Of a stretch of DNA of 64,000 nucleotides, positions 1 through 64,000 are shown in pieces. Under the pieces are notes generated by a model. It had not been told where the DNA came from and searched no databases. It saw only the letters and a program-made list of their open reading frames with translations. The stretch lies in contig CAMTJU010000001.1 in NCBI GenBank assembly GCA_947073045.1, positions 45,783-109,782 on the forward strand, in the 5' to 3' direction. The position numbers were made by a program, and so were the translations under genes. The DNA comes from an uncultured Clostridia bacterium. GTDB lineage: Bacteria > Bacillota > Clostridia > Lachnospirales > CAMVHY01. How positions within the stretch are numbered: position 1 is the stretch's first letter; every line of letters starts with the position of its first letter.

Positions 1-218
1 TAACTGATGATGGGCTTTTGCCACCACTTTGTACAATAGAAGGATTAGGCGAGAGCGTTGCCGCTAACATCCTTGAAGAAAGACAAAACGGTTTGTTCAA
101 TACAATCGAGGAATTTCGGCAGCGCACCAAGGCAAATAAAACTGTAATTGATTTGTTAAAACAATATAAAGTTTTAGATGGCATTCCCGAAACAGATCAA
201 TTGAGTTTTATCGATTAA
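1..218 (+). CDS. polC: DNA polymerase III PolC-type, C-terminal end (5' part lies outside the window)
   Basis: The ORF runs off the left edge in the frame of 18..218. The tail ...IEGLGESVAANILEERQNGLFNTIEEFRQRTKANKTVIDLLKQYKVLDGIPETDQLSFID matches my recollection of the conserved PolC C-terminal tail. Not searched. Confidence 0.6.
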   Translation, partial: TDDGLLPPLCTIEGLGESVAANILEERQNGLFNTIEEFRQRTKANKTVIDLLKQYKVLDGIPETDQLSFID

Positions 219-228
219 AATAAATATC

Positions 229-262
229 AAAAAAAATCAGGCTAAGCCTGATTTTTTTTTAT
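229..262. terminator. Rho-independent, bidirectional-looking terminator between convergent polC and dnaX
   Basis: A-tract, inverted repeat ATCAGGC-TAA-GCCTGAT, then a T9 run. Confidence 0.6.
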
Positions 263-272
263 TTTTAGAAGT

Positions 273-309
273 TCTTTTCTTACTTTCTATCAAGAAAGTA
301 AGAGAAAAA
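273..309 (-). terminator. Second hairpin of the two-hairpin terminator module, directly after the dnaX stop
   Basis: Inverted repeat CTTTTCTTACTTTCT-ATCA-AGAAAGTAAGAGAAAAG with one bulge. The same module architecture recurs at 31612..31686. Confidence 0.45.
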
Positions 310-315
310 GTAAAT

Positions 316-1803
316 TTAGTCTTCAATAATAATTTTTGCATTTATTTTTTCTAATTGCTTTGTTAATTCTTCATCTGCTTTGCCATAAATATTTTTGTGT
401 TCATTATCATATTCATCTTTAGACATAAAATCTAATTCAAATTCAAAATTTAAATTTTCCGACATTATATTTTTAATGTCGGATTTTTTCTGTTTAAGAA
501 TTAAATTGCTACCGGAATCGTTTGTTATTATATAAATAATATTTCCTTTGAGATAACCCACGCACGATAATCCGAGGATTTCTTTGAGCAAGCCATCAAA
601 TTTGGAAACAAGTTTAGGCCAATTTTTTATTATTTGCTGCAAATCTTCAGGAACTGCTTTTTTTTTATGGATAACTTTTTTTTCGGCAGATTTTTTTATT
701 GTAGTTGGCATCAAAATATTTTCAGGTTGCATCTGCGTATTAGAGCAAAGTTTGATACATAAAATTTCAAATAATACTTTAGGATTTATTGCATATTTTA
801 ATTCATTTTGTAGGCGTGAAAAATCCTCGAGCAATTTTATTCCGTTTGCGAATGTCAAATTTAAATTCCGAAAAATATCTTGACGCTCAACCCATGAATC
901 TAAATCACCAGTACCTTTATAAATTACGACATCACGTAAAAATAAAATTAATGTAGACAAAAATTGATTTATATCTTTGCCGTCCATCACAATTTTATTT
1001 ATCATATTCAGAACTTTTTCTGTTTCCTTTTCGCATAATAAATTTACGAAATCACAGCAGATTTTGTCATCAACTGTTCCGATAATCTCAGTAACTTTTT
1101 GCAGCGTGATTTCTTCACCAAAATAAAATGATATGCACTGATCCAAAATACTAAGTGCATCACGCATTGCTCCGTCTGACATCCTGATTATATAATTTAT
1201 TGCTTCGTCTGTTATTTTTATATTCTCGTTGTCCATATATTTTTTTATTGCTGCGAACATCTCTTGCGGTAAAATTCGTTTGAAATCAAATCTCTGACAT
1301 CTTGAATGAATAGTAGCAGGAATTTTTTGTGGGTCTGTCGTCGCCAATATAAATATAACATGCGATGGCGGCTCCTCTAATGTTTTCAATAAAGCATTGA
1401 ATGCACCAGCTGAGAGCATATGCACTTCGTCTATTATATAAATTTTGTATTTGCCATTGATTGGCGGATATTTAACTTCGTCACGTATTTCTCTTATGTT
1501 ATCAACGCCATTATTACTTGCAGCATCAATTTCAATTATATTAGGATCTTGTTTGTTTAGAACATTTTTGCAGCTCTCGCATTCCATACACGGCTCACCA
1601 TCTTTATTATTCAAACAGTTGATAGACATTGCAAAAATTTTAGCGATAGAAGTTTTGCCAGTGCCGCGAGTTCCACAAAATAAATATGCATGGGAAATAT
1701 GATTTGAATTGATTTGATTTAATAAAGTTTTAACGATATGGTTTTGACCGACTACATCCGCAAATTTTTTTGGTCGATATTTTCTATATAAAGCTAAATA
1801 CAT
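316..1803 (-). CDS. dnaX: DNA polymerase III subunit gamma/tau
   Basis: 495-aa ORF with N-terminus MYLALYRKYRPKKFADVVGQ, Walker A GTRGTGKTS, the CxxC Zn module CMECESC and DEVHMLS. Confidence 0.9.
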   Translation of the reverse strand: MYLALYRKYRPKKFADVVGQNHIVKTLLNQINSNHISHAYLFCGTRGTGKTSIAKIFAMSINCLNNKDGEPCMECESCKNVLNKQDPNIIEIDAASNNGVDNIREIRDEVKYPPINGKYKIYIIDEVHMLSAGAFNALLKTLEEPPSHVIFILATTDPQKIPATIHSRCQRFDFKRILPQEMFAAIKKYMDNENIKITDEAINYIIRMSDGAMRDALSILDQCISFYFGEEITLQKVTEIIGTVDDKICCDFVNLLCEKETEKVLNMINKIVMDGKDINQFLSTLILFLRDVVIYKGTGDLDSWVERQDIFRNLNLTFANGIKLLEDFSRLQNELKYAINPKVLFEILCIKLCSNTQMQPENILMPTTIKKSAEKKVIHKKKAVPEDLQQIIKNWPKLVSKFDGLLKEILGLSCVGYLKGNIIYIITNDSGSNLILKQKKSDIKNIMSENLNFEFELDFMSKDEYDNEHKNIYGKADEELTKQLEKINAKIIIED

Positions 1804-1818
1804 TCAAAAAACACCTCA

Positions 1819-3243
1819 TTAATAAGCTTTTGCCCAATAAATTTTATGTTTGGATTTTTCACCACAACATAAACATTTTCCATCTTCGTCTGCCTTTTCA
1901 AACGCAATACATCTTGCACTCGCTCCAGTTTTTTCTTTAACCTTTAATTCACATTCAGTATTTCCACACCAATTTGTTTTTATAAATCCAGGCGTAGTTG
2001 ATAAGATTTTTTCTAATTCATCGAGCGTTTTTGCCTCAAATGTATTTTTGTTTCTGTGAGCAAGCGCTTTATCAAACAAATTTTTTTGAATTGCCTCGAG
2101 TGTTTCTTCTATATTCAAATTATCCAATTGCTCTGTAATTTTTTCATTTGTATCACGGCGCACCATTGTTACGCAATTATTTTCTAAATCGCGCGGTCCA
2201 ATTTCAATCCTAAGTGGAACACCTTTCATTTCATATTCACTGAATTTCCAGCCGGGAGTTTTATCGCTCAAATCTAATTTAACTCTAATTTTGCTTTTTG
2301 ATAATTTTTGTTCAAGTTCAATAGCCTTTTCTTTTACACCCGATTTTTTCATTGCTATTGGAATAATAACAATTTGAATTGGAGCAATATTCGGCGGCAA
2401 AACTAATCCGTTATTATCGCCGTGAACCATAATAATTGCGCCGATAAGTCTTGTAGAAATTCCCCATGAAGTTTGGTATACATATTTTAATTGATTTTGC
2501 GAGTCTGTATATTTTATATCGAAAGCTTTGGCAAATCCATCCCCAAAATTATGAGAAGTACCAGACTGCAGAGCACGCCCGTCGTGCATTAAACTTTCTA
2601 TTGTGTAAGTTGACAGTGCCCCCGCAAATTTCTCATTTTCAGTTTTTTTACCTTTTATAACTGGTATAGCTAAAATTTTCTCACAAAAATCAGCATATAC
2701 ATCAAGCATTTTTAATGTTTCAGCTTCAGCTTCTTCAAATGTTGCATGAGCTGTATGACCTTCCTGCCATAAAAATTCTAAACTTCGCAAAAATGGCCGA
2801 GTTGTTTTTTCCCAACGCACTACCGAACACCATTGATTATAAAGTTTTGGCAAATCACGATGAGATTGAATAATATTAGCGTAGTGCTCACAAAATAAAG
2901 TTTCTGATGTTGGACGGATACATAATTTTTCTGTTAATTTTTCATCACCGCCATAAGTTACCCATGCAACTTCCGGTGCAAATCCTTCTACATGATCTTT
3001 TTCTTTTTGAAGTAGAGATTGCGGAATTAAAAGCGGCATGTAAACATTTTCATGACCAGTCTCTTTAAATTTTTTATCCAGATGTTTTTGGATTAACTCC
3101 CAAATTGCGTAGCCATACGGACGCAAAATCATACAACCTCTAACTGATGAATAATCTATCATCTCAGATTTTTTAACGACGTCTGTATACCACTGAGCAA
3201 AATCTTTATCCATATCCGTTATTGATTCTACATACTTATTCAT
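1819..3243 (-). CDS. proS: Proline--tRNA ligase (short, archaeal/eukaryote-like class II type)
   Basis: 474-aa ORF with class II aaRS motifs ([34 protein letters not shown]) and a C-terminal Cys cluster. I see no T-box leader in the 170-nt upstream spacer. Confidence 0.9.
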
Positions 3244-3416
3244 TTTTAATCACCCAATTTTTATGGTATCACTTATTTTTTTTAATATCAATGCAAGATT
3301 TCAAAAATTCAATTCGGATTTTTGGCAAGCAAACATTTTTTACTAGACTTAAAAATTTGCTCGAACAATATTTTTTGTGTTATCATGTTCATAAAATTAT
3401 AATGAGAGGTTTATTT

Positions 3417-4689
3417 ATGAATAAAAAATTTTTAAGTTTGGCCTTATGTTTAATTTTTACTTGTGCATGCAACAATTCTAGTAATAAATCTATTTCCAGT
3501 TCTGATGCAATAAACGTTGATATTTTACAATATAAAGTTGAATTTAAAGATCAGTTTGAGGCACTCGCAGATATTTATAATGAACAAAATCCTGATGTAC
3601 ATATAAATGTGATGTCAATTGGCGGAGGCTCGGATTATAATTCTGTTTTGAAATCAAAACTTGCATCAAGCAATCAGCCTGCTATATTTAATATTGGTGG
3701 ATTGCAAGATACAAAAGATTATATGAGTATGCTAGTTGATTTAAAAAACACAAAAGCTGCACAAAATGCTTTAAAAGGAACTCTTGATGGCGTTTCAATG
3801 AATGATAAAGTTTATGGACTACCTTATAATGTAGAAGGATATGGACTTATTTACAACAAAGACATTTTTGCAAAAGCTAAAAAATCCTGACGAAATAAAA
3901 ACTTTTGAACAATTGACTCAAGTTGCACAAAAGTTAGATTCAATGAAAGATGAATTAGAAATAGAAGCAGTGTTTGCATATCCAGCAAAAGAAACATGAT
4001 TAACCGGTCAACATAGTTCAAATATATTCTTGGTACCAGAATTTGGCGATGTAAAAAATGCATTTAATGCTAAAGCTGTTGAGTTTAAATATAGCAAAGA
4101 ATTTAAAGATTATGTTGATTTACAGAATAAATATTCTGTACAGCCAACTGTAAGTTTGGACTACAGTATGCAAGTTGAACAATTATTTGCAATGGATAAA
4201 GTTGCTATGATTCAGCAAGGTAATTGGATTTATCCTGCCCTTGAAGATATCGATGAAGATTTTGCACAAAATAAGGTTGGTATGATTCCTATACCTGTTG
4301 AGGGAATTGAGGAAAACAATTTGCCAGTTGGCGTTCCTTATTATTGGGGAGTAAATGCGAACAAGGAAAAGGAAGTTCAGGATGCCGCTATAAAATTTTT
4401 AGATTGGATGTATACATCTGAGCAAGGAAAAAATATTGTAATTGAGAAATTTAAATTTGCACCGGCTTACAGTGGTTTTGATACATCAAAAATAAGTGAC
4501 CCGCTCACAAAAACTGTTTATGATTATTTATCTAATGATAAGACTACAAATTGGGTATTCATGGGTTATCCGACAGATTGGGCAATGGACCAACTCGGTG
4601 CGCAAATACAAAAATATCTTGCTGGTGAGGCAAGCTGGGATAATATTATTAATGATTGCAGGACAAAATGGGAGAATGCTAGAAAATAA
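3417..4689 (+). pseudogene. Carbohydrate ABC transporter substrate-binding lipoprotein, disrupted by a frameshift plus a nonsense codon
   Basis: Lipoprotein-type signal MNKKFLSLALCLIFTCAC after RBS GAGAGG. The reading frame shifts +1 inside the A6 run at 3879..3884: ..FAKAKKS* becomes ..KNPDEIKTFEQLTQVAQKL.. An in-frame TGA follows at 3997..3999 (AKET*LTGQH, where Trp is expected). The frame then continues to 4689. Two CUT1-type permease genes follow. Confidence 0.75.
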
Positions 4690-4708
4690 TTAAAGGAGAT
4701 GTGAATTT

Positions 4709-5554
4709 ATGAATCCCGAAAAAAACACAGTGTGGTTCTGGATTTTTGTAACACCTGTTTTATTGGCACTCATTTTGGTTATTGGAATACCTTTCCTTCT
4801 CGGTCTGTATTATTCTTTTACGGATTGGGACGGCATTGTTGCACCCGTTTTCATCAGCATTAAAAATTATTTGGCTATATTTAGTGATGCACAATTTTTA
4901 TCGAGTTTGATTTTCACGGTTAAGTTTGCTCTCGTTTCAATTATTTTAATAAATGCAATTGGGCTTGCACTTGCTATGCTTGTTACTCAAAAGATTTTTG
5001 GTGCAAACTTTTTTAGAACTGTTTATTTTATGCCGAATCTTATTGGTGGATTAATCTTGGGTTTTATCTGGCAGTTTATCTTTATTAATATATTTCCTGT
5101 GTTGGGATTAAATGGTTGGCTCTCAACTACTTCAACTGGTTTTTGGGGATTGATTTTGCTGACACTTTGGCAAATGGCTGGTTATATTATGGTTATTTAC
5201 ATTGCTTATCTACAAAATGTTTCGCAAGAAGTTATTGAAACGGCAGATGTTGACGGAGTTAATCCATGGCAAAAATTTATTCATATCATTTTTCCACTTA
5301 TTGCTCCCGGATTTACTGTAAGTATGTTTATGACGTTGTCTAATTCTTTCAAACTTTATGATCAAAATTTATCTTTGACAGGCGGCGCACCTTATAAGTC
5401 TACAGAAATGGTTGCAATGAATATAGTTAATACGGTATTTGCCGAAAAAGCTATGGCTTATGCTCAGGCTAAATCAGTTATATTTTTATTGATAGTAGTA
5501 ACAATTTCTGTTTTGCAGACTTATTACAATAAAAAGCGGGAGGTTGAAGCATAG
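4709..5554 (+). CDS. Carbohydrate ABC transporter permease (MalF/UgpA-like)
   Basis: 281-aa ORF with 6 predicted TM helices and an EAA-like loop (ETADVDGVNPWQKFIHIIFPL). Translationally coupled to the next permease gene. Confidence 0.85.
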   Translation: MNPEKNTVWFWIFVTPVLLALILVIGIPFLLGLYYSFTDWDGIVAPVFISIKNYLAIFSDAQFLSSLIFTVKFALVSIILINAIGLALAMLVTQKIFGANFFRTVYFMPNLIGGLILGFIWQFIFINIFPVLGLNGWLSTTSTGFWGLILLTLWQMAGYIMVIYIAYLQNVSQEVIETADVDGVNPWQKFIHIIFPLIAPGFTVSMFMTLSNSFKLYDQNLSLTGGAPYKSTEMVAMNIVNTVFAEKAMAYAQAKSVIFLLIVVTISVLQTYYNKKREVEA

Positions 5555-6372
5555 TGAATAAATTTAAAAAATTATCGTTAGGGATTATTGGCATACTTAT
5601 TTCGATTGTATGGCTTTTCCCATTTTATATAATGCTTATAAATTCTTTTAAATCAAAGAAAGAATTATTTAAAAGCACAATCGCATTTCCACACTCTTTC
5701 AATTTGAAAAATTATGCAAAAGCAATAGATGCTTTGAGCATAAAAACAACTTTCTTTAATTCAGCCGTAATTACAATTTCGTCGATAGTCGTTATTTTAA
5801 TATTTAGTGCTCTAGCAGCTTATGCTCTTCAACGTACGAAAACTTTAGCCAGTAAAATAATTTTTTATGTGTTCGTAGCCGCTATGCTTATTCCTTTTCA
5901 GTCTGTAATGATTCCACTTGTTTCTTTCATGAGCAAAATTCATCTTATGCAAAGTCGTATCGGTATTGTAATTATGTATTTAGGATTTGGAGCAAGCATG
6001 GCAATGTTTTTAATTCATGGTGCATTGGGGAGTATACCGACTGCACTTGATGAAGCTGCAAAAATTGACGGATGCAATCCTCTACAAACTTTTTTCATTA
6101 TTATTTTGCCAATGCTAAAACCAATTTTGGTTACAGTCGCCGTTCTGGATACAATATGGATATGGAATGATTATCTTTTACCGTCACTTGTTATAAATCG
6201 CGACGATTTGTTGACAATACCACTTAAGATGTATTATTTCTTCGGCGAGTACACAAAACAATGGCATTTAGCACTAGCTGGACTTACAATAGCAATCATT
6301 CCCGTAATAATTTTCTATTTTCTTGCGCAAAAACAAATCATCCAATGCATTACAGATGGCGCAGTAAAGTAA
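5554..6372 (+). CDS. Carbohydrate ABC transporter permease (MalG/UgpE-like)
   Basis: 272-aa ORF with a GTG start overlapping the upstream stop. EAA loop DEAAKIDGCNPLQTFFIIILPMLKP. Confidence 0.85.
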   Translation: MNKFKKLSLGIIGILISIVWLFPFYIMLINSFKSKKELFKSTIAFPHSFNLKNYAKAIDALSIKTTFFNSAVITISSIVVILIFSALAAYALQRTKTLASKIIFYVFVAAMLIPFQSVMIPLVSFMSKIHLMQSRIGIVIMYLGFGASMAMFLIHGALGSIPTALDEAAKIDGCNPLQTFFIIILPMLKPILVTVAVLDTIWIWNDYLLPSLVINRDDLLTIPLKMYYFFGEYTKQWHLALAGLTIAIIPVIIFYFLAQKQIIQCITDGAVK

Positions 6373-6526
6373 TTTTTGTTTTCATAATTTTTTCCTTGAA
6401 ATAAAACAAGCAAAAGAACTTTAACAAGAAAATCATGTGTATATGATTTTTTTTATTGAAGTTCTTTTTTAAGCTGCATAAAAAAATCTATGCTATAATA
6501 TTTTCAATTATGGGAGGGATTTTTTT

Positions 6527-7855
6527 ATGTGCAAAAAAAATGCGCACGACATAAAAAAAATTATCAGCGAACAAAATATTAAGTTCTTGCGCCTACAATT
6601 TGTTGATATTTTCGGCACTATGAAAAATATTTGCACCACAACCGACGAAATCGATAAAATATTAAATAATGAAATGATGTTCGATGGTTCATCAATCCAA
6701 GGCTTTGTACGCATTGAAGAATCAGATATGTATCTACATCCAGATTTGTCGACATTTACAATTTTACCATGGTTTAAAGAAAACAAAATTGCGCGCCTCA
6801 TTTGTGATATATATCGCCCAAACGGTAATGAATTTTCAGGTGACCCACGTTATGTTCTTAAACGCGCTATTAAAAATGCAAATAATTTAGGCTATGAATT
6901 TTGTGTTGGTCCCGAATGCGAATTCTTTATATTCAACATTGATGATGAAAATAATATAAAACCCGTTACACACGACAAAGCCTCGTATTTTGATTTAGCT
7001 CCCATTGACAATGGCGAATTAGCAAGAATCGATATGGTCAATAATTTAATTAAAATGGGGTTTAAAATTGAGGGTGCACATCATGAAAATGCACCCGGTC
7101 AGCACGAAATTGATTTTAGGTACAGTGACGCCCTCAATTCCGCTGATAATATTATTACATTTAAACTCGTAGTCAAGACAATAGCTAAGAAATTTAATTT
7201 ACATGCAACATTTATGCCTAAACCAATAAATAATGAATGTGGCTCTGGAATGCATTGCAATATGTCATTATTTAAAAATGATTCGAATGCATTTTATGAT
7301 GCAAATGACAAAAACAATTTGTCCAAAGAAGCATATTATTTTATTGGCGGATTGATTGAGCATGCAAAAGCTATCAGTGCCATCACAAATCCAACCATTA
7401 ATTCTTATAAACGGTTAATTTCAGGATACGAAGCGCCAATCCATATTGCTTGGTCAACTTCAAATCGCAGTCCACTAATAAGAGTACCGGCGGCACGTGG
7501 TCAGGCAACTCGTTTAGAATTGCGCAATCCCGATCCGTCATGCAATCCTTATTTAGCTTTAGCAGTAATGCTTAATGCAGGGCTTGACGGAATAAAAAAT
7601 AAGATTAATCCGCCTAAAGCTATTGATAAAAATATATACGCAATGAATCCGGACGACCTTACAAATTCTAAAATTGACACTTTGCCAAGAAATTTAATTG
7701 AAGCAATTGATGAATTAATGAAAGATGAATTAATAAAAGAAACTCTTGGAGCCCACGTGTTAAATAATTTTGTAAAGGCAAAAAAAATTGAATGGCAAAA
7801 TTATATTTCTACTGTGCACCAATGGGAAATAGATAAATATTTAATTATGTATTAA
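6527..7855 (+). CDS. glnA: Glutamine synthetase, type I
   Basis: 442-aa ORF after RBS GGGAGGG. GS motifs FDGSSIQGF, NAPGQHEIDF and KPINNECGSGMHCNMS. Confidence 0.9.
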   Translation: MCKKNAHDIKKIISEQNIKFLRLQFVDIFGTMKNICTTTDEIDKILNNEMMFDGSSIQGFVRIEESDMYLHPDLSTFTILPWFKENKIARLICDIYRPNGNEFSGDPRYVLKRAIKNANNLGYEFCVGPECEFFIFNIDDENNIKPVTHDKASYFDLAPIDNGELARIDMVNNLIKMGFKIEGAHHENAPGQHEIDFRYSDALNSADNIITFKLVVKTIAKKFNLHATFMPKPINNECGSGMHCNMSLFKNDSNAFYDANDKNNLSKEAYYFIGGLIEHAKAISAITNPTINSYKRLISGYEAPIHIAWSTSNRSPLIRVPAARGQATRLELRNPDPSCNPYLALAVMLNAGLDGIKNKINPPKAIDKNIYAMNPDDLTNSKIDTLPRNLIEAIDELMKDELIKETLGAHVLNNFVKAKKIEWQNYISTVHQWEIDKYLIMY

Positions 7856-7869
7856 AAACTAAACTTTAT

Positions 7870-7901
7870 AAAAAAAATCATGCACATGCATGATTTTTTA
7901 T
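7870..7901. terminator. Bidirectional terminator between convergent glnA and rnc
   Basis: A8 run, hairpin ATCATGC-ACAT-GCATGAT, then a T-run. Confidence 0.55.
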
Positions 7902-7931
7902 TTTACTTTGTTTTCAAGAAACATCTAACTT

Positions 7932-8594
7932 TTATAAATTTTTTATTGCTTGCAATGCAGCTTGTTGTTCAGAATCTTTTTTGGTATGACCCGAGCCATG
8001 CCCTAAAATTTTACCTTCATGCGAAACCTGAGAAACATAAGTTTTTTTATGCGCAGGCCCACTTTCATCTATTATTTTATAAATTATTGGCTGAGTGCTA
8101 TTTTCCTGCAATAATTCTTGTAAATGGCTTTTGGGGTCAATAATATTGTTTTTATCAAGAATTCCTTTAGTAGAATTCAATAAATTAAATACAACTGCCT
8201 TGGCCTTACTAAAATTACTGTCAATAAATACTGCACCAAAGATTGCCTCCAGCGCGTCAGAAAGTATTGAATTTTTATTTCTTCCCCCACTCGTTTCTTC
8301 ACCATGGCTTAATTTTAAATAATTACCAATGTGATTTTTTTTAGCAATAAGAGCAAGGCTTGTTTCGCACACAATTTTTGAGCGAAATCGGCTCAGCTCA
8401 CCTTCACTCATATCCTTATAATTTTTGTACAAAAATTCACTTACCGATAATTCCAATACAGCATCGCCTAAAAATTCCAATCGCTCATTATTTAAATCAT
8501 TGGATTTTTGGACATAAGAACTATGGGTAAGTGCCAAATCAAGCAAGCTTTTGTTTTTAAATTTATAACCAATAATATTTTCAATCTCTTGCAT
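7932..8594 (-). CDS. rnc: Ribonuclease III
   Basis: 220-aa ORF with the RNase III signature ERLEFLGDAVLEL and a C-terminal dsRBD-like region. Confidence 0.9.
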   Translation of the reverse strand: MQEIENIIGYKFKNKSLLDLALTHSSYVQKSNDLNNERLEFLGDAVLELSVSEFLYKNYKDMSEGELSRFRSKIVCETSLALIAKKNHIGNYLKLSHGEETSGGRNKNSILSDALEAIFGAVFIDSNFSKAKAVVFNLLNSTKGILDKNNIIDPKSHLQELLQENSTQPIIYKIIDESGPAHKKTYVSQVSHEGKILGHGSGHTKKDSEQQAALQAIKNL

Positions 8595-8597
8595 TTG

Positions 8598-8825
8598 TTA
8601 TCCCTTCTTACTTTTTATGTAGTTAACTGCGTCCCCAACTGTTTTTATTTTTTCTGCATCTTCATTTGAAAATTCAATATCGAATTCATCTTCAATTTGA
8701 GTTATTATTTGGAATAAATCAAGTGAATCTGCGCCAAGATCATTATAAAAAGATGTCTGGCTCGTTATGTCTTCCTTCTTCATGTTGAATTGCTCAGCTA
8801 TTATTTTTTGAATCTGCTCAAACAT
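8598..8825 (-). CDS. acpP: Acyl carrier protein
   Basis: LGADSLDLFQII phosphopantetheine-site motif. I moved the start to the ATG at 8825 (MFEQIQ..), 5 nt after AAGGAGGTGA. The GTG at 8834 in the ORF track lies inside the RBS. Confidence 0.85.
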   Translation of the reverse strand: MFEQIQKIIAEQFNMKKEDITSQTSFYNDLGADSLDLFQIITQIEDEFDIEFSNEDAEKIKTVGDAVNYIKSKKG

Positions 8826-8838
8826 TTTTATCACCTCC

Positions 8839-9708
8839 TTAACTCTCTAATTCCCTAAATCCTTTCCCCAATACTTCATGTGCATCATTAACTATAACAA
8901 AAGCTTTTGGATCTATTTCTTTTATCATTGTCTTTAAACTAAATACTTCTTTACTCGTCATTACGCAAAACAAAACATTTTTTTCTGCTTTAGTATACAT
9001 TCCCTGCCCTAATAAACTTGTAACACCACGCTTCATTTGATTTAATATCTTATCAGCAATTTCATCTGTTTTTTCAGAAATAATAAACACGGATTTTGAA
9101 GATATAAATCCTTCAAGCATCATATCAACTATACGGCTCGTAATAAATTCAGCAATAATTGCATACATAGCATTTTTTGCACCGAATGTAAAAAATCCAG
9201 ACGCTATTACGCATGCATCAATACAAAACATAAGATTAGCAATAGGCAAATGTTTATTCTTTGCATTTATTATACTTGCTGTCAAATCCGTACCGCCTGT
9301 AGTTGCACCATTACGAAATACCAAACCAAGGCCTAGTCCCATAAGTAATCCACCATATATAGATGATATTGTCATGTCAAAGCCTTGTGTTTCAATTCCT
9401 TTGGTTACATATAACATGGTAGATAACAAAATTATAGAAACAATCGTTCTGCTAATAAATTTTCTGCCGTTTACTCTTGCCCCTAAAATTAAAAGCGGTA
9501 TATTCAAAACTATAGTAGTTGCCCAAAGTGGAATTGGATAGTTAAAAAATTTTCCGCTTAAATATTGAATAACAATACTTAATCCGGAAATTCCTCCTGT
9601 TACTATACTATTTGGCTCATAAAAAATATTTGTGGCAATTGCCATAATAGTAGTTCCGGCAAGTATACACAAATATTCAAACCATAATTTTGATTTCATT
9701 TTTTTCAC
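8839..9708 (-). CDS. YitT family membrane protein
   Basis: 289-aa ORF with multiple TM helices followed by a soluble C-terminal domain. Layout and sequence resemble YitT (DUF161/DUF2179). Confidence 0.75.
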   Translation of the reverse strand: MKKMKSKLWFEYLCILAGTTIMAIATNIFYEPNSIVTGGISGLSIVIQYLSGKFFNYPIPLWATTIVLNIPLLILGARVNGRKFISRTIVSIILLSTMLYVTKGIETQGFDMTISSIYGGLLMGLGLGLVFRNGATTGGTDLTASIINAKNKHLPIANLMFCIDACVIASGFFTFGAKNAMYAIIAEFITSRIVDMMLEGFISSKSVFIISEKTDEIADKILNQMKRGVTSLLGQGMYTKAEKNVLFCVMTSKEVFSLKTMIKEIDPKAFVIVNDAHEVLGKGFRELES

Positions 9709-9716
9709 TCCGATTT

Positions 9717-11507
9717 TTATTTTAATTCATATTGTCCCGTACAAAGTTGATAATAACGACCTTTTTGATTAATTAAATCATCGTGGTCGCCTCGCTCAAT
9801 TATTTGACCATTTTCTATAACAAGTATTGCATTTGCATTTCTTATTGTCGAAAGTCTGTGCGCAATAACAAAAGTAGTTCGTCCATTCATTAATTTATTC
9901 ATTCCATTTTCAATTAATTGTTCAGTACGTGTATCAACCGAGCTTGTTGCTTCATCAAGTATTAATATAGATGGCTGGCTTACTGCAACACGAGCTATGT
10001 TTAATAATTGACGTTGGCCTTGACTCAAATTTTGCCCGTCTTCATGCAATACAGTTTCATAACCATTTGGCAAACGTTTTATAAATAAATGAGCGTTCGA
10101 CAATTTTGCTGCCTCGATACATTCTTCATCAGTTGCATCTAACCTTCCATATCTTATATTTTCCATTACTGTTGCATCAAACAGATGAGTATCTTGCAAA
10201 ACAATGCCAAGTGCCGAACGAAGATTTTTTAATGAAAACTCTTTTATATTTATATCATTTATTGTAATTGAGCCATGCTCTATATCATAAAATCTTGTAA
10301 TTAAATTTGCAATAGTAGTTTTTCCGGCACCAGTTGAACCGACAAGAGCAATTTTTTGTCCAGGCTTTGCGTAAAATGAAACATTATTAAGAACGATTTT
10401 TTCCGGAACGTATCCAAAAATAACATTATTAAATTTAACATCATAAGCCTTATTGTTGTCAAGAGTTAACTTGCTTTGAGAATTTTGCGACTCAATTTCT
10501 TGGTCTATAACTTCAAAAATTCTTTCGGCTCCGGCAAGTGCTGATTGAACGGTAGTAAATTGACTCGAAAGTTCTGAGATTGGCCGTCCAAATTGTCTAG
10601 CTAATTGCAAAAATGATGTAAGCCGTCCGATTGTCAGCCAATTAAATAAAATCAAGACTGCTCCAATTGTTGTTGAAACTGCATAATTTATATTGTTTAT
10701 GTTCATCATTATGGGCATAACAATTCCTGAATAAATTTGAGCTTTTGTAGCTGCCTCACGATAATTATCATTATATTTATCAAAACTAGATTTTATATTT
10801 TCTTCGTAACAAAATGCTTTAACAACTTTTTGCCCTTCCATTGTTTCCTCAATAAATCCATTTAGTGCACCAAGAGTTTTTTGCTGGCTGCGAAAATTTT
10901 CGCCACTTATTTTTATTATAAATGATGATGATTTGAACATAACTGGCAACATTAAACAAGTTACTATTGCTAGCAATGGACTTAGGTAAATCATAGCGCA
11001 AAATGTTCCCAATAAAGTTATTGCACTCGAAATTAAATTAGGCAAACTGTTATTTAATGCATCACTTATATTATCCATATCATTTGTAAAACGACTCATG
11101 ATTTCACCATGTGGGATTGAATCAAAATATTTTATAGGTAGATATTCCATTTTAGCAAATAAATCCTTGCGTATAGAGTTAACTGTTTTTTGCGCTAGGC
11201 TAAGCGAAATAAAATTGCACGCATAATTTGTTATTATACCAACTAACTGCACTGCTGCAAGCAAACATAAATATTTAAATAAAGTATTTATAGCATTATT
11301 TAACATAGCCGAATTTTTTATAACAATAAGCTTATCAATTAATGGTGCAGTTATCATTGACGGTATGCAGATAGAAATTGAATTTATAATTACAGAAACA
11401 ACAAAAATATAAAACAAAACTTTTTCTGTGCCTACGTATTTCATTAAGCGTGAGAATGTAGATTTTATATTTTTAGGTTTTGAAAAATTATTGTTCTTAC
11501 CTTTCAC
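9717..11507 (-). CDS. ABC transporter ATP-binding/permease protein (exporter half-transporter)
   Basis: 596-aa ORF with a 6-TM domain plus an NBD: Walker A GSTGAGKTT, signature LSQGQRQ, Walker B ILILDEATS. Confidence 0.85.
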   Translation of the reverse strand: MKGKNNNFSKPKNIKSTFSRLMKYVGTEKVLFYIFVVSVIINSISICIPSMITAPLIDKLIVIKNSAMLNNAINTLFKYLCLLAAVQLVGIITNYACNFISLSLAQKTVNSIRKDLFAKMEYLPIKYFDSIPHGEIMSRFTNDMDNISDALNNSLPNLISSAITLLGTFCAMIYLSPLLAIVTCLMLPVMFKSSSFIIKISGENFRSQQKTLGALNGFIEETMEGQKVVKAFCYEENIKSSFDKYNDNYREAATKAQIYSGIVMPIMMNINNINYAVSTTIGAVLILFNWLTIGRLTSFLQLARQFGRPISELSSQFTTVQSALAGAERIFEVIDQEIESQNSQSKLTLDNNKAYDVKFNNVIFGYVPEKIVLNNVSFYAKPGQKIALVGSTGAGKTTIANLITRFYDIEHGSITINDINIKEFSLKNLRSALGIVLQDTHLFDATVMENIRYGRLDATDEECIEAAKLSNAHLFIKRLPNGYETVLHEDGQNLSQGQRQLLNIARVAVSQPSILILDEATSSVDTRTEQLIENGMNKLMNGRTTFVIAHRLSTIRNANAILVIENGQIIERGDHDDLINQKGRYYQLCTGQYELK

Positions 11508-11528
11508 GATTTTCTCACTTCCTTATTC

Positions 11529-13259
11529 TTAATTTGCTTTAATAGAACGATTTTGCGATTGATAAATATCTTTGTATATTTGATTCGAACTTAATAATTC
11601 ATCATGTGTACCAATAGCTGAAATTTGTCCATTATCTAAAATAATAATTTTATCAGCGTCTTTTATTGAACTTATTCTTTGCGCAATAATTATTTTGATT
11701 GAATCTTTTAAATCAGAATGAAAACTTTTGTATATATTTGATTCAGTTGTAGAATCAACAGCACTCGTACTATCATCAAGTATCAAAATTTCAGGCTGTT
11801 TAATCATTGCACGCGCAATACATAATCTTTGTTTTTGACCGCCTGATATATTTACTCCCATTTGTCCAAGATTTGTTTGATATTTATCCGGCAGCGACAT
11901 TATAAAATCATGAGCTTGTGCAGCTTTGCATACATTAATTATTTCTTGCTTTGATGCAGCAGGCTTTCCCCATTTTATATTTTCTTCAATCGTTCCGGAA
12001 AAGAGAATATTTTTTTGCATGACAAACCCAATTGAATTTCTTAGAGTTTCTAAATCATAATCGTTTATATTCGTATCATTGATTAAAATTTCACCTTCTG
12101 TAGCATTAAAAAATCTTGGAATAAGTTGTACAAGTGTAGTCTTTGCAGAACTGGTCGCACCTATTATCGCTATTATCTCACCTTTTTTTGCTGTAAAATT
12201 TATATTTTTTAGAGCAAATTCTTGTGCATCCTTATCGTATTTAAAACTTACATTCTTAAATTCAAGAGTTTCAATATTTATTTTGTCTTTCTTTGAATTT
12301 TCGCTACTTACAATATCAATTTTTTCATTTAATACTTCTTGAACTCTTTGAAGCGATGCTTTTGAACGCACAATAAGCAAAAAAACAAAAGATAACATCA
12401 TAACTGAAAAAAGGATATTAAATACGTAAGTAATAAATGCAACAAGCTTTCCAATCTCCAAATTCCCAGCAATAAATTTATTACCGCCAAACCACCATAC
12501 AGTTAATGTTGTCATATTTAAAAGCAAAATCATCGTAGGCATAATAATTATAGCAATATTAAACGCACTTATTGTTTTTTGCTTTAATTCATCGGCAACT
12601 TTATCGAATTTTTCTTTTTCAAAATCTTCTCTTACAAATGATTTTATGAGGCGAATGTTTATCAATTCTTCCTGGACAGTTACATTCATTTTATCAATCA
12701 TAGACTGCATTTTTAAAAATCTTGGCATTGCTACAGATGCTACGAAACAAATTATCAAAACAAAAATAGGTATAGCAACCGCAACAATTAAAGCAAGCTG
12801 TGAATCAATAATAGTAATCATAATAAAAGTAAAAATGAGAGTTACTGGCGCACGCAAAAGCATTCTCAATATCATTAGAAATGTCATTTGCAACGTGTTT
12901 ATATCATTAGTAATTCTTGTAATAAGCGATGACACACTAAATTTATCAATATTGCTAAAAGAAAATTCTTGGATATGCGAAAACAAGTCCTTTCGCAATT
13001 CAGATGCAAAACCTTGTGAGGCTTTAGCAGATGAATAAATATTGCCAATGCCTAAACAAATTGCAATCAGCGCCAAAAAAGTCATCAATAATCCATAAAC
13101 AATTATATATTTGAAATTCAAATTAGCAATTCCTATATCTACTACATTAGACATTAAAGTTGGTTGAAGCATTTCGCAAACAACTGAAAGTGTAACACTA
13201 ATAATAGCAATTAATAAATACTTGCTGTATTTTTTACAGTATGGATAAAAAAATTTCAT
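11529..13259 (-). CDS. ABC transporter ATP-binding/permease protein (partner half-transporter)
   Basis: TM domain plus NBD with a degenerate Walker A (GATSSAKTT), signature ISGGQKQ and ILILDDSTS. Start set at the ATG at 13259 (MKFFYPY..) after GGAGG. This looks like a heterodimeric exporter with one degenerate site. Confidence 0.85.
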   Translation of the reverse strand: MKFFYPYCKKYSKYLLIAIISVTLSVVCEMLQPTLMSNVVDIGIANLNFKYIIVYGLLMTFLALIAICLGIGNIYSSAKASQGFASELRKDLFSHIQEFSFSNIDKFSVSSLITRITNDINTLQMTFLMILRMLLRAPVTLIFTFIMITIIDSQLALIVAVAIPIFVLIICFVASVAMPRFLKMQSMIDKMNVTVQEELINIRLIKSFVREDFEKEKFDKVADELKQKTISAFNIAIIIMPTMILLLNMTTLTVWWFGGNKFIAGNLEIGKLVAFITYVFNILFSVMMLSFVFLLIVRSKASLQRVQEVLNEKIDIVSSENSKKDKINIETLEFKNVSFKYDKDAQEFALKNINFTAKKGEIIAIIGATSSAKTTLVQLIPRFFNATEGEILINDTNINDYDLETLRNSIGFVMQKNILFSGTIEENIKWGKPAASKQEIINVCKAAQAHDFIMSLPDKYQTNLGQMGVNISGGQKQRLCIARAMIKQPEILILDDSTSAVDSTTESNIYKSFHSDLKDSIKIIIAQRISSIKDADKIIILDNGQISAIGTHDELLSSNQIYKDIYQSQNRSIKAN

Positions 13260-13387
13260 GTTTTCAACCTCCATTTTAAAATTGTTGTATTTCATATTAT
13301 AACCAATTACGCTCGCCTATTCAAATTATTCATTATTTATGAGAAATAATATATAATATTTTTGAATAAAAGTTGGGAGAGATTTAA

Positions 13388-14707
13388 ATGATTGAAATTG
13401 AAATGGATGAATCAAGAAAAAAAAATGTACCACTTGCAAATAGATTTAGGCCTAAGAATTTAAGTGAGTTTGTCGGACAAAAACATATTATTGGAGAAGG
13501 ACAGATTCTTTTCAAAGCAATAGCCAATGATAAATTAATGAACATGATTTTGTATGGACCACCTGGTACGGGAAAAACAACTTTAGCAATGATAATAGCC
13601 GAGCATACAAAAAGTAATTTTGTTAAACTCAATGCAACATTTTCAGGAATAAAAGAAATACGTACAGTAGTCGAAGAAGCAAATAACAGAATAAAATTGA
13701 ATGGCAGACGCACAATTTTATTTATAGACGAAATACATAGGTTTAATAAGGGACAACAAGATGCTCTTTTGCCATACACAGAAAATGGCACATTAATATT
13801 TATTGGAGCAACAACAGAAAATCCATATTTTGAAGTAAACAATGCTCTTATTTCGCGCTCAATTGTTTTTGAATTAAAGCCACTCGATGATAAAGATATG
13901 ATTATTTTAATAAAAAATGTTTTAGCAGACAAAGAAAATGGTTTAGGAAAATATGATTTGTCTGTGACAGATGAGGCAATGGAATTTTTAGCTCAAACAT
14001 CTGCTGGGGACGCACGAATTGTTTTAAATAATCTAGAGCTTTGTCTAATTGCAGCGCCGCTTGATGAAAACGCTCATATGAAAATTGATTTAGAGCTTGT
14101 AGAAAAATGCATCCAGCACAAAAAAATAAGCTATGATAAATCCGGCGATAATCATTATGATGTTATCTCTGCATTTATTAAAAGTATGCGTGGTTCTGAT
14201 CCGGATGCCGCCGTGCATTATTTAGCTAGAATGATTGAGGCTGGCGAAGACCCTGTATTTATTGCGCGCAGAATTGTAATTTGTGCATCGGAAGATGTCG
14301 GCAATGCCGATCCACATGCATTACAAATTGCAGTTGCTGCCGCCAATGCTGTGAAATTTGTGGGATTTCCGGAAGCCAGAATAATTTTGGCGCAGGCCGT
14401 AATTTATATTTCTTGCGCACCTAAAAGTAATTCAAGCTACTTGGCAATCGACAATGCAATTAATGATGTAAGGACAAAAAATATTGGGCAAGTTCCGATT
14501 CATTTAAGAGATTCACATTACAAAGGAGCCGAAAAATTACAAAGAGGTACAGGTTATAAATATGCGCACGATTACGAAAATCATTACGTGAAACAACAAT
14601 ACTTGCCAGACGAATTAGTTGGTACGGTTTATTATAATCCAACAGAAAATGGCGTCGAAAAAAGAATTAAGCAACACATGGAAAATTTGAAAGGAAGTTC
14701 AAAATGA
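13388..14707 (+). CDS. rarA: Replication-associated recombination protein A (RarA/MgsA AAA+ ATPase)
   Basis: 439-aa ORF with Walker A GPPGTGKTT, Walker B ILFIDEIHRFNK and the conserved MgsA C-terminal region (YDVISAFIKSMRGSDPDAA). Confidence 0.9.
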   Translation: MIEIEMDESRKKNVPLANRFRPKNLSEFVGQKHIIGEGQILFKAIANDKLMNMILYGPPGTGKTTLAMIIAEHTKSNFVKLNATFSGIKEIRTVVEEANNRIKLNGRRTILFIDEIHRFNKGQQDALLPYTENGTLIFIGATTENPYFEVNNALISRSIVFELKPLDDKDMIILIKNVLADKENGLGKYDLSVTDEAMEFLAQTSAGDARIVLNNLELCLIAAPLDENAHMKIDLELVEKCIQHKKISYDKSGDNHYDVISAFIKSMRGSDPDAAVHYLARMIEAGEDPVFIARRIVICASEDVGNADPHALQIAVAAANAVKFVGFPEARIILAQAVIYISCAPKSNSSYLAIDNAINDVRTKNIGQVPIHLRDSHYKGAEKLQRGTGYKYAHDYENHYVKQQYLPDELVGTVYYNPTENGVEKRIKQHMENLKGSSK

Positions 14708-15909
14708 AAATAGTAGTAATAGGTGGCGGCGCAGCTGGAATGATAGCAGCAGGAAAAGCTAGCGAAAATAAAAGCAACGAAGTCGTCCTTATCGAAAAAA
14801 ATAATAAGCTTGGGAAAAAATTATTTATAACGGGCAAAGGCAGATGTAATTTAACAAATGCGGTTGGAAAAGATTTTTTGCTGGAAAATACTTTCGGCAA
14901 TAAAAAATTTTTATATCCCGCATTAAATAATTTTGGTATTGAGCAAACAATGGAATTTTTTGAAAAGCTTGGTGTAAAATTGAAAATTGAGCGCGGCGGC
15001 AGAGTCTTTCCGCTTTCCGATAAATCACAAGATATAATAGACGCATTAAAAAAACACATGAACAGTGTAAAAATAAAATTAAATACTGCAGTCGAGAAAA
15101 TTGTTGCGCATGACAATAAAATAAAAGGCGTAAAAACAAGCAACGGATTTATTGAATGCGATAAAGTAATTTTAGCAACTGGCGGCAAATCTTATCCAGT
15201 AACCGGTTCAACTGGTGACGGATACATTTTCGCAAAAAGTTTGGGTCATACAATAATAAAACCACTGCCGTCGTTAGTCCCAATAATTACAAAAGAACAT
15301 TATGATTTACAAGGATTGAGTTCAAAAAATGTGGGAATGGTTTTGAAAAAAGATAACAAAATTTTATATAAAGATTTTGGCGAAATGATTTTCACACATT
15401 TTGGCTTGAGCGGCCCAATAATATTATCAGCTAGCAGATTTTTATTAAATAATTTTTCCAATACGCAAATTATTTTTGATTTAAAGCCCGCACTCTCAAC
15501 TGAACAATTGGATTTAAGATTACAGCGCGATTTCAAAAAGTACTTGAACTGCGATTTTAAAAATGCACTAAAAGATTTATTGCCACAAAAATTAATACCA
15601 GTTATTGTGGAAATTATCGGGATTTACCCAAACAAAAAAGTTAATACAATAAAAAAAGATGAACGCAAAAAATTGGTTCATCTTCTAAAAAATTTTGTGT
15701 TTACACCAATTAAATCATTGGGATTCGAAAATGCAATCATAACATCCGGCGGAGTTTGCACAAAAGAAATTAATCCATCTACAATGGAATCAAAAATTGT
15801 AAATGGATTATATTTTGCAGGCGAAATAATTGATATTGATGCCTTGACAGGCGGTTTTAATTTGCAAATTGCATTTTCCACAGGTTATTTAGCTGGAAAA
15901 AATGCTTGA
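14704..15909 (+). CDS. NAD(P)/FAD-dependent oxidoreductase, HI0933/YhiN (BaiN-like) family
   Basis: 401-aa ORF with the N-terminal dinucleotide fold MKIVVIGGGAAGMIAAG. Ends with TGA at 15907..15909. Its last ~103 codons are the template for the decayed copies at 23091.., 26782.. and, for an earlier segment, 19290.. Confidence 0.85.
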   Translation: MKIVVIGGGAAGMIAAGKASENKSNEVVLIEKNNKLGKKLFITGKGRCNLTNAVGKDFLLENTFGNKKFLYPALNNFGIEQTMEFFEKLGVKLKIERGGRVFPLSDKSQDIIDALKKHMNSVKIKLNTAVEKIVAHDNKIKGVKTSNGFIECDKVILATGGKSYPVTGSTGDGYIFAKSLGHTIIKPLPSLVPIITKEHYDLQGLSSKNVGMVLKKDNKILYKDFGEMIFTHFGLSGPIILSASRFLLNNFSNTQIIFDLKPALSTEQLDLRLQRDFKKYLNCDFKNALKDLLPQKLIPVIVEIIGIYPNKKVNTIKKDERKKLVHLLKNFVFTPIKSLGFENAIITSGGVCTKEINPSTMESKIVNGLYFAGEIIDIDALTGGFNLQIAFSTGYLAGKNA

Positions 15910-15913
15910 TTAT

Positions 15914-18859
15914 TTATCTTGTTGAAATTTTTTGGTTTTTTTGGTTTTGTTTTTCCTCTGAATTTATTTTGGCGAGTATTTGTAATGGACTTTCTTTATC
16001 TTTAAGTTCACTTTCCATTTCATTATGCAATTTATTAAATCTTGATAATAAAGATTCATTATTTTCTGCAAGTGTATTATGAATTGGCATTGGATATACT
16101 CCAATAGAACACATTTGAGAAAGTTTATATATATCTTTAATTATACTAAACTTACGATTATCTCTTATATGTGGTGATTCTAATACATCAATTGCATTTT
16201 GCACCAAAATTCCTGTAGGATCGTTGAATTCAATTTTAAATAATTCGTATTTCAAATAATCAGGAATTTCCGATTTTGTAAATTCTTTATTAAAAACAAC
16301 ATCTGGATACTTACGCGCATCTTGAATTAACTTCAACTTCAGATCATTTCTTACACCTAAAGTTGATATTTTACTTATATTTTCAATTAAATTTTTTGCA
16401 GATACAGGTGAAACTGAAACATTTACAAAATCATTATTAATAATATCAGCTAACATAAGTATATTCCCTGAAAAAGTTTTGGATTCTAATATTTTACTAA
16501 TACCATCATTAAATTCAGGATAAACATTTTGATACGCAATTAAATTATCAAACGTCTGACTTGACAATTCACTAAAGTTATCCAGCTTTTTATTTAAATC
16601 ATTGATTTGGCTCAAAAGTTGTTTTTTACTTCGCCTGTTTTTTGGAAAAATTGAATGCCACCACTTAATTTTATTTAATGATTCTTTTGTTGCCTCTAAT
16701 TCTTTTTTGTCTTTTTCATTTTGAGAATAAAGTGCATTAAAAAAACCATTATTAATTGTTTTAGCAATTTTACTTAATTCTTCTCGACTTTCATTTGACA
16801 TATAAGCTGCAGAATTAGTTAACACATTTAATACAGTTAACATTTTTCCGGTTTTATCTTTTTGTAAAATTTCAATAGCAGGTGATACCTCACGAATTGT
16901 TTTAGCTATTTTTACTAATTCTTCTCGCCTTTCATCTGACATATAATTATCTGAATTAGTTAATTTGGCCAATATATCTGACATTTTCCCGGTTTCATCT
17001 TTCTGTAAAATTCCAACAGCAGGCGTTACATCAGGAATTATTTTAGCTATTTTCACTAATTCTTCTCGACTTTCATCTGACATATAATCTTCCGAATTAG
17101 TTAATTTGGCCAATATATCTGACATTTTTCCAGTTTCACTTATTTTTTGTAAATAATAAACAGCAACTGATATATCAACAAAATCTTTGCTATTATTATT
17201 AATCACTTTCGCAAATTCTCTTAATTTTTCTAGCTCTTTATTCGATTTATAAGAATCTGGATTCTTTAATATGTCTAATATATAATTTAATTCTTTCTCT
17301 TTGCCTATTTTTTTTAAATTATAAGCAGCAGTTGATATATCAGTATTTTCTGGCAAAAAAATCATGCGTTTACGATATTTTTGACCAGTTGAATCTTCAA
17401 GATAAACAGATAAGCGTTCATTTATGTTGATTTTTTGATGGCCTGGTGAACTCATATATGGTACATCAGATTCAGGTTCTTGATAAATTACACCTTTTAA
17501 ACTTTTAAAACCAAAGTTGTTATTTGCATACATTATCTCTATCGAAATATCTGATACTAAAATCATTTGAATAATTTCTCTCAAATTTTTTTGTATATCT
17601 TCATCTTTTTCGGAGAAAAGTACAAGACTCATTATTTTTCTTCGGTTTGGTTCATCAATTGTATCTACTAAGTCAAATAATCTATCTTGTTCAAATTTTG
17701 ACAACTCATTTTTAAAGTAATTACTACGCTTCAGCTCTTCTTTAAGTCTTTGGATATCATCTTTTGTCGGCATTTCATTAAAAGAAACATAACTTACATA
17801 TTGATATTCAAAAAAGAAATAATACTTTTGTAATTCAGTTTTCAAAATTTCATAATTAGTTAAATCATTTTCATTATTAGTTAAATCATTTTCATTATTA
17901 GTTAAATCATTTTCATTATTAGTTAAATCATTTTCATTCACTTGAGTGCTCAATTCAGCCAATTTATTTAAAAGCCACTTGAGCTTTTGCATATATTCAA
18001 ATATTTTATAAACATTTTCAAACATAGGAATATTGGCATTATGAGGATTTAAAAAACAGACTTTATCATTTATTATTACATACAAATGCGGTAATATATC
18101 GCTTTTTACTTTAGATAACTCTTTATTTAAATTTTCATTTTGAAAAGATATTTTACCTGAATTTAAGTTATCCCAAAAATCTTGATCCGAATTACGATAA
18201 AATTGATTTTGTGACAAAAATCCAAAAGCATTATCCATAATTTTACTTACTTCAAAATATTCATCTTTAAATTTCAAATTAAAAAAAATATCGTTTACTT
18301 GCTTAATATATTTATTTAATTCTTCTTTGTCTTCTTTGGACATATCTTTAAATAATTCATTACATTTATCCAAAATTGTTTTGAAATAATTAACACAATA
18401 TTTTTTACCTTCATGTTCAAAAACACAAAATCGAGCAACTTCACTTGAAGCAAAATTATTATCATCTATGGGTACAATATCTAAATTTTCTTCGTAAATC
18501 TTTGGTGACCTCAATTTATCTAATTCTTTTTTATATTCATTATAATTTCCTCCCTTATTGTTGGCACACTCAAAAGCAAATCCATGCAAAGCAACACAAT
18601 TCAAAAGCATACTTTGCATATTTTTTACATATTCATAACTCAAGTTCGGATTTGTAAGATGAAGCGTAAATATATCTGATGTAAATTCACCAATATCAGT
18701 AGCTTCATGATTTATAAGATATTCAGCTTTAAAACCAGTTATATATAAACCTCTAGCCATCATACTTAAACGTTCTGCTAACTCTTCGTCACCTTGTGTC
18801 ACTTTTTTTAAAGTTTTATCAATTTCTTTCCATCTTTCAGTACCTATAACTCCTTCCAT
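15914..18859 (-). CDS. Large paralog A (981 aa), uncharacterised family, no recognisable domain
   Basis: Long ORF after RBS AAGGAGGAG, N-terminus MEGVIGTERWKEIDKTLKKVTQGDEELAERLS. Shares colinear conserved blocks with the ORFs at 19562.., 23352.. and 27088.. Confidence 0.8.
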   Translation of the reverse strand: MEGVIGTERWKEIDKTLKKVTQGDEELAERLSMMARGLYITGFKAEYLINHEATDIGEFTSDIFTLHLTNPNLSYEYVKNMQSMLLNCVALHGFAFECANNKGGNYNEYKKELDKLRSPKIYEENLDIVPIDDNNFASSEVARFCVFEHEGKKYCVNYFKTILDKCNELFKDMSKEDKEELNKYIKQVNDIFFNLKFKDEYFEVSKIMDNAFGFLSQNQFYRNSDQDFWDNLNSGKISFQNENLNKELSKVKSDILPHLYVIINDKVCFLNPHNANIPMFENVYKIFEYMQKLKWLLNKLAELSTQVNENDLTNNENDLTNNENDLTNNENDLTNYEILKTELQKYYFFFEYQYVSYVSFNEMPTKDDIQRLKEELKRSNYFKNELSKFEQDRLFDLVDTIDEPNRRKIMSLVLFSEKDEDIQKNLREIIQMILVSDISIEIMYANNNFGFKSLKGVIYQEPESDVPYMSSPGHQKININERLSVYLEDSTGQKYRKRMIFLPENTDISTAAYNLKKIGKEKELNYILDILKNPDSYKSNKELEKLREFAKVINNNSKDFVDISVAVYYLQKISETGKMSDILAKLTNSEDYMSDESREELVKIAKIIPDVTPAVGILQKDETGKMSDILAKLTNSDNYMSDERREELVKIAKTIREVSPAIEILQKDKTGKMLTVLNVLTNSAAYMSNESREELSKIAKTINNGFFNALYSQNEKDKKELEATKESLNKIKWWHSIFPKNRRSKKQLLSQINDLNKKLDNFSELSSQTFDNLIAYQNVYPEFNDGISKILESKTFSGNILMLADIINNDFVNVSVSPVSAKNLIENISKISTLGVRNDLKLKLIQDARKYPDVVFNKEFTKSEIPDYLKYELFKIEFNDPTGILVQNAIDVLESPHIRDNRKFSIIKDIYKLSQMCSIGVYPMPIHNTLAENNESLLSRFNKLHNEMESELKDKESPLQILAKINSEEKQNQKNQKISTR
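16759..17181 (-). repeat. Three tandem 141-bp (47-aa) in-frame repeats inside paralog A
   Basis: Period 141 nt, with unit starts near 16759, 16900 and 17041. Encodes ..TGKMSDILAKLTNS(E/D)(D/N)YMSDE(S/R)REELVKIAK.. three times. The other paralogs carry one such unit. Confidence 0.8.
17855..17938 (-). repeat. Perfect 4 x 21-bp tandem repeat inside paralog A
   Basis: ATTAGTTAAATCATTTTCATT x4 on the + strand, encoding (NENDLTN)x4 at residues 308-335. Paralogs B and D have a single related unit (NENDLNN / NEGDLVN). Confidence 0.9.
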
Positions 18860-18917
18860 TGAAATCTCCTCCTTCTTATAACTTTAGTATAAATTCAAGA
18901 GAAAATACTGATACTTA

Positions 18918-18946
18918 ATTATATCATTATTAATTAATAAATTCAA
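18918..18946 (-). promoter_or_regulatory. Sigma-A-type promoter of paralog A
   Basis: Minus strand: TTGAAT, 17 nt, TGATATAAT (extended -10). Same geometry in all four units. About 60-nt leader to the ATG. Confidence 0.5.
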
Positions 18947-19035
18947 ATCAAATAATATTTTTGCCAAAAATTAACTTAAAAAAACTTACCATTGATAATA
19001 TGTAACATAATTCATTCTTTTAGGCAAAAATTTAA

Positions 19036-19090
19036 CACAAAAAATGACCCCATTTTATTAAATTTTTCATTTAATAATTTGAGGTCATTT
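19036..19090 (-). terminator. Long-stem terminator now serving paralog B (inherited from the Cys-protein gene terminator)
   Basis: ~22-bp stem AAATGACCTCAAATTATTAAAT / ATTTAATAAAATGGGGTCATTT followed by TTTTTTGTGTT on the minus strand. The 80 nt here are identical to 30508..30587. Confidence 0.5.
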
Positions 19091-19119
19091 CAATTAATTA
19101 GATTAATTTTTGCTTATTG

Positions 19120-19285
19120 TTAATTGTTGCATCCGCAGTCATTATTAATTGTATTTACACCAGACATCCATACTTAGAATATTTGAGCTAATACCTGCTA
19201 AAAATTCAGGTTTTTGAGGAGGCGCAAACATATTCCAAAAAAATCATATGAGTTAAGCTGTAAAACATTTTAACATTATTTTGCT
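19120..19285 (-). pseudogene. Decayed 3' fragment of the Cys-terminated protein gene (copy 1)
   Basis: Aligns by eye to 30597..~30790 (TTAATTGTTGCATCCGCAGTCATTATTA...), with substitutions and a deletion. The right end is approximate. Confidence 0.65.
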
Positions 19286-19289
19286 ATAC

Positions 19290-19585
19290 ATAAGCCTTTT
19301 GACATTACTTTTAATAATAAAGATCATTATGATTTACAAGGATTGAGTTTAAAAAACGTGAAAATAATTTTGAAAAAATGCAGTAAAATTTTATATAATA
19401 ATTTTAACAAAATGAACCTCACACATTTAGACTTAAGTGACTTAATAATATCTAAACAAGCAGATTTTTATTAAATAATTTTTTCAATTACGAAAATTAC
19501 TTTTGATTTAAAACCCACACATTCTTAACTGAACAACTAGATTTAAGATTACAACATAATTTCAAAAAGTATCTGAGCTAGAAAA
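19290..19585 (+). pseudogene. Decayed internal fragment of the flavoprotein gene (matches about 15280..15560)
   Basis: GATCATTATGATTTACAAGGATTGAG... aligns to 15295.. (EHYDLQGL..) and carries many GC-to-AT changes and stops. The left end is approximate. The right end is overlapped by the paralog B stop. Confidence 0.75.
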
Positions 19586-22500
19586 TGATGATTCATCAAT
19601 ATTTTTGTTCTTTTTTCTTTTCTTTTTTTTGCTTATTTTTTTAGTTTTAACTATTATTCCTTCCCCAGTTTTTCCTGGTACATTTTGTCTTCTTATCTCT
19701 TTTTGCTTCTTTTTTATTATTCTATTTTCTTGATTTCTCTCATTTTTTTCTGGTATATTTTTATTTTGTCTTCTTTTACTTTTAGAAGCCTTTTTTAATG
19801 AAGATGATGGAGATGTTGATTTATTTTTATGTTTATTCTTAATGTCATTCTTTGGAGCATCTTCTAATGAACTATTTGCAGTTTCAGAATTACTATTTTC
19901 ACTCTCAATATCATTAAGTAAATATGATGGGCTATTTTCTTTATTCTTAGAAGAAACATTTTTTACGCTTCTATTAGTATCACTATTTTCAATACTACTA
20001 TTAACATTAGAACCATTATTTGAAAATTTTTTTAACTCTATTTCGTTTTTGCCTTTATTTGATTCTTGATTTTCCTGAATACTATTTTTGGTTTTTTCTT
20101 CTTTTGATATTCCTTTGGAATTTTCTTTGCCGCGTTTTTTTTCTAAATCTTCAAATGTACTTTTTAAATTAACGAATTTAGTGTACAATCTAGTCTCATT
20201 ATTAGATATAAGCAAGTCATGAATAGCTTCTGGAAATTCCCCATCATTATACCTTTGAGAAATCTCATATATATTTTTTATATAAATTTCACTAATATTA
20301 ATATTCACTTCTAATGCTTGAACTACGTTTTGTGTTAAAAGTCCTGTTGGGTCATTTTGAGCAATTTTGAATACAAGTTGAATTAATTCCAGTTTACTAT
20401 TATTGTTTATGGCTTTATTCGCCAATATTTTATCTATACTTGCTTCTAAATTTCCATTTAAATTTTTTAATAAAGAAAAATCACTCACATTTAAAAAACC
20501 ACTATTAACACTCTCAGTTAACTTATATACATTCATTTCTGAGGAAATTTCTGATATCAATACTTTACTAATACAACAAATAACTTCAGGACAACGCATT
20601 CCATATATTGATGAAAGCGTCTTATTTAATAACTTATTAAAATTTTCTTGTTTTTTAGTTAAATCATCAACTTGCATCAAAAGTTGTTTTTTTCTTCGTC
20701 TAGTACGGGGTAAAATTGCACGTCCAATTTTATCTAATGATATTTTCATATTTTCTAATTCTTTTTTATCTTTTTCATATTGCAAATAAAATGCCTCAAT
20801 TAAACCTTTACTATTATTAAACATTCTTGCATCTTCAACTAAATTTTTTCGAAGTTCAGTATTCACATAATTAGATGGATCAGTAAAATATTCTAATCTA
20901 AATGACATTACCTTATTTTTATCCAGTAAAAAATTAATGGTCTGTAATATATCAGCAATACCTTCCGTATTCATTATTTCACTAATTAAATTTGATTTTT
21001 CTTGAGGGTTAAGTGACTTATAATAATCTGAATTAATAACTATACCTAATATATATGCAATTTCTTTTTTTCTCTGTTGTATTATTGAATTAGAAGGTTC
21101 ATTTTTTAGTTTATTATAAACAGCAGTTGATATATCAATATTTTCTGGCAAAAAAATCATACGTTTAAGATATTCTTGACCAGTTGAATCTTCAAGATAA
21201 ACAGATAGACGTTCATTTATGTTGATTTTTTGAGTGCCTGGTGAAGAGTATTCTATATCACCTTCAGGTTTTTGATAAATTACACCTTTTAAACTTTTAA
21301 AACCAAATTTGTCATTTTTATACATTACCTCTATAGAAATATCTGATACTAAGATCATTTGCGCAATTTTTAACAAAGTTTCTATATTTTGTTCCCTACT
21401 AGAACTATTTTTATCTATCAGTTTCATTATTTTTTTTATTTTTTCTAGATTTGGTTTATTAATTGTATCTATAAAATCAAGTAATCTAAGCATTTCATTA
21501 TGTGACAACCTATTTTCCAAGTAATAAATAAATTGTCGTTTCTGTGCATAAATTTCTCCATCGCTCGGAATTTCATTAAAAGAAACATAACTTGGATATT
21601 GGTCTTCAAAAAAGCGATAATATCCTTCCAATTGGCTTTTTAAAATTTGATAATTATTTAAATCATTTTCATTTACTTGACTGCTTAATCCATCCAATCT
21701 ATTTACAACACTCTGAATCTTTTTCACGTAATCATGTATTTTATTAACATTTTTAAACATAGGAATATTGTCACAATTAGGATTTAAAAAACGATCTTTA
21801 CCATTTACACTTATATGCAAATGCGGTAATATAATGATTTTTACCTCATTTAATATTGTACTTAATCTTTTACTTTTAAAATGTATTTTATCTGAATTTA
21901 AGTCATTCCAAAAATCTTGATTTAAAAAACGATGAAATTGATTCTCACCCAAAAATTCAAAACTACTATCAATAATTTTACTTGCTTCAAAATTATAAAC
22001 ACCAAATTTCAAATTAAAAAAAATATCGTTTGCTTGCTTAATGTATTTATTTAATTTTTCTTTGTCCTTTTCGGACATACCTTTAAATAATTCGTTATAT
22101 TTATCCAAAATTGTTTTGAAATAATTAACACAACATTTTTTACCCTCATGTTCAAAAACACAATATCGAGCAACTTCACTTGAAGCAAAATTATCATCTA
22201 CTATGGGTACAATATCTAAATTTTCTTTGTGAATTTCTGATGAAGCCCATTTTGTTAATTCTCCTTTAAAATTAAAATAATTTTCATTATTTCCTGCTTT
22301 CTCGGAAATAAATTTATGCAAACCAATACAATTCAAAAGCATACTTTGCATACTTTTTAAATATTCATAATCCAAGTTCGGATTTATAAGGTGAATCGTA
22401 AATATTTCTGGCAAAAAACTAACACGATTAATACCTTCATTAATAGCTTCTTCATCAGGATAGTCATTACTAAAACCAACTAAATACGCAGCTCTAGCCT

Positions 22501-22615
22501 TAATACTTAAACGTTCTGCTAACTCTTTGTCGCCTTGCGTCACTTTTTTTAAAGTTCTATCAATTTCTTTCCATCTTCCAGTATCTATAAATCCTTGATC
22601 TATAACTTCTTCCAT
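19562..22615 (-). CDS. Large paralog B (1017 aa), same uncharacterised family, long K/S/N-rich tail
   Basis: Start moved to the ATG at 22615 (MEEVIDQGFIDTGRWKEIDRTLKKVTQGDKELAERLS) after AAGGGGG. The TTG at 22702 in the ORF track is the -35 hexamer of the promoter. The last codons and the stop lie in the antisense of the flavoprotein fragment. Confidence 0.75.
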   Translation of the reverse strand: MEEVIDQGFIDTGRWKEIDRTLKKVTQGDKELAERLSIKARAAYLVGFSNDYPDEEAINEGINRVSFLPEIFTIHLINPNLDYEYLKSMQSMLLNCIGLHKFISEKAGNNENYFNFKGELTKWASSEIHKENLDIVPIVDDNFASSEVARYCVFEHEGKKCCVNYFKTILDKYNELFKGMSEKDKEKLNKYIKQANDIFFNLKFGVYNFEASKIIDSSFEFLGENQFHRFLNQDFWNDLNSDKIHFKSKRLSTILNEVKIIILPHLHISVNGKDRFLNPNCDNIPMFKNVNKIHDYVKKIQSVVNRLDGLSSQVNENDLNNYQILKSQLEGYYRFFEDQYPSYVSFNEIPSDGEIYAQKRQFIYYLENRLSHNEMLRLLDFIDTINKPNLEKIKKIMKLIDKNSSSREQNIETLLKIAQMILVSDISIEVMYKNDKFGFKSLKGVIYQKPEGDIEYSSPGTQKININERLSVYLEDSTGQEYLKRMIFLPENIDISTAVYNKLKNEPSNSIIQQRKKEIAYILGIVINSDYYKSLNPQEKSNLISEIMNTEGIADILQTINFLLDKNKVMSFRLEYFTDPSNYVNTELRKNLVEDARMFNNSKGLIEAFYLQYEKDKKELENMKISLDKIGRAILPRTRRRKKQLLMQVDDLTKKQENFNKLLNKTLSSIYGMRCPEVICCISKVLISEISSEMNVYKLTESVNSGFLNVSDFSLLKNLNGNLEASIDKILANKAINNNSKLELIQLVFKIAQNDPTGLLTQNVVQALEVNINISEIYIKNIYEISQRYNDGEFPEAIHDLLISNNETRLYTKFVNLKSTFEDLEKKRGKENSKGISKEEKTKNSIQENQESNKGKNEIELKKFSNNGSNVNSSIENSDTNRSVKNVSSKNKENSPSYLLNDIESENSNSETANSSLEDAPKNDIKNKHKNKSTSPSSSLKKASKSKRRQNKNIPEKNERNQENRIIKKKQKEIRRQNVPGKTGEGIIVKTKKISKKKKRKKNKNIDESSFSSSDTF

Positions 22616-22673
22616 TGAAATCGCCCCCTTCTTATAACTTCGGTATAAATTTAAGAGAAAGTATTGATACTTA

Positions 22674-22702
22674 ATTATATCATTATTAATTGACAAATTC
22701 AA
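22674..22702 (-). promoter_or_regulatory. Sigma-A-type promoter of paralog B
   Basis: TTGAAT (22702..22697), 17 nt, TGATATAAT (-10 at 22679..22674). Confidence 0.5.
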
Positions 22703-22902
22703 ATAAAATAATCTTTTGCCAAAAAAGTAACTTAAAAAAATTTTTGTTATCGAAATGCAATAAAAAAATTTGTTATTGATAATATATTACATAATCATTC
22801 ATTTATGCACAAATTTTAACACAAAAAATAAACCACATTTTATTAAATTTTTAATTTAACAATTTGAGGTAATTTCAATTAATAACTTATTTTGGCTTAT
22901 TG

Positions 22903-23090
22903 TTAATTGTTATATCCACAATCATTATTATTTTTGTTTACACCAGCTACATATGTACTTGGAATATTTAAGCTAATACCAGAAAAAATTTTAGGTTTCT
23001 GAAGCGCCACAAATACATACTTTGGGAAATCTAAGCTTTTAAAGAAATTACAACATAGATTAAGCAGCAAAACATTTTTACATTCTTTTG
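22903..23090 (-). pseudogene. Decayed 3' fragment of the Cys-terminated protein gene (copy 2)
   Basis: TTAATTGTTATATCCACAATCATTATTATT... aligns to 30597..30781 and ends at ..CATTCTTTTG. Confidence 0.65.
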
Positions 23091-23351
23091 ATTATTGTTA
23101 AAATCAGATGTATTTACCAAAACAAAAAAGTTAATGCAATAAAAAAGATGAACACAAAAAATTGGTCCATCATCTAAAAAATAATGCAATCATAATATTC
23201 AGCAAAGTTTGCACAAAAAAAATTAATCCATCTACAATGGAATCAAAAATTGTAAATGGATTATATATTTTACAGACGAAATAATTAATATCGATACCTT
23301 GACAAGCGGTTTTAATTTGTAAATTGCACTTTTTACAGATTATTAAAATAC
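23091..23351 (+). pseudogene. Decayed 3' fragment of the flavoprotein gene (copy matching 15601..15909, with an internal deletion)
   Basis: ATTATTGTTAAAATCAGATGTATTTACCAAAACAAAAAAGTTAATGC... aligns to GTTATTGTGGAAATTATCGGGATTTACCCAAACAAAAAAGTTAATAC... Confidence 0.7.
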
Positions 23352-26345
23352 TTAAATCGTTTTTTTGCGAAGACGTCGTTTTTTATTTTGGTCATTTTCT
23401 ATATTTTCGTTTTTTCTTCTTTTGGGTAATATTTTTTTACTTTGTTTTTTCCCTGAATTTTCATCAGTGAGTCTTTTTAATGGTTTTTCTCTATTCTGTA
23501 AATTTTCAACCTTCTTTTGCAATTTACGGTATTTAGTGTCAAAATCGTCACTTAAAAGCAAACAAACAATGGATCTCGGATAATTTCCTCTGGCATATTT
23601 TTGAGAAATATCATGTATAACTTTTATATAAGCTATACGATCCGCATAACCCATCTCTTTTAATCCTAGACTTACATTTTTCGTTAAAACTCCTGTTGGA
23701 TCATTTTTAGCAATTTCAGATACAAATTGATTTAACTTCGACTTACCACCACTTTCTTCTTCCAATTCAAAATTTATATCAGCATCGCTTTCTAATAAAT
23801 GCGATATTGCATCTTTAATAGATTTTAATTCAGCATCTTTATCAATATTTTCAAAATCATTTTTTTGGTCTTTCTCTGAATTTCTTTTGATTCTTTTATC
23901 TTGTTTTTCGTCATCGCGCTTTTCTAATGGTTTTGAAGCTTCAAGTTTATTGTGTAAATTATTTTCTATATAAGTATTTATCTTATAAAGCGAATTACTA
24001 ATATCATCAATTGAAACTTTTCTATGATTATATTTTTCAGAAATATTATATATTTTTTCCATGTAATATATACAATCATTATAATTATTAGCCGTCAATT
24101 CTAATACTAGATTTACATTTTCTGTTAAAAGTCCTACTTGATTATCATTTTTAGCAATTTTGAATACAAATTGAATCAACTCCAACTCCCTATCCCTGCT
24201 TATACCTAATTTCAATATTTTATTTATACTTTTGTATAAGTTTTCTGCAGGAAGCGATTTTATAGCTGCAATGCCATTATTAATAATATCAGATAGCATA
24301 TACAAATTTTCTGAAAAAACATTTGAATTTGTCATTTTAAATATACAATCAATAACTCTCTCACAAACTCTTTTATCTATTAAACTATTAAGCATCTTAT
24401 TTAATAATACATCAATTTTTCTTTGTTTTTTAGTTGTACCTTCAACTATACTTGACTTTTTTGCACTTTCTAAATATTGCATATAAAATGCATCAATTAA
24501 CTCTCTAAAAGAATAAATTAACTTAGAAATTCTCAGCACTTCTTCTTGATTTTCCTTTGATATATAGTTACTCGAATTAGTTAATTTACTTAATATATTT
24601 AACATTAATTCATCTTTATTTCTTTCTAGTAAAAAATCAATAGCATGCGTTATAAAATAAATATTGCTATCTTTAAATTGAGCGTCTTCAGGCAAAATAT
24701 AGTTAAACAAATCTGATTTTTCTAAATCTTCAAGTGATTTATAAGAAGTTGAACTAAGCATTATACCTAATACATGTGCAATTTTTTTATTTTCGGCTTC
24801 ATTTTTTTCTGAAGAATATCGTCGATGTGTTTTTTTTGCTTTTCGATAATGAGTTTCTTTTGCTTTTCTTTTATTATAAACAGCAGTTGATATATCAATA
24901 TTTTCTGGCAAAAAAATTATACGTTTAAGATATTCTTGATCAGTTGACTCTTCAAGATAAAAAGCTAAGCGTTCATTTATGTTGATTTTTTGACCATCTG
25001 ATAAATTCATCATCTCTATATCTTGTTCAGGTGTTTGATAAATTAAACCATTTAAACTCTTATAACCAAACTTCCCCTTTTGATACAACATCTCTACTGA
25101 AGGATCTGACACCAAGATCATTAGTATAATTTTTCCTAAATTTTCTTTTATTTGGTTTTCATCATATATATCTGGATTTATCAGATTCATTATTTTTTTT
25201 AGATTTGGTTTATCAATTGTGTATATTAAATCAGACAATCTAGCAGCTTTAGCAGTTACTTTGGTTAGGATTGAATTATAATTTTCATCACTTTCATCTG
25301 GCACCTCATAACTAAGGTAATCAATAAATTGGTCTTTCAGTTTATCAACATCTGCTTTTTTTGGCATTTGATTAAAAGAAACATAACTTAAATATTGGTT
25401 TGCAAAAAAGAAATAATACTTTTGCAATTCACTTTTTAAATTTCGATATTCAGGCAAATCGCTTTTATAGAAATTTTTTATTTCATTCAATTTATTTATA
25501 CTTTCTTGGATCATTTTCATATAATCATGTATTTCATCAGTATTTTTAAACACAGGAATATTTTCATGACTAGGATTCAAAAAACGATATCTACCATTTA
25601 CTTCTATACGCAAATGTGGCAATATATTGCTTTTTACTTCATTTAATATTGTATTTAATCTTTTACTTTTAAAACGTATTTCACCTGAATTTAATTTATT
25701 CCAAAAATCTTTATCCAAATTGCTATAATATTGAACTTGTCCAAAATAAATACTTTTTGCTTGATCAATAAATTCATTTAATTCTTTCTTATCTTTTGTA
25801 GAAATACTTGTAAGTAAATCTTTATATCTATCAAATATTTCTTCTAAACTATTAATACAATACTTTTTACCTTCATGTTCAAAATCATAAAATTGATTAA
25901 ATTCAACAGGTACAACATCTTCAAGTTCATTAAATCCAATTGTATTCCCCAAATTTTTATCAAAAACAGGTACAGCATTTGAAAATTCGCTATATTCAAA
26001 TTCCTTAATTTCAGAAAAATGTGAAACATCTGAATTTCTTATAAACGAATTAAGCAATTCATTCTCTAAATCGTCTTTCAAACTACTGTACTCATTTTTT
26101 CCTTTTTCTATTTTTTTTGATATAAATTTATGTAAAGCAACAAGATGCAAAAGCATATCTTGCATACTTTTCTTGTATTCAAAATTCAACTCCGGACTTG
26201 CCAATTGTTTTACAAATATATCATTACCAAAATTAGGATTAAGATAATTCAACGAATTGTCTCTCAACATCATACTTAAATATTCTGCTAATTCTTTGTT
26301 ACCTTGTGTCACTTTCCATCTTACAGTATCTATAACTCCTTCCAT
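23352..26345 (-). CDS. Large paralog C (997 aa), same uncharacterised family
   Basis: N-terminus MEGVIDTVRWKVTQGNKELAEYLS, with a short deletion relative to the others. Carries the conserved blocks EHEGKKYCIN, ILPHLRIEVNGRYRFLNP, QKININERLAFYLEESTDQEYLKRIIFLPENIDIS and two ..AKNDxxGxLT.. modules. Confidence 0.8.
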   Translation of the reverse strand: MEGVIDTVRWKVTQGNKELAEYLSMMLRDNSLNYLNPNFGNDIFVKQLASPELNFEYKKSMQDMLLHLVALHKFISKKIEKGKNEYSSLKDDLENELLNSFIRNSDVSHFSEIKEFEYSEFSNAVPVFDKNLGNTIGFNELEDVVPVEFNQFYDFEHEGKKYCINSLEEIFDRYKDLLTSISTKDKKELNEFIDQAKSIYFGQVQYYSNLDKDFWNKLNSGEIRFKSKRLNTILNEVKSNILPHLRIEVNGRYRFLNPSHENIPVFKNTDEIHDYMKMIQESINKLNEIKNFYKSDLPEYRNLKSELQKYYFFFANQYLSYVSFNQMPKKADVDKLKDQFIDYLSYEVPDESDENYNSILTKVTAKAARLSDLIYTIDKPNLKKIMNLINPDIYDENQIKENLGKIILMILVSDPSVEMLYQKGKFGYKSLNGLIYQTPEQDIEMMNLSDGQKININERLAFYLEESTDQEYLKRIIFLPENIDISTAVYNKRKAKETHYRKAKKTHRRYSSEKNEAENKKIAHVLGIMLSSTSYKSLEDLEKSDLFNYILPEDAQFKDSNIYFITHAIDFLLERNKDELMLNILSKLTNSSNYISKENQEEVLRISKLIYSFRELIDAFYMQYLESAKKSSIVEGTTKKQRKIDVLLNKMLNSLIDKRVCERVIDCIFKMTNSNVFSENLYMLSDIINNGIAAIKSLPAENLYKSINKILKLGISRDRELELIQFVFKIAKNDNQVGLLTENVNLVLELTANNYNDCIYYMEKIYNISEKYNHRKVSIDDISNSLYKINTYIENNLHNKLEASKPLEKRDDEKQDKRIKRNSEKDQKNDFENIDKDAELKSIKDAISHLLESDADINFELEEESGGKSKLNQFVSEIAKNDPTGVLTKNVSLGLKEMGYADRIAYIKVIHDISQKYARGNYPRSIVCLLLSDDFDTKYRKLQKKVENLQNREKPLKRLTDENSGKKQSKKILPKRRKNENIENDQNKKRRLRKKTI

Positions 26346-26412
26346 TGAAATCTCCCCCTTTTTATAACTTCGGTATATAAATTATAAATTCAGGAATAAG
26401 TATTGATACTTA

Positions 26413-26441
26413 ATTATATCATTATTAATTGACAAATTCAA
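26413..26441 (-). promoter_or_regulatory. Sigma-A-type promoter of paralog C
   Basis: TTGAAT, 17 nt, TGATATAAT on the minus strand. Confidence 0.5.
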
Positions 26442-26615
26442 ATTAGACAATCTTTTTGCCAAAAAATAATTTAAAAAATTTTGCTATTGATAATATGTGA
26501 CATAATTCATTCTTTTGCAGATAAATTTTAACACAAAAAATAGCCCCATTTTATTAAATTTTTCATTTAACAATTTGAGATCATTTCAATTAATTAGTTT
26601 ATTTTTGGCTTATTG

Positions 26616-26781
26616 TTAATTGTTGCATCCGCAGTCATTATTATTTGTGTTTACACCAGCAACATGTGTACTTGGGATATTTGAGCTAATACCTGTTAAA
26701 AATTCAGGTTTTTGAGGCGACGCAAATATATTTCAAAAAAATTACATGCGTTAAACATTGAAATATCTTCACATTCTTTTG
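26616..26781 (-). pseudogene. Decayed 3' fragment of the Cys-terminated protein gene (copy 3)
   Basis: TTAATTGTTGCATCCGCAGTCATTATTATTTGTGTTTACACCAGCAAC... aligns to 30597..30781 with a deletion. Same junction as copy 2. Confidence 0.7.
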
Positions 26782-27087
26782 AGCATTATTAAAATTATCG
26801 GCATTAGCTAAACAAAAAAGTTAATGCAATAAAAAAGATGAACGCAAAAAATTGATTCATCTTCTAAAAAATTTTGTTTTTACACCAATTAAATCATTGG
26901 ATTTCGAGAATACAATCATAACATCTGTAAGAGTTTACACAAAAAAAATTAATCCATCTACAATGAAATCAAAAATTGTAAATGGATTATATTTTGCAGA
27001 CAAAATAATTAATATTGATGAGCTTACAGACAGTTTGAATTTATAAATTACATTTTCTACAGATTATTAGATGGAAAAAATGCTTAA
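26782..27087 (+). pseudogene. Decayed 3' fragment of the flavoprotein gene (copy matching 15601..15913)
   Basis: The track ORF 26852..27046 translates to MIHLLKNFVFTPIKSLDFENTIITSVRVYTKKINPSTMKSKIVNGLYFADKIINIDELTDSLNL. This matches 48 of 64 residues of the intact C-terminus, and almost all differences are GC-to-AT changes. Confidence 0.8.
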
Positions 27088-30000
27088 TTATTTATTTTTG
27101 GACTTTTTTGTTTTATTTGACTCATTTTTTATTTTTCTTTGTCCTTTTTCGACTTTTTTTAATGGTCTGTTCACTCCATTTTTTTGTTCTTGGGCAACTT
27201 TTTTCATTGGAGATAATGAAGATGATGAAGAGAAATCTCCATATGTAACGTTAAGACTATCATTTTCATCGTATCCTTTAGCTTGTTCATAAATATCTGA
27301 ATTACTTACTCCTACACCTAATATATCATTTAATATATCATTTTTACAAAGAATTCTTTTTTCACCATCTGCTTTTTTTGCAGGTTTAGAATTATCTTTA
27401 TAACTTCCTGATAAACTATCAACAGTATTACTTGATGAATAATTTTCCTCTAAAAAAACTTCTGACTCTATTTTTTCTTGTTGTTCACTTAAATTATTTT
27501 CTTTTTCTGAATTTTCAAGAGTATCTATTTCTTCATGATAACTGCTATAATCTGCTTGATCCTCAACGTCACTATTTTTACTATCATCATTCTCTAGAGA
27601 AATATTACTAATATCTTCTGAATTATCTCCAACTTGAGAATCACCATTTTTATTATTAACGCTATCATTTGAATAACTTGATGACCCTGAATAATAACTT
27701 GATGAATAATAATTGGAACCTTTATCTAAATTATTTTCTACATTTCCAAAATTATTATTATTATTGTTATCCTCTAAAGAAGATTCTGACCTTACTCTTT
27801 CTTGGTTATTATGCGAATTTTCGCCAGCGACCCTTGGTATAGGTTTTAAAACTTTAATTTGATTGTGTAAACCACCGTATTTAGCGTATAATTTAGTATT
27901 TCTATCTTTATCACTATCGTCAGCACTATATTCAACTTCACTTTCAATCAAGTCACTAATATCCGATGGAAACTCTCCATTATTATACAATTGAGAAATC
28001 TTATATATATCATCCATATAAACTTTACGAACGTAATTATCACCAGCCGGCAATTTTAATACTTCATTTACTCTATTCATTAAATGGCCTGTTGGATCAT
28101 TTTGAGCAATTTTAAATACAAGTTGAATTAACTCCCACTCCCTATCCTTACTTATATTTAAATCCAATACATCATTTAAGTTTGAGGCCAAAATATTAGA
28201 AATTTGAATTAATTTTTCCTTAGACAAATCTTTTCTATCTATTAAACTATTAAGCGTCTGATTAAATAATTTATCAAAATTTTCTTGTTTTTTAGTCAAA
28301 TCATCAACTTGTTGCTTCAAAAGTTGTTCTTTTCGTTTTTTTCTTCGTCTTGTACTTGGCAAAATCGCAGTTTGTCCAATTTTGTCTAATGATTCTTTTG
28401 CGTTTTTTAATTCATTTTCGTATTTTTTATGTTGCTCATAAAATACATCAAGCAAATTATGACTATCATTAATTATATCAGAAATTCTCCACAATTCTTG
28501 CCGTTCTTTAGTTGAAATATAATTCTCTGGATTAATTAAGCGATTGAATATATCTAGTTTTACACCGTTATATCTATCTGTCAGATAATTAATTGCATGC
28601 GATATACTAACAGCAATGTTATTTTCAGTATTAATTATTTCATTAATAAAATCTTCTTTTGTTTCTTCAACTTCAAGTGAATTCTTACGTAATCTATAAC
28701 GAGTTAGCCGACTAACTTTTTCTGTTTCTTTAGGTTGTTCTTTAAGTAAATTTTTAAGTAATTCATAATAATCTTGTTCAACTTCATTTAATGCACCATT
28801 ATTACTAGACCGCTTTTTTTCTAATTTTTTTATTTCTTCTTCTATTTCTTTTTCTTCTTTTTCTATTGCTTCTTTTATTTTTTCAAGCTCATTTTGTTTT
28901 GTTTTTTTATCTTTAAGTGAATTAAAATGAGCTGAACTAAGCACTATATTGAGTACAGGTGAAATATTTGGATAATATAAATAAATATCAGATATATTAA
29001 TATTATCTCGCAAATAAATCATACGTTTAAGATACTCTTGACCAGTTGAATCTTCAAGATAACCAGATAGGCGTTCATTTATGTTGATTTTTTGATTGCC
29101 TAATGAATCCACCATCTCTATATCTTTAGATCCAGGTTTTTGATAGATTAAACCATTTGAACCATTTAAACTTATATACCCTAACTTTTTCTCTTGATAC
29201 ATCATCTCTACTGAAATATCTGATACTAAAATCATTTGCATAATTTTTCGCAAATTTTCTTGTCTTTGTTTACCATCAGGATACTTTTGGGGATCTGTTA
29301 GAACCAACATTTTTTTTAGATTTGGTTCATCAATTGTATATATTAAATCAAGTATTCTAAACTTTTCATCTTTTGACAAACTTTTGTAATAGTCACTCTG
29401 CACAAATTTATTCATCAGTGTATTAACATCTTTTCTAGTTGGCATTTGATTAAAAGAAACATAACTTAAATATTGATTCTCAAAAAATAAATAATACTTT
29501 TGTAATTCACTTTTTAAATTTTGATAATTAACTAAATCTCCTTCATTTAATTCTTGATTGCCCAATTCATTAAATCTATTTAAAACACGTTGGAGAATTT
29601 GCATCAAAGCTAATATATCATTAATATTTTTACACATAGGAATATTGTTATAATTAGGATTTAAAAAACGATCTTCGCCATTTACTTTTATATGCAAATG
29701 CGGCAATATTCCTTTCTTTACCATCGATAATACTTGATCTAAACTTTTATTTTCAAAAGATATTTCATCTGAATTTAATTTATTCCAAAATTCTGTATCC
29801 AATTTGTCACAATATTGAATGCTTTCAAAATTTCGAAAACCTCTTTTAATAACTTCTCTTGCTTCAACTGAAGGTCCATTTTTTAATAAGTTCAACACAT
29901 TGTTTAATTCTTCTTTATCGCTTGGATCCATAATAATACCTTCAAATTCATATTTATGAAGAACTTCTTTGATATTATTAATACAATATTTTTTACCTTT

Positions 30001-30327
30001 ATGTTCAAAAACATAAAATTGATTAAATTCATTTGGAACAAAATCGTTATCTACTGGTACAATATCACTTATGTGAACGTTCATTATATAACCTAATTTA
30101 TGCAAAGCAGCATAATGCAAAAATATATCTTGCATACTTTTTTTATATTCATAATCCACTTCTGGACTTAGTGTAAGTAGATTATTAGAAAATTTCATAA
30201 TGTTACTCAAATAATTATATATAACCGTCGGACTTAAACGTTCTGCTAACTCTTTGTCACCTTGTGTCATTTTTTCTAACATTCTATTAACTTCTTTCCA
30301 TCTTCCATTATCTATAACTCCTTCCAT
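27088..30327 (-). CDS. Large paralog D (1079 aa), same uncharacterised family, long S/N/D/E-rich tail
   Basis: N-terminus MEGVIDNGRWKEVNRMLEKMTQGDKELAERLS. Conserved blocks present, an extra E/K-rich coiled-coil-like insert (KEKEIEEEIKKLEKK), and a C-terminal ~250-aa low-complexity acidic/Ser-Asn region ending in a basic tail. Confidence 0.8.
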   Translation of the reverse strand: MEGVIDNGRWKEVNRMLEKMTQGDKELAERLSPTVIYNYLSNIMKFSNNLLTLSPEVDYEYKKSMQDIFLHYAALHKLGYIMNVHISDIVPVDNDFVPNEFNQFYVFEHKGKKYCINNIKEVLHKYEFEGIIMDPSDKEELNNVLNLLKNGPSVEAREVIKRGFRNFESIQYCDKLDTEFWNKLNSDEISFENKSLDQVLSMVKKGILPHLHIKVNGEDRFLNPNYNNIPMCKNINDILALMQILQRVLNRFNELGNQELNEGDLVNYQNLKSELQKYYLFFENQYLSYVSFNQMPTRKDVNTLMNKFVQSDYYKSLSKDEKFRILDLIYTIDEPNLKKMLVLTDPQKYPDGKQRQENLRKIMQMILVSDISVEMMYQEKKLGYISLNGSNGLIYQKPGSKDIEMVDSLGNQKININERLSGYLEDSTGQEYLKRMIYLRDNINISDIYLYYPNISPVLNIVLSSAHFNSLKDKKTKQNELEKIKEAIEKEEKEIEEEIKKLEKKRSSNNGALNEVEQDYYELLKNLLKEQPKETEKVSRLTRYRLRKNSLEVEETKEDFINEIINTENNIAVSISHAINYLTDRYNGVKLDIFNRLINPENYISTKERQELWRISDIINDSHNLLDVFYEQHKKYENELKNAKESLDKIGQTAILPSTRRRKKRKEQLLKQQVDDLTKKQENFDKLFNQTLNSLIDRKDLSKEKLIQISNILASNLNDVLDLNISKDREWELIQLVFKIAQNDPTGHLMNRVNEVLKLPAGDNYVRKVYMDDIYKISQLYNNGEFPSDISDLIESEVEYSADDSDKDRNTKLYAKYGGLHNQIKVLKPIPRVAGENSHNNQERVRSESSLEDNNNNNNFGNVENNLDKGSNYYSSSYYSGSSSYSNDSVNNKNGDSQVGDNSEDISNISLENDDSKNSDVEDQADYSSYHEEIDTLENSEKENNLSEQQEKIESEVFLEENYSSSNTVDSLSGSYKDNSKPAKKADGEKRILCKNDILNDILGVGVSNSDIYEQAKGYDENDSLNVTYGDFSSSSSLSPMKKVAQEQKNGVNRPLKKVEKGQRKIKNESNKTKKSKNK

Positions 30328-30393
30328 TGAAATCTCCCCCTTTTTATAACTTCGCTACAAATTCAGAAATAAGTAAATAAGTATTGATACTTA

Positions 30394-30422
30394 ATTATAT
30401 CATTATTAATTGACAAATTCAA
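30394..30422 (-). promoter_or_regulatory. Sigma-A-type promoter of paralog D
   Basis: TTGAAT (30422..30417), 17 nt, TGATATAAT (-10 at 30399..30394). Confidence 0.5.
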
Positions 30423-30510
30423 ATTAAACAATCTTTTTGCTAAAAAGTAACTAAAAAAATTTTGCTATTGATAATATGTGACATAATTCATTTATTTGTG
30501 CACAAATTTT

Positions 30511-30567
30511 AACACAAAAAATGACCCCATTTTATTAAATTTTTCATTTAATAATTTGAGGTCATTT
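30511..30567 (-). terminator. Terminator of the Cys-terminated protein gene
   Basis: Long imperfect hairpin (~22-bp stem) followed by a T-run on the minus strand, about 30 nt after the stop at 30597. Confidence 0.6.
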
Positions 30568-30596
30568 CAATTAATTAGATTAATTTTGGCTTATTG

Positions 30597-31493
30597 TTAA
30601 TTGTTGCATCCGCAATCATTATTATTTGTGTTTACGCCAGCAACATGTGTACTTGGGATATTTGAACTAATACCGGCTAAAAATTCAGGTTTTTGAGGCG
30701 GCGCAAATACATCCATTGGGAAATCTAAGCTTTCAAAGAAATCACATGGGTTAAGTGGTGAAATATCTTCGCATTCTTTTGGTATACAGAATCCTCTTGA
30801 TTCTACATTAAGATTTACAAGTCTGTAAAGTTTTATGATAGTAAATAAACCAATTGTTACATTTACACGGTTTGGTTCCGGAGGAAGGTCCTCAACTGAT
30901 GAACATCTTCTTTGTAATCTTAATTCAGCTGATAGTGCAACAGCTTTTGCTTCTACAAAAATAAATGGTTCTGCACGAAGAGTAGTTGAATCGTTAGTGC
31001 TGCATTTAAATAAATCGGTAGCAATAACTAAATCTGAGCCAATTGATCCAAACAATGTAACTTTTTTATTAAAAATACTGTTTGCACATACAGGCGAACT
31101 TATTGGAGTTCCGTCAGCTTCTCTGAAAGTCAATCTGTATTGGAAAACATATTTCAAATCTACATCCCAAAAACCATTTTTAAATGGGTTAGGACATTTA
31201 TCAACAATAATGACTTTTTTTACAAATAAATTATCTATAGTAACAGCAGCTGCGTTAGAAGGCGGGTCAATTATCTCTCCTTCTTGTATGCATTCATCTC
31301 CGATTACAGTTTTTTTAGCAGCTCTTGCCGGCCCAATTTCATTTGCCGTTAAACAATCTTGTTGTCTGCATGAATCATAAACTTTAAATGCAATAATGCA
31401 TTCTTCTTTCACTCTTCTGTTATCAACATTTTCACCAGCAACATTTTCATTACATCCACAATCTGTATTGTTGTTAAATTCAAACGCACTCAT
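30597..31493 (-). CDS. Hypothetical 298-aa protein with mirrored DCGCN termini
   Basis: RBS AAAGGAGGA 8 nt before the ATG. N-terminus MSAFEFNNNTDCGCNEN.., C-terminus ..NTNNNDCGCNN. 12 Cys in total, a beta-rich-looking body, no signal peptide or TM helix. I cannot place it in a named family. Confidence 0.75.
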   Translation of the reverse strand: MSAFEFNNNTDCGCNENVAGENVDNRRVKEECIIAFKVYDSCRQQDCLTANEIGPARAAKKTVIGDECIQEGEIIDPPSNAAAVTIDNLFVKKVIIVDKCPNPFKNGFWDVDLKYVFQYRLTFREADGTPISSPVCANSIFNKKVTLFGSIGSDLVIATDLFKCSTNDSTTLRAEPFIFVEAKAVALSAELRLQRRCSSVEDLPPEPNRVNVTIGLFTIIKLYRLVNLNVESRGFCIPKECEDISPLNPCDFFESLDFPMDVFAPPQKPEFLAGISSNIPSTHVAGVNTNNNDCGCNN

Positions 31494-31611
31494 TATTAAA
31501 TCCTCCTTTATAATTTAAAACTATATCTCCCCCTTAATTTTGATATATGTACAAATAAATTTTTTGTGACTTAATTTGTTCTTTAAAAAAGTAACTTCAT
31601 AAAAAGAAACC

Positions 31612-31641
31612 AAAAAAATCAGGCATAGCCTGATTTTTTTT
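31612..31641. terminator. Terminator hairpin (second copy of the two-hairpin module)
   Basis: AAAAAAATCAGGC-ATA-GCCTGATTTTTTTTT, nearly the same sequence as 229..262. Confidence 0.55.
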
Positions 31642-31654
31642 TATTAAAGTTCTT

Positions 31655-31686
31655 TTACTTCTTTTCTTTCAAGAAAAGAAGAAGAT
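31655..31686 (-). terminator. Hairpin immediately after the MscS-like gene stop (module part 2)
   Basis: CTTCTTTTCTT-TCAA-GAAAAGAAGAAG. Same position and style as 273..309. Confidence 0.4.
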
Positions 31687-31701
31687 TTTGATTTTAAGAT
31701 T

Positions 31702-32217
31702 CTATAAAGTTTTTCTGCTCTTGTTAGTTACAATTTTAATCTCGCCGTTGGGAATTATGTAAACATCGCCATTTGCAGCTCGAAGAGTTGTTGTGCACAT
31801 GGTAATTGATTCTACAGTTCCTGCCTTGTTTGCAATGATAACTTTGTCTCCAACTTCAAACTGATTTTCAAACAATATAAAAATTCCTGTAATAAAATCC
31901 TTGATTAGACTTTGGGCAGCTAATCCTACTGTAATACTACCAATACCTGCGACAGTTAAAATTGATTTCATGTCAATACCTAAAACATTAAAAAACATGC
32001 AGATTATAACAAAAAAGATTATATATTTAATTATGCTGTTGCATGCAATTTGAAAAGTTTTGTACTTGCGTGTATCGATTTTTTCTTTGAATTTATCAAA
32101 CAACTTGGAAATAAATTTTTTTGTCAGCAAATACAAAACAATCCCTAAAAAAATTATTGCTGCAGATTCAGCTATGATATTAAAATTCTTGTAAAGAAAT
32201 TCAAAACTTTCATTCAT
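31702..32217 (-). CDS. Mechanosensitive ion channel (MscS) family protein, short/C-terminally truncated form
   Basis: TM helices plus the start of the MscS beta domain (GDKVIIANKAGTVESITMCTTTLRAANGDVYIIPNGEI), then a stop. Start set at the ATG at 32217 after GGAGGA. Confidence 0.65.
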   Translation of the reverse strand: MNESFEFLYKNFNIIAESAAIIFLGIVLYLLTKKFISKLFDKFKEKIDTRKYKTFQIACNSIIKYIIFFVIICMFFNVLGIDMKSILTVAGIGSITVGLAAQSLIKDFITGIFILFENQFEVGDKVIIANKAGTVESITMCTTTLRAANGDVYIIPNGEIKIVTNKSRKTL

Positions 32218-32294
32218 AAAAAACAATCCTCCATATACAAAAAATGCAAGCACAATCTGCTTGCATCAATTATAACTAAAATCTGTTTTGTAAA

Positions 32295-32900
32295 CTACCA
32301 ATACTCACCCAAAATTTCAATCGCATTTTTCTTTATAACTACTTCGCCGTGCTCAAATAAGTAAGCTCTTGATATTGGATTTACTATGCACTTTTTCCCA
32401 TACTCGGCAATTATTATATCAAGCTCTGAATCTGTAATTTCATTAAATTTGTCATCATTTCGCATAACCAAAAAATATTTATTATCTTTTTTCAAGAGAC
32501 TGCTTGCGCCGCCAAATCGCCCATACAAAGCTCTAGCTACGAGAGATACATCATTCAAAGTTTTAAATTCATATATATGTAAAAAATCATCGCTCTCAAT
32601 TTTTAAACTGTAGCTTGATTTTTTATTTTTTTTCTTAGTCACTATTTTTTGTTCCTCATCCATTTTTGTTACCAAAATAACAACTGCCTCGAGAGAAACA
32701 GGGATAGCCTCAATCATGAGCTGAGCATCCTCAGCATCAAAGTCATATTCATCAGTTGCTATATTTAAAACTTCTTTAAACAAATCGCGAGTTTTTTCCG
32801 AACCAAAAGCAAGTTCTGCCATTTTTATATTTCTTTCTTGCAAATCATCGTTAGTCAATAAAATTTTCAGTTTGTTTTCATTAATCTTTTCTATCTTCAT
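32295..32900 (-). CDS. mecA: Adapter protein MecA
   Basis: MKIEKINENKLKILLTNDDLQERNIKMAEL.. is a typical MecA N-domain, followed by a C-domain. Start at the ATG at 32900 after GGGGGTGA. Confidence 0.8.
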   Translation of the reverse strand: MKIEKINENKLKILLTNDDLQERNIKMAELAFGSEKTRDLFKEVLNIATDEYDFDAEDAQLMIEAIPVSLEAVVILVTKMDEEQKIVTKKKNKKSSYSLKIESDDFLHIYEFKTLNDVSLVARALYGRFGGASSLLKKDNKYFLVMRNDDKFNEITDSELDIIIAEYGKKCIVNPISRAYLFEHGEVVIKKNAIEILGEYW

Positions 32901-33155
32901 AACTCTCACCCCCGCAAATCACATATATAACAATTATAAAACATAAAAATTAAAAAGTAAATATACAAATTCATCAAAACATTCTTTAATTACAGCTATT
33001 TTAGACCCATTTTTATCAATTTTTAACAAAAATTAAGATACACATATTTTGCAATATTTGCGTAGTATGTGCATCTGTTTACTTTTGTGATATACTCCTG
33101 CCGCCTAAGAGCGAGAATATCTCACTGTATTACAAGTTGAATCAAAATTTTTTGG

Positions 33156-33184
33156 TTGACAAGTTGTTTTTTGTACATTGTAAT
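33156..33184 (+). promoter_or_regulatory. Candidate sigma-A promoter of the RiPP operon
   Basis: TTGACA (33156..33161), 17 nt, TGTAAT (33179..33184), about 90 nt upstream of the precursor ATG. Confidence 0.45.
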
Positions 33185-33277
33185 CAAAAATAATTAGTAA
33201 ATTATTAGCAAAAAAGTATAAAAATGTTGTTATTTACTGTTTTAAAGTATTACAATAAAGAAAGGAGATGAGATAAA

Positions 33278-33415
33278 ATGGAAACTCCAAAGATGAATGC
33301 AGCTCCAATTTGTGTAGGATGTATGGCTTGTGGTGAGTGTATAATTTGCGGACCAACACCATCTGGTACTGAGTGTGCTGCTGTAGCAGTTGGCTTATCA
33401 GCTTTTTACAACTAA
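33278..33415 (+). CDS. Cys-rich RiPP precursor peptide (45 aa), sactipeptide-like
   Basis: Below the 60-aa cutoff of the ORF track, so found by reading the DNA. RBS AAAGGAGA 9 nt upstream. Sequence METPKMNAAPICVGCMACGECIICGPTPSGTECAAVAVGLSAFYN. Lies directly upstream of an RRE-rSAM gene. Confidence 0.7.
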   Translation: METPKMNAAPICVGCMACGECIICGPTPSGTECAAVAVGLSAFYN

Positions 33416-33480
33416 TATATTTTTATTTTAGGGCTACTTTTTATTAAGTGGCCTATATTTATATTTAGAGGTGAATAAAA

Positions 33481-33666
33481 TTGAGTGGTTATTTGTATTT
33501 TGAAGATTGTCTTGAAATACAAACCTATGAAAATAAACAAGAAGGATATTTATTGATAAAACCTAATGGAAAAACAATAAATCGTAAACACATAGGAAAA
33601 AGATATGTATTAAATAAAACTGCAATAGAAATTATATTGCTAATTGATGGTACAAGAACATATTAA
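33481..33666 (+). CDS. PqqD-like RiPP recognition element (RRE), N-terminal half only; ends at an in-frame TAA
   Basis: TTG start after AGAGGTGA. ..RYVLNKTAIEIILLIDGTRTY* matches the beta-strands plus helix 1 of a PqqD/RRE fold. The same frame continues without further stops into 33727..34854. Confidence 0.6.
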   Translation: MSGYLYFEDCLEIQTYENKQEGYLLIKPNGKTINRKHIGKRYVLNKTAIEIILLIDGTRTY

Positions 33667-33726
33667 GATTTAGTAAAAGAATTATCTGTTAAATATGCAG
33701 AATCATATGAAAGTATTAATAATAAG

Positions 33727-34854
33727 GTGAGTGCTTTTTTAAATAGTTTTACAAACAGTTACGAATTAAAAATTTTGGATGGTGAACATCCATTCAACAA
33801 AGCTGTGATTGTAAAAAATAACAAAAATATTTATCCGACTGTAGCTTCATTGGAATTAACGTATAAATGTAATTTGAGATGTCGTCATTGTTATGGAGAA
33901 TACGGTGACGTAAATAAAATAGAGATGGATATAAATAATTTAAAAAAGTTATTGGTTGAGCTAAAAGAATTAGGGATAAGAATAATAGAATTTACAGGCG
34001 GAGATGTTAGCATCTATCCGCACTTTAAAGAAGCTTTGTTGTATGCAATAGACTTAGATTTTGATTTTATATGCATTTTAACGAATGGAATAGCACTAGA
34101 TGATGATATTATAGAAATTATTATTAATAATAAGAACAAAGTTGTTATGCAAATAGATTTACATAGCTTAGATGATAATTATTTAGAGTGGTTTACACAA
34201 GTTCCTAATACTATAGATCGTATAAAAAATATCATAACAAAATTTACGCAAAATGATGTATTAATCCGTATTGCAACTGTTGTAACACCTAAAAATGTTG
34301 ATGAAATAGAGACTATTGCAGATTGGGTGCATAATATTGGTATTAAAACTTATGCTCTTTCTCCAGTTATAAATTTAGGTAGAGCAACTTTTTTAAATGA
34401 CAATTTGTTATTCAATAATAAAGAGCAACTAGCAAAGTTTGAAAAAGTGGTTAATAATATTATGTCTAAATACAGTAATTTTCTAACAGTACGTGAAGAT
34501 GCTGTAAATGAAAGACCAAATTGTGGTAGTTTAACATCTAATGTTACTATAATGCCTGATGGAAATATAAAACACTGTACTATGGATAATTCAAAATATG
34601 CTAATACTAGCATAGGAAATGTATTTGATAAACCTATTAAACAAATATATGATGAAAATACAGACTATATTGAAGCTGTTTTTGCTTTAGAACCTCCAAA
34701 ATATGATTCTATAGAATGTCGCGAATGTGATAAAAAATATTTTTGTGGCAATTGCATTTTGAGAGGATTTATAAGTAGAAAAGACAAAGGAGAAGAATGC
34801 AAATGGTATACAAACAAAGTCCCACAAATAATAAAAGAAAAATTATCGATTTAA
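33727..34854 (+). CDS. Radical SAM/SPASM peptide maturase (sactisynthase-like), lacking its intact N-terminal RRE
   Basis: CNLRCRHC (CxxxCxxC) rSAM cluster. C-terminal SPASM-type Cys motifs (CGSLTSNVTIMPDGNIKHC; CRECDKKYFCGNCILRG). The sequence from 33667 to 33726 (DLVKELSVKYAESYESINNK) completes the RRE when read through. Confidence 0.85.
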   Translation: MSAFLNSFTNSYELKILDGEHPFNKAVIVKNNKNIYPTVASLELTYKCNLRCRHCYGEYGDVNKIEMDINNLKKLLVELKELGIRIIEFTGGDVSIYPHFKEALLYAIDLDFDFICILTNGIALDDDIIEIIINNKNKVVMQIDLHSLDDNYLEWFTQVPNTIDRIKNIITKFTQNDVLIRIATVVTPKNVDEIETIADWVHNIGIKTYALSPVINLGRATFLNDNLLFNNKEQLAKFEKVVNNIMSKYSNFLTVREDAVNERPNCGSLTSNVTIMPDGNIKHCTMDNSKYANTSIGNVFDKPIKQIYDENTDYIEAVFALEPPKYDSIECRECDKKYFCGNCILRGFISRKDKGEECKWYTNKVPQIIKEKLSI

Positions 34855-35519
34855 AAAATATATGTAAAAACTATAATCAAAAAAGTATACTAGACAATGT
34901 TAATTTATCTATACCCGTAAATTCCATATATGCTTTAATAGGACCTAATGGAGCTGGTAAAACTACATTATTAAGAATTATTTTAGGACTTATAGAAAAA
35001 AGCTCAGGTAAAGTAGAAAATCATTTTAGTAATAATGATATATCGGCATTGTTGGAGAATGATTACTTATTTCAGAATAAAACAGGTCAAAATAATATTA
35101 ATGATTTTGCGAAATATTTTTCGATTGATATCAGTAAAAATAAGAAACTAATTGATGAGTATATAACATGTTTAGGTTTGCAAAATGATTTAAATAAAAT
35201 GGTTCAATATTATTCAAAAGGTATGAAAAGAAAGTTATCTATATTAATAACTTTAATACGAAATACAAGCTTTCTAGTTTTAGATGAACCAACTTCAGGA
35301 GTTGATCCTCAATCTAGAATAGAAATACGTAAATTATTTAGCTTGTTAAAGAATCAAAATAAAACTATATTAGTAACATCACATGACTTAGCAGAAATAA
35401 CAAAAGTAAGCGATTATATATCTGTAATAAAATCTGGACAAATTATTGATACTTTTAAAAATGATTCTGATATTGATTTGGAAAAGAAGTTTTTTGAAGT
35501 AATTAATGGAGGAATCTGA
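34797..35519 (+). CDS. ABC transporter ATP-binding protein (RiPP export/immunity)
   Basis: Walker A GPNGAGKTT, signature YSKGMKRKLS, Walker B FLVLDEPTSGVD. The start is ambiguous (ATG 34797 or 34803) and overlaps the rSAM 3' end. Confidence 0.8.
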   Translation: MQMVYKQSPTNNKRKIIDLKNICKNYNQKSILDNVNLSIPVNSIYALIGPNGAGKTTLLRIILGLIEKSSGKVENHFSNNDISALLENDYLFQNKTGQNNINDFAKYFSIDISKNKKLIDEYITCLGLQNDLNKMVQYYSKGMKRKLSILITLIRNTSFLVLDEPTSGVDPQSRIEIRKLFSLLKNQNKTILVTSHDLAEITKVSDYISVIKSGQIIDTFKNDSDIDLEKKFFEVINGGI

Positions 35520-35521
35520 AT

Positions 35522-36253
35522 ATGAATATTAAAAATATAATTTCAGTGGCAGTGTTTGACCAAATTAAAGATAAGGGATTTTTGTATTCTTTCTTTGTAA
35601 ATTTGATATTGAATATTTCTATCTTTTTATTTATTTCGTTGAGTAATGATTATGAAGGAATGCTTTCAAGCATTATGATCTTATTTTTTGTAATCATTAA
35701 TATATCAATTTATCAACTTATCACAAATGTTGTTTTATATAATATATCCATTAACGAAAAAATTTCATCGCGTTTGGAATTTTATTTAGCTAATAAAATT
35801 CCTTTAAATGATATTTTAAATGCCTATTCAATTTCAACATTTATTTTAAGCAGCTTAAGCACCATATCATTTACATTGGTAATTCTATTAATGACATTAA
35901 TTTTTAAATTGCAAAATTTTGTGCAAATCTTTTGGAACTTAGATTTTGTTGCTATTTTTCTAGTACTATTAATATTTTTTTATTTAGTAGCTCAATTACT
36001 AAACATATTTGTATTTATATCAAAAAAAATATCAACTATAAGAATGCTTATTGCGCATTCTTCATTATTTGTTTTATTGTTAGGTGTATTTGGTTCAAAA
36101 TACATGATAAAATCAGCAATGTATTTTAATATTTCTTTTAATCTAGCTATAACGATAACTTTACTTGGATTGTCATTAGTCATTTTGTTTTTTGTTATTG
36201 CGCTAAAATGTAATTGTACAAAAGAAAAAATAGTATTATCAACTAAGGAATAA
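35522..36253 (+). CDS. ABC-2-type transporter permease
   Basis: 243-aa ORF, very hydrophobic with about 6 TM helices, starting 3 nt after the ATPase stop. Confidence 0.7.
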   Translation: MNIKNIISVAVFDQIKDKGFLYSFFVNLILNISIFLFISLSNDYEGMLSSIMILFFVIINISIYQLITNVVLYNISINEKISSRLEFYLANKIPLNDILNAYSISTFILSSLSTISFTLVILLMTLIFKLQNFVQIFWNLDFVAIFLVLLIFFYLVAQLLNIFVFISKKISTIRMLIAHSSLFVLLLGVFGSKYMIKSAMYFNISFNLAITITLLGLSLVILFFVIALKCNCTKEKIVLSTKE

Positions 36254-36301
36254 ACATAAATAAATTGTAGTATTAATATAAAAAAATTTATAAGGCAGTA
36301 T

Positions 36302-36335
36302 AAAAAGTGACTCAAAAAAAATTGAGTCACTTTTT
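36302..36335. terminator. Bidirectional terminator between the RiPP operon and rnhA
   Basis: Perfect inverted repeat AAAAAGTGACTCAA-AAAAAA-TTGAGTCACTTTTT. Confidence 0.7.
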
Positions 36336-36392
36336 ATGTTTCAATAAAAATCCCAAACTGGAGACACTCCAATTCAAATTTTTGAAAAATAA

Positions 36393-36854
36393 TTAAACAT
36401 AATTTTTGTCTATTTTTAAATCACCTGTTTTTATAAATTGGCGTGCTAAATAATCACAGCGCTCATTTTCTTTATTATCATTATGGCCCTTAACCCAAAT
36501 AAAATTCACATTATGTATAGCGAGCAATTTTAAAAGTTCCTGCCATAAATCAATATTGGAAGCTTTTTGCGATTTTGTGCGATACCAATTATTTTTTTCC
36601 CACTTGTCTATCCAGCCTTTTTTTATTGCATCAATTACATATTTTGAATCTGAATACAAATTCACATTGCAAGGCTGCTTTAAAAATTTAAGAGCCTCAA
36701 TCACAGCAATTATCTCCATGCGGTTATTGGTAGTCAATTTAAAACCGCCAGATAATTCACGCCTAACATCATTATAAATAATGACAATCCCAAATCCACC
36801 CGGACCAGGATTGCCAGAACATGCACCATCCGTATAAATAGTAACAGTTTTCAT
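36393..36854 (-). CDS. rnhA: Ribonuclease HI
   Basis: 153-aa ORF with IYTDGACSGNPGPGGFG and the conserved D/E/D catalytic context. Confidence 0.9.
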   Translation of the reverse strand: MKTVTIYTDGACSGNPGPGGFGIVIIYNDVRRELSGGFKLTTNNRMEIIAVIEALKFLKQPCNVNLYSDSKYVIDAIKKGWIDKWEKNNWYRTKSQKASNIDLWQELLKLLAIHNVNFIWVKGHNDNKENERCDYLARQFIKTGDLKIDKNYV

Positions 36855-36862
36855 TTTCTCAC

Positions 36863-37765
36863 CTATTTTGAAAATAAAGCTTGTGCAAAAACTTTTGCAT
36901 CAAACTCCTCGATATCATCAATTTTTTCACCAATACCGACATACCTTACCGGTATTTTTAATTCATCTGCAATAGGAATGACAATACCGCCTTTGGCAGT
37001 ACTATCAAGTTTGGTCAAAATTATTCCTGTAATGTTCGTAGCTTCGTTAAATAATTTTACTTGCTGCAAACCATTTTGTCCCGTAGTCGCATCAATAGAA
37101 ATAAAAACCTCAAGATGCGCCTGTGGGTATTCCTCATTTATTATTTTAAAAATTTTTTTGAGTTCGTTCATTAAATTAATTTTGTTATGCAAGCGTCCTG
37201 CTGTATCACAAATTAAAATATCAGTTTTGTGAGCCTTTGCACTATGCACTGCATCAAAAATAACTGCGCCAGGGTCTGCATTTTCTTTATGTTTTATCAT
37301 TGGAACATTTATTTTTTTAGCCCACACTTCTAATTGGTCAATAGCAGCAGCTCTAAAAGTATCGGCGGCCGCCAGCATAACTTTCTTGTTTTGATTTTTA
37401 AACATATTTGCTAATTTCCCAATTGAAGTAGTTTTGCCAGTTCCGTTGACACCAATTACAAGAATTACGCATGGAAATTGCAAAATAAAATCAGAATTAT
37501 TTTCTTCCAAAATAGTTCTGATTTCATCAATAAAAATTTGTTTAATTTGCTCAGGTTCCTTTTTCTTTATAGACTTTTCCTTAACGGATTCTACAATTTT
37601 TTGTGAAGTTGCAACACCAATATCTGACGTAATTAATATTTCTTCTAGTTCGTCAAACAATTCTTCATCAACTTTTTTAAAACGACTGAATAAATCGTCG
37701 AGTCTACCTAAAAAATTCTCACGGGTTTTATTAATTCCCGATAAAAATTTTTCAAACAATCCCAT
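36863..37765 (-). CDS. ftsY: Signal recognition particle receptor FtsY
   Basis: 300-aa ORF with an SRP GTPase NG domain: GVNGTGKTTSIGKLA, DTAGRLHNK, TKLDSTAKGG. Confidence 0.9.
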   Translation of the reverse strand: MGLFEKFLSGINKTRENFLGRLDDLFSRFKKVDEELFDELEEILITSDIGVATSQKIVESVKEKSIKKKEPEQIKQIFIDEIRTILEENNSDFILQFPCVILVIGVNGTGKTTSIGKLANMFKNQNKKVMLAAADTFRAAAIDQLEVWAKKINVPMIKHKENADPGAVIFDAVHSAKAHKTDILICDTAGRLHNKINLMNELKKIFKIINEEYPQAHLEVFISIDATTGQNGLQQVKLFNEATNITGIILTKLDSTAKGGIVIPIADELKIPVRYVGIGEKIDDIEEFDAKVFAQALFSK

Positions 37766-37780
37766 TTTCTATCATCCTCA

Positions 37781-38407
37781 TTATTTTGTACCAAAGAGTC
37801 TGTCTCCTGCATCGCCAAGTCCAGGAATTATATATCCATGATCATTTAAACCTTTATCATGTTCAGCAGTATAAATATCTACGTCTGGATGCTCTTTATT
37901 AACTTTTGCTACACCTTTTGGAGTTGACAAAAGACAGAGCAATTTTATATCTTTCACACCGCGATCTTTCAAAAATTTTATTGCTGCTGATGCAGTTCCA
38001 CCCGTTGCAAGCATAGGATCAGTCAAGAAAATTTCACGATCTTTACTGTCTACAGGCAATTTGCAATAGTATTCAACTGGTTTCAAAGTTTCTGGATCAC
38101 GATACAAACCAATATGCCCAACTTTAGCATTGGGAATAAATCGCAAAATACCATTTGTCATACCAATTCCTGCACGTAAAATAGGTACAATACCAAATTT
38201 TTTTTCTGTTACTTGAGCAACTGTTTTGCCCAAAGGAGTTTCAATATTAACATTTGTTAATGGAACATCTCTTGTTGCTTCATAACAAATTAAAGTTGCA
38301 ATTTCATCTACCAATTCACGAAATTCTTTATTACCTGTATTTTTGTTTCGAAGCATTGAAATTTTATTTTTAATTAACGGGTGATCCAAAATTATAAGCT
38401 TTGACAT
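37781..38407 (-). CDS. upp: Uracil phosphoribosyltransferase
   Basis: 208-aa ORF with the PRPP-binding motif [13 protein letters not shown] and C-terminal [17 protein letters not shown]. Confidence 0.9.
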
Positions 38408-38421
38408 AATAAAACTCCTTT

Positions 38422-38850
38422 CTAATTTTCAATTTGATTTATACGAGCTATATGCTTTTGTTCATTTGAAAACGGCGTAGACAAAAATGTTTTTACAATA
38501 TCTATTGCCAAACCGCTTCCTATAACTCTTGCTCCCATTGCTAAAATATTTGCATCATTATGCTCACGAGTTGCATGTGCAGAAAATGTATCCGAACAAA
38601 GTGCGGCACGTATCCCTTTGAATTTATTAGCACTAATTGAAATACCTATTCCTGTTCCACAAATAAGTATACCCTTTTGGCTTTCACCATTCAATATTGA
38701 ATTTGCCACAAGCTTTGCAAAAACAGGATAATCACATGAATCATAAGAATTAGTACCAAAATCCTTATAAGCTATATCGTTTGCATCAAGATATTTTATA
38801 ATCTCTTTTTTTAAATCTAAACCGGCATGGTCACAACCAAGCGCAATCAT
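38422..38850 (-). CDS. rpiB: Ribose-5-phosphate isomerase B
   Basis: 142-aa ORF of the RpiB/LacA/LacB family: [16 protein letters not shown]. Confidence 0.9.
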
Positions 38851-39311
38851 TTTTTATCCCCTCCTTTATTAAAATTCATAGCAATAATATTTATAAGTGA
38901 AAAGATTTGATCGGCGCATTTTTTATAAATTTCGAAATCTGCTCCAAATGGATCAATTATATCATAATTGTCGTTACATGCAAATTCAGACAAAGTAAAT
39001 ATTTTTCCTTTTGCTTGATCGAACTTGTTGCAAAGAAACTTTTTGTGTGCATCGGTCATAGTAAGAATAAAATCATTTTCATCAATAATCTCTTTTGTAA
39101 TTTGTTTTGATTTATGATTTGAAATATCTATGTCATAATTTTTCATTGCGAGTATAGAATTTTGTGAAGCGCTATCAAAAGGGTTTGCTCCAATTCCTGC
39201 AGAACTTACTTGCGCTTTTATGTTCATGTCTTTAAATATTTTTTGAGCTAATGCCTGAGCCATTGGACTTCTGCAAGTATTACCTGTGCAAACAAACAAA
39301 ATCTTCATCAA
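38847..39311 (-). CDS. Low-molecular-weight protein phosphatase (YwlE-like)
   Basis: CX5R P-loop VCTGNTCRSPMA and a DP motif. Sits in the ywlC-ywlE-ywlF(rpiB)-upp context known from Bacillus. Confidence 0.8.
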   Translation of the reverse strand: MMKILFVCTGNTCRSPMAQALAQKIFKDMNIKAQVSSAGIGANPFDSASQNSILAMKNYDIDISNHKSKQITKEIIDENDFILTMTDAHKKFLCNKFDQAKGKIFTLSEFACNDNYDIIDPFGADFEIYKKCADQIFSLINIIAMNFNKGGDKK

Positions 39312-39314
39312 AAA

Positions 39315-40346
39315 TCACACCCTTATAATTTTATAATCAGCTGCTTTTTGTAATCTGTTCATAATTGCAAAACCAATATCATTTTGAGGAAAACTTTCGG
39401 CATAAATAATTTCTATATCATTTAAATCAAACTCGCGCAATATGGAAAATAAATTTTCAGCAACATCTAAGAGATTATTTCTATTGCCTGCAGATAAAAC
39501 TAAACAATTATTGTACAAATTTTTAGTTTGATCACTTGCAAGCACACCAATTTTTTTGTTTTCACTTTGCAAAATCAATTCATTAATTTTAGCAGACATA
39601 TTTTCCAAATTTCCACTTACAATAATAACTTCTGCCTTTGGAGAATAATGCTTATATTTCATACCAGGAGCTTTTGGATGTTCATTGTCGTTTAGCAAAT
39701 TATCAGCAACAATCACATCCCCTATGCAATCTTTTAACATTTCTAAAGTAACAGCACCAGGTCGAAGCATCACTGGTATTTCTAATGTCATATCTATTAT
39801 AGTTGATTCGAGTCCAAAAGAAAATTCTTTTTCACTTTCTTCATAAATAATCATATCAATTTTGCCATCCAAATCATTTATAACATGTGAAAAATGAGTG
39901 CAGCTTGGTTTCCCAGAAACATTTGCACTCGGAGCAGCAATTGGTAAATTTGCTGCATTAATTAATTTTTGGGCTAAACTGTTTGCAGGGAATCTTACGG
40001 CTATTGTATCTAAGGCACCCGATGTTTCATAGGGTATGTAATCTTTTTTATTTAAAATAATAGTAAGCGGGCCTGGCCAAAATTTTTTCGTTAATTCAAT
40101 AGCTTTTGCACTTATGTCTTTTGCTATCTCATTTAAATAATTTAATTGGGCAATGTGAACTATAAGAGGATTGTCTGATGGACGACCCTTTGCCAAATAA
40201 ATTTTTTTTACTGCTTTTGCATTAAGTGCGTCAGCTCCAAGACCGTATACAGTTTCTGTAGGAAATGCAACAAGCCCACCTGATTTTAAAATTTGTGCTG
40301 CTTTTTGAATTGACTGCCCATTTGCTTTTTCTATTAGCGTTTTCAT
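39315..40346 (-). CDS. tsaC: L-threonylcarbamoyladenylate synthase (Sua5/YwlC type)
   Basis: 343-aa ORF with a YrdC domain (VAFPTETVYGLGADA) plus a Sua5 C-terminal domain. Confidence 0.85.
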   Translation of the reverse strand: MKTLIEKANGQSIQKAAQILKSGGLVAFPTETVYGLGADALNAKAVKKIYLAKGRPSDNPLIVHIAQLNYLNEIAKDISAKAIELTKKFWPGPLTIILNKKDYIPYETSGALDTIAVRFPANSLAQKLINAANLPIAAPSANVSGKPSCTHFSHVINDLDGKIDMIIYEESEKEFSFGLESTIIDMTLEIPVMLRPGAVTLEMLKDCIGDVIVADNLLNDNEHPKAPGMKYKHYSPKAEVIIVSGNLENMSAKINELILQSENKKIGVLASDQTKNLYNNCLVLSAGNRNNLLDVAENLFSILREFDLNDIEIIYAESFPQNDIGFAIMNRLQKAADYKIIRV

Positions 40347-40441
40347 TTTGCATATCCTTTCTCAAATATATTATAATTCGAATTATAAGTCATGAGCTAA
40401 ACAAAAACAATTAATTTCAAAATGGAAGGATTGAAAAAATT

Positions 40442-40963
40442 ATGGAAGAGCAAGAAAAAAGGCAAGAAATTTATTCAGGCAAAATAATAAAAGTCTATAA
40501 AGACACGGTTAAATTACCCAATGGAAATTTCTCAAGCCGTGAAATTGTTTTGCATAATGAATGCAGTGCTGTTTTGGCAATTCAAGATGAAAAAATAATT
40601 TTTGTTCGGCAATATCGTTATCCAATAAAAAATTATTCTTTGGAGATACCTGCAGGAATTATGGATGATGGAGAAAGTCCAGAAGATTGTGCCAAACGTG
40701 AGCTTGAAGAAGAAACGGGATTAATTGCACAAAATTTAGATTTGCTTTTCAAGCTTCATTCATCTATTGGATTTTGTAATGAACTTATAAATGTGTATAT
40801 AGCCAAAGGTTTAGCAATTGGCAAACAAAATTTTGATGAAGATGAATTCATTACGCTTGAAAAATATTCATTAGATCAAGCTTTAAAAATGATAAAAGAA
40901 TATAAAATTACCGATGCAAAAACTATAGCTGCTATTTTTGCCTATAGTGCATCTTGCAAATAA
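40442..40963 (+). CDS. NUDIX hydrolase (ADP-ribose pyrophosphatase-like)
   Basis: Nudix box GIMDDGESPEDCAKRELEEETGL. Confidence 0.8.
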   Translation: MEEQEKRQEIYSGKIIKVYKDTVKLPNGNFSSREIVLHNECSAVLAIQDEKIIFVRQYRYPIKNYSLEIPAGIMDDGESPEDCAKRELEEETGLIAQNLDLLFKLHSSIGFCNELINVYIAKGLAIGKQNFDEDEFITLEKYSLDQALKMIKEYKITDAKTIAAIFAYSASCK

Positions 40964-41013
40964 TAGTACTTATGTGATAAAATTTTACGAGATAAAAATT
41001 GGAGGTTTTAAGA

Positions 41014-42096
41014 ATGAAAATAGGTATGCTTACGGGCGGCGGAGATGCCCCAGGTTTAAATTCTGTTATATATGCACTTACTAGAATTTGTACTCGTAAA
41101 TTCAATTGCGAATTAATAGGATATAAATTTGGTTATCGCGGTCTATATGAAAATAATTTTGTCAAACTTACTCCGGAATCTACTTCCGGTATATTACATA
41201 AAGGCGGCACAATTCTTTTTAGTTCTAACAAAGATAATTTATTTGATTATCTTGTGGATGACGGCAACGGCAATATGGTTAAAAAAGATGTTTCAGATAT
41301 AGCTGTGGAAAATTTAAAAAAAGAAGGCGTTGATATTTTAGTAATTCTTGGTGGCGATGGAACTCTTACAAGTGCAAGAGATTTTGCCCGCAAAGGTATT
41401 AATGTTATCGGCGTTCCTAAAACAATCGATAACGATTTAGGCTCTACCGATGTTACATTTGGTTTTGATAGTGCCGTAAATGTTGTTACAGAAAATATTG
41501 GTCGAATACATACAACAGCAGAATCTCATCATAGAGTTTTTGTTGTTGAAGTTATGGGGCGCAATGCTGGATGGATTGCACTTCATGCAGGAATTGCTGG
41601 TTCTGCCGACATTATTCTTATTCCTGAAATTCCATATACTTTGGAGAACATAGTAAAAAAAATAAAAGAAAGAGACGCAGCAGGTAAAAACTTTTCAATA
41701 ATAGTTGTAACAGAAGGCGCAAAAGAAAAAGGTGGTCAAGCTGTTATAGGAAAAGTTGTTTCTGATAGCCCTGACCCAATTAGATTTGGTGGTATAGCAG
41801 CAAAAATTTCGCACGATTTGGAACCACTTATAAACCACGAAATAAGAAGTGTCGCTTTGGGCCATATTCAGCGTGGTGGAGAAACTTCCCCAGCCGACAG
41901 AGTTTTATCTGTAAGATACGCATACGAAGCTGCAAATTTAATCGCCGAGAAAAAATTTGGCAATATGGTTTGTTTGAAAAACGGCAAAATGAGTTATGTA
42001 AGCCTAGAAGAAGTTATAGGAAAATCAAAATTTGTTGATCCAATGGGGAAATTAGTTAATGCGGCCCGCGCACTTGGAATTTCATTTGGTGATTAA
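41014..42096 (+). CDS. pfkA: 6-phosphofructokinase
   Basis: MKIGMLTGGGDAPGLN, GGDGT, PKTIDND, MGR. Start set at the ATG at 41014 after GGAGG. The TTG in the ORF track overlaps the RBS. Confidence 0.85.
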   Translation: MKIGMLTGGGDAPGLNSVIYALTRICTRKFNCELIGYKFGYRGLYENNFVKLTPESTSGILHKGGTILFSSNKDNLFDYLVDDGNGNMVKKDVSDIAVENLKKEGVDILVILGGDGTLTSARDFARKGINVIGVPKTIDNDLGSTDVTFGFDSAVNVVTENIGRIHTTAESHHRVFVVEVMGRNAGWIALHAGIAGSADIILIPEIPYTLENIVKKIKERDAAGKNFSIIVVTEGAKEKGGQAVIGKVVSDSPDPIRFGGIAAKISHDLEPLINHEIRSVALGHIQRGGETSPADRVLSVRYAYEAANLIAEKKFGNMVCLKNGKMSYVSLEEVIGKSKFVDPMGKLVNAARALGISFGD

Positions 42097-42220
42097 AAAA
42101 ATTAGTACAAAAAAAGTAATGTTATTTGTATAATTTTCCTAATATCTATTTGCTTCTTGTAAAAACTATCATTATTTATGCAACATTGAATCTATGAGAA
42201 ATATGAAAACGGTACGTTAA

Positions 42221-42270
42221 AAAAAAGAGCTGGTAAAAATCAATCAAAAGATTTTTATCAGCTCTTTTGT
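42221..42270. terminator. Hairpin terminator in the pfkA-ogt spacer
   Basis: A-run, AAGAGCTGGTAAAAATC / GATTTTTATCAGCTCTT inverted repeat, then TTGTT. Confidence 0.55.
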
Positions 42271-42423
42271 TATTGCAAATCGTATTACTATTTTCCTGAT
42301 ATCTTTGATTTTGCATTAATTACTTACTTCTTAAAGATTTAATTTTTATTGACAAAATAAAGATTATGGCTTTTAAATTTTTTATTGCAACTATCAAAAT
42401 TATCTTAGTTTTGCTTTTTAACT

Positions 42424-42939
42424 TCAAACAAAAGATGAGAAAATATCTGCTTTTTCAAATGCAAGAAGCTGCATCTTTTTATCAATACCTCCCGCATAAC
42501 CTGTTAATCTGCCATTTGCTCCAACAACGCGATGACACGGGATAATAAGTAAAATAGAGTTATGTCCTACTGCACCACCTACTGCCTGTGCAGACATTTT
42601 TGAAAATCCACTTTGCATTGCAAGTTTGACCGAAATTTCGCCGTAGGTCATTGTTTTTCCAAATGGAATTGTCAATACAATATCCCACACTGCTTTTCTA
42701 AAAGGTGTTGCTTTTTTCATTTTAATCGGCGGTGTAAAACAAGGTGCTTTACCGCTAAAATAAATATCAAGCCAAAGCGCTGTTTCTTCAAATATTGGCA
42801 AAGATTTTTCTATGTATTCACTTGAAAAAGTTTCTATAAAACATTTTTGAGAATCAAAACACAAATCTGTAAGCTCTATACCATTGCTTGAAAGTGTAAT
42901 GCCACCAACAGGAGAATTATAGTGATACATATATGTCAT
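42424..42939 (-). CDS. ogt: Methylated-DNA--protein-cysteine methyltransferase
   Basis: 171-aa ORF with the active site IPCHRV and the helix-turn-helix region TYGEISVKL. Confidence 0.85.
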   Translation of the reverse strand: MTYMYHYNSPVGGITLSSNGIELTDLCFDSQKCFIETFSSEYIEKSLPIFEETALWLDIYFSGKAPCFTPPIKMKKATPFRKAVWDIVLTIPFGKTMTYGEISVKLAMQSGFSKMSAQAVGGAVGHNSILLIIPCHRVVGANGRLTGYAGGIDKKMQLLAFEKADIFSSFV

Positions 42940-43029
42940 AATATTACATCTCCAAATATCAAATGATTCTTAGTAATTATCATTTTATGAAATTATTCCA
43001 TCTTTATTTATCCTACAAATATTACTCCC

Positions 43030-44211
43030 TCAATTTAACGAAACATATCCCGTTTTTTCGATAATCCATTGACCCTGAGGAGAAAGAATCCATTTTAGTA
43101 AAGCTGAAAGTTTAGGATTTTTCATCTTTGGAGCAGGTTGACCAATCGGAGCGGCAGTAACCGCATAAAACTCGCTGGAGATGGGATAACTACCATCTCT
43201 AATGGTTTCTTTAGTGGGAAAAACACCATCTAGTGCCAACAGACGTATCTGTTCATTTTCTACCATTTGTGTAGAGTAATACCGAAAAGAAAAGCCGATG
43301 GCATTTTTATAATTTTGATAACTAGCTACTTGCGAAATGATTCCTTCCATACCAATTACCACGTTTTTTCGCTCTGGTTCTGCAATTGGGATATCTTCCA
43401 TAAGGCGTTCAAGAGCAGATTGACTGCCACTGTTCTGTGCACGTTGAAATGCACGGATAGATTGATTTTTACCACCCACCTCATTCCAGTTGGTAATTGC
43501 TCCAGAATAAATACCCTTTACTTGTTCCACAGTTAGTCCTTTCACTGGGTTTCGACTATTCACAAAAAAAACAAAAGCCTCTCGGCCAATAGGTGTTAAA
43601 TAAAACTCCATTCCTGCTGCTTTTGCAGCATCTTTTTGTGCTTGAGATGGAGCGGCAACAAAAATCACATCAACCTCCTGATCAATGAGACGTTGGTAGG
43701 CTCTTGCGGTATTGGTACAAACCACTTTGCTTTCGTATAAAGAATACCCCTTTTCCGGATAGACTGCTTGTGCAAAGGCAGCATATACAGGATACAGAGC
43801 TGTAGCCCCGTCCATAGATGGTAGAAAATAGTCGTCGTCTAATTTTAATGTAGGTTTTTCCTCCAAACGTACAGCCTTGGTGTCCGACGTATTAGGTTGG
43901 TACTGATAAAGCATCAAAAGACGATCGTCCATTGTTGGAATGTTATCTTGCCAAATACCATGACCAACATATATTGCAACCGCTACACACAGAATCAGAT
44001 AGCTATTCTTGACAATATGCCTGCCCTGTTGCCCAATCAGAATACATATACACAATGCAATCAACCCTGTCAGTCCCAAAAAACCTACCGCATAAAGTAT
44101 ATAAAGTGGCATACCAAATAGAATGAGGAAGTTCCAAGCCACGAGCAGAAGAAAGCCACCTCCAAAAATTACTCCTAAACAATAACATAAGTTTTTCAGA
44201 TATTTTTTCAT
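43030..44211 (-). CDS. Membrane-anchored PstS-family (PBP-like) substrate-binding domain protein
   Basis: 393-aa ORF with 3-4 N-terminal TM helices followed by a PBP domain (..TNTARAYQRLIDQEVDVIFVAAPS.., ..NSGSQSALERL.., ..IGFSFRYY..). No pstCAB genes adjacent. Confidence 0.75.
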   Translation of the reverse strand: MKKYLKNLCYCLGVIFGGGFLLLVAWNFLILFGMPLYILYAVGFLGLTGLIALCICILIGQQGRHIVKNSYLILCVAVAIYVGHGIWQDNIPTMDDRLLMLYQYQPNTSDTKAVRLEEKPTLKLDDDYFLPSMDGATALYPVYAAFAQAVYPEKGYSLYESKVVCTNTARAYQRLIDQEVDVIFVAAPSQAQKDAAKAAGMEFYLTPIGREAFVFFVNSRNPVKGLTVEQVKGIYSGAITNWNEVGGKNQSIRAFQRAQNSGSQSALERLMEDIPIAEPERKNVVIGMEGIISQVASYQNYKNAIGFSFRYYSTQMVENEQIRLLALDGVFPTKETIRDGSYPISSEFYAVTAAPIGQPAPKMKNPKLSALLKWILSPQGQWIIEKTGYVSLN

Positions 44212-44272
44212 ATATTGTTTTCTCCTATTCTAAACTTCCGATTTATCATATCATTTAAATTCATAATATCAC

Positions 44273-44310
44273 AAAAAAAATAGTGTAGTTCAGCTACACT
44301 ATTTTTTTTA
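44273..44310 (-). terminator. Terminator of the 44330..44881 gene
   Basis: A8 run, ATAGTGTAG-TTCAG-CTACACTAT, then T8. Confidence 0.55.
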
Positions 44311-44329
44311 TATAAATTTACATTAACTA

Positions 44330-44881
44330 TTACAAGTTTAAAACTTCTTTATTCACTTGATTTTCCTGACCTTCATTATATGTATTTGATTCTTTTTTGG
44401 CTTTTGGCATTTTGCAATAATGAATGGATTTTTCAAAATTAGCAATATTTTTAGCAAGATCTTTAACTGGAAACTGCAAAATTATAAGCTTATACAACTT
44501 ATTTCCAATCTTATATTCTTTTATTTTAACATCTTTTCTGGACTTAGCAAATCTTTCAAGTTTATCTAAATCCACTTTTCCTTCATTAGTAAAATGTTTA
44601 TCCATAGCATTAGCTACATTTTTAGCATCTTCTTTATTAGCAGCAAAAGCTTTACTTCCATTTGAACCTGTAAATTCTTGAAGATTTTCAATACTATGAC
44701 TATTTTGTTGCTCTTTCGGTAAACTCATATAAAGTATAATTAATTCATCATCATTGCTCTTACCTTTATCCGAGTTTTCTATTTTAAATTTTTGCTTTGC
44801 TTTTTCTAAAATAGATCTCTCTTCCGCTTCCTCCAACTCTATTTTTTCAAGTTTTTCTTGCCTTTTCTTGTAATATTCCAT
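44330..44881 (-). CDS. Hypothetical protein (183 aa, charged N-terminus)
   Basis: Clean ORF with RBS GGGAGG and its own terminator. No motif recognised. Confidence 0.5.
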   Translation of the reverse strand: MEYYKKRQEKLEKIELEEAEERSILEKAKQKFKIENSDKGKSNDDELIILYMSLPKEQQNSHSIENLQEFTGSNGSKAFAANKEDAKNVANAMDKHFTNEGKVDLDKLERFAKSRKDVKIKEYKIGNKLYKLIILQFPVKDLAKNIANFEKSIHYCKMPKAKKESNTYNEGQENQVNKEVLNL

Positions 44882-44922
44882 AATAATAACCTCCCATTAA
44901 ATTAAAAACATTCACATAATTA

Positions 44923-46116
44923 TTATATCATATTTATAATTACTTCAACAGCTTTTTTTATTGAGGAAACAGGAATAAATTCATATGGGCCATGAAAATT
45001 GTGTCCACCGGCAAAAACATTTGGGCACGGCAAATTTTTAAACGATAAATTTGCGCCATCTGTTCCACCTCTAATCGGCATTTCAAGTGGAATTATATCG
45101 GCCTTTTTAAAAGCTTTGCGAGCTCTGTCGATTATATATTCATCAATTTTTTCTCGCATGTTGTAATATTGATCCTTAATACTTAAATCTATTTTGCAAT
45201 TGCTTTCATTTTGCACTTGCAAAACTACCTGTTCTACAAATTTTTTTCTTGCCTCAAAATTTTTTCTATCAAAATCTCGTATTATGCATTCAATTGTTGT
45301 TTTGTCAACAGCTCCCAAAAATGTATGAATATGATAAAACCCTTCAAGTTTTTCAGTATTTTGAGGCGTCTGAGAGATTGGAAATTTATTTACGATTTTG
45401 TTGCCAACCAAAATTGAATTTATCATAATATTTTTTGCATCACCTGGATGAACACTTTTCCCATGAACAATTATTTTAGCAACTGCCGCATTAAAATTTT
45501 CATACTGCAATTCACCAACTTGTCCACCATCCACAGTATATGCAAAATCGCAATCAAATTTTTCTACATCAAATTTACTAGCGCCAAGGCCAATTTCTTC
45601 ATCTGGAGTAAATGCAATTTTTATCTGCCCATGTTTTATTTCATCATGCTTTATCAAATATTCCATTGCCGTAATTATTTCACTAATTCCTGCCTTATCG
45701 TCTGCTCCTAATAAAGTTGTGCCATCCGTTACGATTAAATCGTCCCCAATATAATTTTTTAAAACTGGAAATTCTGTCGGTGAGAGAAAAATATTTTCAT
45801 TCAATGAAATTTGGTTTCCTTCATAATTTTTTATAATGCGTGGAGAAATATTTTCCCCGCTAAACTCAGGACTTGTATCCATATGCGCAATAAACCCAAT
45901 TTTTTCTTTAATCGATAAATCATTTGCATAAAGAGTTGCAAAAACATAACCATACTTGTCTGTGCAAACATCTTTCATACCAATTTGCTTACATTCGTCA
46001 GCTAAATAGTTTGCAAATACAAGTTGAGATTTAGTAGATGGAAAACATTTTGAATCTTCGTTGGACTGCGTGTCGAATGTGACATACTTCAAAAATCTAT
46101 CCACTGCCCTTTCCAT
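44923..46116 (-). CDS. pepT: Peptidase T (tripeptide aminopeptidase, M20B)
   Basis: 397-aa ORF with MERAVDRFLKYVTFDTQS, IAHMDT, GADDKAG, TPDEEIG. Confidence 0.9.
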   Translation of the reverse strand: MERAVDRFLKYVTFDTQSNEDSKCFPSTKSQLVFANYLADECKQIGMKDVCTDKYGYVFATLYANDLSIKEKIGFIAHMDTSPEFSGENISPRIIKNYEGNQISLNENIFLSPTEFPVLKNYIGDDLIVTDGTTLLGADDKAGISEIITAMEYLIKHDEIKHGQIKIAFTPDEEIGLGASKFDVEKFDCDFAYTVDGGQVGELQYENFNAAVAKIIVHGKSVHPGDAKNIMINSILVGNKIVNKFPISQTPQNTEKLEGFYHIHTFLGAVDKTTIECIIRDFDRKNFEARKKFVEQVVLQVQNESNCKIDLSIKDQYYNMREKIDEYIIDRARKAFKKADIIPLEMPIRGGTDGANLSFKNLPCPNVFAGGHNFHGPYEFIPVSSIKKAVEVIINMI

Positions 46117-46149
46117 TTCAATTCCCCTTTTTATATTTTGTGTTTTATT

Positions 46150-46863
46150 TTAAAAATGCTCGCGCATCTTCATAAGTATTTTTTTTTCTAATCGTGAAAC
46201 TTGTACCTGAGATATATTTAATTTTTTAGCTATTTGCGATTGCGTTTTGTCACAAAAATAACGCTGTATAATAATTTCTTTTTCAGCGTCTTCTAATTTA
46301 TTTATTATATCATTAAGTGCAATTTTATCAATGATATTAGAATTTTCACTATCTTTGCATTTAATCTTGTCAATAAGAAAAAAACTACTTCCGTCAGTTT
46401 GATTTATTGTTTGATAAATAGATTCAATACTTTTGTTCGACTCCAGTGCCATTAATAATTCTTCATGCGAAATTTTCAATTCATTTGCTAATTCATTTAT
46501 AGTAGGAGATTTGCCATTGCATTTAATAAAATTTTCTTGAGCGCGTTTAGCTTTTACACAAATTTCTTTAAATGGGCGTGAAATTTTAATCATTCCGTCA
46601 TCACGCAAAAATCTTTTTATTTCCCCCATTATCATTGGTACGGCATAAGTCGAAAATTTCACATCATAGCTAATATCAAATTTTTCTATGCATTTCAATA
46701 AACCAATTGCCCCAATTTGATATAAATCATCTATTTCGTAACCACGATTCGAAAATCTTTTGACTATGCTCCAAATTAATCCTTCATTTTCTGTAATCAA
46801 TCTTTCTTTTGCAAACTTGTCACCTTTTTGCGCAAGCATTATCAATTTTTTTGTTTCATCCAT
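46150..46863 (-). CDS. sigF: Sporulation sigma factor SigF
   Basis: 237-aa sigma-70 family protein (regions 2-4) lying third in the spoIIAA-spoIIAB-sigF operon. Confidence 0.85.
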   Translation of the reverse strand: MDETKKLIMLAQKGDKFAKERLITENEGLIWSIVKRFSNRGYEIDDLYQIGAIGLLKCIEKFDISYDVKFSTYAVPMIMGEIKRFLRDDGMIKISRPFKEICVKAKRAQENFIKCNGKSPTINELANELKISHEELLMALESNKSIESIYQTINQTDGSSFFLIDKIKCKDSENSNIIDKIALNDIINKLEDAEKEIIIQRYFCDKTQSQIAKKLNISQVQVSRLEKKILMKMREHF

Positions 46864-46878
46864 AATAAAATCACCTAG

Positions 46879-47301
46879 TCACGAAGCAATAAGATTTTTA
46901 GTCATAGTGACAGTGGTTCCATAATCTTTTCGCGATTCAACAAATATTTTATCCATGAATGTTTCCATTACTGTAAAACCAATTCCGGAGCGTTCCATAT
47001 CAGGCTTTGAAGTATATAATGGCTCCATAGCTTTTTTTATATCGTCTATACCAATTCCATAATCTTTTATTTGTATAACAACTTCACGTTCAATAATTTT
47101 ACACATTAGATAAATTTTCCCATTTTTATCGGAATATCCATGAATAATTGCATTAGTTACGGCTTCAGAAACAGCAGTTTTTATGTCATTTATTTCTTCA
47201 ACTGTCGGATTTAGGCGCGATACAAAAGCTGCAACACTTAATCTTGCAAATGATTCATTTTCAGAATTACTATCCATTATTATTGTAATTTCGGAATTCA
47301 T
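46879..47301 (-). CDS. spoIIAB: Anti-sigma F factor (SpoIIAB serine kinase)
   Basis: 140-aa ORF with a GHKL ATPase fold: EAVTNAIIHGY, DYGIGI, RSGIGFTVM. Confidence 0.9.
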   Translation of the reverse strand: MNSEITIIMDSNSENESFARLSVAAFVSRLNPTVEEINDIKTAVSEAVTNAIIHGYSDKNGKIYLMCKIIEREVVIQIKDYGIGIDDIKKAMEPLYTSKPDMERSGIGFTVMETFMDKIFVESRKDYGTTVTMTKNLIAS

Positions 47302-47317
47302 ACGTACTCTCCTCTTC

Positions 47318-47644
47318 TTAATTTTTTAAAGCTTTCTCAACGCTGTCATAAAATCCTATTATTTTTTTTAAACCTGAGATTTCTATAATAGAATTAAGTT
47401 TTTCATTGACATTAGTAATATAAATTTTGCCGCCCAATTTTTCCAGCATCTTGTATCTTCCAATAATCATTCCAATTCCAGAGCTATCCATAAATTTCAC
47501 ATTAGAAAAATCAAAAATAATATTAGCGCAATTTAAAAGTTTAAACTCGCGCTCAATTTTTTCTTTTATTTGCATTGATACATGATGATCGATATCGCCG
47601 TCAATTTTTACAATTAAATTTTTGCCACTAGCATTTATCTGCAT
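47318..47644 (-). CDS. spoIIAA: Anti-sigma F factor antagonist (SpoIIAA, STAS domain)
   Basis: STAS motif FMDSSGIGMIIGRY containing the phosphorylatable Ser. Start at the ATG at 47644 after GGAGGA. Confidence 0.85.
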   Translation of the reverse strand: MQINASGKNLIVKIDGDIDHHVSMQIKEKIEREFKLLNCANIIFDFSNVKFMDSSGIGMIIGRYKMLEKLGGKIYITNVNEKLNSIIEISGLKKIIGFYDSVEKALKN

Positions 47645-47784
47645 ATTAATTCCTCCATGTATAATCATTGTGTTTACATAATAAAAATTTTTATTAAAGA
47701 ATTTTGTAGAAAGCTTGTATAATGTACGACAATTTTTTTATATTAGAGATATGTTAAAATAAAAATTAAGGAGTTGATCTACAA

Positions 47785-49650
47785 ATGACCAAAATAAAAA
47801 AAGCAAACAGATTTTCTGTTTACTCATGGTTAATAATTTTTATGAATTTGTTTATGAATTTACTCTTTATCTCAAAAGAAAATTTTTCGAATGAATATTA
47901 TAGTGCCGCTGTAAAAAGTATGCTCATGAATTTTAAAAACTTTTTCTTTGTATCATTTGACCCAACTTGTTTCTTAACTGTAGATAAACCTGCTTTGGGT
48001 TTATGGATTCAAGCAATCAGTGCAAAAATTTTTGGCTTTAATACTTTTGCTCTCTTGTTGCCTTCAATAATTTCAAGTGCGGCTGTATGTTTTCTTATTT
48101 ATAAAATTATGTCAGAGAGCTTTGGTGAAATTTATGGATTAATAGCTCAAATTGTTTTTTGTTTTACTCCAATTGTTATTGCCGTAAGCAGAACTAATAA
48201 TTTGGATATGACATTAATGCTTTTTATGATGCTTTCTATTTACTTTACAATAAAATCGTGCAAGCAAAAAAAATTTTCATATTTTATTTTGGCAATGATA
48301 ATGCTTGGACTTGCCTTTAATATAAAAATGTTTCAAGCTTATATGATTGCACCGACATTGTTCTTATATTTTATAATTTCAAACAAAATTTCTTGGAAAA
48401 CATTTTTTAATTGCGTAATATCAGGCATAATTTTACTTGTTGTATCTTTTAGCTGGACAATAATTGTTGAAATGACGCCAGAAGATTCAAGACCATTTAT
48501 AGGTGGCAGCGGTAGTGATAATTCTGTAATAAGTTTGATGTTCGGACATAATGGATTTGAAAGATTAACCGGAAAACGAATGAAAAATATGCATGATGAT
48601 AAAATGAAACCCCCAAATTTTTATATGCCAAATTCAACAAACCAAAATCATCAACCGCCATTTCAAAACAATAAATCAAGAGGCGGCGGATTTGATGAAA
48701 TAGGTAATGCAGGAATATTTCGACTGTTTGATCTTACTGGAGCATCAATGTATGAACAGGCTTCGTGGATGCTATTGCCTGCCTTATTTTGTATAGCAGC
48801 GTTATTTTTTTATAAGAAATTGAAATTTCTAAACCCGGAACAAATTAAAATAATAATTTTGTGGAGCGCATGCCTTTTGCCAATGATAATATTTTTCGAT
48901 ATAGCAGGATTTTTTCACAGATATTATTTAGCAATGATGGCGCCAAGCATAGCATGTTTGTTCGCCGCTCTTTGCTATATATTCCAAAATATATCGTTTA
49001 AGTTTTCAAAATCATTAATGTTTATTTTATTTTGCGCTACATTTTTTATTCAATTATATTTTGTTGTTCAAGACAAACTTATTTTTCTCGCATTAACAAT
49101 GCTGATAGAATTCATTTTGTTTATTCTAGCAAATCTAATTACGCAAAAATATGTTCCCATTATCATTTTTATTTCATTAATAACTGCGCCGGCTATATAT
49201 TCATTTTCTCCACTATTTACAAATATCAATTCATCAACACCAGCTATAGAAATAAACAAAAATGGATTTGATTCAAATATGCATCACAAAAAAAATTCTG
49301 ACAGCACCTTAACACAATTTTTATTAGAAAATAGAAGTAATGAAAAATATTTTCTTGCCGTTTCAAATTGCAATGAAGCATCAAATTTAATTTTGAACAC
49401 AGATTTAAATGTTATCTCGATAAACGGCTTTGAAGGCACAGATAATACGCTTACATTGGAAAAATTAAAATCCATGATAAGTAATAATGAAATAAAATAT
49501 TACCTTGTCGGAAATTCACGCTCAACTAGTGATATAAATAATTGGGTTGAGGAAAACGCAAAACTCGTTTATGTAGACCAGATTTCTGGAGATAGTCCGC
49601 AAAATCACGATGGACATAAATTATATGATTTAACAAACGCTATAAAATAA
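47785..49650 (+). CDS. Glycosyltransferase family 39 (ArnT/PMT-like) membrane protein
   Basis: 621-aa ORF with about 10 TM helices, an N-terminal ..YYSAAVKSML..DKPALGLWIQA.. region and a soluble C-terminal domain. Confidence 0.75.
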   Translation: MTKIKKANRFSVYSWLIIFMNLFMNLLFISKENFSNEYYSAAVKSMLMNFKNFFFVSFDPTCFLTVDKPALGLWIQAISAKIFGFNTFALLLPSIISSAAVCFLIYKIMSESFGEIYGLIAQIVFCFTPIVIAVSRTNNLDMTLMLFMMLSIYFTIKSCKQKKFSYFILAMIMLGLAFNIKMFQAYMIAPTLFLYFIISNKISWKTFFNCVISGIILLVVSFSWTIIVEMTPEDSRPFIGGSGSDNSVISLMFGHNGFERLTGKRMKNMHDDKMKPPNFYMPNSTNQNHQPPFQNNKSRGGGFDEIGNAGIFRLFDLTGASMYEQASWMLLPALFCIAALFFYKKLKFLNPEQIKIIILWSACLLPMIIFFDIAGFFHRYYLAMMAPSIACLFAALCYIFQNISFKFSKSLMFILFCATFFIQLYFVVQDKLIFLALTMLIEFILFILANLITQKYVPIIIFISLITAPAIYSFSPLFTNINSSTPAIEINKNGFDSNMHHKKNSDSTLTQFLLENRSNEKYFLAVSNCNEASNLILNTDLNVISINGFEGTDNTLTLEKLKSMISNNEIKYYLVGNSRSTSDINNWVEENAKLVYVDQISGDSPQNHDGHKLYDLTNAIK

Positions 49651-49678
49651 TCTTCGATATTTTATACTTGCTTTATTC

Positions 49679-49712
49679 AAAAAAATCTCAAGTAAACACT
49701 TGAGATTTTTTT
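49679..49712. terminator. Bidirectional terminator between the GT39 and PEGA genes
   Basis: AAAAAATCTCAAG-TAAACA-CTTGAGATTTTTTT. Confidence 0.6.
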
Positions 49713-49744
49713 ATATAAATTTAGCTTGATTATTTTAGAAAACA

Positions 49745-50968
49745 TTATTGTTCTTCGAGACTGATTTCATAATTAACACTCGGACTATTAATTTCAACTG
49801 ACAAACTCGAATAATTATATCCATCTTTTTTCGCATAAACATTGTGTTTTCCATATTCTATTGAAGTTTCTACAGGCGATAGACCAATATAAGCGTCATC
49901 AATATAAATTTGGGAATTATCAGGTATTGTGGTAATCCTAATTTTACCCATGTCTATTTTTTTTACCATATTCACATCAATTTCTTTTGTATCAGTATCC
50001 ATTAAAAATTCTTGCTCGTAAGTCTCGTATCCATCTTTTGTGATTTTTAAATTATATTGCCCATAATTTAACATTATTGGCTCTGACAACGATACTTTCT
50101 TGTTGTCTATATATATGGTTGTGCCTGTCTGATTGATTTTTAAATTCAATATCCCGCATTTAAATTGTACACCAGATAAATCAATATTTAATGTTTCATT
50201 AGCATTTACCAATATATCTTTTGAATATGTTTCGATATTATCGCCACTAATCGAAATAGAATGGGCTCCTTCCATAACTTTTTTTGTCTTTAAATCATTA
50301 GTCAATATTGATTCATTATCTAATTTTAAAATTCCACCTTTAATTTTATCTAAACCTGTGAATGATAAAGTTGCATAAGATTTTATTACATCAATAAACC
50401 AAATATTTTTATTTAGACCGCTAACAGAAATTACTCCAAGTGAATTTAATTTTTTTATATCATATTCCTCGTCCTTATATTTTGCAATAGTTTCATTGGA
50501 ATAATTATAAATGCTGCTACCAAAAAAGATAGTCTTCGATGAATTATCAATTCTAAAATTACTGATGTTTTTCATTTTCCATGAATCTTTGTTTATACCG
50601 ACAGAAACAATTTTACCGTTTTGCGAATTAACTTCAACAATACTTCCAACTTTTAATTTGCCAAAATCTAGCCTCGAATCATTTTTGTCAAGAATTTGTA
50701 CTTTCTCATCAATATTTATTTTGCTGTTAGTCTCACTATTGATATTAAAAATTTCTAACTCTCTTGCGTCAATATTTTTAATTACAGCATTAAATTTGTT
50801 TGAAGAAATGTTTTCAATTGAAACTTGAGGCGATGCAGAATTTTTTATACCTTTCGAAAAAGAATTAAACACAATGAAAAATGTTGTAATGCATAAAAAA
50901 ATCCCAAGCCCAAATGTCACAAAATAAAACATAATTGCATTGTCCCTATTTTTTTTATTCATCGTCAA
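49745..50968 (-). CDS. PEGA domain-containing membrane-anchored protein
   Basis: 407-aa ORF with an N-terminal TM anchor and two C-terminal PEGA-type repeats (..IYIDNKKVSLSEPIMLNYGQYNLKITKDGYETY.., ..IYIDDAYIGLSPVETSIEYGKHNVYAKKDGYN..). Confidence 0.7.
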   Translation of the reverse strand: MTMNKKNRDNAIMFYFVTFGLGIFLCITTFFIVFNSFSKGIKNSASPQVSIENISSNKFNAVIKNIDARELEIFNINSETNSKINIDEKVQILDKNDSRLDFGKLKVGSIVEVNSQNGKIVSVGINKDSWKMKNISNFRIDNSSKTIFFGSSIYNYSNETIAKYKDEEYDIKKLNSLGVISVSGLNKNIWFIDVIKSYATLSFTGLDKIKGGILKLDNESILTNDLKTKKVMEGAHSISISGDNIETYSKDILVNANETLNIDLSGVQFKCGILNLKINQTGTTIYIDNKKVSLSEPIMLNYGQYNLKITKDGYETYEQEFLMDTDTKEIDVNMVKKIDMGKIRITTIPDNSQIYIDDAYIGLSPVETSIEYGKHNVYAKKDGYNYSSLSVEINSPSVNYEISLEEQ

Positions 50969-51075
50969 TCTCCCAAATTTATTTTTTATATAGATATATT
51001 ATTGCAAACAGGAAAATTCGTCAAGTCACAAAAATATTATGCTATAATTAATTAAAAATTTATCGGAGAAAATCT

Positions 51076-51774
51076 ATGAGATTACAAAAATTTTTATCTT
51101 GCGCAGGAATTGCCTCACGTAGAAAATCTGAGCAGCTTATAAAAAATGGATTGGTAAAAGTAAACGGAGAAACTATAAAACAGCTCGGCACAATTATTAA
51201 TCCCGATAAAGATGTTATTACTTACTGCGAAAAAAAATTGTCGCTTAAAAAACATTTATATATCATGCTAAATAAACCTGTTGGATTTATTACAACACTC
51301 AAAGACGAATTCAACCGACCAAATGTAATTCAATTATTAAAAACAAAAGAGAGAGTATTTCCCATCGGAAGACTTGATTATAATACATCAGGTCTTTTAT
51401 TATTAACAAATGACGGCGATTTGGCATATAAATTAACACACCCAAAACACAATATATATAAAACATACATAGCAAAAATTTGTGGTGTGCCAAAAAAAGA
51501 AGAGCTGGAAAAATTCCGCACAGGCCTTTTTATAAACAATAAAAAAACAAAACCTGCTTATATAAAAATTATTAGGCAAGATAAATCGTTTTCCATTGTT
51601 AAAATAAAAATTAGTGAAGGACGCAACAGACAGATTCGTAAAATGTGTCAAATCATAAATCACAAAGTAATTGACCTAAAAAGAATTGCCATCGGCGATC
51701 TAAAATTAAATATTGAATCTGGCAAATACAGATTCTTAACTGAAAGTGAAATAAGTTATCTCAAATCAATTTAA
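51076..51774 (+). CDS. rluB: rRNA pseudouridine synthase (RsuA/RluB family)
   Basis: 232-aa ORF with an S4 domain (MRLQKFLSCAGIASRRKSEQLI) and the catalytic motif GRLDYNTSGLLLLTNDG. Confidence 0.85.
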   Translation: MRLQKFLSCAGIASRRKSEQLIKNGLVKVNGETIKQLGTIINPDKDVITYCEKKLSLKKHLYIMLNKPVGFITTLKDEFNRPNVIQLLKTKERVFPIGRLDYNTSGLLLLTNDGDLAYKLTHPKHNIYKTYIAKICGVPKKEELEKFRTGLFINNKKTKPAYIKIIRQDKSFSIVKIKISEGRNRQIRKMCQIINHKVIDLKRIAIGDLKLNIESGKYRFLTESEISYLKSI

Positions 51775-51799
51775 CAATTTTAAAAATGGATGGTGGCGT

Positions 51800-53047
51800 A
51801 TGAAAAAAATATCACTGGCCAAAAAAATTTTTGTCGCACTTATCTTGGGTTGCATATGCGGCATAATTTTTAATATTGCTCCGCAAAACTATTTCCTCGA
51901 TCACATATTTCTTGATGGAATAATAAATTTAATCGGGCAAGCATTTACTAACATAATTAAAGCAATGGTTGTACCACTCGTTTTTGTAAGCATTACTTTG
52001 GGTGTTGCGTCTATAGGTAATTTGAAAAAATTAGGCCGCGTCGGCTCAAAAATTATTGCGTTCTATTTTGGAACAACTGCCGTTGCCGTTAGCATTGCTA
52101 TTTTTTTTACAAAATTTATTAATCCCGGCTCAAGCTTTCATTTGCCAAATGCATCGCAAGTTCCTATCAGCCACGAACAAAAATTTAGCATCTCGAAAAT
52201 TATTTTAGACATTGTCCCTACAAATCCAATTGAATCACTGGCACAAGGTAACATGCTCCAAATTATTTTTTTTGCCGTTTTAATCGGAATAGGAATTACA
52301 CTTGTTGCAGATAAAGCTGTGCCTGTAAAAAAATTATTGGAGTCTATGAACGAAATTAATCTTAAACTTGTAGCAGTTATTATGGAATTTGCACCAATCG
52401 GAGTTTTTGCACTCATCACTTATACCTTTTCAAACTTTGGTTTTGAAATCATTGCCTCAATTTCTAAATTTCTGTTTGTTGTGTACTTAATACTTTTTTT
52501 CCACGCAATGTTTATTTATACGATAATGTTTAAATTCTGGACAAAGCTAGATATAAAAAAATTTTGGAAGAAATTTTGGCCTGTAGCTACCGTTGCTTTT
52601 TCAACTTCTTCCTCAAATGCCGCATTACCTGTTTCAATTGAAGCTGCAGATAAAATGGGAGTATCGCGCGATATTTCTTCATTTACTTTGTCCTTAGGCT
52701 CAACAATAAATATGAATGGCACCGCAATTATGCACGGTATAACTGTAATTTTTTTAGCGCATATCTACAACATAGATCTAAGTACAGCTGATTTAATTAA
52801 AGTCGTTTTAATGTCGACATTAGCATCTGTCGGAACAGCTGGCGTCCCTGGAGTAGGAATGCTTATGCTCGCAATGGTTCTTGAACTTGTAAATATTCCG
52901 GTTGAAGGAATTGGATTAGTTCTTGGCATAGACAGAATTTTAGATGCAGGCCGAACAGTTGTAAACGTAATGGGAGATTGCATTTGTACGGTAATAGTTG
53001 CAAAACTCGAAAATGAATTGGATGAAAAAAAATTTAATGATGTATAA
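51800..53047 (+). CDS. Dicarboxylate/amino acid:cation symporter (DAACS family)
   Basis: 415-aa polytopic protein with FSTSSSNAALP, NMNGTA and DRILDAGRTVVNVMGD motifs. Confidence 0.85.
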   Translation: MKKISLAKKIFVALILGCICGIIFNIAPQNYFLDHIFLDGIINLIGQAFTNIIKAMVVPLVFVSITLGVASIGNLKKLGRVGSKIIAFYFGTTAVAVSIAIFFTKFINPGSSFHLPNASQVPISHEQKFSISKIILDIVPTNPIESLAQGNMLQIIFFAVLIGIGITLVADKAVPVKKLLESMNEINLKLVAVIMEFAPIGVFALITYTFSNFGFEIIASISKFLFVVYLILFFHAMFIYTIMFKFWTKLDIKKFWKKFWPVATVAFSTSSSNAALPVSIEAADKMGVSRDISSFTLSLGSTINMNGTAIMHGITVIFLAHIYNIDLSTADLIKVVLMSTLASVGTAGVPGVGMLMLAMVLELVNIPVEGIGLVLGIDRILDAGRTVVNVMGDCICTVIVAKLENELDEKKFNDV

Positions 53048-53130
53048 AAAAAAAATCGCGTGCAATAATATTTATCGTAGAGAAAATCCTCTATACTAAA
53101 TTCGCACAAAAGCGAAGGGAGGTTCTAATT

Positions 53131-53208
53131 ATGAACGATAATAAAAATGATAAATATAATGAAGAAGCATCTTCTTCTGATAAAAAGAATAAAAACAGCA
53201 ACAAGTAG
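53131..53208 (+). CDS. Candidate small hydrophilic protein (25 aa)
   Basis: Not in the ORF track. Strong RBS AAGGGAGG 9 nt before the ATG. Sequence MNDNKNDKYNEEASSSDKKNKNSNK. A hairpin terminator follows 10 nt downstream. Confidence 0.35.
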   Translation: MNDNKNDKYNEEASSSDKKNKNSNK

Positions 53209-53216
53209 TTAAAAAT

Positions 53217-53267
53217 ATAAAAAGAGTGCAAGCTAAGTTTTAGGGGCAAAGCTTGCACTCTTTTTTT
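53217..53267. terminator. Bidirectional terminator (small ORF / holA)
   Basis: AAAAAGAGTGCAAGC...GCTTGCACTCTTTTTTT. Confidence 0.6.
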
Positions 53268-54243
53268 ATGCCGAATATTTCATAATTAAAGTTTCTACTG
53301 CCAATTTATCAGAAAGCTGACCTGTTTTTACTTTATAATCCACATCCAAACAATCTTTTATTGCACAAATTAATTTATCAGATGAAAAATTTTTACTCTG
53401 GCGCAGGCAATCAGATATTACAAAACTTCTCGTTCCTAATTTTTGAGCAATGGAACTAGAATCAAGACCGGAATTTGAAAAAATTTTTGATTGTAGGATA
53501 AGAACAAATTGACGCGATATCATCGCCAAAATCATTAATGGCTGCTCTTTGAGAAAAATCAAATTGTTATAGCTTTCGAGCGCCAATTTTAAATTTTTAT
53601 TGCCCATATTAGCTACCAAATCAAAAATTTTAGCATCCACAGATTTTGTACATAACAAATTTATTTGCTCGCTGTTAATTTCTTCAGAGCAATAATTAAT
53701 TAATTTACCCAATTCATTTTTCAAAAATTCCATATTCCCCATCGTTATTTTTAATATAAGCAAAGCATTTTCGGGTGAAATTATTTTTTTGTTCACCTTA
53801 CAAATTTTTATTATCCATTTGACTAATTCTTTATCGATTGGCTTTTTTATTTCCGAAGCCAATCCTACATCACAAATTTTTTTATATAATTTATTTCGTT
53901 TATCAATCTTGCTCTCGCAAAAAATAATTATAGATGATTTGGGAAAGTCATCAATATATTTTAAAATCAATTCAGTTTCATTTTTCTTGCCGCTATAAAA
54001 AAATCCACTTTCTTTTATAATCACCAAACGATATTCATTCATAAATGGCAATGACATTACACAATTGATAATAGCGTCAGCATTCTCTTCAAAAATATTA
54101 AAATTCATATCTGAAAATTCTTCAGGTATGAATTTTTTCTTGAGTTCATTGACATAATGGTTTTTCAAATAATCTTCTTCTCCGTAAAACAAATAAAAAT
54201 TTTTTGGATTACCTTGCTCTATCTCTTTTAAAATATTTATCAT
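53266..54243 (-). CDS. holA: DNA polymerase III subunit delta
   Basis: 325-aa ORF with ..FYLFYGEEDYL.. and a typical HolA length and layout. comEC lies upstream, as in other Firmicutes. Confidence 0.85.
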   Translation of the reverse strand: MINILKEIEQGNPKNFYLFYGEEDYLKNHYVNELKKKFIPEEFSDMNFNIFEENADAIINCVMSLPFMNEYRLVIIKESGFFYSGKKNETELILKYIDDFPKSSIIIFCESKIDKRNKLYKKICDVGLASEIKKPIDKELVKWIIKICKVNKKIISPENALLILKITMGNMEFLKNELGKLINYCSEEINSEQINLLCTKSVDAKIFDLVANMGNKNLKLALESYNNLIFLKEQPLMILAMISRQFVLILQSKIFSNSGLDSSSIAQKLGTRSFVISDCLRQSKNFSSDKLICAIKDCLDVDYKVKTGQLSDKLAVETLIMKYSA

Positions 54244-54318
54244 TTTTCATCCTCCAAGGTTCTGTAAAAACTTTATTATTCTCTCTGCACAAACTTAAAT
54301 TTACTCTTAATCAAATTA

Positions 54319-54711
54319 TTATTTACCTTTGTGTTTTTCTTTTCGTTTTTGCTGCTTCATTTCAAATTTATATTTTTTCTCCATTTCTTTTTGTTTGCGA
54401 CTAATTTGTCTGCGTTGCATTTTTGTTTGCTCTTGCTGCAATTTTAAAGTTTGCTGCGATTTTGTTCCAATTCCTGACGTAACAAGCTGTCTCTTAACAC
54501 TTCGTTGCATTCGCTTTGGATTCATTTTAATATCTTTTTTGTTATTTTCCACGCTTAAACTAAATTTCATTTCATAATAATTACACAAAATCCATTCGTA
54601 TACCTCATAATCTTTTGGCATTGCGCCGAAAATTATTTTACTTGCAGATAATTTTCCTTCTGAAACTCGTTCAAACACTCCAATCCAAAACGGATCATCA
54701 AAAAAACTCAA
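54319..54711 (-). CDS. YjdF-family (DUF2992-like) protein, 5' end affected by a T7 homopolymer
   Basis: ..FWIGVFERVSEGKL..MNPKRMQRSVKRQL.. plus a K/R/Q-rich tail, as in B. subtilis YjdF (from memory). The RBS-linked ATG at 54727 (MNKIELEFF) is one base out of frame across the T7 run at 54700..54706. Confidence 0.7.
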   Translation of the reverse strand: MSFFDDPFWIGVFERVSEGKLSASKIIFGAMPKDYEVYEWILCNYYEMKFSLSVENNKKDIKMNPKRMQRSVKRQLVTSGIGTKSQQTLKLQQEQTKMQRRQISRKQKEMEKKYKFEMKQQKRKEKHKGK

Positions 54712-54757
54712 GTTCTATTTTGTTCATTTTCACAATATTATCACCTTTAAATAAAAA

Positions 54758-55642
54758 CTATAATTTGATATCACAAATTTCATTTGCATCTTTAGGCAAC
54801 TCCCTTACACATTTTAAAAACTTACGGCAATTTTTGCTTTCCTGCAAATTATATTCATATCTCAATTTTTCTCCTACGTAAATAGAATTACGATCAAACA
54901 ATGCGCACATTTTTTCTACAGCAATCCAACATTTTTCTATCGTACATGTATCATAAGTTTCGAGATAAGTTTGCCATTCATTTTTGTTGAGCCATTTATA
55001 CATATACTTACCCGATTTGCCAACACTCACAGAAAAATTTGTTTTAATCCCAATTTTCCAGGATAACATTTTTTCTAATTGCTTGCGCACGTTGAAATTA
55101 ATCATATCTTGTACGTATGGAATTTCTTTTCGCCAGAGCCCCTTTGCAACATTGCCAAGACACCACCAAAATTCATTACACACGCATAAATATTCTGGCC
55201 GTGATGGTTTTTTTACCCAATAATCAAAATCTGTAGGCTCAGGCAATTTTGGTAAAATATTATCTTTATCCAATAAAATTTTGCACAATTTATCGCGCAA
55301 AATATTTTTCTTTGCATAATCTACGCTCGATAAATGCAAGTCTATACGATTGCCATCGGAAAATTGCATCAAAATTCCATAAAAATTTTCTATATCAGTT
55401 TGCTCATCTGCAAATTCATCCGGCAACTGCATAAAAATTATATCACCAAATTTATTAATCCAGTTTTTATTTTCAATAAAAGGCTTTATACAATCGACAA
55501 CGTACACAATATCGTAATCTTGAAAAATATCCCTAGGAGCATTTTTATTTGTGCGCGACCCGTTAATATAAACCGCTCGAATATTTTTGTTTTCATTAGC
55601 CAAATTTAAAATGATATCATACATAACTTTTTCACTGCGCAT
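54758..55642 (-). CDS. Aminoglycoside 6-adenylyltransferase ANT(6)/AadK-like
   Basis: MRSEKVMYDIILNLANENKNIRAVYINGSRTN..FQDYDIVYVV.. is closely similar in pattern to the ANT(6)-Ia/AadK N-terminus (MRSEKEM...). Start at the ATG at 55642 after GGAGAG. Confidence 0.85.
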   Translation of the reverse strand: MRSEKVMYDIILNLANENKNIRAVYINGSRTNKNAPRDIFQDYDIVYVVDCIKPFIENKNWINKFGDIIFMQLPDEFADEQTDIENFYGILMQFSDGNRIDLHLSSVDYAKKNILRDKLCKILLDKDNILPKLPEPTDFDYWVKKPSRPEYLCVCNEFWWCLGNVAKGLWRKEIPYVQDMINFNVRKQLEKMLSWKIGIKTNFSVSVGKSGKYMYKWLNKNEWQTYLETYDTCTIEKCWIAVEKMCALFDRNSIYVGEKLRYEYNLQESKNCRKFLKCVRELPKDANEICDIKL

Positions 55643-55654
55643 GAGCAAACTCTC

Positions 55655-57988
55655 CTAATTTATTTGAGCAATAATCTTAATTTTGTCACTGCCCAAAAAT
55701 TTTATAGCCACAGCTCCGCTTTGAGCTGTATTTATTAACGGAATATTTAAATCTTGCAAACGTTGCACAATTTCTTTGCTTGGATGTCCGTAAGAATTAT
55801 TTACACCGCTGCTTACAATTGCCAAACTCGGATTTACTTTCTTTAAAAATTCTAATGTGGAAGAAGTTTTTGAACCGTGATGCGCTAATTTTAAAATATC
55901 TGCGCTAATATTTTCATTGGACAATAAAATTTCCTGTTCAGCATTTTTTTCGATATCACCCGTAAACAAAATATCTTTTCCTTCCAGATTTAATTTTAGA
56001 ACCAAAGAAGTATCGTTGTTATTTTCAGCCTTGGTATTTTCAAAAGGATACAAACAATAAAAATCCGCCTTATTAAATTTCAAATCATCGCCCGATTTCA
56101 AATAATAAATTGGTACAGAAAATTTTTCTGCTTCCAAAATTAATTTTTGTGATAAATCATCGTCAGAAATTTTTTCAGACAAAAAAATTTGCCCAACATT
56201 TTTTTTGCTTAATAATTCAATTATACCAATAATATGGTCGGCATCGCTGTGAGAAACAAAAACTGCATCAACATAATTTTTTGCTTTGTAATCCAAATAC
56301 GGAACAAGAATATTTACGCCGGTATTGTTTCCAATATCCTGAGTTCTTTTGCCGCCGCCGTCAATTATAAAAGTTTGCCCGCTGTTTACAACAAAACAAT
56401 CTCCCTGCCCTACATCGAGCATAACAATTTCTGATGCCTTTGGAAAAAATATTGCAATAACAATACAAAATGCAAAAAAAATTGAATAGCAAGCAAAATA
56501 TTTTTTAGCGCTAGTAAATTTTTCATTGAAGCTACTTAGCATAAATATGAGCAAAAAAATCCAAACTAAATAAAAAATTATAAAGGCAAAATTTACGTAC
56601 CCAACTAATATTTTTGAAAATGGTAGCGCAATAAAAATTTGGCTGACTTTCTCATAAAACCTAAGCAATAAAAAAATGGGCGCAGATAAAAAACTTGATG
56701 CCTCAATGCAAAACAATCCAATAATTCCTACAGCAAATCCCAATATGACAACGAGCGATATGTTTGGCAAAACAAACAAATTTACAAAAATGCTGTACGG
56801 TGTAAAATAATAAAAATAATAGAGTGTAACAACAAAAGTAAATAAAGATGCAGCAATTGATGCCGAAAAATATTTTTCAACAAATCTATTTTTAAGAAAA
56901 AGATTAAGCTCTGGAATTTTTAATGCCGCCAGCGAAAATCCTCTTTGAATTGCAAAATTGCAAGTTGCAATTCCAAACACTGCCCCAAACGAATATTCAA
57001 AGCCAACATCAAAAATATAAAATGGGTTATACATAAGAAGGATTAAAGCTGCAAATGATAATGAAGTAATTAAATCGCGCTCACGATAAATTATATCTCC
57101 AATAATTATAATAGACGCCATAATTACCGCACGTACTGTCGAAACACTCGAACCTGTCATTATGCAATATAAAATCAACAACAAAATTGAAATAAAACCA
57201 GACGTCTTTTGACTGCATAAAAATCTCAATAAAAAATTAAAGGCCAAAGCTACGATAGAAATATGCAATCCTGAAATTGCAAGAATGTGATAAATGCCAG
57301 CCGTTTTGTATAACTCACTTGTGTAATCATCTAAATCCGATTTATCACCAATAATCATTGATTTAATAATAGAAGCTTCTTTGCTCTGAAAGATCGTATC
57401 GTAAACATCACCCAAATTATTTCTAAATTGCTCAAGATGGTAAAGCAAATGATTTTCTATTTGCCCATTTTCAATTTTATTAGGAAACATTTTATAAAAA
57501 AGTAAATGCGTACGAAAATAATTTTCTTCGTCAAAGCCACCTGGATTTCTTTTTTTACTTGGCAACAATAATTTGCCAGACATAGTAATTTTTTCGCCCA
57601 TATTTGCAAGTTGTTCTTTATCGTCTGAAAAATAAACTTGTATATTAAAACTTTTCTCGATTGAATTTCCATCGCCCGTTTCAAAATTTAGAGTCTTGAC
57701 TATCGCACGATGATAATTTCTTATCGGCCCTACATTCTTCACTATCCCCGTAACAATTATATTTTTATTTATAAATTCGTCAGGCAATAAAGTTTTAGAA
57801 AATTGAGTGCGACCAACTCCACAAAAAAATATCACAAAAAACAACAGCATTGATTTTATTCCATATTTATAATAAATAAAAATCAATGCTGAAAAAATAA
57901 TTCCTACTGCAAAAATAAAATTAGTTAATTGCGATAAAACAATCCCTAAAATAAAAAACAGTACGCAAATGAATAATGGACGCTTCAT
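55655..57988 (-). CDS. comEC: DNA internalization-related competence protein ComEC/Rec2
   Basis: 777-aa ORF with a polytopic competence domain and a C-terminal metallo-beta-lactamase domain (MLDVGQGD, HSDADH, HHGS). Confidence 0.9.
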   Translation of the reverse strand: MKRPLFICVLFFILGIVLSQLTNFIFAVGIIFSALIFIYYKYGIKSMLLFFVIFFCGVGRTQFSKTLLPDEFINKNIIVTGIVKNVGPIRNYHRAIVKTLNFETGDGNSIEKSFNIQVYFSDDKEQLANMGEKITMSGKLLLPSKKRNPGGFDEENYFRTHLLFYKMFPNKIENGQIENHLLYHLEQFRNNLGDVYDTIFQSKEASIIKSMIIGDKSDLDDYTSELYKTAGIYHILAISGLHISIVALAFNFLLRFLCSQKTSGFISILLLILYCIMTGSSVSTVRAVIMASIIIIGDIIYRERDLITSLSFAALILLMYNPFYIFDVGFEYSFGAVFGIATCNFAIQRGFSLAALKIPELNLFLKNRFVEKYFSASIAASLFTFVVTLYYFYYFTPYSIFVNLFVLPNISLVVILGFAVGIIGLFCIEASSFLSAPIFLLLRFYEKVSQIFIALPFSKILVGYVNFAFIIFYLVWIFLLIFMLSSFNEKFTSAKKYFACYSIFFAFCIVIAIFFPKASEIVMLDVGQGDCFVVNSGQTFIIDGGGKRTQDIGNNTGVNILVPYLDYKAKNYVDAVFVSHSDADHIIGIIELLSKKNVGQIFLSEKISDDDLSQKLILEAEKFSVPIYYLKSGDDLKFNKADFYCLYPFENTKAENNNDTSLVLKLNLEGKDILFTGDIEKNAEQEILLSNENISADILKLAHHGSKTSSTLEFLKKVNPSLAIVSSGVNNSYGHPSKEIVQRLQDLNIPLINTAQSGAVAIKFLGSDKIKIIAQIN

Positions 57989-58923
57989 TTTTCTTCACGC
58001 TTTATAATTTTTTCATTGCGCTCAATCGGTTTATTTAAATCAAAAATCCATGCAGGCTGATTTGTTTTCTCAGACTCAATAAGAAATTGAACTTTATTTA
58101 TATTTTCAAGCTCGGTCAATGAATTTACAATTGAGTATAATGCAAACTTTTGGCTTTCACTATCATTATTCTTGTTTGCAAATTCACCACTTAAACTTAC
58201 GTAACAAATGCCTTCATCAGTTTTTATATCATGGATTTTAGTTTCAGGTGGAACAGTTGCAGACAAATCCGAATTTATTGGTCCCGATATTATTTGTTCC
58301 AATACGTATCTTTCAAGAGGTTGATTCGGATTTATATTTATCATGCGTTCCTCACACGATAATTTATTTTTATCGCGAAAATACAATTTAACAAGATACA
58401 AATCAGTTTTTTCATCAGAAATTTGCGGATTAATAACAACGTTTGTACGATTTAACCCTCCCATAGATGAACCATCACTTTTTTTTAATGGCTGAGAATC
58501 TACAAATATAATTACATTATCGACAAAATCTAAACTTGTCAAAGTCCAAACGAGAGAACTGCGAAAAAAAAGTTCGTCCTGCGCATTCAAATTATTGTAC
58601 TCATTTGAAAAATTTATTTGCGCAGACCTATCATCATTTAATTCAATATCTATAACTTTTAAATTTGTAATAGGAAATGCAGATAAATTTTTACTTTTTG
58701 GGCCTTCATACAAAATATTTATTGCGTCGGACAAAATCTTTTTATTGTCACTATCTGAAATGCTTCGATACTCCTGCTCGATTAAATTTTCAACCAAATT
58801 AGGAAAATAAGTTTCAATTTTCACACGGTCAATTGTTTTGCTATTTATTATGCTAAATATAAAAAGACTGCAAAATACAGCAATGCAAATCAAAATTATA
58901 ACAACTAGATTATTTTTATTCAT
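57985..58923 (-). CDS. GerM-domain (GerMN) lipoprotein-like sporulation/germination protein
   Basis: N-terminal TM/signal anchor and two GerMN-like repeats (..LYFRDKN..LSCEERMIN.., ..CYVSLSGEF..). Start at the ATG at 58923. Overlaps the comEC start by 4 nt. Confidence 0.65.
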   Translation of the reverse strand: MNKNNLVVIILICIAVFCSLFIFSIINSKTIDRVKIETYFPNLVENLIEQEYRSISDSDNKKILSDAINILYEGPKSKNLSAFPITNLKVIDIELNDDRSAQINFSNEYNNLNAQDELFFRSSLVWTLTSLDFVDNVIIFVDSQPLKKSDGSSMGGLNRTNVVINPQISDEKTDLYLVKLYFRDKNKLSCEERMININPNQPLERYVLEQIISGPINSDLSATVPPETKIHDIKTDEGICYVSLSGEFANKNNDSESQKFALYSIVNSLTELENINKVQFLIESEKTNQPAWIFDLNKPIERNEKIIKREEK

Positions 58924-59060
58924 TGTCCATCCCACCAAAACAATTCTCTTTTTTTAATAATATCACATATGCAAAAATATTTATAAAATCATGTTGCTAA
59001 ATAATCTTTTAAGTCGTATAATAATTTCAAGCAACAAAAAATTTGAAAGGAGAAAACAAA

Positions 59061-59519
59061 ATGATTTTTTGGGCATTATTTTTATTACTACTTGGAATTT
59101 TATTTTTTGCTGTAGAAATATTTGTACCGGGATTTGGAATTTTTGGCGCGTTTAGTTTCATTTCTATCACTGCATCATTTTTTATAATTTTTATTTATGT
59201 ACCATATGGATTTTTTGTAGTCGCAGCCCAATTAATTTTGCTTATCATAGCTTCCATTATATTGATTCACGTTATCAAAAAGCATAAAATCATTAATAGA
59301 CTGATTTTAAGCGAAAATCTCAACGATGATAAAAAAATAAACCCCGATTCATTTTTAAACAAAGTTGGTATTACAACTACTATGCTTAAACCATCGGGAT
59401 TTGTCAAATTTGACAATGATACCGTTGAAGTATATTCGCAATCAGGTTTAATTAAACCTAATGTGAATGTAAAAGTAACTCAGGTTTATAATAAAAAAAT
59501 TTTTGTTGATAAAATTTAG
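59061..59519 (+). CDS. NfeD family membrane protein
   Basis: Three TM helices plus a C-terminal OB-like domain ([24 protein letters not shown]). Precedes floA, as yqfB-yqfA does. Start at the ATG after AAAGGAGA. Confidence 0.75.
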
Positions 59520-59533
59520 TTTTTATTGGAGGT

Positions 59534-60595
59534 ATGTTTATGAATATTTTCGGTATGTTTTTCATTATGTTTTTTATTATAATTGTTTTTGCTTTGTTGT
59601 CTTTCTTGATTAATATTATTCCTATAGGTCTTTGGATTTCAGCTGCAGCCGCTGGTGTTAACATTAGCCTTGCTTCATTGATTGGAATGCGTCTTAGGAG
59701 AACTAACGTCAATATAATTATAAAAGCTACAATAAAAGGTACAAAGGCTGGTTTGGATTTGTCAATGTCACAACTTGAATCACATTATTTATCAGGCGGA
59801 AAAGTCGATAATGTAGTCGATGCATTAATTGCTGCACATCGCGCAAATTTAGATTTGTCATTTGAAAGAGCTGCCGCAATAGATTTGGCAGGTCGCGATG
59901 TTTTTGAAGCTGTAAGAATGAGCGTTACTCCTAAAATTATTGAAACACCTTGTATTTCTGCTGTTGCTATCGACGGTATTGAAGTTAAAGTTATTGCAAG
60001 AGTTACAGTTCGCGCAAATATTGCAAGGTTAGTCGGAGGAGCCGGTGAAGAAACAATAATAGCACGTGTAGGCGAAGGAATTGTAACCACGCTTGGTTCT
60101 TCGCAAAGTCATAAAGATGTATTGGAAAACCCAGACAAAATTTCGCAGACAGTTCTTGCAAAAGGACTTGATTCAGGTACAGCATTTGAAATACTTTCAA
60201 TTGATATAGCAGATATAGACATAGGAAGAAACATTGGGGCTCACTTGCAAATTCAGCAAGCTGAAGCAGATAAACAAATAGCGCAGGCAAAGGCAGAAGA
60301 GCGCCGTGCATTAGCCATTGCAAAAGAACAAGAAATGAAAGCGTACGTAGAGGAAATGCGAGCAAAAGTAGTTGAATCAGAAGCACAAGTTCCGCTTGCA
60401 ATAGCCGAAGCATTCCAAAAAGGAAACATATGTGTTGGCGAATACTATAATTTAGAAAATAAGCTAGCAGATACAAGAATGAGAGATGCAATAAGTAAAA
60501 TAAAGGATGTAAATATAAATCTTGAAAACAAAAACAATAATCAAAGTGAAAGTAAAAAGAGTACAAAAAAAAGCGATAATCCCGAAGCTAATTAA
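59534..60595 (+). CDS. floA: Flotillin-like protein FloA (UPF0365/YqfA)
   Basis: 353-aa ORF with ..[27 protein letters not shown].. and a SPFH-like body. Confidence 0.85.
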
Positions 60596-61004
60596 TTTCA
60601 ATTAATCGATAACTTTCACCATGGGCTAAATTTTTAGAGATGTTAATCCAAACGGCAAAGTCCGGAATAATATCTTTAATAAATTTAGCCCATTCTATAA
60701 TGCAAATACCGTCGCCGTAAAAATAATCTTCATAATTTGTATAATCCATTTCATCTAGTGAAGAAATTCTGTATACATCAAAATGATATAATTTAATCGG
60801 TCCGTTGTATTCATTTACAATACTAAAAGTTGGGCTAGATACACTATCTTTAATTCCAATGGCATTTGCAAAAGCACTGACAAAAAAAGTTTTGCCACTG
60901 CCAAGTTCACCGTCCATACAAAAAATATTGCCGGGCTTTGCATTTTTAGCAATCTTTTCAGCAATTTTTTTAGTGTCGAATTCAGATAAGCTTGTATATA
61001 TCAT
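60588..61004 (-). CDS. tsaE: tRNA t6A biosynthesis ATPase TsaE
   Basis: Walker [11 protein letters not shown] and HFDVYR. Start at the ATG at 61004 after GGTGG. The extension in the ORF track is hydrophobic antisense noise. Confidence 0.85.
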
Positions 61005-61062
61005 AATTAACCACCAAAAATATTTTAGCATAAAAAAAATAGAGAATGCGGGTGAAAAATTA

Positions 61063-61266
61063 GTGAATGATTTTTTAAAAGGAATTAGCCTAATTACGCA
61101 GATAGGCATAAATTTATTTATTACAATTTTTTTAGGACTAATGGCGGGAAAATTTTTAGATAATCTATTTAATACAAAACCAATATTTCTTATTATATTT
61201 ATTTTGCTAGGGATAGCAGCTGCATTTAGAAATTTATTTATTATGACGAAAAAATATTTTAAATGA
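61063..61266 (+). CDS. AtpZ/AtpI-family small membrane protein
   Basis: GTG start after GGGTGA. Two TM helices: ..GINLFITIFLGLMAGKFLD...LLGIAAAFRNLF.. Confidence 0.6.
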   Translation: MNDFLKGISLITQIGINLFITIFLGLMAGKFLDNLFNTKPIFLIIFILLGIAAAFRNLFIMTKKYFK

Positions 61267-61267
61267 G

Positions 61268-61642
61268 GTGCAAAAGTTGTTTAAATTATCAAAAACTGGT
61301 TTCGATATGCTCAAAAATATTTTGTATATATTTTTTATTGCACTTTTGGGTGCTTTTTTTATGCAAAATCATTTCGCATACATAATAGGGTTAATATTAG
61401 GAATAATTTTTGCTATAATAAAATTGTTGCATTTGGAAAGGTCAATAAATAATTCATTGGATATGGACTCTCAAAATGCAAAAAATTATGTTTTTGCTCA
61501 ATACATGTTTAGATATTTAATTAGCGCACTGGTTTTATTTGTTGTCTTGACAAACAAATATATCAGTACAATTGGATTCATTATCGGATTACTTTCATTA
61601 CAAATTTCTGCTTACATTACCGGTTTTAAAAAAAAGGAGTAA
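61268..61642 (+). CDS. atpI: ATP synthase subunit I
   Basis: 124-aa ORF with 4 TM helices, positioned immediately before atpB. Confidence 0.65.
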   Translation: MQKLFKLSKTGFDMLKNILYIFFIALLGAFFMQNHFAYIIGLILGIIFAIIKLLHLERSINNSLDMDSQNAKNYVFAQYMFRYLISALVLFVVLTNKYISTIGFIIGLLSLQISAYITGFKKKE

Positions 61643-61647
61643 TTAAA

Positions 61648-62328
61648 ATGGATTTTAATAATAAAGTTTATACCATTGTAAAAATTTTTGGTATAGACAT
61701 TTGGATTACAGAAACTTTAGTTAACACTTGGATAATAATTCTATTTTTGTCTATATTTGCCGTGACAGTTAATATTTTATTGAAAAAATTTGATTCAATA
61801 CCTCGTGGCTTTCAAAATTTTATCGAATTGATTGTTGAATCCATCGACAACATGACCAAAAGCAATATGGGTGAAGAATATTCGTATTTTGCCGGATGGT
61901 TCTTTAGTGTATTTGCTTTTCTTTTGTGTTCAAATTTATCGGGATTAGTCGGATTACGGCCTCCTACTGCAGATTTGGCTACAACTTTGACATTTGCACT
62001 TATAACATTTTTTTTAATTCACCTAATGGGAATAGTAACTGGCGGCAAAAAATATTTTAAATCATACATTGAACCATTTCCTTTGCTTTTGCCAATAAAC
62101 ATTATAGGAGAAATTGCTACGCCTATTTCGTTAAGCTTTCGTTTATTCGGAAATATTTTTGGCGGCCTTGTAATAACAGGAATGATATATTCACTCTTTC
62201 CATTAATTTTAAAATTGGGATTGCCTGGTATATTTCATATATATTTTGACGTATTTGCAGGTGTATTGCAGGCATTTATTTTCGTAATATTAAGCATGAC
62301 TTTTATAAAAGATAAGATTCCCGATTGA
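61648..62328 (+). CDS. atpB: F0F1 ATP synthase subunit a
   Basis: 226-aa ORF with LSFRLFGNIFGG containing the essential Arg. Confidence 0.9.
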   Translation: MDFNNKVYTIVKIFGIDIWITETLVNTWIIILFLSIFAVTVNILLKKFDSIPRGFQNFIELIVESIDNMTKSNMGEEYSYFAGWFFSVFAFLLCSNLSGLVGLRPPTADLATTLTFALITFFLIHLMGIVTGGKKYFKSYIEPFPLLLPINIIGEIATPISLSFRLFGNIFGGLVITGMIYSLFPLILKLGLPGIFHIYFDVFAGVLQAFIFVILSMTFIKDKIPD

Positions 62329-62353
62329 TTTTTTCAACTATCTCAATAACAAT

Positions 62354-62386
62354 AAAAAATCTCAAGCATTTGCTTGAGATTTTTTT
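62354..62386. terminator. Strong terminator directly after atpB
   Basis: AAAAAATCTCAAGCA-TT-TGCTTGAGATTTTTTT, lying between atpB and the convergent vanW-like gene. Confidence 0.65.
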
Positions 62387-62423
62387 GTTGTGTAATCAAA
62401 ATTATTTTCGCTTTAACAATTTA

Positions 62424-63812
62424 TTACTCTTTTTTTGTTCCAACTTTCGTTATACCACGCACTGATTTATAGTAACTTGAATTAACAAGAATTTTGTCTA
62501 CTTGCTTACCGTTTTCATAAACAATCTTATATAATTTATATCTGTAACCCTTTTTCGACTGCTTAACTATTTGTTTTTCGCCTTCTTTTAATTCATCTGT
62601 ATAAATAATTGTTTCGGCTGGTGGCTGAATTGTTTCAACCAAGGCATTTTCAAATTTTATTTTGCGTGAAGATGAGCGACTTTCTGCTCCGTATATTTTT
62701 ATTGTCAAACTGTTCGAATTTATTATGCTTTCTATCAATATTGGAGATTTGGTTGAGTTTTTAAATTTAAAATCTATATAATCACCCGCTAGTGTCGCAT
62801 CATATCCATAATCTACATATCCAACTTTTAAAGAATGATTTTGTCTTTGCGTCACGGTTAATTCAGAAAACAAAACAGCATTATATAAAGCAGTTGAAAC
62901 CTGGCAAATCCCGCCGCCTAAATCATCAACAATTTCCCCACCAACTATAACTGGAGCATTTTTATAACCATTTTTAAATGTGAAAGGTTTTAATGCATCA
63001 TTTGTAGAAAATATTTCAGATGGATACACTACACAATTATTTATTTTTTGTGCAGCATTAATTATATTTGTATTTCGGTCCGGATTATTTGCATTAAATT
63101 TTGTAGTAAATGAACCGAGAACATCTTTTACATTATCGAATGCATCTTCATTGTACAAAGGTTTGATGCTTTCAAAAATTAATTCGACAGTACCAGCACT
63201 TTTTTCATCTAACAATTTTTTTAATGCTGGATACGTTGCGTCCAAATCTAACTTGCGACCATTTTCCCCAGCTGTTACAACAAATTTATTATTTACACGG
63301 CTAATCGATGCATTAACTGGTTTAACATAAACCTTACTTTCAAGCTCGCCCAATTTTGATTTTACAAACTCTTCATTAAATCCATAAGCTGCAGTAATTT
63401 TAACTGGATTGTCCTTTAATTTAACAATTTGCTCGTATCTTTTTAAAAGTGGTCCATATCTTGCATAATCATAAGCTTTTTGAACCGCATCTTTAATATC
63501 ATAAGCAGCGTTAAAATCTTTAAATGAAAATTTGTATTCATTATCTTTATCAGTAAAAACAATTATATTTTCACTTATTGGTTTTTGAAGTAGCTGATCA
63601 ATTTTTTTGAGTGCACTTTCTTTGTCCAAGCCTCCTACATCAATTTCATTAATAAAGATATTTTTGTATATAGAGTCAACTTGCACAACGCTAACTATTT
63701 TTTTATAAGACATTCTTGCAATAATTGCAATTATTGTACACGATACTAAAAATATCACTAAAAAAGTTAGCAAACGTTTCTTATTTTTATGGTGAGATTT
63801 TTTTTTGGTCAT
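62424..63812 (-). CDS. VanW family protein with a C-terminal G5-like domain
   Basis: 462-aa ORF with an N-terminal TM anchor and a VanW core (..GGGICQVSTALYNAV..). Confidence 0.8.
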   Translation of the reverse strand: MTKKKSHHKNKKRLLTFLVIFLVSCTIIAIIARMSYKKIVSVVQVDSIYKNIFINEIDVGGLDKESALKKIDQLLQKPISENIIVFTDKDNEYKFSFKDFNAAYDIKDAVQKAYDYARYGPLLKRYEQIVKLKDNPVKITAAYGFNEEFVKSKLGELESKVYVKPVNASISRVNNKFVVTAGENGRKLDLDATYPALKKLLDEKSAGTVELIFESIKPLYNEDAFDNVKDVLGSFTTKFNANNPDRNTNIINAAQKINNCVVYPSEIFSTNDALKPFTFKNGYKNAPVIVGGEIVDDLGGGICQVSTALYNAVLFSELTVTQRQNHSLKVGYVDYGYDATLAGDYIDFKFKNSTKSPILIESIINSNSLTIKIYGAESRSSSRKIKFENALVETIQPPAETIIYTDELKEGEKQIVKQSKKGYRYKLYKIVYENGKQVDKILVNSSYYKSVRGITKVGTKKE

Positions 63813-63950
63813 AATTTATTACTCCTGCAATAAATATTTCTTATCAAGATTATAATTTAAAAGCTTTCCAAAATCAATTTCATTTAAATAAATTAAATAA
63901 GTATGTTATAATTTGGCTGCAGTAAAAATTATTTATGGAGATGATGAAAT

Positions 63951-64000
63951 TTGATAGACGTAAAAAATTTAACAAAGCGTTACGGTAAAAATATTGCTAT
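63951..64000 (+). CDS. ABC transporter ATP-binding protein, 5' end only
   Basis: TTG start 10 nt after GGAG. LIDVKNLTKRYGKNIA.. is a typical ABC ATPase N-terminus. Runs off the window. Confidence 0.4.
   Translation, partial: MIDVKNLTKRYGKNIA

Follow-up and report, generated by a model that had tools for sequence, protein, structure and literature searches.

The locus described here raises the question of why the remains of dead genes should look better conserved than living genes that were duplicated with them. Positions 26782–27087 of a 64,000-nucleotide stretch of DNA from an uncultured Clostridia bacterium (the window) hold a decayed piece of a flavoprotein gene next to one of four long orphan paralogs. 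The original prediction proposed that, if such remnants approximate the neutral rate, large parts of the paralogs have evolved faster than neutral DNA or have been reshuffled. The locus is a small natural experiment, in which living paralogs sit within a few hundred bases of the dead remains of two housekeeping genes; since these stubs were co-duplicated with the paralogs, they offer a built-in neutral reference for rate as well as for mutation spectrum. The best overall explanation, which is on balance probable, combines dead stubs with background decay, selected paralogs at dN/dS of about 1, recombination and mosaic genealogies.

The genes of the window are housekeeping genes of a Clostridia-like bacterium. 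The GC content is 24–35%, the GC skew of the plus strand is negative throughout, and the G-rich minus strand carries most of the genes. The locus order is rarA, the flavoprotein gene, paralogs A-B-C-D (in tandem on the minus strand) and a CsxA-like gene. In each inter-paralog junction (J1–J3), a csxA 3' end and hairpin lead into a paralog promoter and ribosome-binding site (RBS), and a flavoprotein fragment makes up the second part; in total, there are three flavoprotein fragments and three dead csxA 3' ends. No Rfam family was found within 14500–31600. The features are as follows:

14704–15909, plus strand: intact HI0933-like FAD flavoprotein gene, parent of the flavoprotein remnants (Pfam PF03486, E = 3e-85; PF22780, E = 5e-35)
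15914–18859, minus strand: paralog A, an orphan ORF of 981 residues, predicted all-alpha
18860–19119, minus strand: copy of the csxA terminator-like hairpin, promoter (TTGAAT-17-TATAAT with TG, 18946–18918) and RBS, upstream of paralog A
19120–19302, minus strand: J1 dead csxA 3' end (aligned to 30597–30800; 26 differences at 176 polarised sites)
19319–19579, plus strand: J1 dead internal flavoprotein piece, equivalent to 15292–15550 (blastn, ~81% identity)
19562–22615, minus strand: paralog B (P0003), an ORF of 1017 residues from its ATG
22616–22902, minus strand: terminator-like hairpin, promoter (22702–22674) and RBS, upstream of paralog B
22903–23090, minus strand: J2 dead csxA 3' end (by alignment)
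23092–23351, plus strand: J2 dead flavoprotein 3' fragment, sharing the J3 breakpoint (blastn)
23352–26345, minus strand: paralog C, an ORF of 997 residues
26346–26615, minus strand: terminator-like hairpin, promoter (26441–26413) and RBS, upstream of paralog C
26616–26781, minus strand: J3 dead csxA 3' end (13 differences at 158 polarised sites)
26792–27091, plus strand: J3 dead flavoprotein 3' fragment, just downstream of the paralog D stop (blastn to parent)
27088–30327, minus strand: paralog D (P0002), an ORF of 1079 residues with a long S/N-rich C-terminal tail
30328–30596, minus strand: original csxA terminator-like hairpin (30515–30568), with the promoter (30422–30394) and RBS of paralog D
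30597–31493, minus strand: intact cysteine-rich CsxA-like gene (298 residues), parent of the csxA remnants (PF27077 on the L003 ortholog)

Both parent genes are conserved, with dN/dS against their orthologs in strain L003 of 0.24–0.29 for the flavoprotein gene, which is convergent with paralog A (the two stops are 4 nt apart), and 0.04 for the CsxA-like gene. The PF27077 (CsxA) assignment was precomputed for the 99%-identical L003 ortholog, and hmmscan of the window protein itself with a local Pfam copy gave no match. CsxA is a protein of the exosporium basal layer of Clostridium sporogenes and C. botulinum, where csxA sits within a strain-variable cluster that holds collagen-like exosporium proteins (PMC7333573). 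The four-copy array is identical in three further assemblies (L087–L089), and the sole difference in a fourth (L001) is two repeat-number indels in paralog A, the length of which varies between assemblies (981 vs 1068 residues); an assembly artefact as the source of the array was therefore rejected.

The stretch 26792–27091 is a non-functional flavoprotein 3' stub, copied in the tandem duplication of a 3.7–4 kb unit; the ten bases before it (26782–26791) are junction filler. It aligns with the 3' end of the intact gene (15611–15913) at 87.8–87.9% identity (E ~1e-102 to 1e-104, blastn within the window), including an ungapped 238-nt stretch that is 88% identical. In the frame starting at 26783, 62 of 83 codons (75%) are identical to flavoprotein residues 317–399, the same ratio as the 48 of 64 residues reported in the original prediction, and all of the replacements listed there (G to D, V, R or S, E to K three times, A to T, and C to Y) are present. 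The stub belongs to the HI0933-like flavoprotein family (PF03486/PF22780) as a gene fragment, through homology to the C-terminal FAD-binding segment. It is not a functional member: only the last ~100 codons of the gene are represented, the 5' part and hence a complete ORF with the N-terminal Rossmann motif are absent, and the frame is interrupted by two stops (one from Q, one from L) and by 1-nt indels. When differences were polarised with the intact parent and its L003 ortholog as reference, 30 were found at 289 sites, of which 25 were GC>AT and one AT>GC, in agreement with the AT-biased decay claimed earlier.

The pooled stubs agree. Across all six, 176 changes at 1301 sites correspond to 0.29 GC>AT changes per GC site and 0.034 AT>GC changes per AT site, such that G/C is lost ~9 times faster per site than it is gained, with a ts/tv of 2.9. 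The coding-derived stubs have lost 28–40% of their G/C sites and contain stops and frameshifts. Stub decay follows the genome's background mutation process, strongly GC>AT and mostly of the C>T deamination type. Pseudogenes and low-frequency polymorphisms have revealed a universal GC-to-AT mutational bias in bacteria (Hershberg & Petrov 2010, PMC2936535; Hildebrand et al. 2010, PMC2936529); as in those studies, the implied equilibrium GC of the stubs (~8%) is far below the actual 25–31%, whereas the spectrum here comes from six small stubs and 176 changes at one locus and has a clear strand asymmetry.

The duplicated unit consists of the flavoprotein 3' end, the orphan gene, its promoter, and the csxA 3' end including the hairpin. 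The J2 and J3 flavoprotein stubs share eight derived substitutions as well as their breakpoint, and are therefore copies of one older junction. J1 carries a different piece of the gene with a different breakpoint: its flavoprotein stub, in which 49 of 261 polarised sites differ (18.8%), contains the stop codon of paralog B, and its csxA stub extends 19 nt further. At least two non-homologous duplications and one homologous junction copying are therefore indicated; in the scheme that we infer, at least two non-homologous junction types (J1; J2 = J3) would have formed before unequal crossing-over copied the J2/J3 junction. The K-rich tail of paralog B was considered as a product of the 360 nt missing from the J1 flavoprotein stub and rejected, the local alignment scoring no better than shuffles.

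The junctions differ in apparent age and in descent. For both kinds of remnant, divergence is lower in J3 than in its sister J2. The J1 flavoprotein stub looks older than that of J3 (changes at A/T sites 18/185 vs 2/199, p = 1e-4), and the apparent age of J1 is 1.4–1.8 times that of J2/J3, yet J1 is flanked by A and B, the closest ORF pair. Indels are incongruent between junctions, with a 19-nt deletion common to J1 (before A) and J3 (before C), and a 30-nt insert upstream of paralog B (22616–22902, at J2) common with strain L003. The promoter, hairpin and RBS part is 7.7–14.6% diverged, with its motifs intact. No single duplication history was found that fits the junction order, the junction ages and the ORF topology together.

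The four paralogs are real genes kept open by selection, each with a sigma-A-like promoter-like site and an RBS. When the stub-derived mutation matrix was applied to each ORF, each ORF was predicted to collect 25–32 nonsense mutations in a neutral lineage of mean stub age, with a probability of 1e-11 to 1e-14 that a frame would still be open; the frames are open for 981–1079 codons at 25% GC. It is because none of the expected nonsense is seen, the indels are all in frame, and promoter and RBS are kept that the paralogs are regarded as selected genes. Each of the four copies follows a conserved promoter-like TTGAAT-17-TATAAT, with TG in front, and a conserved AGGAGG-like RBS; the alternative TTG start of paralog B at 22702 overlaps its promoter. 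The paralogs share 42–54% amino-acid identity with 25–38 gap runs per pair, as expected from the earlier remark that they align only in short blocks and differ by many indels. Besides in-frame indels, they have gained internal repeat expansions and new tails, for example a 141-nt repeat (16754–17138) and a 21-nt repeat (17848–17938) in paralog A, and a second, duplicated copy of the C-terminal 'NDPTG' module within paralog C (family D13; 23700–23782 and 24144–24226).

Rates of protein change were estimated from pairwise codon alignments; multi-unit MAFFT misaligned the divergent parts. In alignable blocks (ungapped, at least 25 residues, at least 35% identity), the paralogs share 69–76% nucleotide identity, below that of the remnants, which bears out the contrast on which the original prediction was built. 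Codon positions 1, 2 and 3 differ about equally. The dN/dS of the paralogs is 0.8–1.16 by NG86 and 0.43–0.79 by ML; calibrated on the stub mutation spectrum, it is 1.0–1.35 for all differences and 0.7–1.2 for codons with a single difference, although misalignment of divergent segments produces an excess of A<->T mismatches, which could bias pN as well as pS. By the same methods, five flanking genes compared with L003 give 0.02–0.3, and the proposed fast evolution of the paralog proteins therefore holds. The cleanest pair, paralog C and the C-like gene (F) of strain L002 (92% nucleotide identity), gives 0.87–1.09 with a ts/tv near the neutral expectation. The family sample comprises six members from three lineages.

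Over all of the alignable sequence, amino-acid replacement thus proceeds at close to the neutral rate. The per-region dN/dS comparison suggested earlier yields a flat profile, as none of the 60-codon windows departs significantly from the gene-wide value (by permutation, p = 0.49 for the highest window and 0.85 for the lowest). The blocks are conserved synonymously too, and the claim that only the block motifs are under constraint is not supported. A dN/dS near 1 most likely averages over a constrained minority of positions and many others that tolerate replacement or profit from it.

How far the stubs can serve as a neutral clock is a separate matter. The dead J2 and J3 stubs differ from each other at 15.7% of sites (95% CI 11–21%), and the flanking C/D and B/C ORF segments at 24–37%, both comparisons spanning two lineages; the ORF DNA is 1.5–2.5 times more diverged than the dead DNA duplicated with it. 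Two corrections apply to the comparison made in the original prediction. A stub set against its intact parent represents one freely decaying lineage, and a pair of paralogs represents two. Moreover, the stubs began GC-richer than the ORFs and were therefore more mutable. The excess of ORF divergence persists after both corrections. In neutral codon simulations, the observed pS of 0.30 needs ~2.2 times the mean stub age, 4-fold sites need 1.5–1.8 times, and first and second positions together with transversions need 2.5–4 times.

Synonymous sites share this excess, and therefore protein-level selection alone is not its cause. Along the gene, pS tracks pN, from 0.12–0.16 in the most conserved block to 0.35–0.46 in variable windows, and in the invariant QKININ block mutable C-ending codons are kept in nearly all members. 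Protein selection can neither raise pS nor lower it in motifs; different genealogies along the unit are therefore indicated, and the conservation of the blocks looks more like homogenisation or conservation at the DNA level than plain amino-acid constraint. The proposed use of the remnants as a neutral rate is justified in part: they carry the same spectrum as the background, but they are imperfect clocks, with unequal ages, incongruent indels and genealogies at odds with those of the ORFs. Likewise, the ORFs do exceed the dead J2/J3 pair in divergence, as 'faster than neutral' requires, but with synonymous sites raised equally, the attribution to protein selection is unsupported; near-neutral or diversifying replacement together with recombination explains the pattern better, and diversifying selection is possible, even likely, for a family that is retained, promoter-bearing and strain-variable.

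Recombination among the paralogs is supported by their phylogenetic signal. The informative sites support AB|CD in 97 cases, AD|BC in 44 and AC|BD in 28, in proportions that vary along the gene (chi-square p = 1e-4). Concordant runs are unusually long by a GENECONV-like permutation procedure for three pairs (BC, p = 0.0005; CD, p = 0.0025; AB, p = 0.0095), the check that had been proposed for reshuffling. The heterogeneous signal and long concordant tracts place the paralogs among families that evolve by recombination or gene conversion between copies.

Comparisons between strains reveal a similar mosaic. In L003–L006, a single copy (E, 808 residues) lies between the intact csxA and flavoprotein genes. 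The flanks of L003 are ~97% identical to those of the window (dS 0.06–0.10), and its ORF E is ~70% identical to any of A–D; the switch in identity falls inside the last 30 codons of the ORF. At 4-fold sites, the divergence between E and A is 13/68 vs 44/822 in the flanks (p = 1.6e-4), and the promoter region of E has states in common with the A/B type. A BLAST identity of 95% between L003 and the 3' end of paralog A was discarded, since the flanking genes weigh most in that average; within the ORF, identity is ~70%. E is best read as another lineage of the family, left after array collapse or exchange, rather than a hyper-evolved ortholog. The C-like gene of L002, known from one 3.4-kb short-read contig that is possibly chimeric, has an identity of 100% across its final 150 nt and a further 115 nt belonging to the J2 stub, of 90–99% in mid-gene and of 67–89% at the 5' end. 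Segments have thus been exchanged between copies and strains, and the genealogy is a mosaic, in line with the reshuffling that the original prediction offered as an alternative.

In the best explanation, the stubs look better conserved partly because a constrained parent leaves only one lineage freely decaying, and the paralogs look worse conserved partly as their replacement sites run at the neutral rate. ORF segments and junctions would differ in genealogy through gene conversion, unequal crossing-over, and copy loss or exchange. Among the points against this explanation, the calibrated dN/dS intervals of A/D and A/E exclude 1, and 4-fold sites, if taken as the true clock, would put dN/dS well above 1.

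The strongest rival, although unlikely, holds that most of the paralog protein changes faster than neutral under pervasive positive (diversifying) selection and that the remnants are a fair clock. The excess of the ORF segments over the dead J2/J3 pair is in its favour, as are the calibrated dN/dS values of 1.0–1.35 with two intervals above 1 (A/D, 1.04–1.49; A/E, 1.14–1.62). Relative to a 4-fold-site clock, replacement-dominated measures are 1.6–2.4 times too high, and at equal pN the fraction of invariant columns is 0.257 vs 0.175 under a single-rate model. The copies are also retained, promoter-bearing and strain-variable. The global dN/dS of the family is ~1 (0.7–1.35), with two pairwise intervals that just exclude 1 in a set of only six sequences. 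However, synonymous and replacement divergence are equally raised, codons with single differences give 0.7–1.2, no window lies off the mean, the cleanest pair (C/F) is near neutral in both dN/dS and ts/tv, and the genealogies of remnants and ORFs disagree.

The remnants themselves might be non-neutral, either homogenised by conversion with their parents or each other, or constrained as regulatory DNA. This is improbable. The promoter, hairpin and RBS part is clearly conserved, the shared 19-nt deletion and 30-nt insert and the lower divergence of J3 than of J2 would fit conversion, and the remnants have a pseudo-dN/dS of 0.57 relative to their parents, short of 1. That value, however, matches the ~0.6 predicted for one neutral and one constrained lineage. 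The extensive G/C loss, stops and frameshifts of the coding-derived stubs also argue against constraint. A terminator-like hairpin on the paralog strand was looked for in the flavoprotein stubs and none was found, and the one plus-strand hairpin of the parent flavoprotein gene (15840–15853) is destroyed in J3.

A mutator targeted to the ORFs at all codon positions, through transcription-associated mutagenesis or a diversity-generating system, is very doubtful. It would account for the equal rise of synonymous and replacement divergence and for the sharp switch at ORF ends between strains, but the differences extend across 3 kb with no specificity for adenine, and the ORF ts/tv of 0.7–1.0 departs from the local mutation spectrum (2.9–12). 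Furthermore, neither a template/variable-repeat pair nor silent cassettes or paralog fragments were found elsewhere in the window, and the mosaics of junctions and ORFs are accounted for by recombination. Decay of the paralogs themselves, or a non-coding origin, for which dN/dS ~1, p1 >= p2 ~ p3, a GC content lower than in the flanks and the lack of known domains might speak, is effectively refuted by the integrity of four long ORFs with all indels in frame and promoter and RBS kept, when a stub of 83 codons already has two stops.

The paralog family appears nearly species-restricted, judged from searches of sequence collections. Seven protein matches were found among 5.8 billion, all within the species group. 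A search of 1.84 billion cluster representatives also gave seven matches, adding a distant 576-residue relative (P0008; ~260 residues of the C-terminal part align at 27% identity) and a weak 117-residue match (P0009, E = 1.3e-10). Pfam, NCBIfam, PADLOC, PHROGs and PDB sequence-profile searches gave no meaningful match; a single PHROGs match was seen in one family member (E = 3e-4), and a PADLOC ZorA subfamily match scored 19.6 bits, below the cut-off of 250. The AlphaFold2 model from the six-sequence alignment is mostly helical and unusable (pLDDT 53, pTM 0.30), and Foldseek of this low-confidence model against the PDB returned nothing below E = 0.38. A paralog-profile search of GTDB-representative contigs found no relative; the best flavoprotein match in the same contigs is just 61% identical, and the species itself is therefore absent from those searched. 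Like other taxonomically restricted orphan genes, the paralogs have few matches, dN/dS near 1 and low GC; unlike typical ones, they are ~1000 codons long, present in four copies and demonstrably kept open.

The array resembles variable cassette loci and families of bacterial genes that expand in tandem, diversify rapidly and recombine, one example being the csxA cluster (PMC7333573), in its copy number of four vs one between strains beside a csxA homologue, its conserved flanks and hypervariable interior, its mosaic alleles and its internal repeat expansions. It differs from the csxA cluster (PMC7333573) in that the paralogs are not collagen-like, have no signal peptide-like or known domain, and are preceded by a vegetative-type promoter-like site. 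The proximity of csxA hints at a possible link to the spore surface; the promoter-like site is vegetative in type. The array is not a silent-cassette system of the pilE/pilS or vls type, as none of the four copies is truncated and each is preceded by the same promoter-like site and RBS. Nor is it the target of a diversity-generating retroelement: all base pairs and whole ORFs are involved, there is no extra repeat pair, and the neighbouring genes that were scanned (part of the window) are housekeeping genes. Tentatively, the array may be a new species-restricted contingency locus, in which most positions are pushed to change although the frames stay open, the genes are reshuffled by recombination at 'homology blocks' conserved as DNA, and copies are gained and lost between strains; on this reading the true dN/dS would be ~1.5–2 against the 4-fold-site clock. 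If so, it would be a diversification system beside csxA for some interaction, at the spore or cell surface or with phage. Long orphan families that are kept open yet change about neutrally and recombine are candidates for interaction with host, phage or environment, and are invisible to homology-based annotation.

A strand asymmetry in the decay of the stubs was absent from the original prediction. On the plus strand, G>A changes occur at 74 of 225 sites and C>T changes at 30 of 198, a 2.2-fold difference per site (p = 2.5e-5, six stubs), and every one of the six stubs shows this direction, regardless of the strand of its parent gene. G>A on the plus strand equals C>T on the minus strand, presumably the leading strand, and is about twice as common there. 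Cytosine deamination on the leading or non-template strand produces GC skew, and the leading-strand excess of G over C has been summarised (PMC3174206). The asymmetry seems to fit both the local GC skew and such deamination-based ideas, and it resembles known replication or transcription asymmetries in that the G-rich, gene-rich minus strand has a 2.2-fold excess of C>T. The minus strand here is both the presumed leading strand and the coding (non-template) strand of the paralogs, which makes the effects of replication and transcription inseparable. The stubs thus reveal the mutation bias and strand asymmetry of an organism without culture work.

Among sequences of the same locus from other assemblies or strains, L003–L006 (positions 186–5011), from a related strain, contain one 808-residue member of the paralog family between an intact csxA gene and the flavoprotein gene, and lack the dead gene stubs that separate the four tandem paralogs A–D of the window. 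Their identity to the window is about 97% in the flanks and about 70% in the ORF, with the switch located within the last ~30 codons of the ORF and, on the other side, directly past the csxA stop codon. L002 (1–3413, compared with window 23237–26439) carries a C-like allele whose identity to the window declines along its length: the 3' end and the adjoining stub of junction J2 agree at 100%, and the value drops to 67–89% over the 5' third, a segment that corresponds to none of A–D. Either the allele is a mosaic formed between strains, or the short-read contig is a chimera. The sharing of indels is incongruent between junctions, with a 30-nt promoter-region insert common to the junction of paralog B (window 22616–22902) and L003 (about 1230–1260), and a 19-nt csxA-stub deletion common to the junctions of A and C (window 19120–19302 and 26616–26781).

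The most conserved protein block of the paralogs is QKININERL / EDSTGQEY, found on the minus strand at:
17308–17450, block in paralog A
21103–21245, block in paralog B
24863–25005, block in paralog C
28965–29107, block in paralog D
Synonymous sites are also conserved here, among them C-ending codons expected to be lost under the local mutation bias. The block may represent a homology block for recombination or an element acting at the DNA or RNA level.

Decay was compared between strands in six stubs:
19120–19302, dead stub
19319–19579, dead stub
22903–23090, dead stub
23092–23351, dead stub
26616–26781, dead stub
26792–27091, dead stub
On the plus strand, G>A changes affect 74 of 225 sites and C>T changes 30 of 198, a 2.2-fold excess (p = 2.5e-5) that is independent of the strand of the parent gene across all six stubs and agrees with the negative GC skew of this strand.

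The stop codon of paralog B lies inside the antisense flavoprotein stub of junction J1 (window 19562–19579), and B ends in a novel K/N/S-rich tail of ~150 residues (about 19580–20000). The J1 stub lacks the final ~360 nt of the flavoprotein gene; no similarity was detected between this absent piece and the tail. In paralog C, a C-terminal 'IAKNDPTG...IY.ISQKY' module is duplicated internally (23700–23782 and 24144–24226); similarity to the distant 576-residue relative P0008 is confined to this module.

Paralog A contains two repeat regions:
16754–17138, minus strand, 141-nt repeat unit
17848–17938, minus strand, 21-nt 'NENDLTN' repeat unit
L001 is otherwise identical to the window across 23 kb, and differs only in these repeats: around 16911 it carries two additional copies of the 141-nt unit, and at 17855–17875 it is one 21-nt unit short, such that A has 1068 residues in L001 versus 981 in the window. 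This difference reflects either real variation in repeat number or repeat collapse in short-read assembly. Paralog A and the flavoprotein gene are convergent and end 4 nt apart (15909–15914), which leaves no space for an intergenic terminator; any terminator of either gene must lie inside the coding sequence of the other.

A scan of the local Pfam copy gave no match for the 298-residue cysteine-rich protein encoded at 30597–31493. In the precomputed table, PF27077 (CsxA) is recorded for its ortholog, which shares 99% identity with it, and the Pfam copies behind the two results appear to differ. A further group of genes is found at:
33727–36253, plus strand, radical-SAM/SPASM enzyme, ABC ATPase and 243-residue protein (no Pfam match)
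Two called ORFs, 45 and 61 residues long, lie directly upstream (2680–3068 in L087, whose array is identical to that of the window), and together these genes may form a small modified-peptide (RiPP-like) cluster.

What the first reader, a model, noticed from the sequence alone, without database searches (positions are those of the whole stretch)
33156..36335. Compact sactipeptide-like RiPP cluster with an unusual 45-aa, six-Cys precursor
The operon comprises a promoter, the precursor (33278..33415), an RRE-radical SAM/SPASM maturase, an ABC ATPase, an ABC-2 permease and a perfect-stem terminator.

The precursor is METPKMNAAPICVGCMACGECIICGPTPSGTECAAVAVGLSAFYN. It has five Cys at strict i+3 spacing (C12, C15, C18, C21, C24), a Gly/Pro turn (GPTPSG), and a C-terminal half that could supply acceptor residues, plus a sixth Cys (C33).

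This is the donor-half/acceptor-half hairpin logic established for thurincin H, where C4/C7/C10/C13 bridge to residues 28/25/22/19. Here there would be one more rung and an extra Cys. From memory the thurincin H leader also begins METP, which needs checking.

The leader would be only about 8-10 aa, and no dedicated leader peptidase is encoded in the cluster. The cluster is AT-rich (15-16 G+C per sampled 60-nt line) and inserted between mecA and rnhA.

A weak hairpin sits between the precursor and the maturase (about 33430..33455). It could set their stoichiometry.
Basis: partly seen in the sequence, partly recalled or inferred. Interest (0 to 1): 0.8.

Follow-up and report, generated by a model that had tools for sequence, protein, structure and literature searches.

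The report
Broken thurincin-H-type sactipeptide gene cluster
This is a small inserted gene cluster for a thurincin H-like, thioether-bridged antibacterial peptide with five evenly spaced cysteines, but in this genome a stop codon interrupts the modifying enzyme, so it is a recognisable and probably disabled member of a known family.

Summary
The cluster belongs to the thurincin H (ThnA/ThnB) sactipeptide family. All nine related maturase loci I inspected have a short upstream peptide with an N-terminal Cys ladder at i+3 spacing (4, 5 or 6 Cys). The window's maturase falls in a subclade that pairs 5-6-Cys precursors with the same compact layout: precursor, maturase, overlapping ABC ATPase, six-TM permease. 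A five-Cys ladder already has a published precedent, estercticin A. Short leaders without a cluster peptidase also have one, gnavucin D. In this genome the maturase carries an in-frame TAA at codon 62 (GAA to TAA), inside the peptide-recognition domain. The promoter -10 box reads TGTAAT where the sister lineages read TATAAT. Two sister lineages carry different lesions, and no sampled copy has both precursor and maturase clearly intact. A sister species has rnhA and mecA adjacent, so the cluster is a ~3.4 kb insertion. Verdict: a new member of a known kind, probably non-producing here. Interest is modest.

The parts
33156..33184 (+). Sigma-70-type promoter: TTGACA (33156..33161), 17-nt spacer, TGTAAT (33179..33184). 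The two sister lineages have TATAAT.
   Evidence: Read. Alignments A1 and A4 show the G/A difference at the second base of the -10 box. The consensus scan requires A there and so does not list this site.
33264..33267 (+). Shine-Dalgarno GGAG, 10 nt upstream of the precursor ATG
   Evidence: Sequence. This SD and the ATG fall inside the ~30-bp stretch missing in lineages L005 and L095.
33278..33415 (+). Precursor peptide (45 aa): MxTP-type short leader, five donor Cys at i+3 (C12-C24), GPTPSG turn, and an acceptor half that contains a sixth Cys (C33)
   Evidence: The exact sequence occurs on 15 public contigs. Homologous ladder peptides sit upstream of related maturases.
33431..33454 (+). Intergenic stem-loop (9 bp, 4 G-C pairs, 6-nt loop) followed by a weak U-rich tract. 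Candidate partial terminator or mRNA stabiliser that could set the precursor:enzyme ratio.
   Evidence: z -2.7. Identical in L005 and retained in L095.
33481..34854 (+). ThnB-family RRE/radical SAM/SPASM sactisynthase gene, interrupted by an in-frame TAA at 33664..33666 (codon 62, GAA to TAA). TTG start preceded by GAGGTG.
   Evidence: The intact allele P0068 has E at codon 62. It is 47% identical to ThnB. The AF2 model places codon 62 at the start of RRE helix 2. Foldseek top hits are SkfB, SuiB and CteB.
33664..33666 (+). Premature stop codon (TAA) within the RRE domain of the maturase
   Evidence: Present in independent assemblies from ENA, Logan, JGI and NCBI (19 contigs).
34797..35519 (+). 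ABC transporter ATP-binding protein (238-240 aa). Its start overlaps the maturase 3' end by about 52-58 nt.
   Evidence: Pfam ABC_tran 3e-25. Best NCBIfam match is the lantibiotic-protection ABC ATPase TIGR03740, below its cutoff. It is 46-59% identical to the equivalent gene in L090, L092, L104 and L106, and 30% identical to the ABC ATPase of the thurincin H cluster.
35522..36253 (+). Six-TM membrane partner (243 aa) of the ABC ATPase. No Pfam or NCBIfam family.
   Evidence: It is 28-33% identical to the equivalent gene in related compact clusters. No similarity to the ABC-2 permease of the thurincin H cluster.
36299..36338 (+). Intrinsic terminator: 17-bp perfect stem with A-run and T-run flanks, so possibly bidirectional
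   Evidence: dG -20.5 kcal/mol, z -6.3. Inverted repeat I2.

Best explanation
The region is a ~3.4-kb insertion into the rnhA-mecA intergenic region of an unnamed low-G+C spore-forming Clostridia species. It carries a compact four-gene sactipeptide (sactibiotic) module of the thurincin H/ThnB family.

Intended mechanism, inferred from the family:
1. The 45-aa precursor is bound through its short MxTP leader by the N-terminal RRE of the maturase.
2. The radical SAM/SPASM enzyme then links the sulfurs of the evenly spaced Cys residues (C12, C15, C18, C21, C24) to alpha-carbons in the C-terminal half. This gives a nested hairpin with up to five rungs.
3. The ABC ATPase and six-TM permease export the product and/or protect the producer.
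4. The leader is removed by a protease encoded elsewhere.

In this genome the module is most likely not producing. The maturase has a nonsense codon at position 62, inside the RRE. The -10 box has lost its conserved second-position A. Sister lineages carry different lesions. The ABC pair is intact in all three lineages and may persist as an immunity function; that last point is inference.
For: Family assignment:
- Pfam finds PqqD, Radical_SAM and SPASM. The best NCBIfam match is AlbA over the full length.
- The intact allele P0068 is 47% identical, at 100% coverage and E 6e-151, to the rSAM in the thurincin H cluster of pBMB422. That cluster has three 40-aa precursors, an S8 peptidase, GntR and ABC genes.
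- The thurincin H precursor read from that plasmid is METPVVQPRDWTCWSCLVCAACSVELLNLVTAATGASTAS.
- Ladder precursors lie upstream of homologous maturases in L086, L089 and L093 (4 Cys), L092 and L104 (5 Cys), L106 (5+1 Cys), and L090 and L091 (6 Cys).
- An NJ tree groups the window's maturase with the 5-6-Cys clade. The ABC ATPase and permease are conserved partners in that clade.
- The structural model has pLDDT 87.5. Its best PDB matches are the RiPP maturases SkfB, SuiB and CteB.

Inactivation:
- The in-frame TAA occurs on 19 contigs from independent sources.
- It falls at the start of RRE helix 2, and the downstream 375-aa ORF begins inside helix 3.
- ThnB lacking its RRE cleaves SAM but forms no thioether (Wieckowski 2015, as summarised in PMC8172795).
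- L005 has an intact maturase but lacks the precursor's SD, ATG and METPK. L095 has the same deletion plus precursor G14*, a maturase frameshift at codon 61/62, and C366Y at an invariant SPASM Cys.

Insertion:
- In the sister species rnhA and mecA are adjacent (A5).
- The cluster has lower G+C and opposite strand and skew compared with its flanks.
Against: pN/pS of the maturase between lineages is 0.10-0.15, the same as for the ABC genes. The enzyme was therefore under purifying selection until recently. This holds even between L005 and L095, which share the precursor 5' deletion. So the lesions are young, or the L005-type allele is still used through the alternative 53-aa ORF P0072.

Low-level readthrough of TAA, or assembly of the two maturase fragments in trans, cannot be excluded from sequence.

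The crosslink chemistry, the number of rungs and the immunity role of the ABC pair are inferred, not shown. Pairwise precursor similarity to thurincin H is weak (E 0.02).
Confidence: 0.72

Rival explanations
1. The cluster is functional in this genome. Either the TAA is read through at a useful rate, or the 61-aa N-terminal fragment and a re-initiated catalytic fragment work together, so the sactipeptide is still made.
For: The precursor with its strong SD, the ABC genes and both terminators are intact. The maturase shows a purifying-selection signature, pN/pS about 0.10. Discrete RRE proteins exist in other RiPP systems (general knowledge).
Against: The break lies inside the winged-helix RRE, between helices 1 and 2, not between domains. 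The GTG at 33727 has no separate SD, and the next in-frame ATG lies after the CxxxCxxC motif. RRE-less ThnB is inactive for crosslinking (PMC8172795). The -10 box is weakened. TAA is an efficient stop (general knowledge).
Confidence: 0.12
2. The family assignment is right but the product differs from a five-rung nested hairpin. Only three or four Cys form sactionine bridges, and the remaining Cys, including C33, form a disulfide or stay free.
For: Estercticin A, the published five-Cys ladder peptide, was detected by HRMS with three crosslinks (PMC8792950). SKF combines one thioether with a disulfide (PMC8172795). In one simple register copied from thurincin H (first donor bridging to the residue three from the C-terminus), C33 would itself be an acceptor position (my inference). 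The length of the C-terminal half does not scale strictly with Cys number across the family (sequences).
Against: All five ladder Cys keep strict i+3 spacing. The 21 residues after the last Cys leave room for five acceptors at 3-residue spacing. A register C24-T31, C21-A34, C18-A37, C15-L40, C12-F43 puts GPTPSG exactly in the loop (inference from the sequence). The four ladder Cys shared by all nine aligned precursors are invariant.
Confidence: 0.4
3. The radical SAM enzyme is not a sactisynthase. It would instead be a ranthipeptide, SCIFF or other SPASM maturase, or a non-RiPP SPASM enzyme, and the small ORF would be incidental.
For: Weak sub-threshold NCBIfam hits to NirJ2, PqqE, PapB and SCIFF maturase models.
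Against: All these hits are far below their cutoffs and far below the ThnB match (426 bits, 47% identity). The small ORF is conserved in position, leader and Cys ladder next to homologues. Thurincin H is an NMR-defined sactipeptide (PMC8172795).
Confidence: 0.04

Closest known systems
Thurincin H (= thuricin 17) cluster thnP-E-D-R-A1A2A3-B-T-I of Bacillus thuringiensis
   Same: The maturase is 47% identical to ThnB over its full length, with the same RRE/rSAM/SPASM layout. The precursor has the same METP start, a leader of about 9 aa, an N-terminal Cys ladder at i+3 and an acceptor half. An ABC ATPase is present (30% identity).
   Different: Five ladder Cys plus a sixth in the acceptor half, instead of four. 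A longer Gly/Pro loop. A single precursor gene instead of three. No S8 peptidase, GntR regulator, ThnT-type exporter or ThnI. The permease is unrelated to ThnE. The cluster is a chromosomal insertion in a Clostridia species rather than on a Bacillus megaplasmid. The maturase is interrupted.
Estercticin A (Clostridium estertheticum CF004; Wambui et al. 2022, PMC8792950)
   Same: A clostridial, thurincin H-like sactipeptide. Its core ELNCWACLGCVGCAACVFTLALASAMSALTGSNR has five Cys at strict i+3 spacing.
   Different: Plasmid-borne, with proteases and more accessory genes. No sixth Cys and no GPTPSG loop. Only weak pairwise similarity.
Gnavucin D (Mediterraneibacter gnavus HB038; PMC13239113)
   Same: A thurincin H-like sactipeptide from an anaerobic Firmicute, in a compact cluster, with a 9-aa leader and no leader peptidase in the cluster.
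   Different: It shows four crosslinks by mass, has five tandem precursor genes, and has a response regulator and a ThnT-like exporter.
Uncharacterised compact ThnB-like clusters from metagenomes (L090, L091, L092, L104, L106)
   Same: Same gene order: precursor, maturase, overlapping ABC ATPase, six-TM permease. Maturases are 44-55% identical, ABC ATPases 46-59% and permeases 28-33%. Precursors have 5-6 Cys at i+3.
   Different: Their genes are intact. Some have two precursor copies or a second permease paralogue. None has a Cys in the acceptor half or the GPTPSG loop.
Subtilosin A / AlbA
   Same: AlbA is the best NCBIfam model for the maturase, matched over its full length (1.5e-43). Subtilosin A is also a hairpin sactipeptide.
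   Different: The score of 148.9 is far below the 850-bit equivalog cutoff. Subtilosin is head-to-tail cyclised, has three bridges and does not have an i+3 ladder.

Membership tests
Sactipeptide cluster, thurincin H / ThnB family | Radical SAM core with a CxxxCxxC cluster motif | tested here: met
   Pfam Radical_SAM 1.8e-22. C130, C134 and C137 are invariant in the 37-sequence alignment A2.
Sactipeptide cluster, thurincin H / ThnB family | C-terminal SPASM domain with Cys ligands for auxiliary Fe-S clusters | tested here: met
   Pfam SPASM 4.3e-6. C348, C366, C413, C416, C422, C425 and C440 are invariant in A2.
Sactipeptide cluster, thurincin H / ThnB family | Intact N-terminal RRE (PqqD-like domain) fused to the enzyme, which ThnB requires for crosslinking | tested here: not met
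   The domain is encoded (PqqD 2.3e-6; winged-helix fold in the AF2 model). In the window it is cut by TAA at codon 62. It is intact only in the sister allele P0068.
Sactipeptide cluster, thurincin H / ThnB family | Full-length sequence homology of the maturase to ThnB | tested here: met
   47% identity, 459 aligned positions, E 6e-151, against the rSAM next to three thurincin H genes on pBMB422.
Sactipeptide cluster, thurincin H / ThnB family | Precursor directly upstream with a short leader, N-terminal donor Cys at i+3 and a C-terminal acceptor half | tested here: met
   The same pattern occurs at the nine homologous loci inspected. One deviation: a sixth Cys (C33) lies in the acceptor half.
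Sactipeptide cluster, thurincin H / ThnB family | Cys sulfur to alpha-carbon thioether bridges in the product | not testable with these tools
   Needs MS/MS and NMR after co-expression with the intact allele.
Sactipeptide cluster, thurincin H / ThnB family | Thurincin H accessory set (ThnP peptidase, ThnR regulator, ThnT exporter, ThnI, ThnD/E) | tested here: not met
   Only an ABC ATPase (30% to the ThnD-like gene) and an unrelated permease are present. No peptidase, regulator or ThnT-type gene lies between mecA and rnhA.
Subtilosin maturase AlbA (NCBIfam NF012164 equivalog) | Score at or above the curated cutoff of 850 bits | tested here: not met
   148.9 bits.
SCIFF maturase (TIGR03974) and PapB ranthipeptide maturase (NF047865) | Score at or above the curated cutoffs (425 and 340 bits) | tested here: not met
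   51.4 and 65.9 bits.

The most novel reading that the evidence does not exclude
The ThnB-like subclade that contains this maturase may install five or six nested sactionine bridges. That would exceed every characterised sactipeptide, none of which has more than four. The window's peptide would be a five-rung ladder whose acceptor arm also carries a Cys (C33). That Cys could itself be an acceptor, an extra donor or a free thiol. The natural 4/5/6-Cys series, together with the intact allele P0068, would let one test how a sactisynthase sets rung number and register.
Probability: 0.3. Interest if true: 0.55.

Novelty: new member of a known kind. Interest (0 to 1): 0.3.

Why it matters
If the peptide is made by the repaired or sister allele, it would add a five-bridge member to the small set of structurally defined sactipeptides. 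It would also provide a compact four-gene module that is easy to reconstitute. The comparison of 4-, 5- and 6-Cys precursors served by related ThnB-like enzymes gives a way to ask how these enzymes choose acceptor positions.

The locus also shows a bacteriocin cluster caught while being lost. Three lineages of one species carry different lesions in the precursor or the maturase, while the transporter genes stay intact. That pattern fits retention of immunity after loss of production. None of this changes what is known about the class.

Tried and rejected
2. The two metagenome-contig scans found nothing or only chance hits. One used an invariant 39-nt stretch of the precursor. The other used a back-translated permease motif.
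3. Organism identification failed. Exact look-ups of four housekeeping proteins were not in the collection. An FtsY search found only unnamed relatives at 99%, 82% and 75% or less, and the first named hit is about 61% identical (Tyzzerella).
4. NCBIfam has no HMM that hits even thurincin H itself, so no profile membership test was possible for the precursor.
5. phmmer of the precursor against 1.84 billion representatives found only itself plus Cys-rich repeat proteins.
6. PADLOC hits to the ABC ATPase are generic P-loop matches, so a defence-system reading was rejected.
7. No flanking direct or inverted repeats suggest a mobile element.
8. Rfam found no RNA family anywhere in the window.
9. 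I considered recoding or selenocysteine at the stop and rejected it. The codon is TAA, and the sister allele has plain GAA.
Full report
**Observation**

The 45-aa ORF at 33278..33415 (+) reads METPKMNAAPICVGCMACGECIICGPTPSGTECAAVAVGLSAFYN. It has Cys at 12, 15, 18, 21 and 24 (strict i+3 spacing) and at 33, and GPTPSG at 25-30. A GGAG lies 10 nt upstream. It is the only credible CxxCxxCxxC ORF in any frame of the window.

Downstream in one frame (33481..34854) lies a PqqD/Radical_SAM/SPASM protein. It contains an in-frame TAA at 33664..33666, so ORF callers report 61 aa plus 375 aa. An ABC ATPase (34797..35519) overlaps the maturase end. A 243-aa protein with about six hydrophobic segments follows at 35522..36253.

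A 17-bp perfect-stem terminator lies at 36299..36338 (dG -20.5 kcal/mol, z -6.3). A 9-bp hairpin lies between precursor and maturase at 33431..33454 (z -2.7).

G+C is 0.22-0.28 in the cluster against 0.30-0.35 in the flanks, with inverted GC skew.

**What it is**

NCBIfam's best model for the repaired maturase is AlbA over its full length (1.5e-43). The score of 148.9 bits is far below the 850-bit equivalog cutoff. SkfB, PapB and SCIFF models score much lower.

A tblastn search of the intact sister allele against plasmids found about 47% identity at 100% coverage on Bacillus cereus-group megaplasmids. On pBMB422 of B. thuringiensis kurstaki YBT-1520 the hit lies in the classical thurincin H (= thuricin 17) cluster. 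That cluster has an S8 peptidase, an ABC-2 permease, an ABC ATPase, GntR, three 40-aa precursor genes, the rSAM/SPASM gene, an ABC exporter and a small hypothetical gene. The pairwise alignment shows 215/459 identities, E 6e-151.

The precursor translated from that plasmid is METPVVQPRDWTCWSCLVCAACSVELLNLVTAATGASTAS. The review PMC8172795 gives the bridges as C4-S28, C7-T25, C10-T22 and C13-N19, with a 31-residue core from a 40-aa precursor.

An AlphaFold model of the intact allele (pLDDT 87.5) best matches the RiPP maturases SkfB, SuiB and CteB (by sequence).

**Conservation of the small ORF**

The protein search found about 50 clusters of maturases at 35-55% identity. I inspected nine related loci, and each has a short ladder peptide just upstream:

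| Locus | Maturase | Precursor | Ladder Cys |
|---|---|---|---|
| L089 (Clostridium sp. DL1XJH146) | P0005 | MGTPEIEQDSITCWACLVCATCVTNGFTLLSALTGLNTAE | 4 |
| L086 | P0004 | MNTPEVEPNGITCWGCLACAACGTTGLTLISALSGLNTAE | 4 |
| L093 | P0037 | 42-aa ladder peptide | 4 |
| L092 | P0007 | MMEPQMSPAGWECIACAGCAGCILCGGGALAIGGLALSSVNFF | 5 |
| L104 | P0013 | MKAPIIALGNDGCIACAGCSTCAMCLTSPVAAMGMGGLLSVWTFF | 5 |
| L106 | P0017 | MGTPVMSLYDDRCAGCASCCACDACGAFVQILFINTENTALVTLFHN | 5 + 1 |
| L090 | P0003 | MMNLYGDSCATCSLCQGCAACVLC... | 6 |
| L091 | P0002 | two copies, for example MNTPVMKAYGSSCAGCSVCSGCAACVLC... | 6 |
| L096 (B. thuringiensis pBMB422) | ThnB | METPVVQPRDWTCWSCLVCAACSVELLNLVTAATGASTAS (three copies; thurincin H) | 4 |

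Sources.

A rough NJ tree places the window's maturase with the 5-6-Cys group. ThnB falls with the 4-Cys group (no bootstrap support was computed).

The 5-6-Cys clusters I could read through (L090, L092, L104, L106) share the window's compact layout. Their ABC ATPases are 46-59% identical to the window's, and their permeases are 28-33% identical.

A profile of the precursors retrieved about 34 peptide clusters. Most are 4-Cys peptides that NCBI names thuricin 17. A few have 5 or 6 Cys. The window's peptide was found only in its own species.

The rSAM does not cluster with non-RiPP enzymes, and the small ORF is conserved.

**Comparison with the literature**

A five-Cys i+3 ladder has a published clostridial precedent. 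Estercticin A has the core ELNCWACLGCVGCAACVFTLALASAMSALTGSNR. It was described as thurincin H-like and detected by HRMS with three crosslinks (PMC8792950).

A 9-aa leader with no peptidase in a compact cluster is reported for gnavucin D (PMC13239113).

A text search found no sactipeptide with five or six mapped sactionine bridges. The 'six thioether' hits concern PapB ranthipeptides. By my own knowledge, characterised sactipeptides have at most four bridges.

**Functional state in this genome**

The TAA replaces GAA (Glu62) of the intact allele P0068. It is present on 19 contigs from ENA, Logan, JGI and NCBI, so it is not a read error.

In the model the RRE comprises strands 4-7, 10-16, 22-27 and 41-44 and helices 46-54, 61-72 and 76-94. 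The stop falls at the start of helix 2, and the 375-aa ORF starts at residue 83, inside helix 3. The GTG start of that ORF has no separate SD, and the next in-frame Met lies beyond the CxxxCxxC motif. ThnB without its RRE still cleaves SAM but forms no thioether (PMC8172795).

The -10 hexamer is TGTAAT in the window lineage but TATAAT in both sister lineages. The lost A is the most conserved -10 position (general knowledge).

**Population picture**

Three lineages of the same species (FtsY 99% identical) carry the cluster at the same site:

| Lineage | Precursor | Maturase |
|---|---|---|
| Window | intact | nonsense at codon 62 |
| L005 (10 samples) | ~30-bp deletion removes SD, ATG and METPK, and M6 becomes I. 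A 53-aa alternative ORF without an SD remains (P0072). | intact |
| L095 | same deletion, plus G14 to stop | 1-nt deletion at codon 61/62, plus C366Y at an invariant SPASM Cys |

Sources.

No sampled copy has both genes clearly intact. The ABC genes are intact in all three.

Maturase pN/pS is nevertheless 0.10-0.15, similar to the ABC genes (0.05-0.16). The lesions are therefore recent, or the L005 form is still in use.

The precursor differs from L005 by six non-synonymous and no synonymous changes. This differs from the maturase's 7 non-synonymous and 17 synonymous changes (Fisher p = 0.003). It indicates relaxed or diversifying evolution of the core peptide.

**Origin**

In a sister species (FtsY 82% identical), ftsY, rnhA, mecA, mscS and csxA are contiguous. 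rnhA and mecA are separated by only about 26-55 nt. The ~3.4 kb between the mecA promoter and the rnhA stop in the window is therefore an insertion. This fits its lower G+C and opposite orientation. No flanking repeats were found.

**Mechanism**

The gene content, homologies and lesions are shown directly. The following are inferred from the family:
- Leader binding by the RRE.
- Radical hydrogen abstraction at acceptor alpha-carbons and S-C-alpha bond formation from the ladder Cys.
- Export and/or immunity by the ABC pair.
- Leader removal by a protease encoded elsewhere.
- A role for the hairpin at 33431..33454 in keeping precursor mRNA in excess.

One register places GPTPSG exactly in the loop: C24-T31, C21-A34, C18-A37, C15-L40, C12-F43. 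This is my speculation. The thurincin H register, in which the first donor bridges to the residue three from the C-terminus, would make C33 an acceptor.

**Verdict**

This is a correct identification of a thurincin H-type sactipeptide module. It is a new member of a known kind, sitting in a so far uncharacterised 5-6-Cys compact subclade. In this genome it is most likely a recently disabled copy. Interest is modest (0.3). The most novel reading that remains open is that this subclade builds ladders of five or six bridges.

Noticed in passing
window 15914..30327 (- strand): Four tandem paralogous ORFs of 980-1078 aa (15914..18859, 19562..22702, 23352..26345, 27088..30327). They are 37-54% identical to one another and match no Pfam family at E <= 0.001.
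   Followed up: partly
L090 59..238; L091 about 147..335 and 350..520; proteins P0205, P0212: Precursors with six Cys at strict i+3 spacing (for example MNTPVMKAYGSSCAGCSVCSGCAACVLCPGVSATLAVAATGASALWDI) lie next to intact ThnB-like maturases. L091 has two tandem copies. If all six Cys are used, these would be six-rung sactipeptides, which have not been described.
   Followed up: partly
window 35522..36253 versus L005 and L095: The permease gene has about 2-3 times the synonymous divergence of its neighbours between lineages (pS 0.21-0.23 against 0.06-0.10). This suggests allelic exchange or recombination at this gene.
   Followed up: no
L095 (maturase codon 366; precursor codon 14): Beyond its frameshift, this lineage has C366Y at an invariant SPASM cysteine and a TGA in the precursor. 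Several independent hits are what one expects from continuing decay.
   Followed up: yes
L097 14795..15145 (sister species): A Lactococcin_972-family bacteriocin gene lies a few kb from the homologous mecA/csxA region in the sister species that lacks the sactipeptide insertion.
   Followed up: no
window 1..64000: The Rfam gathering-threshold search found no RNA family (no tRNA, rRNA, riboswitch or T-box) in the whole 64-kb window. The organism could not be named. The closest named FtsY is only about 61% identical (Tyzzerella sp.).
   Followed up: partly
window 36352..36378 (- strand) and 32933..32961 (- strand): The insertion separated mecA from rnhA. An rnhA-side terminator (12-bp stem) and a mecA promoter-like site (TTTACT, 17 nt, TATAAT) now flank the insert. 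The promoter-like motif is also present in the short rnhA-mecA spacer of the sister species.
   Followed up: partly

Follow-up and report, generated by a model that had tools for sequence, protein, structure and literature searches.

In the DNA analysed here (the window, a stretch of 64,000 nucleotides), an ANT(6)-family nucleotidyltransferase gene, referred to below as ANT, and a yjdF/DUF2992-like gene lie between comEC and holA on a 1411-nt segment (54244-55654). This segment is a lineage-specific insertion, because relatives have comEC abutting holA. The case is real and fairly ordinary, an old horizontal acquisition into a housekeeping operon of an uncultured, low-GC, Clostridia-like bacterium. 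It is also a clean and datable one, in which a resistance-family gene has turned into a fixed chromosomal passenger of such an operon and both empty and filled comEC-holA sites have been sampled. We give the insertion history proposed below a probability of about 0.9; as a blended overall judgement, the same history together with 6-adenylylation of streptomycin by ANT is less secure, though still probable.

The insertion between comEC and holA

The minus-strand genes run gerM, comEC, ANT(6)-like, yjdF/DUF2992-like, holA, with the following features:

57985-58938, minus strand: gerM-like gene (Germane domain; PF10646, E 6.5e-38), the operon's first gene
55655-57988, minus strand: comEC, DNA internalisation channel/MBL nuclease (PF03772, DUF4131, Lactamase_B), the insertion's upstream flank
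54244-55654, minus strand: lineage-specific insertion of 1411 nt, from the comEC stop to the holA start
54758-55642, minus strand: ANT(6)-family nucleotidyltransferase gene, 294 aa (PF04439, 382 bits)
54319-54733, minus strand: yjdF/DUF2992-like gene with no riboswitch (PF11208, 156 bits)
53266-54243, minus strand: holA, DNA polymerase III delta (PF06144, PF21694), the insertion's downstream flank
53215-53269, no strand assigned: hairpin with 20-bp arms that are 95% complementary and T runs on either side (repeat search)

The original prediction had placed two extra genes at 54319-55648, and this span holds exactly the two ORFs found between comEC and holA (uncorrected, 296 aa at 54758-55648 and 130 aa at 54319-54711, both on the minus strand). 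Its identification of ANT(6)-type, YjdF-like, ComEC and HolA proteins holds at the family level by Pfam, NCBIfam and PDB sequence search. Specifically, the comEC protein scores 292.7 bits against the ComEC/Rec2 model TIGR00361 (cut-off 190) and the holA protein 265 bits against TIGR01128 (cut-off 80). The stop of the gerM-like gene overlaps the comEC start, and the gene upstream of comEC is gerM-like in all relatives. The true start of ANT is most likely ATG 55642 (MRSEKV...), 7 nt past an AGGAGAG (55656-55650) that overlaps the comEC stop, while holA has its own ribosome-binding site, GGAGGA, within a 75-nt spacer.

Comparison with relatives shows that the two genes are indeed extra. In 7 related contigs from 5 lineages comEC adjoins or overlaps holA, and these empty-site lineages range from 74% down to 47% in holA identity (L097, 74%; L098, 72%; L087/L088 and L089, 71% each; L092, 47%). 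A four-gene order universal in the clade, which would have meant that no insertion occurred, is thus not what the five sampled lineages show. The most informative alignment is with L098, where the gene order agrees fully on either side of the junction, all the way from ATP synthase to SDF/RluB: by blastn, homology with the window operon is lost only at 54246-55695, where L098 has 35 nt. In the sequences of the five empty sites the junctions between comEC stop and holA start are an ATGA overlap, TAA-TTG and TAG-GTG.

The insertion is older than the split from the sister lineage L001/L002, which has the same four-gene order with ANT 96% and holA 94% identical. Between the two lineages dS is 0.137 for ANT vs 0.142 for comEC. 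The inserted DNA is largely ameliorated in base composition, with a GC3 of 0.30 in ANT vs 0.23-0.26 in the flanking genes.

From comEC to holA the intergenic spacers are free of minus-strand terminator-like sites; the sole such match in this span (55303-55278) falls within the coding part of ANT. The spacing of the genes and the absent terminators suggest that read-through most likely carries transcription from comEC across ANT into the essential holA, and the hairpin after holA at 53215-53269 is likely a bidirectional terminator that closes the operon. A sub-threshold Rfam match to L20_leader (25 bits, E 0.12, 53153-53272) coincides with this hairpin and was taken as chance; across the whole window Rfam gave no match at the gathering threshold. 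A promoter scan returned 47 sites vs 36.8 ± 5.4 expected, a result that says little about promoters in AT-rich DNA of 30% GC.

The history that we propose would begin with the horizontal acquisition, by the ancestor of the window species and its closest sister lineage, of an ANT(6)-family gene without a promoter and a yjdF without a riboswitch, both integrated precisely where the comEC stop meets the holA start in the gerM-comEC-holA operon. ANT would have taken the ribosome-binding position immediately after comEC and would be transcribed with comEC and holA by read-through, in a locus that is by now ordinary chromosomal DNA without mobility functions. Purifying selection would keep ANT an active enzyme, whose predicted chemistry is the one known from AadK and ANT(6)-Ia/Ib, the Mg-ATP-dependent O-adenylylation of the streptomycin 6-hydroxyl. 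The yjdF gene, severed from azaaromatic-riboswitch control, is decaying, a 2-bp deletion having removed its native start in the window.

The yjdF-like copy

The 130-aa ORF clearly belongs to the family originally assigned to it (PF11208 DUF2992, E 6.8e-46, 156.2 bits, profile 4-132 of 132), but as an intact gene starting at 54711 it does not survive comparison with the sister lineage. The native start is GTG 54733 or ATG 54727, behind AAAGGTGA, and it is out of frame because of a 2-bp deletion, placed by alignment to L001 in a G/T run around 54700-54709. The conserved YjdF N-terminus is L-x-V-F-F-[DE]-[DE]-P-F-W, and the frame from the native start is not intact in the window; the remaining ORF (54319-54711) has a TTG start, no Shine-Dalgarno sequence and lacks an invariant Val. 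Intact 136-aa alleles occur in sister lineages (P0195 and P0196), and two other alleles are broken (P0198 and P0199).

Genes of this family are near-universally associated with an azaaromatic (yjdF) riboswitch in the 5' UTR (PMC4793209), and RF01764 lies upstream of 18 of the 19 closest outside relatives (17 of 18 metagenome homologues, plus L094). The window has no RF01764 match at the gathering threshold, nor is there one at E<=1 in 53000-59200. The copy is decaying and cut off from azaaromatic-riboswitch control, which suggests that YjdF may be of little use once detached from ligand-responsive regulation. It resembles riboswitch-controlled YjdF in its full-length PF11208 domain, in the FFDDPFWxGxFE N-terminus of the intact alleles and in the Lys/Arg-rich C-terminal tail (...KQQKRKEKHKGK), a family trait (PMC4793209); it differs in having no RF01764, in following another gene inside an operon after a spacer of 24-30 nt, and in the loss of its native start.

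A PDB sequence search with YjdF gave chance matches only (E >= 0.4), and an AlphaFold2 model of an intact allele, built from a 27-sequence alignment, has a mean pLDDT of 60 and a pTM of 0.27, with the N-terminal domain below 50, a quality too low to support a fold search. The frameshifted gene might conceivably still be expressed by a +1 slip on the 'shifty stop' U-UUU-UGA at 54698-54706, which would bring back the conserved reading ..EFFDDPFW...

Alternative histories

Could the four-gene order instead be ancestral, with ANT and yjdF precisely and repeatedly deleted in the relatives? An unrelated, distant lineage, L067, also carries an ANT(6)-like gene where comEC meets holA, giving the order comEC-ANT-holA, and the ANT tree (neighbour-joining, 84 sequences, 100 bootstraps) is resolved too poorly to exclude common ancestry of the two: the window ANT sits on a long branch, and the most recent common ancestor of the window and L007 genes excludes L067 in 29 of 100 replicates. 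However, the five empty lineages include a deep one, the relatives of L067 (L179-L181, holA 54%) are empty too, and the empty junctions resemble an ancestral coupled arrangement rather than deletion scars. The closest relatives of both ANT and yjdF are found in other taxa in unrelated contexts, and the GC3 of ANT, higher than that of its flanks, also speaks against an ancestral order. Repeated deletion is therefore already disfavoured, and we consider it very unlikely. The junction may rather have been filled independently at least twice, in the window lineage and in L067, which are the only placements of a clade ANT between comEC and holA among the loci examined. The argument for independence is that both lineages have empty-site relatives, since the neighbour-joining tree alone cannot show it. 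A doubtful extension of this idea is that the comEC-stop/holA-start junction is a recurrent landing site where promoter-less Clostridia-clade ANT(6)-like genes ride on the transcription of the essential holA. The function for which the clade is selected in these aminoglycoside-impermeable anaerobes may likewise not be streptomycin resistance.

A recent arrival of ANT on a mobile resistance cassette would fit the fact that ANT(6) genes are common on enterococcal/staphylococcal plasmids and Streptococcus prophages. The original prediction had preferred an old chromosomal insertion to such a cassette, having seen no flanking transposase or repeats, and both observations are borne out: the genes of the identical contig L003, tabulated with their Pfam domains, include no transposase, integrase, relaxase or other mobile-element gene within about 8 kb, and the only direct or inverted repeats are AT-rich and at chance level. 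Because mobility genes and meaningful repeats are absent, and because dS between the two lineages is as high in ANT as in its flanking genes, the insertion is better read as old and chromosomal. Moreover, the best matches on mobile elements reach only 49% identity for plasmids and 45% for phages, and among 5.8 billion proteins there is no homologue between 96% and 68% identity. This makes the cassette reading, already disfavoured, extremely improbable. As for the source under the preferred reading of an old acquisition, the best outside match to ANT is 69% identical (best 80 ANT loci, GTDB representative set), and the nearest relatives of ANT and of yjdF, at 60-69% identity, belong to Lachnospiraceae/Oscillospirales-type gut Clostridia, which would be the probable donor group. 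The nearest named holA relative is 'uncultured Tyzzerella sp.' (45%).

The two genes could also have moved as one cassette if ANT and YjdF formed a functional module, either for joint detoxification or as a toxin-antitoxin-like pair. In both carrier lineages they are neighbours on one strand with a gap of 24-30 nt, the nearest relatives of both occur in Lachnospiraceae-type genomes at similar identity, and YjdF has been proposed to counter toxic planar compounds (PMC4793209). Yet such a pairing is not seen elsewhere: a DUF2992 gene lies within 8 kb of ANT at 0 of the best 80 ANT loci, and an ANT within 4 kb of yjdF at 0 of 80 yjdF loci, so that these 160 homologous loci together hold no such pair, a donor pair included. 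Also against a module are the occurrence of ANT without yjdF in L067, the frameshift in the window yjdF beside an intact ANT, and the PADLOC results, with no match for ANT and only a chance-level Cas6 match (18 bits) for YjdF. We regard a joint module as disfavoured and highly improbable. An anti-phage defence or toxin-antitoxin nucleotidyltransferase module is likewise not supported, as ANT matches no PADLOC model and its pairing with yjdF is absent from the 160 loci.

Predicted activity of the nucleotidyltransferase

The membership of ANT in its family is clear. It matches PF04439 (Adenyl_transf) over residues 3-279 on profile positions 1-277 of 279 (E 1.4e-114, 382.4 bits, cut-off 22), and it matches two solved structures, ANT(6)-Ib (PDB 8vxb, E 1.3e-55) and AadK (2pbe, E 6.1e-55). 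The pol-beta-type nucleotidyltransferase motif (G-S ... D-x-D with one more acidic residue) is kept, as are all alignable residues on which ANT(6)-Ia, ANT(6)-Ib and AadK agree: in the alignment these include G28, S29, R30, D38, D42, D44, D96 and D101, and further K126, E157, K167, R171, E173, D179, R186, K209 and K212. At position 99 the validated enzymes have Lys and the whole clade of the window ANT has Arg (R99), a conservative difference. A dN/dS of 0.12 shows that ANT is under purifying selection, and four of four alleles in the 90% cluster are intact at 294 aa.

Identity to validated enzymes is only 38-45% (AadK 38%, ANT(6)-Ib 39%, ANT(6)-Ia 43-45%), and with each of the five NCBIfam ANT(6) models ANT scores under the curated cut-off, which tempers the original prediction. 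In bits, the score and cut-off are 262.7/420 for ANT_6 (NF033084), 194.6/600 for AadK, 170.7/500 for Str, 145.4/450 for AadS and 91.1/620 for Ig, so AMRFinder would not call the gene. In the tree the window ANT sits in a large Clostridia-specific clade, well apart from AadK and ANT(6)-Ib, and a search with it matched 7839 clusters at 90% identity; the clade has roughly 600 loci in GTDB. A literature search found no experimentally characterised member of this clade, to which the Clostridia/Lachnospiraceae 'aminoglycoside 6-adenylyltransferase' homologues of Clostridium disporicum, Roseburia and Acetatifactor MAGs belong. These share 57-69% identity, a length of about 290 aa and the same C-terminal extension with the window ANT, but they lie in many unrelated contexts, often behind PNP_UDP_1.

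The closest parallels in genomic setting are AadK of Bacillus subtilis (PDB 2PBE) and ANT(6)-If of Paenibacillus thiaminolyticus, which are likewise chromosomal and non-mobile PF04439 proteins of equal length, with the same two-domain layout and GS...DxD motif; for ant(6)-If, too, no IS, transposon or integron was reported nearby (PMC10343464). Unlike these genes, which stand alone, the window ANT is inside a housekeeping operon, and it is only 38% identical to AadK, below the AadK and generic ANT_6 cut-offs of NCBIfam. The alignments with ANT(6)-Ia (aadE; plasmids and prophages of Enterococcus/Streptococcus) and with ANT(6)-Ib (Campylobacter fetus, PDB 8VXB) cover about 90-100% of the length at E values of 1e-55 to 1e-58, and the conserved charged residues are common to all three. 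The window ANT differs from both in its clade-specific C-terminal extension (..ELPKDANEICDIKL), in R99 for Lys and in lying outside any aadE-sat4-aphA-3 cluster or mobile element.

Streptomycin adenylylation by ANT is plausible on these grounds. Characterised ANT(6) enzymes as divergent as about 26% identity still make their hosts resistant to streptomycin (PMC10343464). We rate activity at the 6-hydroxyl slightly above an even chance. For the host itself we infer only that it might modify streptomycin intrinsically, as the original prediction had it. By its appearance the host is a spore former of the Clostridia type and probably an anaerobe, and failure to take up aminoglycosides already makes anaerobes resistant to these drugs (PMC5745468). 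In a host of this kind the streptomycin phenotype may therefore be irrelevant, and selection for resistance is hard to see.

Alternatively, ANT may be an active PF04439 nucleotidyltransferase whose physiological substrate is some other hydroxylated or aminocyclitol metabolite, activity on streptomycin being incidental or absent. The scores below every curated cut-off, the modest identity to validated enzymes and the clade-wide K-to-R change at position 99 are all consistent with this. So is the distribution of the very large clade, which is common in obligately anaerobic gut Clostridia that are intrinsically aminoglycoside-resistant (PMC5745468), where the low dN/dS needs an explanation other than resistance. 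Clade members stand beside a mixture of genes for metabolism and regulation, a PNP_UDP_1 phosphorylase being the commonest (12/141 neighbours), and not in classical resistance clusters. On the other side, the invariant residues of the validated enzymes are retained, AadS at about 26% identity still inactivates streptomycin (PMC10343464, PMC10460174), and some clade members do adjoin MobA/MobL, GNAT or beta-lactamase genes. We therefore hold a different substrate to be unlikely, though by no means negligible, and adenylylation of streptomycin remains our preferred prediction.

In either case the family-name annotation over-reaches for an ANT(6) homologue that no curated AMR cut-off would admit and whose host probably has no need of it for resistance, and resistome surveys should not count the gene as a validated streptomycin resistance gene. 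The locus also points to the very large clade of ANT(6)-like enzymes in Clostridia, uncharacterised and behind thousands of annotations. Note also that the Elizabethkingia enzyme needs Asp-38 and Asp-42 (PMC10460174), and that the window ANT has their counterparts in D38 and D42.

Insertion at the comEC-holA junction

Every gene across positions 53266-58938 of the window lies on the minus strand:

57985-58938, minus strand, gerM-like gene (ORF listing)
55655-57988, minus strand, comEC (NCBIfam TIGR00361, 292.7 bits)
54758-55648, minus strand, 296-aa ORF, here ANT (Pfam PF04439 'streptomycin adenylyltransferase', 382 bits, full length)
54319-54711, minus strand, 130-aa yjdF-like ORF (Pfam PF11208/DUF2992 (YjdF), 156 bits)
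53266-54243, minus strand, holA (NCBIfam TIGR01128, 265 bits)

Pfam and NCBIfam thus agree with the original prediction of an ANT(6)-type and a YjdF-like gene between comEC and holA, whose coordinates were exactly those of the two middle ORFs. The identical locus is found on many metagenome contigs (L003-L006), and a sister lineage (L001/L002) has the same four-gene order, with ANT, comEC and holA 96%, 95% and 94% identical.

A HolA search gave relatives at decreasing identity, whose contigs we read. The order gerM-comEC-holA, with no intervening gene, was found in L097 (holA 74% identical), L098 (72%), L087/L088 and L089 (71%) and L092 (47%), which bears out the claim that the two genes are extra. 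In these empty sites the comEC stop codon overlaps or directly abuts the holA start: ATGA in L087, TAA-TTG in L089 and L098, and TAG...GTG in L092. L098 keeps the gene order of the window to either side of the junction (ATP synthase a/I, tsaE, floA, nfeD, gerM, comEC, holA, SDF transporter, pseudouridine synthase), and blastn aligns the two operons at 73% and 78% identity, unbroken except at window positions 54246-55695, which correspond to 35 nt in L098. Because homology breaks only there, the inserted DNA is 54244-55654, i.e., 1411 nt. The DNA carrying ANT and the yjdF-like gene is therefore an insertion between comEC and holA, and its clean pair of empty and filled sites is mildly interesting. 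In a further relative, L090 (holA 62%), the upstream side is rearranged, with a 1846-aa ORF without Pfam hit in place of comEC (L090 1138-7993), while the SDF transporter and pseudouridine synthase downstream of holA are conserved.

The ANT product and its relatives

ANT aligns over its whole length with the solved ANT(6) structures (8vxb, ANT(6)-Ib, E = 1.3e-55; 2pbe, AadK, E = 6.1e-55), at 43-45% identity to clinical ANT(6)-Ia, 39% to ANT(6)-Ib and 38% to AadK. The nucleotidyltransferase signature G28-S29 plus D42-x-D44 is invariant in ANT and these three validated enzymes, as are D38, D96, D101, K126, E157, K167, R171, E173, D179, R186, K209 and K212; mutagenesis of an Elizabethkingia enzyme implicated Asp-38, Asp-42 and conserved Lys and Trp residues (PMC10460174). 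Validated enzymes have a conserved Lys in a G-x-K-[IL]-D-L motif, whereas ANT and its whole Clostridia clade have Arg-99. ANT misses all curated NCBIfam ANT(6) cut-offs: it scores 262.7 where the generic equivalog asks for 420, and less still with the AadK, Str, AadS and Ig models. A neighbor-joining tree places it inside a large clade that is specific to Clostridia and distant from AadK and ANT(6)-Ib. Our literature search found no characterized member of this clade, the size of which is of some mild interest too.

The dN/dS of ANT is 0.12, as low as that of holA, and each of the four alleles in its 90% cluster is intact, with 294 aa; the gene therefore encodes an enzyme that is under selection and very probably active. 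As characterized ANT(6) enzymes with as little as ~26% identity still inactivate streptomycin (PMC10343464), ANT(6) chemistry would be the best guess. A serious rival is that the physiological substrate is something other than streptomycin, since the clade is found in gut-type anaerobes (GTDB loci) and anaerobes are intrinsically resistant to aminoglycosides, uptake of which requires respiratory electron transport (PMC5745468). ANT is a new member of the PF04439/ANT(6) family in a new chromosomal context, for which 'ANT(6)-like, activity unverified' is the fitting label.

The best 80 loci of ANT relatives among GTDB species representatives (57-69% identical) come from Lachnospiraceae, Roseburia, Acetatifactor, Ruminococcus, Acutalibacteraceae, Clostridium disporicum and others, and in 79 of them there is no comEC, holA or DUF2992 gene within 8 kb. 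Their immediate neighbors belong to 130 different Pfam families, including HTH regulators, GNAT, MobA/MobL (3) and beta-lactamase (3); genes of this clade are accessory and often relocated. The commonest neighbor (12 of 141) is a PNP_UDP_1 phosphorylase of the nucleoside phosphorylase superfamily, ~253 aa and 66-71% identical between loci, on the same strand immediately 5' of the ANT(6)-like gene at 12 loci (e.g., L007 7124-7882; also L010, L014, L025, L028, L034 and L038). It might work with the ANT proteins of the clade as a functional partner. In L094, too, there is a PNP_UDP_1 gene close to yjdF.

The one exception among the 80 is L067 (4673-9964; uncultured bacterium, 46% GC), which reads gerM-comEC-ANT-holA, without yjdF. 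Its comEC and holA share just 30% and 34% identity with their window counterparts, and in the closest relatives sampled for it (L179-L181, holA 54%) the junction is empty. Because L067 is thus unrelated to the window and its nearest sampled relatives are empty, an ANT(6)-like gene apparently landed at this junction independently in two lineages, which is again mildly interesting. Bootstrap support in the ANT tree is weak, so that the tree itself does not confirm independence, but shared ancestry of the two junction genes would require several precise losses.

Decay of the yjdF-like gene

Outside the lineage, the closest relatives of the window YjdF are 138-aa Lachnospiraceae proteins (60-65% identity). 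The azaaromatic riboswitch RF01764 lies just upstream in 18 of 19 homologous yjdF loci tested, in agreement with its near-universal association with the family (PMC4793209). At the window and L001 loci, where the gene begins only 24-30 nt past the ANT stop codon, Rfam detects no riboswitch, and a decaying yjdF without one is likewise mildly interesting. None of 80 metagenome yjdF loci has an ANT gene within 4 kb; the pairing is thus unique to the window lineage, and ANT and yjdF may have arrived separately.

In L001 and another strain (P0195) yjdF is intact, encoding 136 aa that begin M[NT]KIEL[KR]VFFDDPFW. Compared with this sister lineage, the window allele has a 2-bp deletion in a G/T run. 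The native start (GTG 54733 or ATG 54727, behind AAAGGTGA) now opens a mini-ORF closed by TGA 54698-54700, 10-12 codons long according to which start is used. The main ORF begins anew at TTG 54711, which has no ribosome-binding site, and is missing an invariant Val. The deleted allele occurs on 13 contigs from several samples, which rules out an assembly error. In the 90% cluster P0195 and P0196 are intact, and P0198 and P0199 carry other frameshifts, each on a single contig. The picture these alleles suggest is one of relaxed selection on yjdF while ANT was kept.

Within 54698-54739 (minus strand) the mini-ORF ends in GAG-UUU-UUU-UGA, a perfect, textbook +1 'shifty stop', and a +1 slip there would, speculatively, restore the conserved EFFDDPFW reading. 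The top-scoring outside relative of the window YjdF, P0204, is the 203-aa member of three consecutive DUF2992 ORFs (99, 203 and 77 aa) on a 5.8-kb NCBI contig (L093 345-5506), adjoining an unknown protein of 513 aa and a nuclease of the OLD family (AAA_21/TOPRIM).

Age, mobility and expression of the insert

Between the window and L001, dS is 0.137 for ANT, 0.142 for comEC and 0.277 for holA. Since the ANT value equals that of comEC, the insert was already present when the lineages split. Among 5.8 billion proteins searched, none falls between 68% and 96% identity to ANT, a gap that leaves no recent donor or recipient visible. ANT has a GC3 of 0.30, only a little higher than gerM, comEC and holA (0.23-0.26), in a window of 29.5% GC. 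The Pfam table of L003 lists no transposase, integrase or relaxase gene within ~8 kb, and flanking repeats do not exceed what AT-rich DNA yields by chance, in line with the original remark on transposase and repeats. The best plasmid and phage matches to ANT are distant (Bacillus cereus group, 49%; Streptococcus prophage aadE, 45%). Together with the dS values, these results argue against a mobile cassette and uphold the proposal of an old chromosomal insertion.

The gerM stop codon overlaps the comEC start, and the comEC stop codon is overlapped by the ANT ribosome-binding site (AGGAGAG, 7 nt before ATG 55642, the best choice of start); spacers within the insert are 24-75 nt. Between comEC and holA the coding strand has a single terminator-like match, and this falls within the ANT reading frame. 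As holA, encoding a clamp loader component, is essential, transcription has to cross the insert or begin inside it, and we infer that the insert is probably co-transcribed with the operon by read-through. A 20-bp hairpin with T runs on both flanks lies at the holA stop (53215-53269). Rfam detects no RNA in the window at the gathering threshold; a sub-threshold L20 leader hit (53153-53272, 25 bits, E = 0.12) was rejected, as it coincides with this hairpin, which lies where holA and the SDF-transporter gene converge and is best interpreted as a bidirectional terminator.

Elsewhere in the window (15914-30327, minus strand) are four tandem ORFs of 981, 1046, 997 and 1079 aa, separated by ~0.5-0.75 kb of non-coding DNA. 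With no Pfam hit at 1e-5 for any of them, they are a family of large proteins with no function assigned by Pfam; ORFs 1 and 3 are paralogues, with 37% identity over 703 aa (E = 5e-120).
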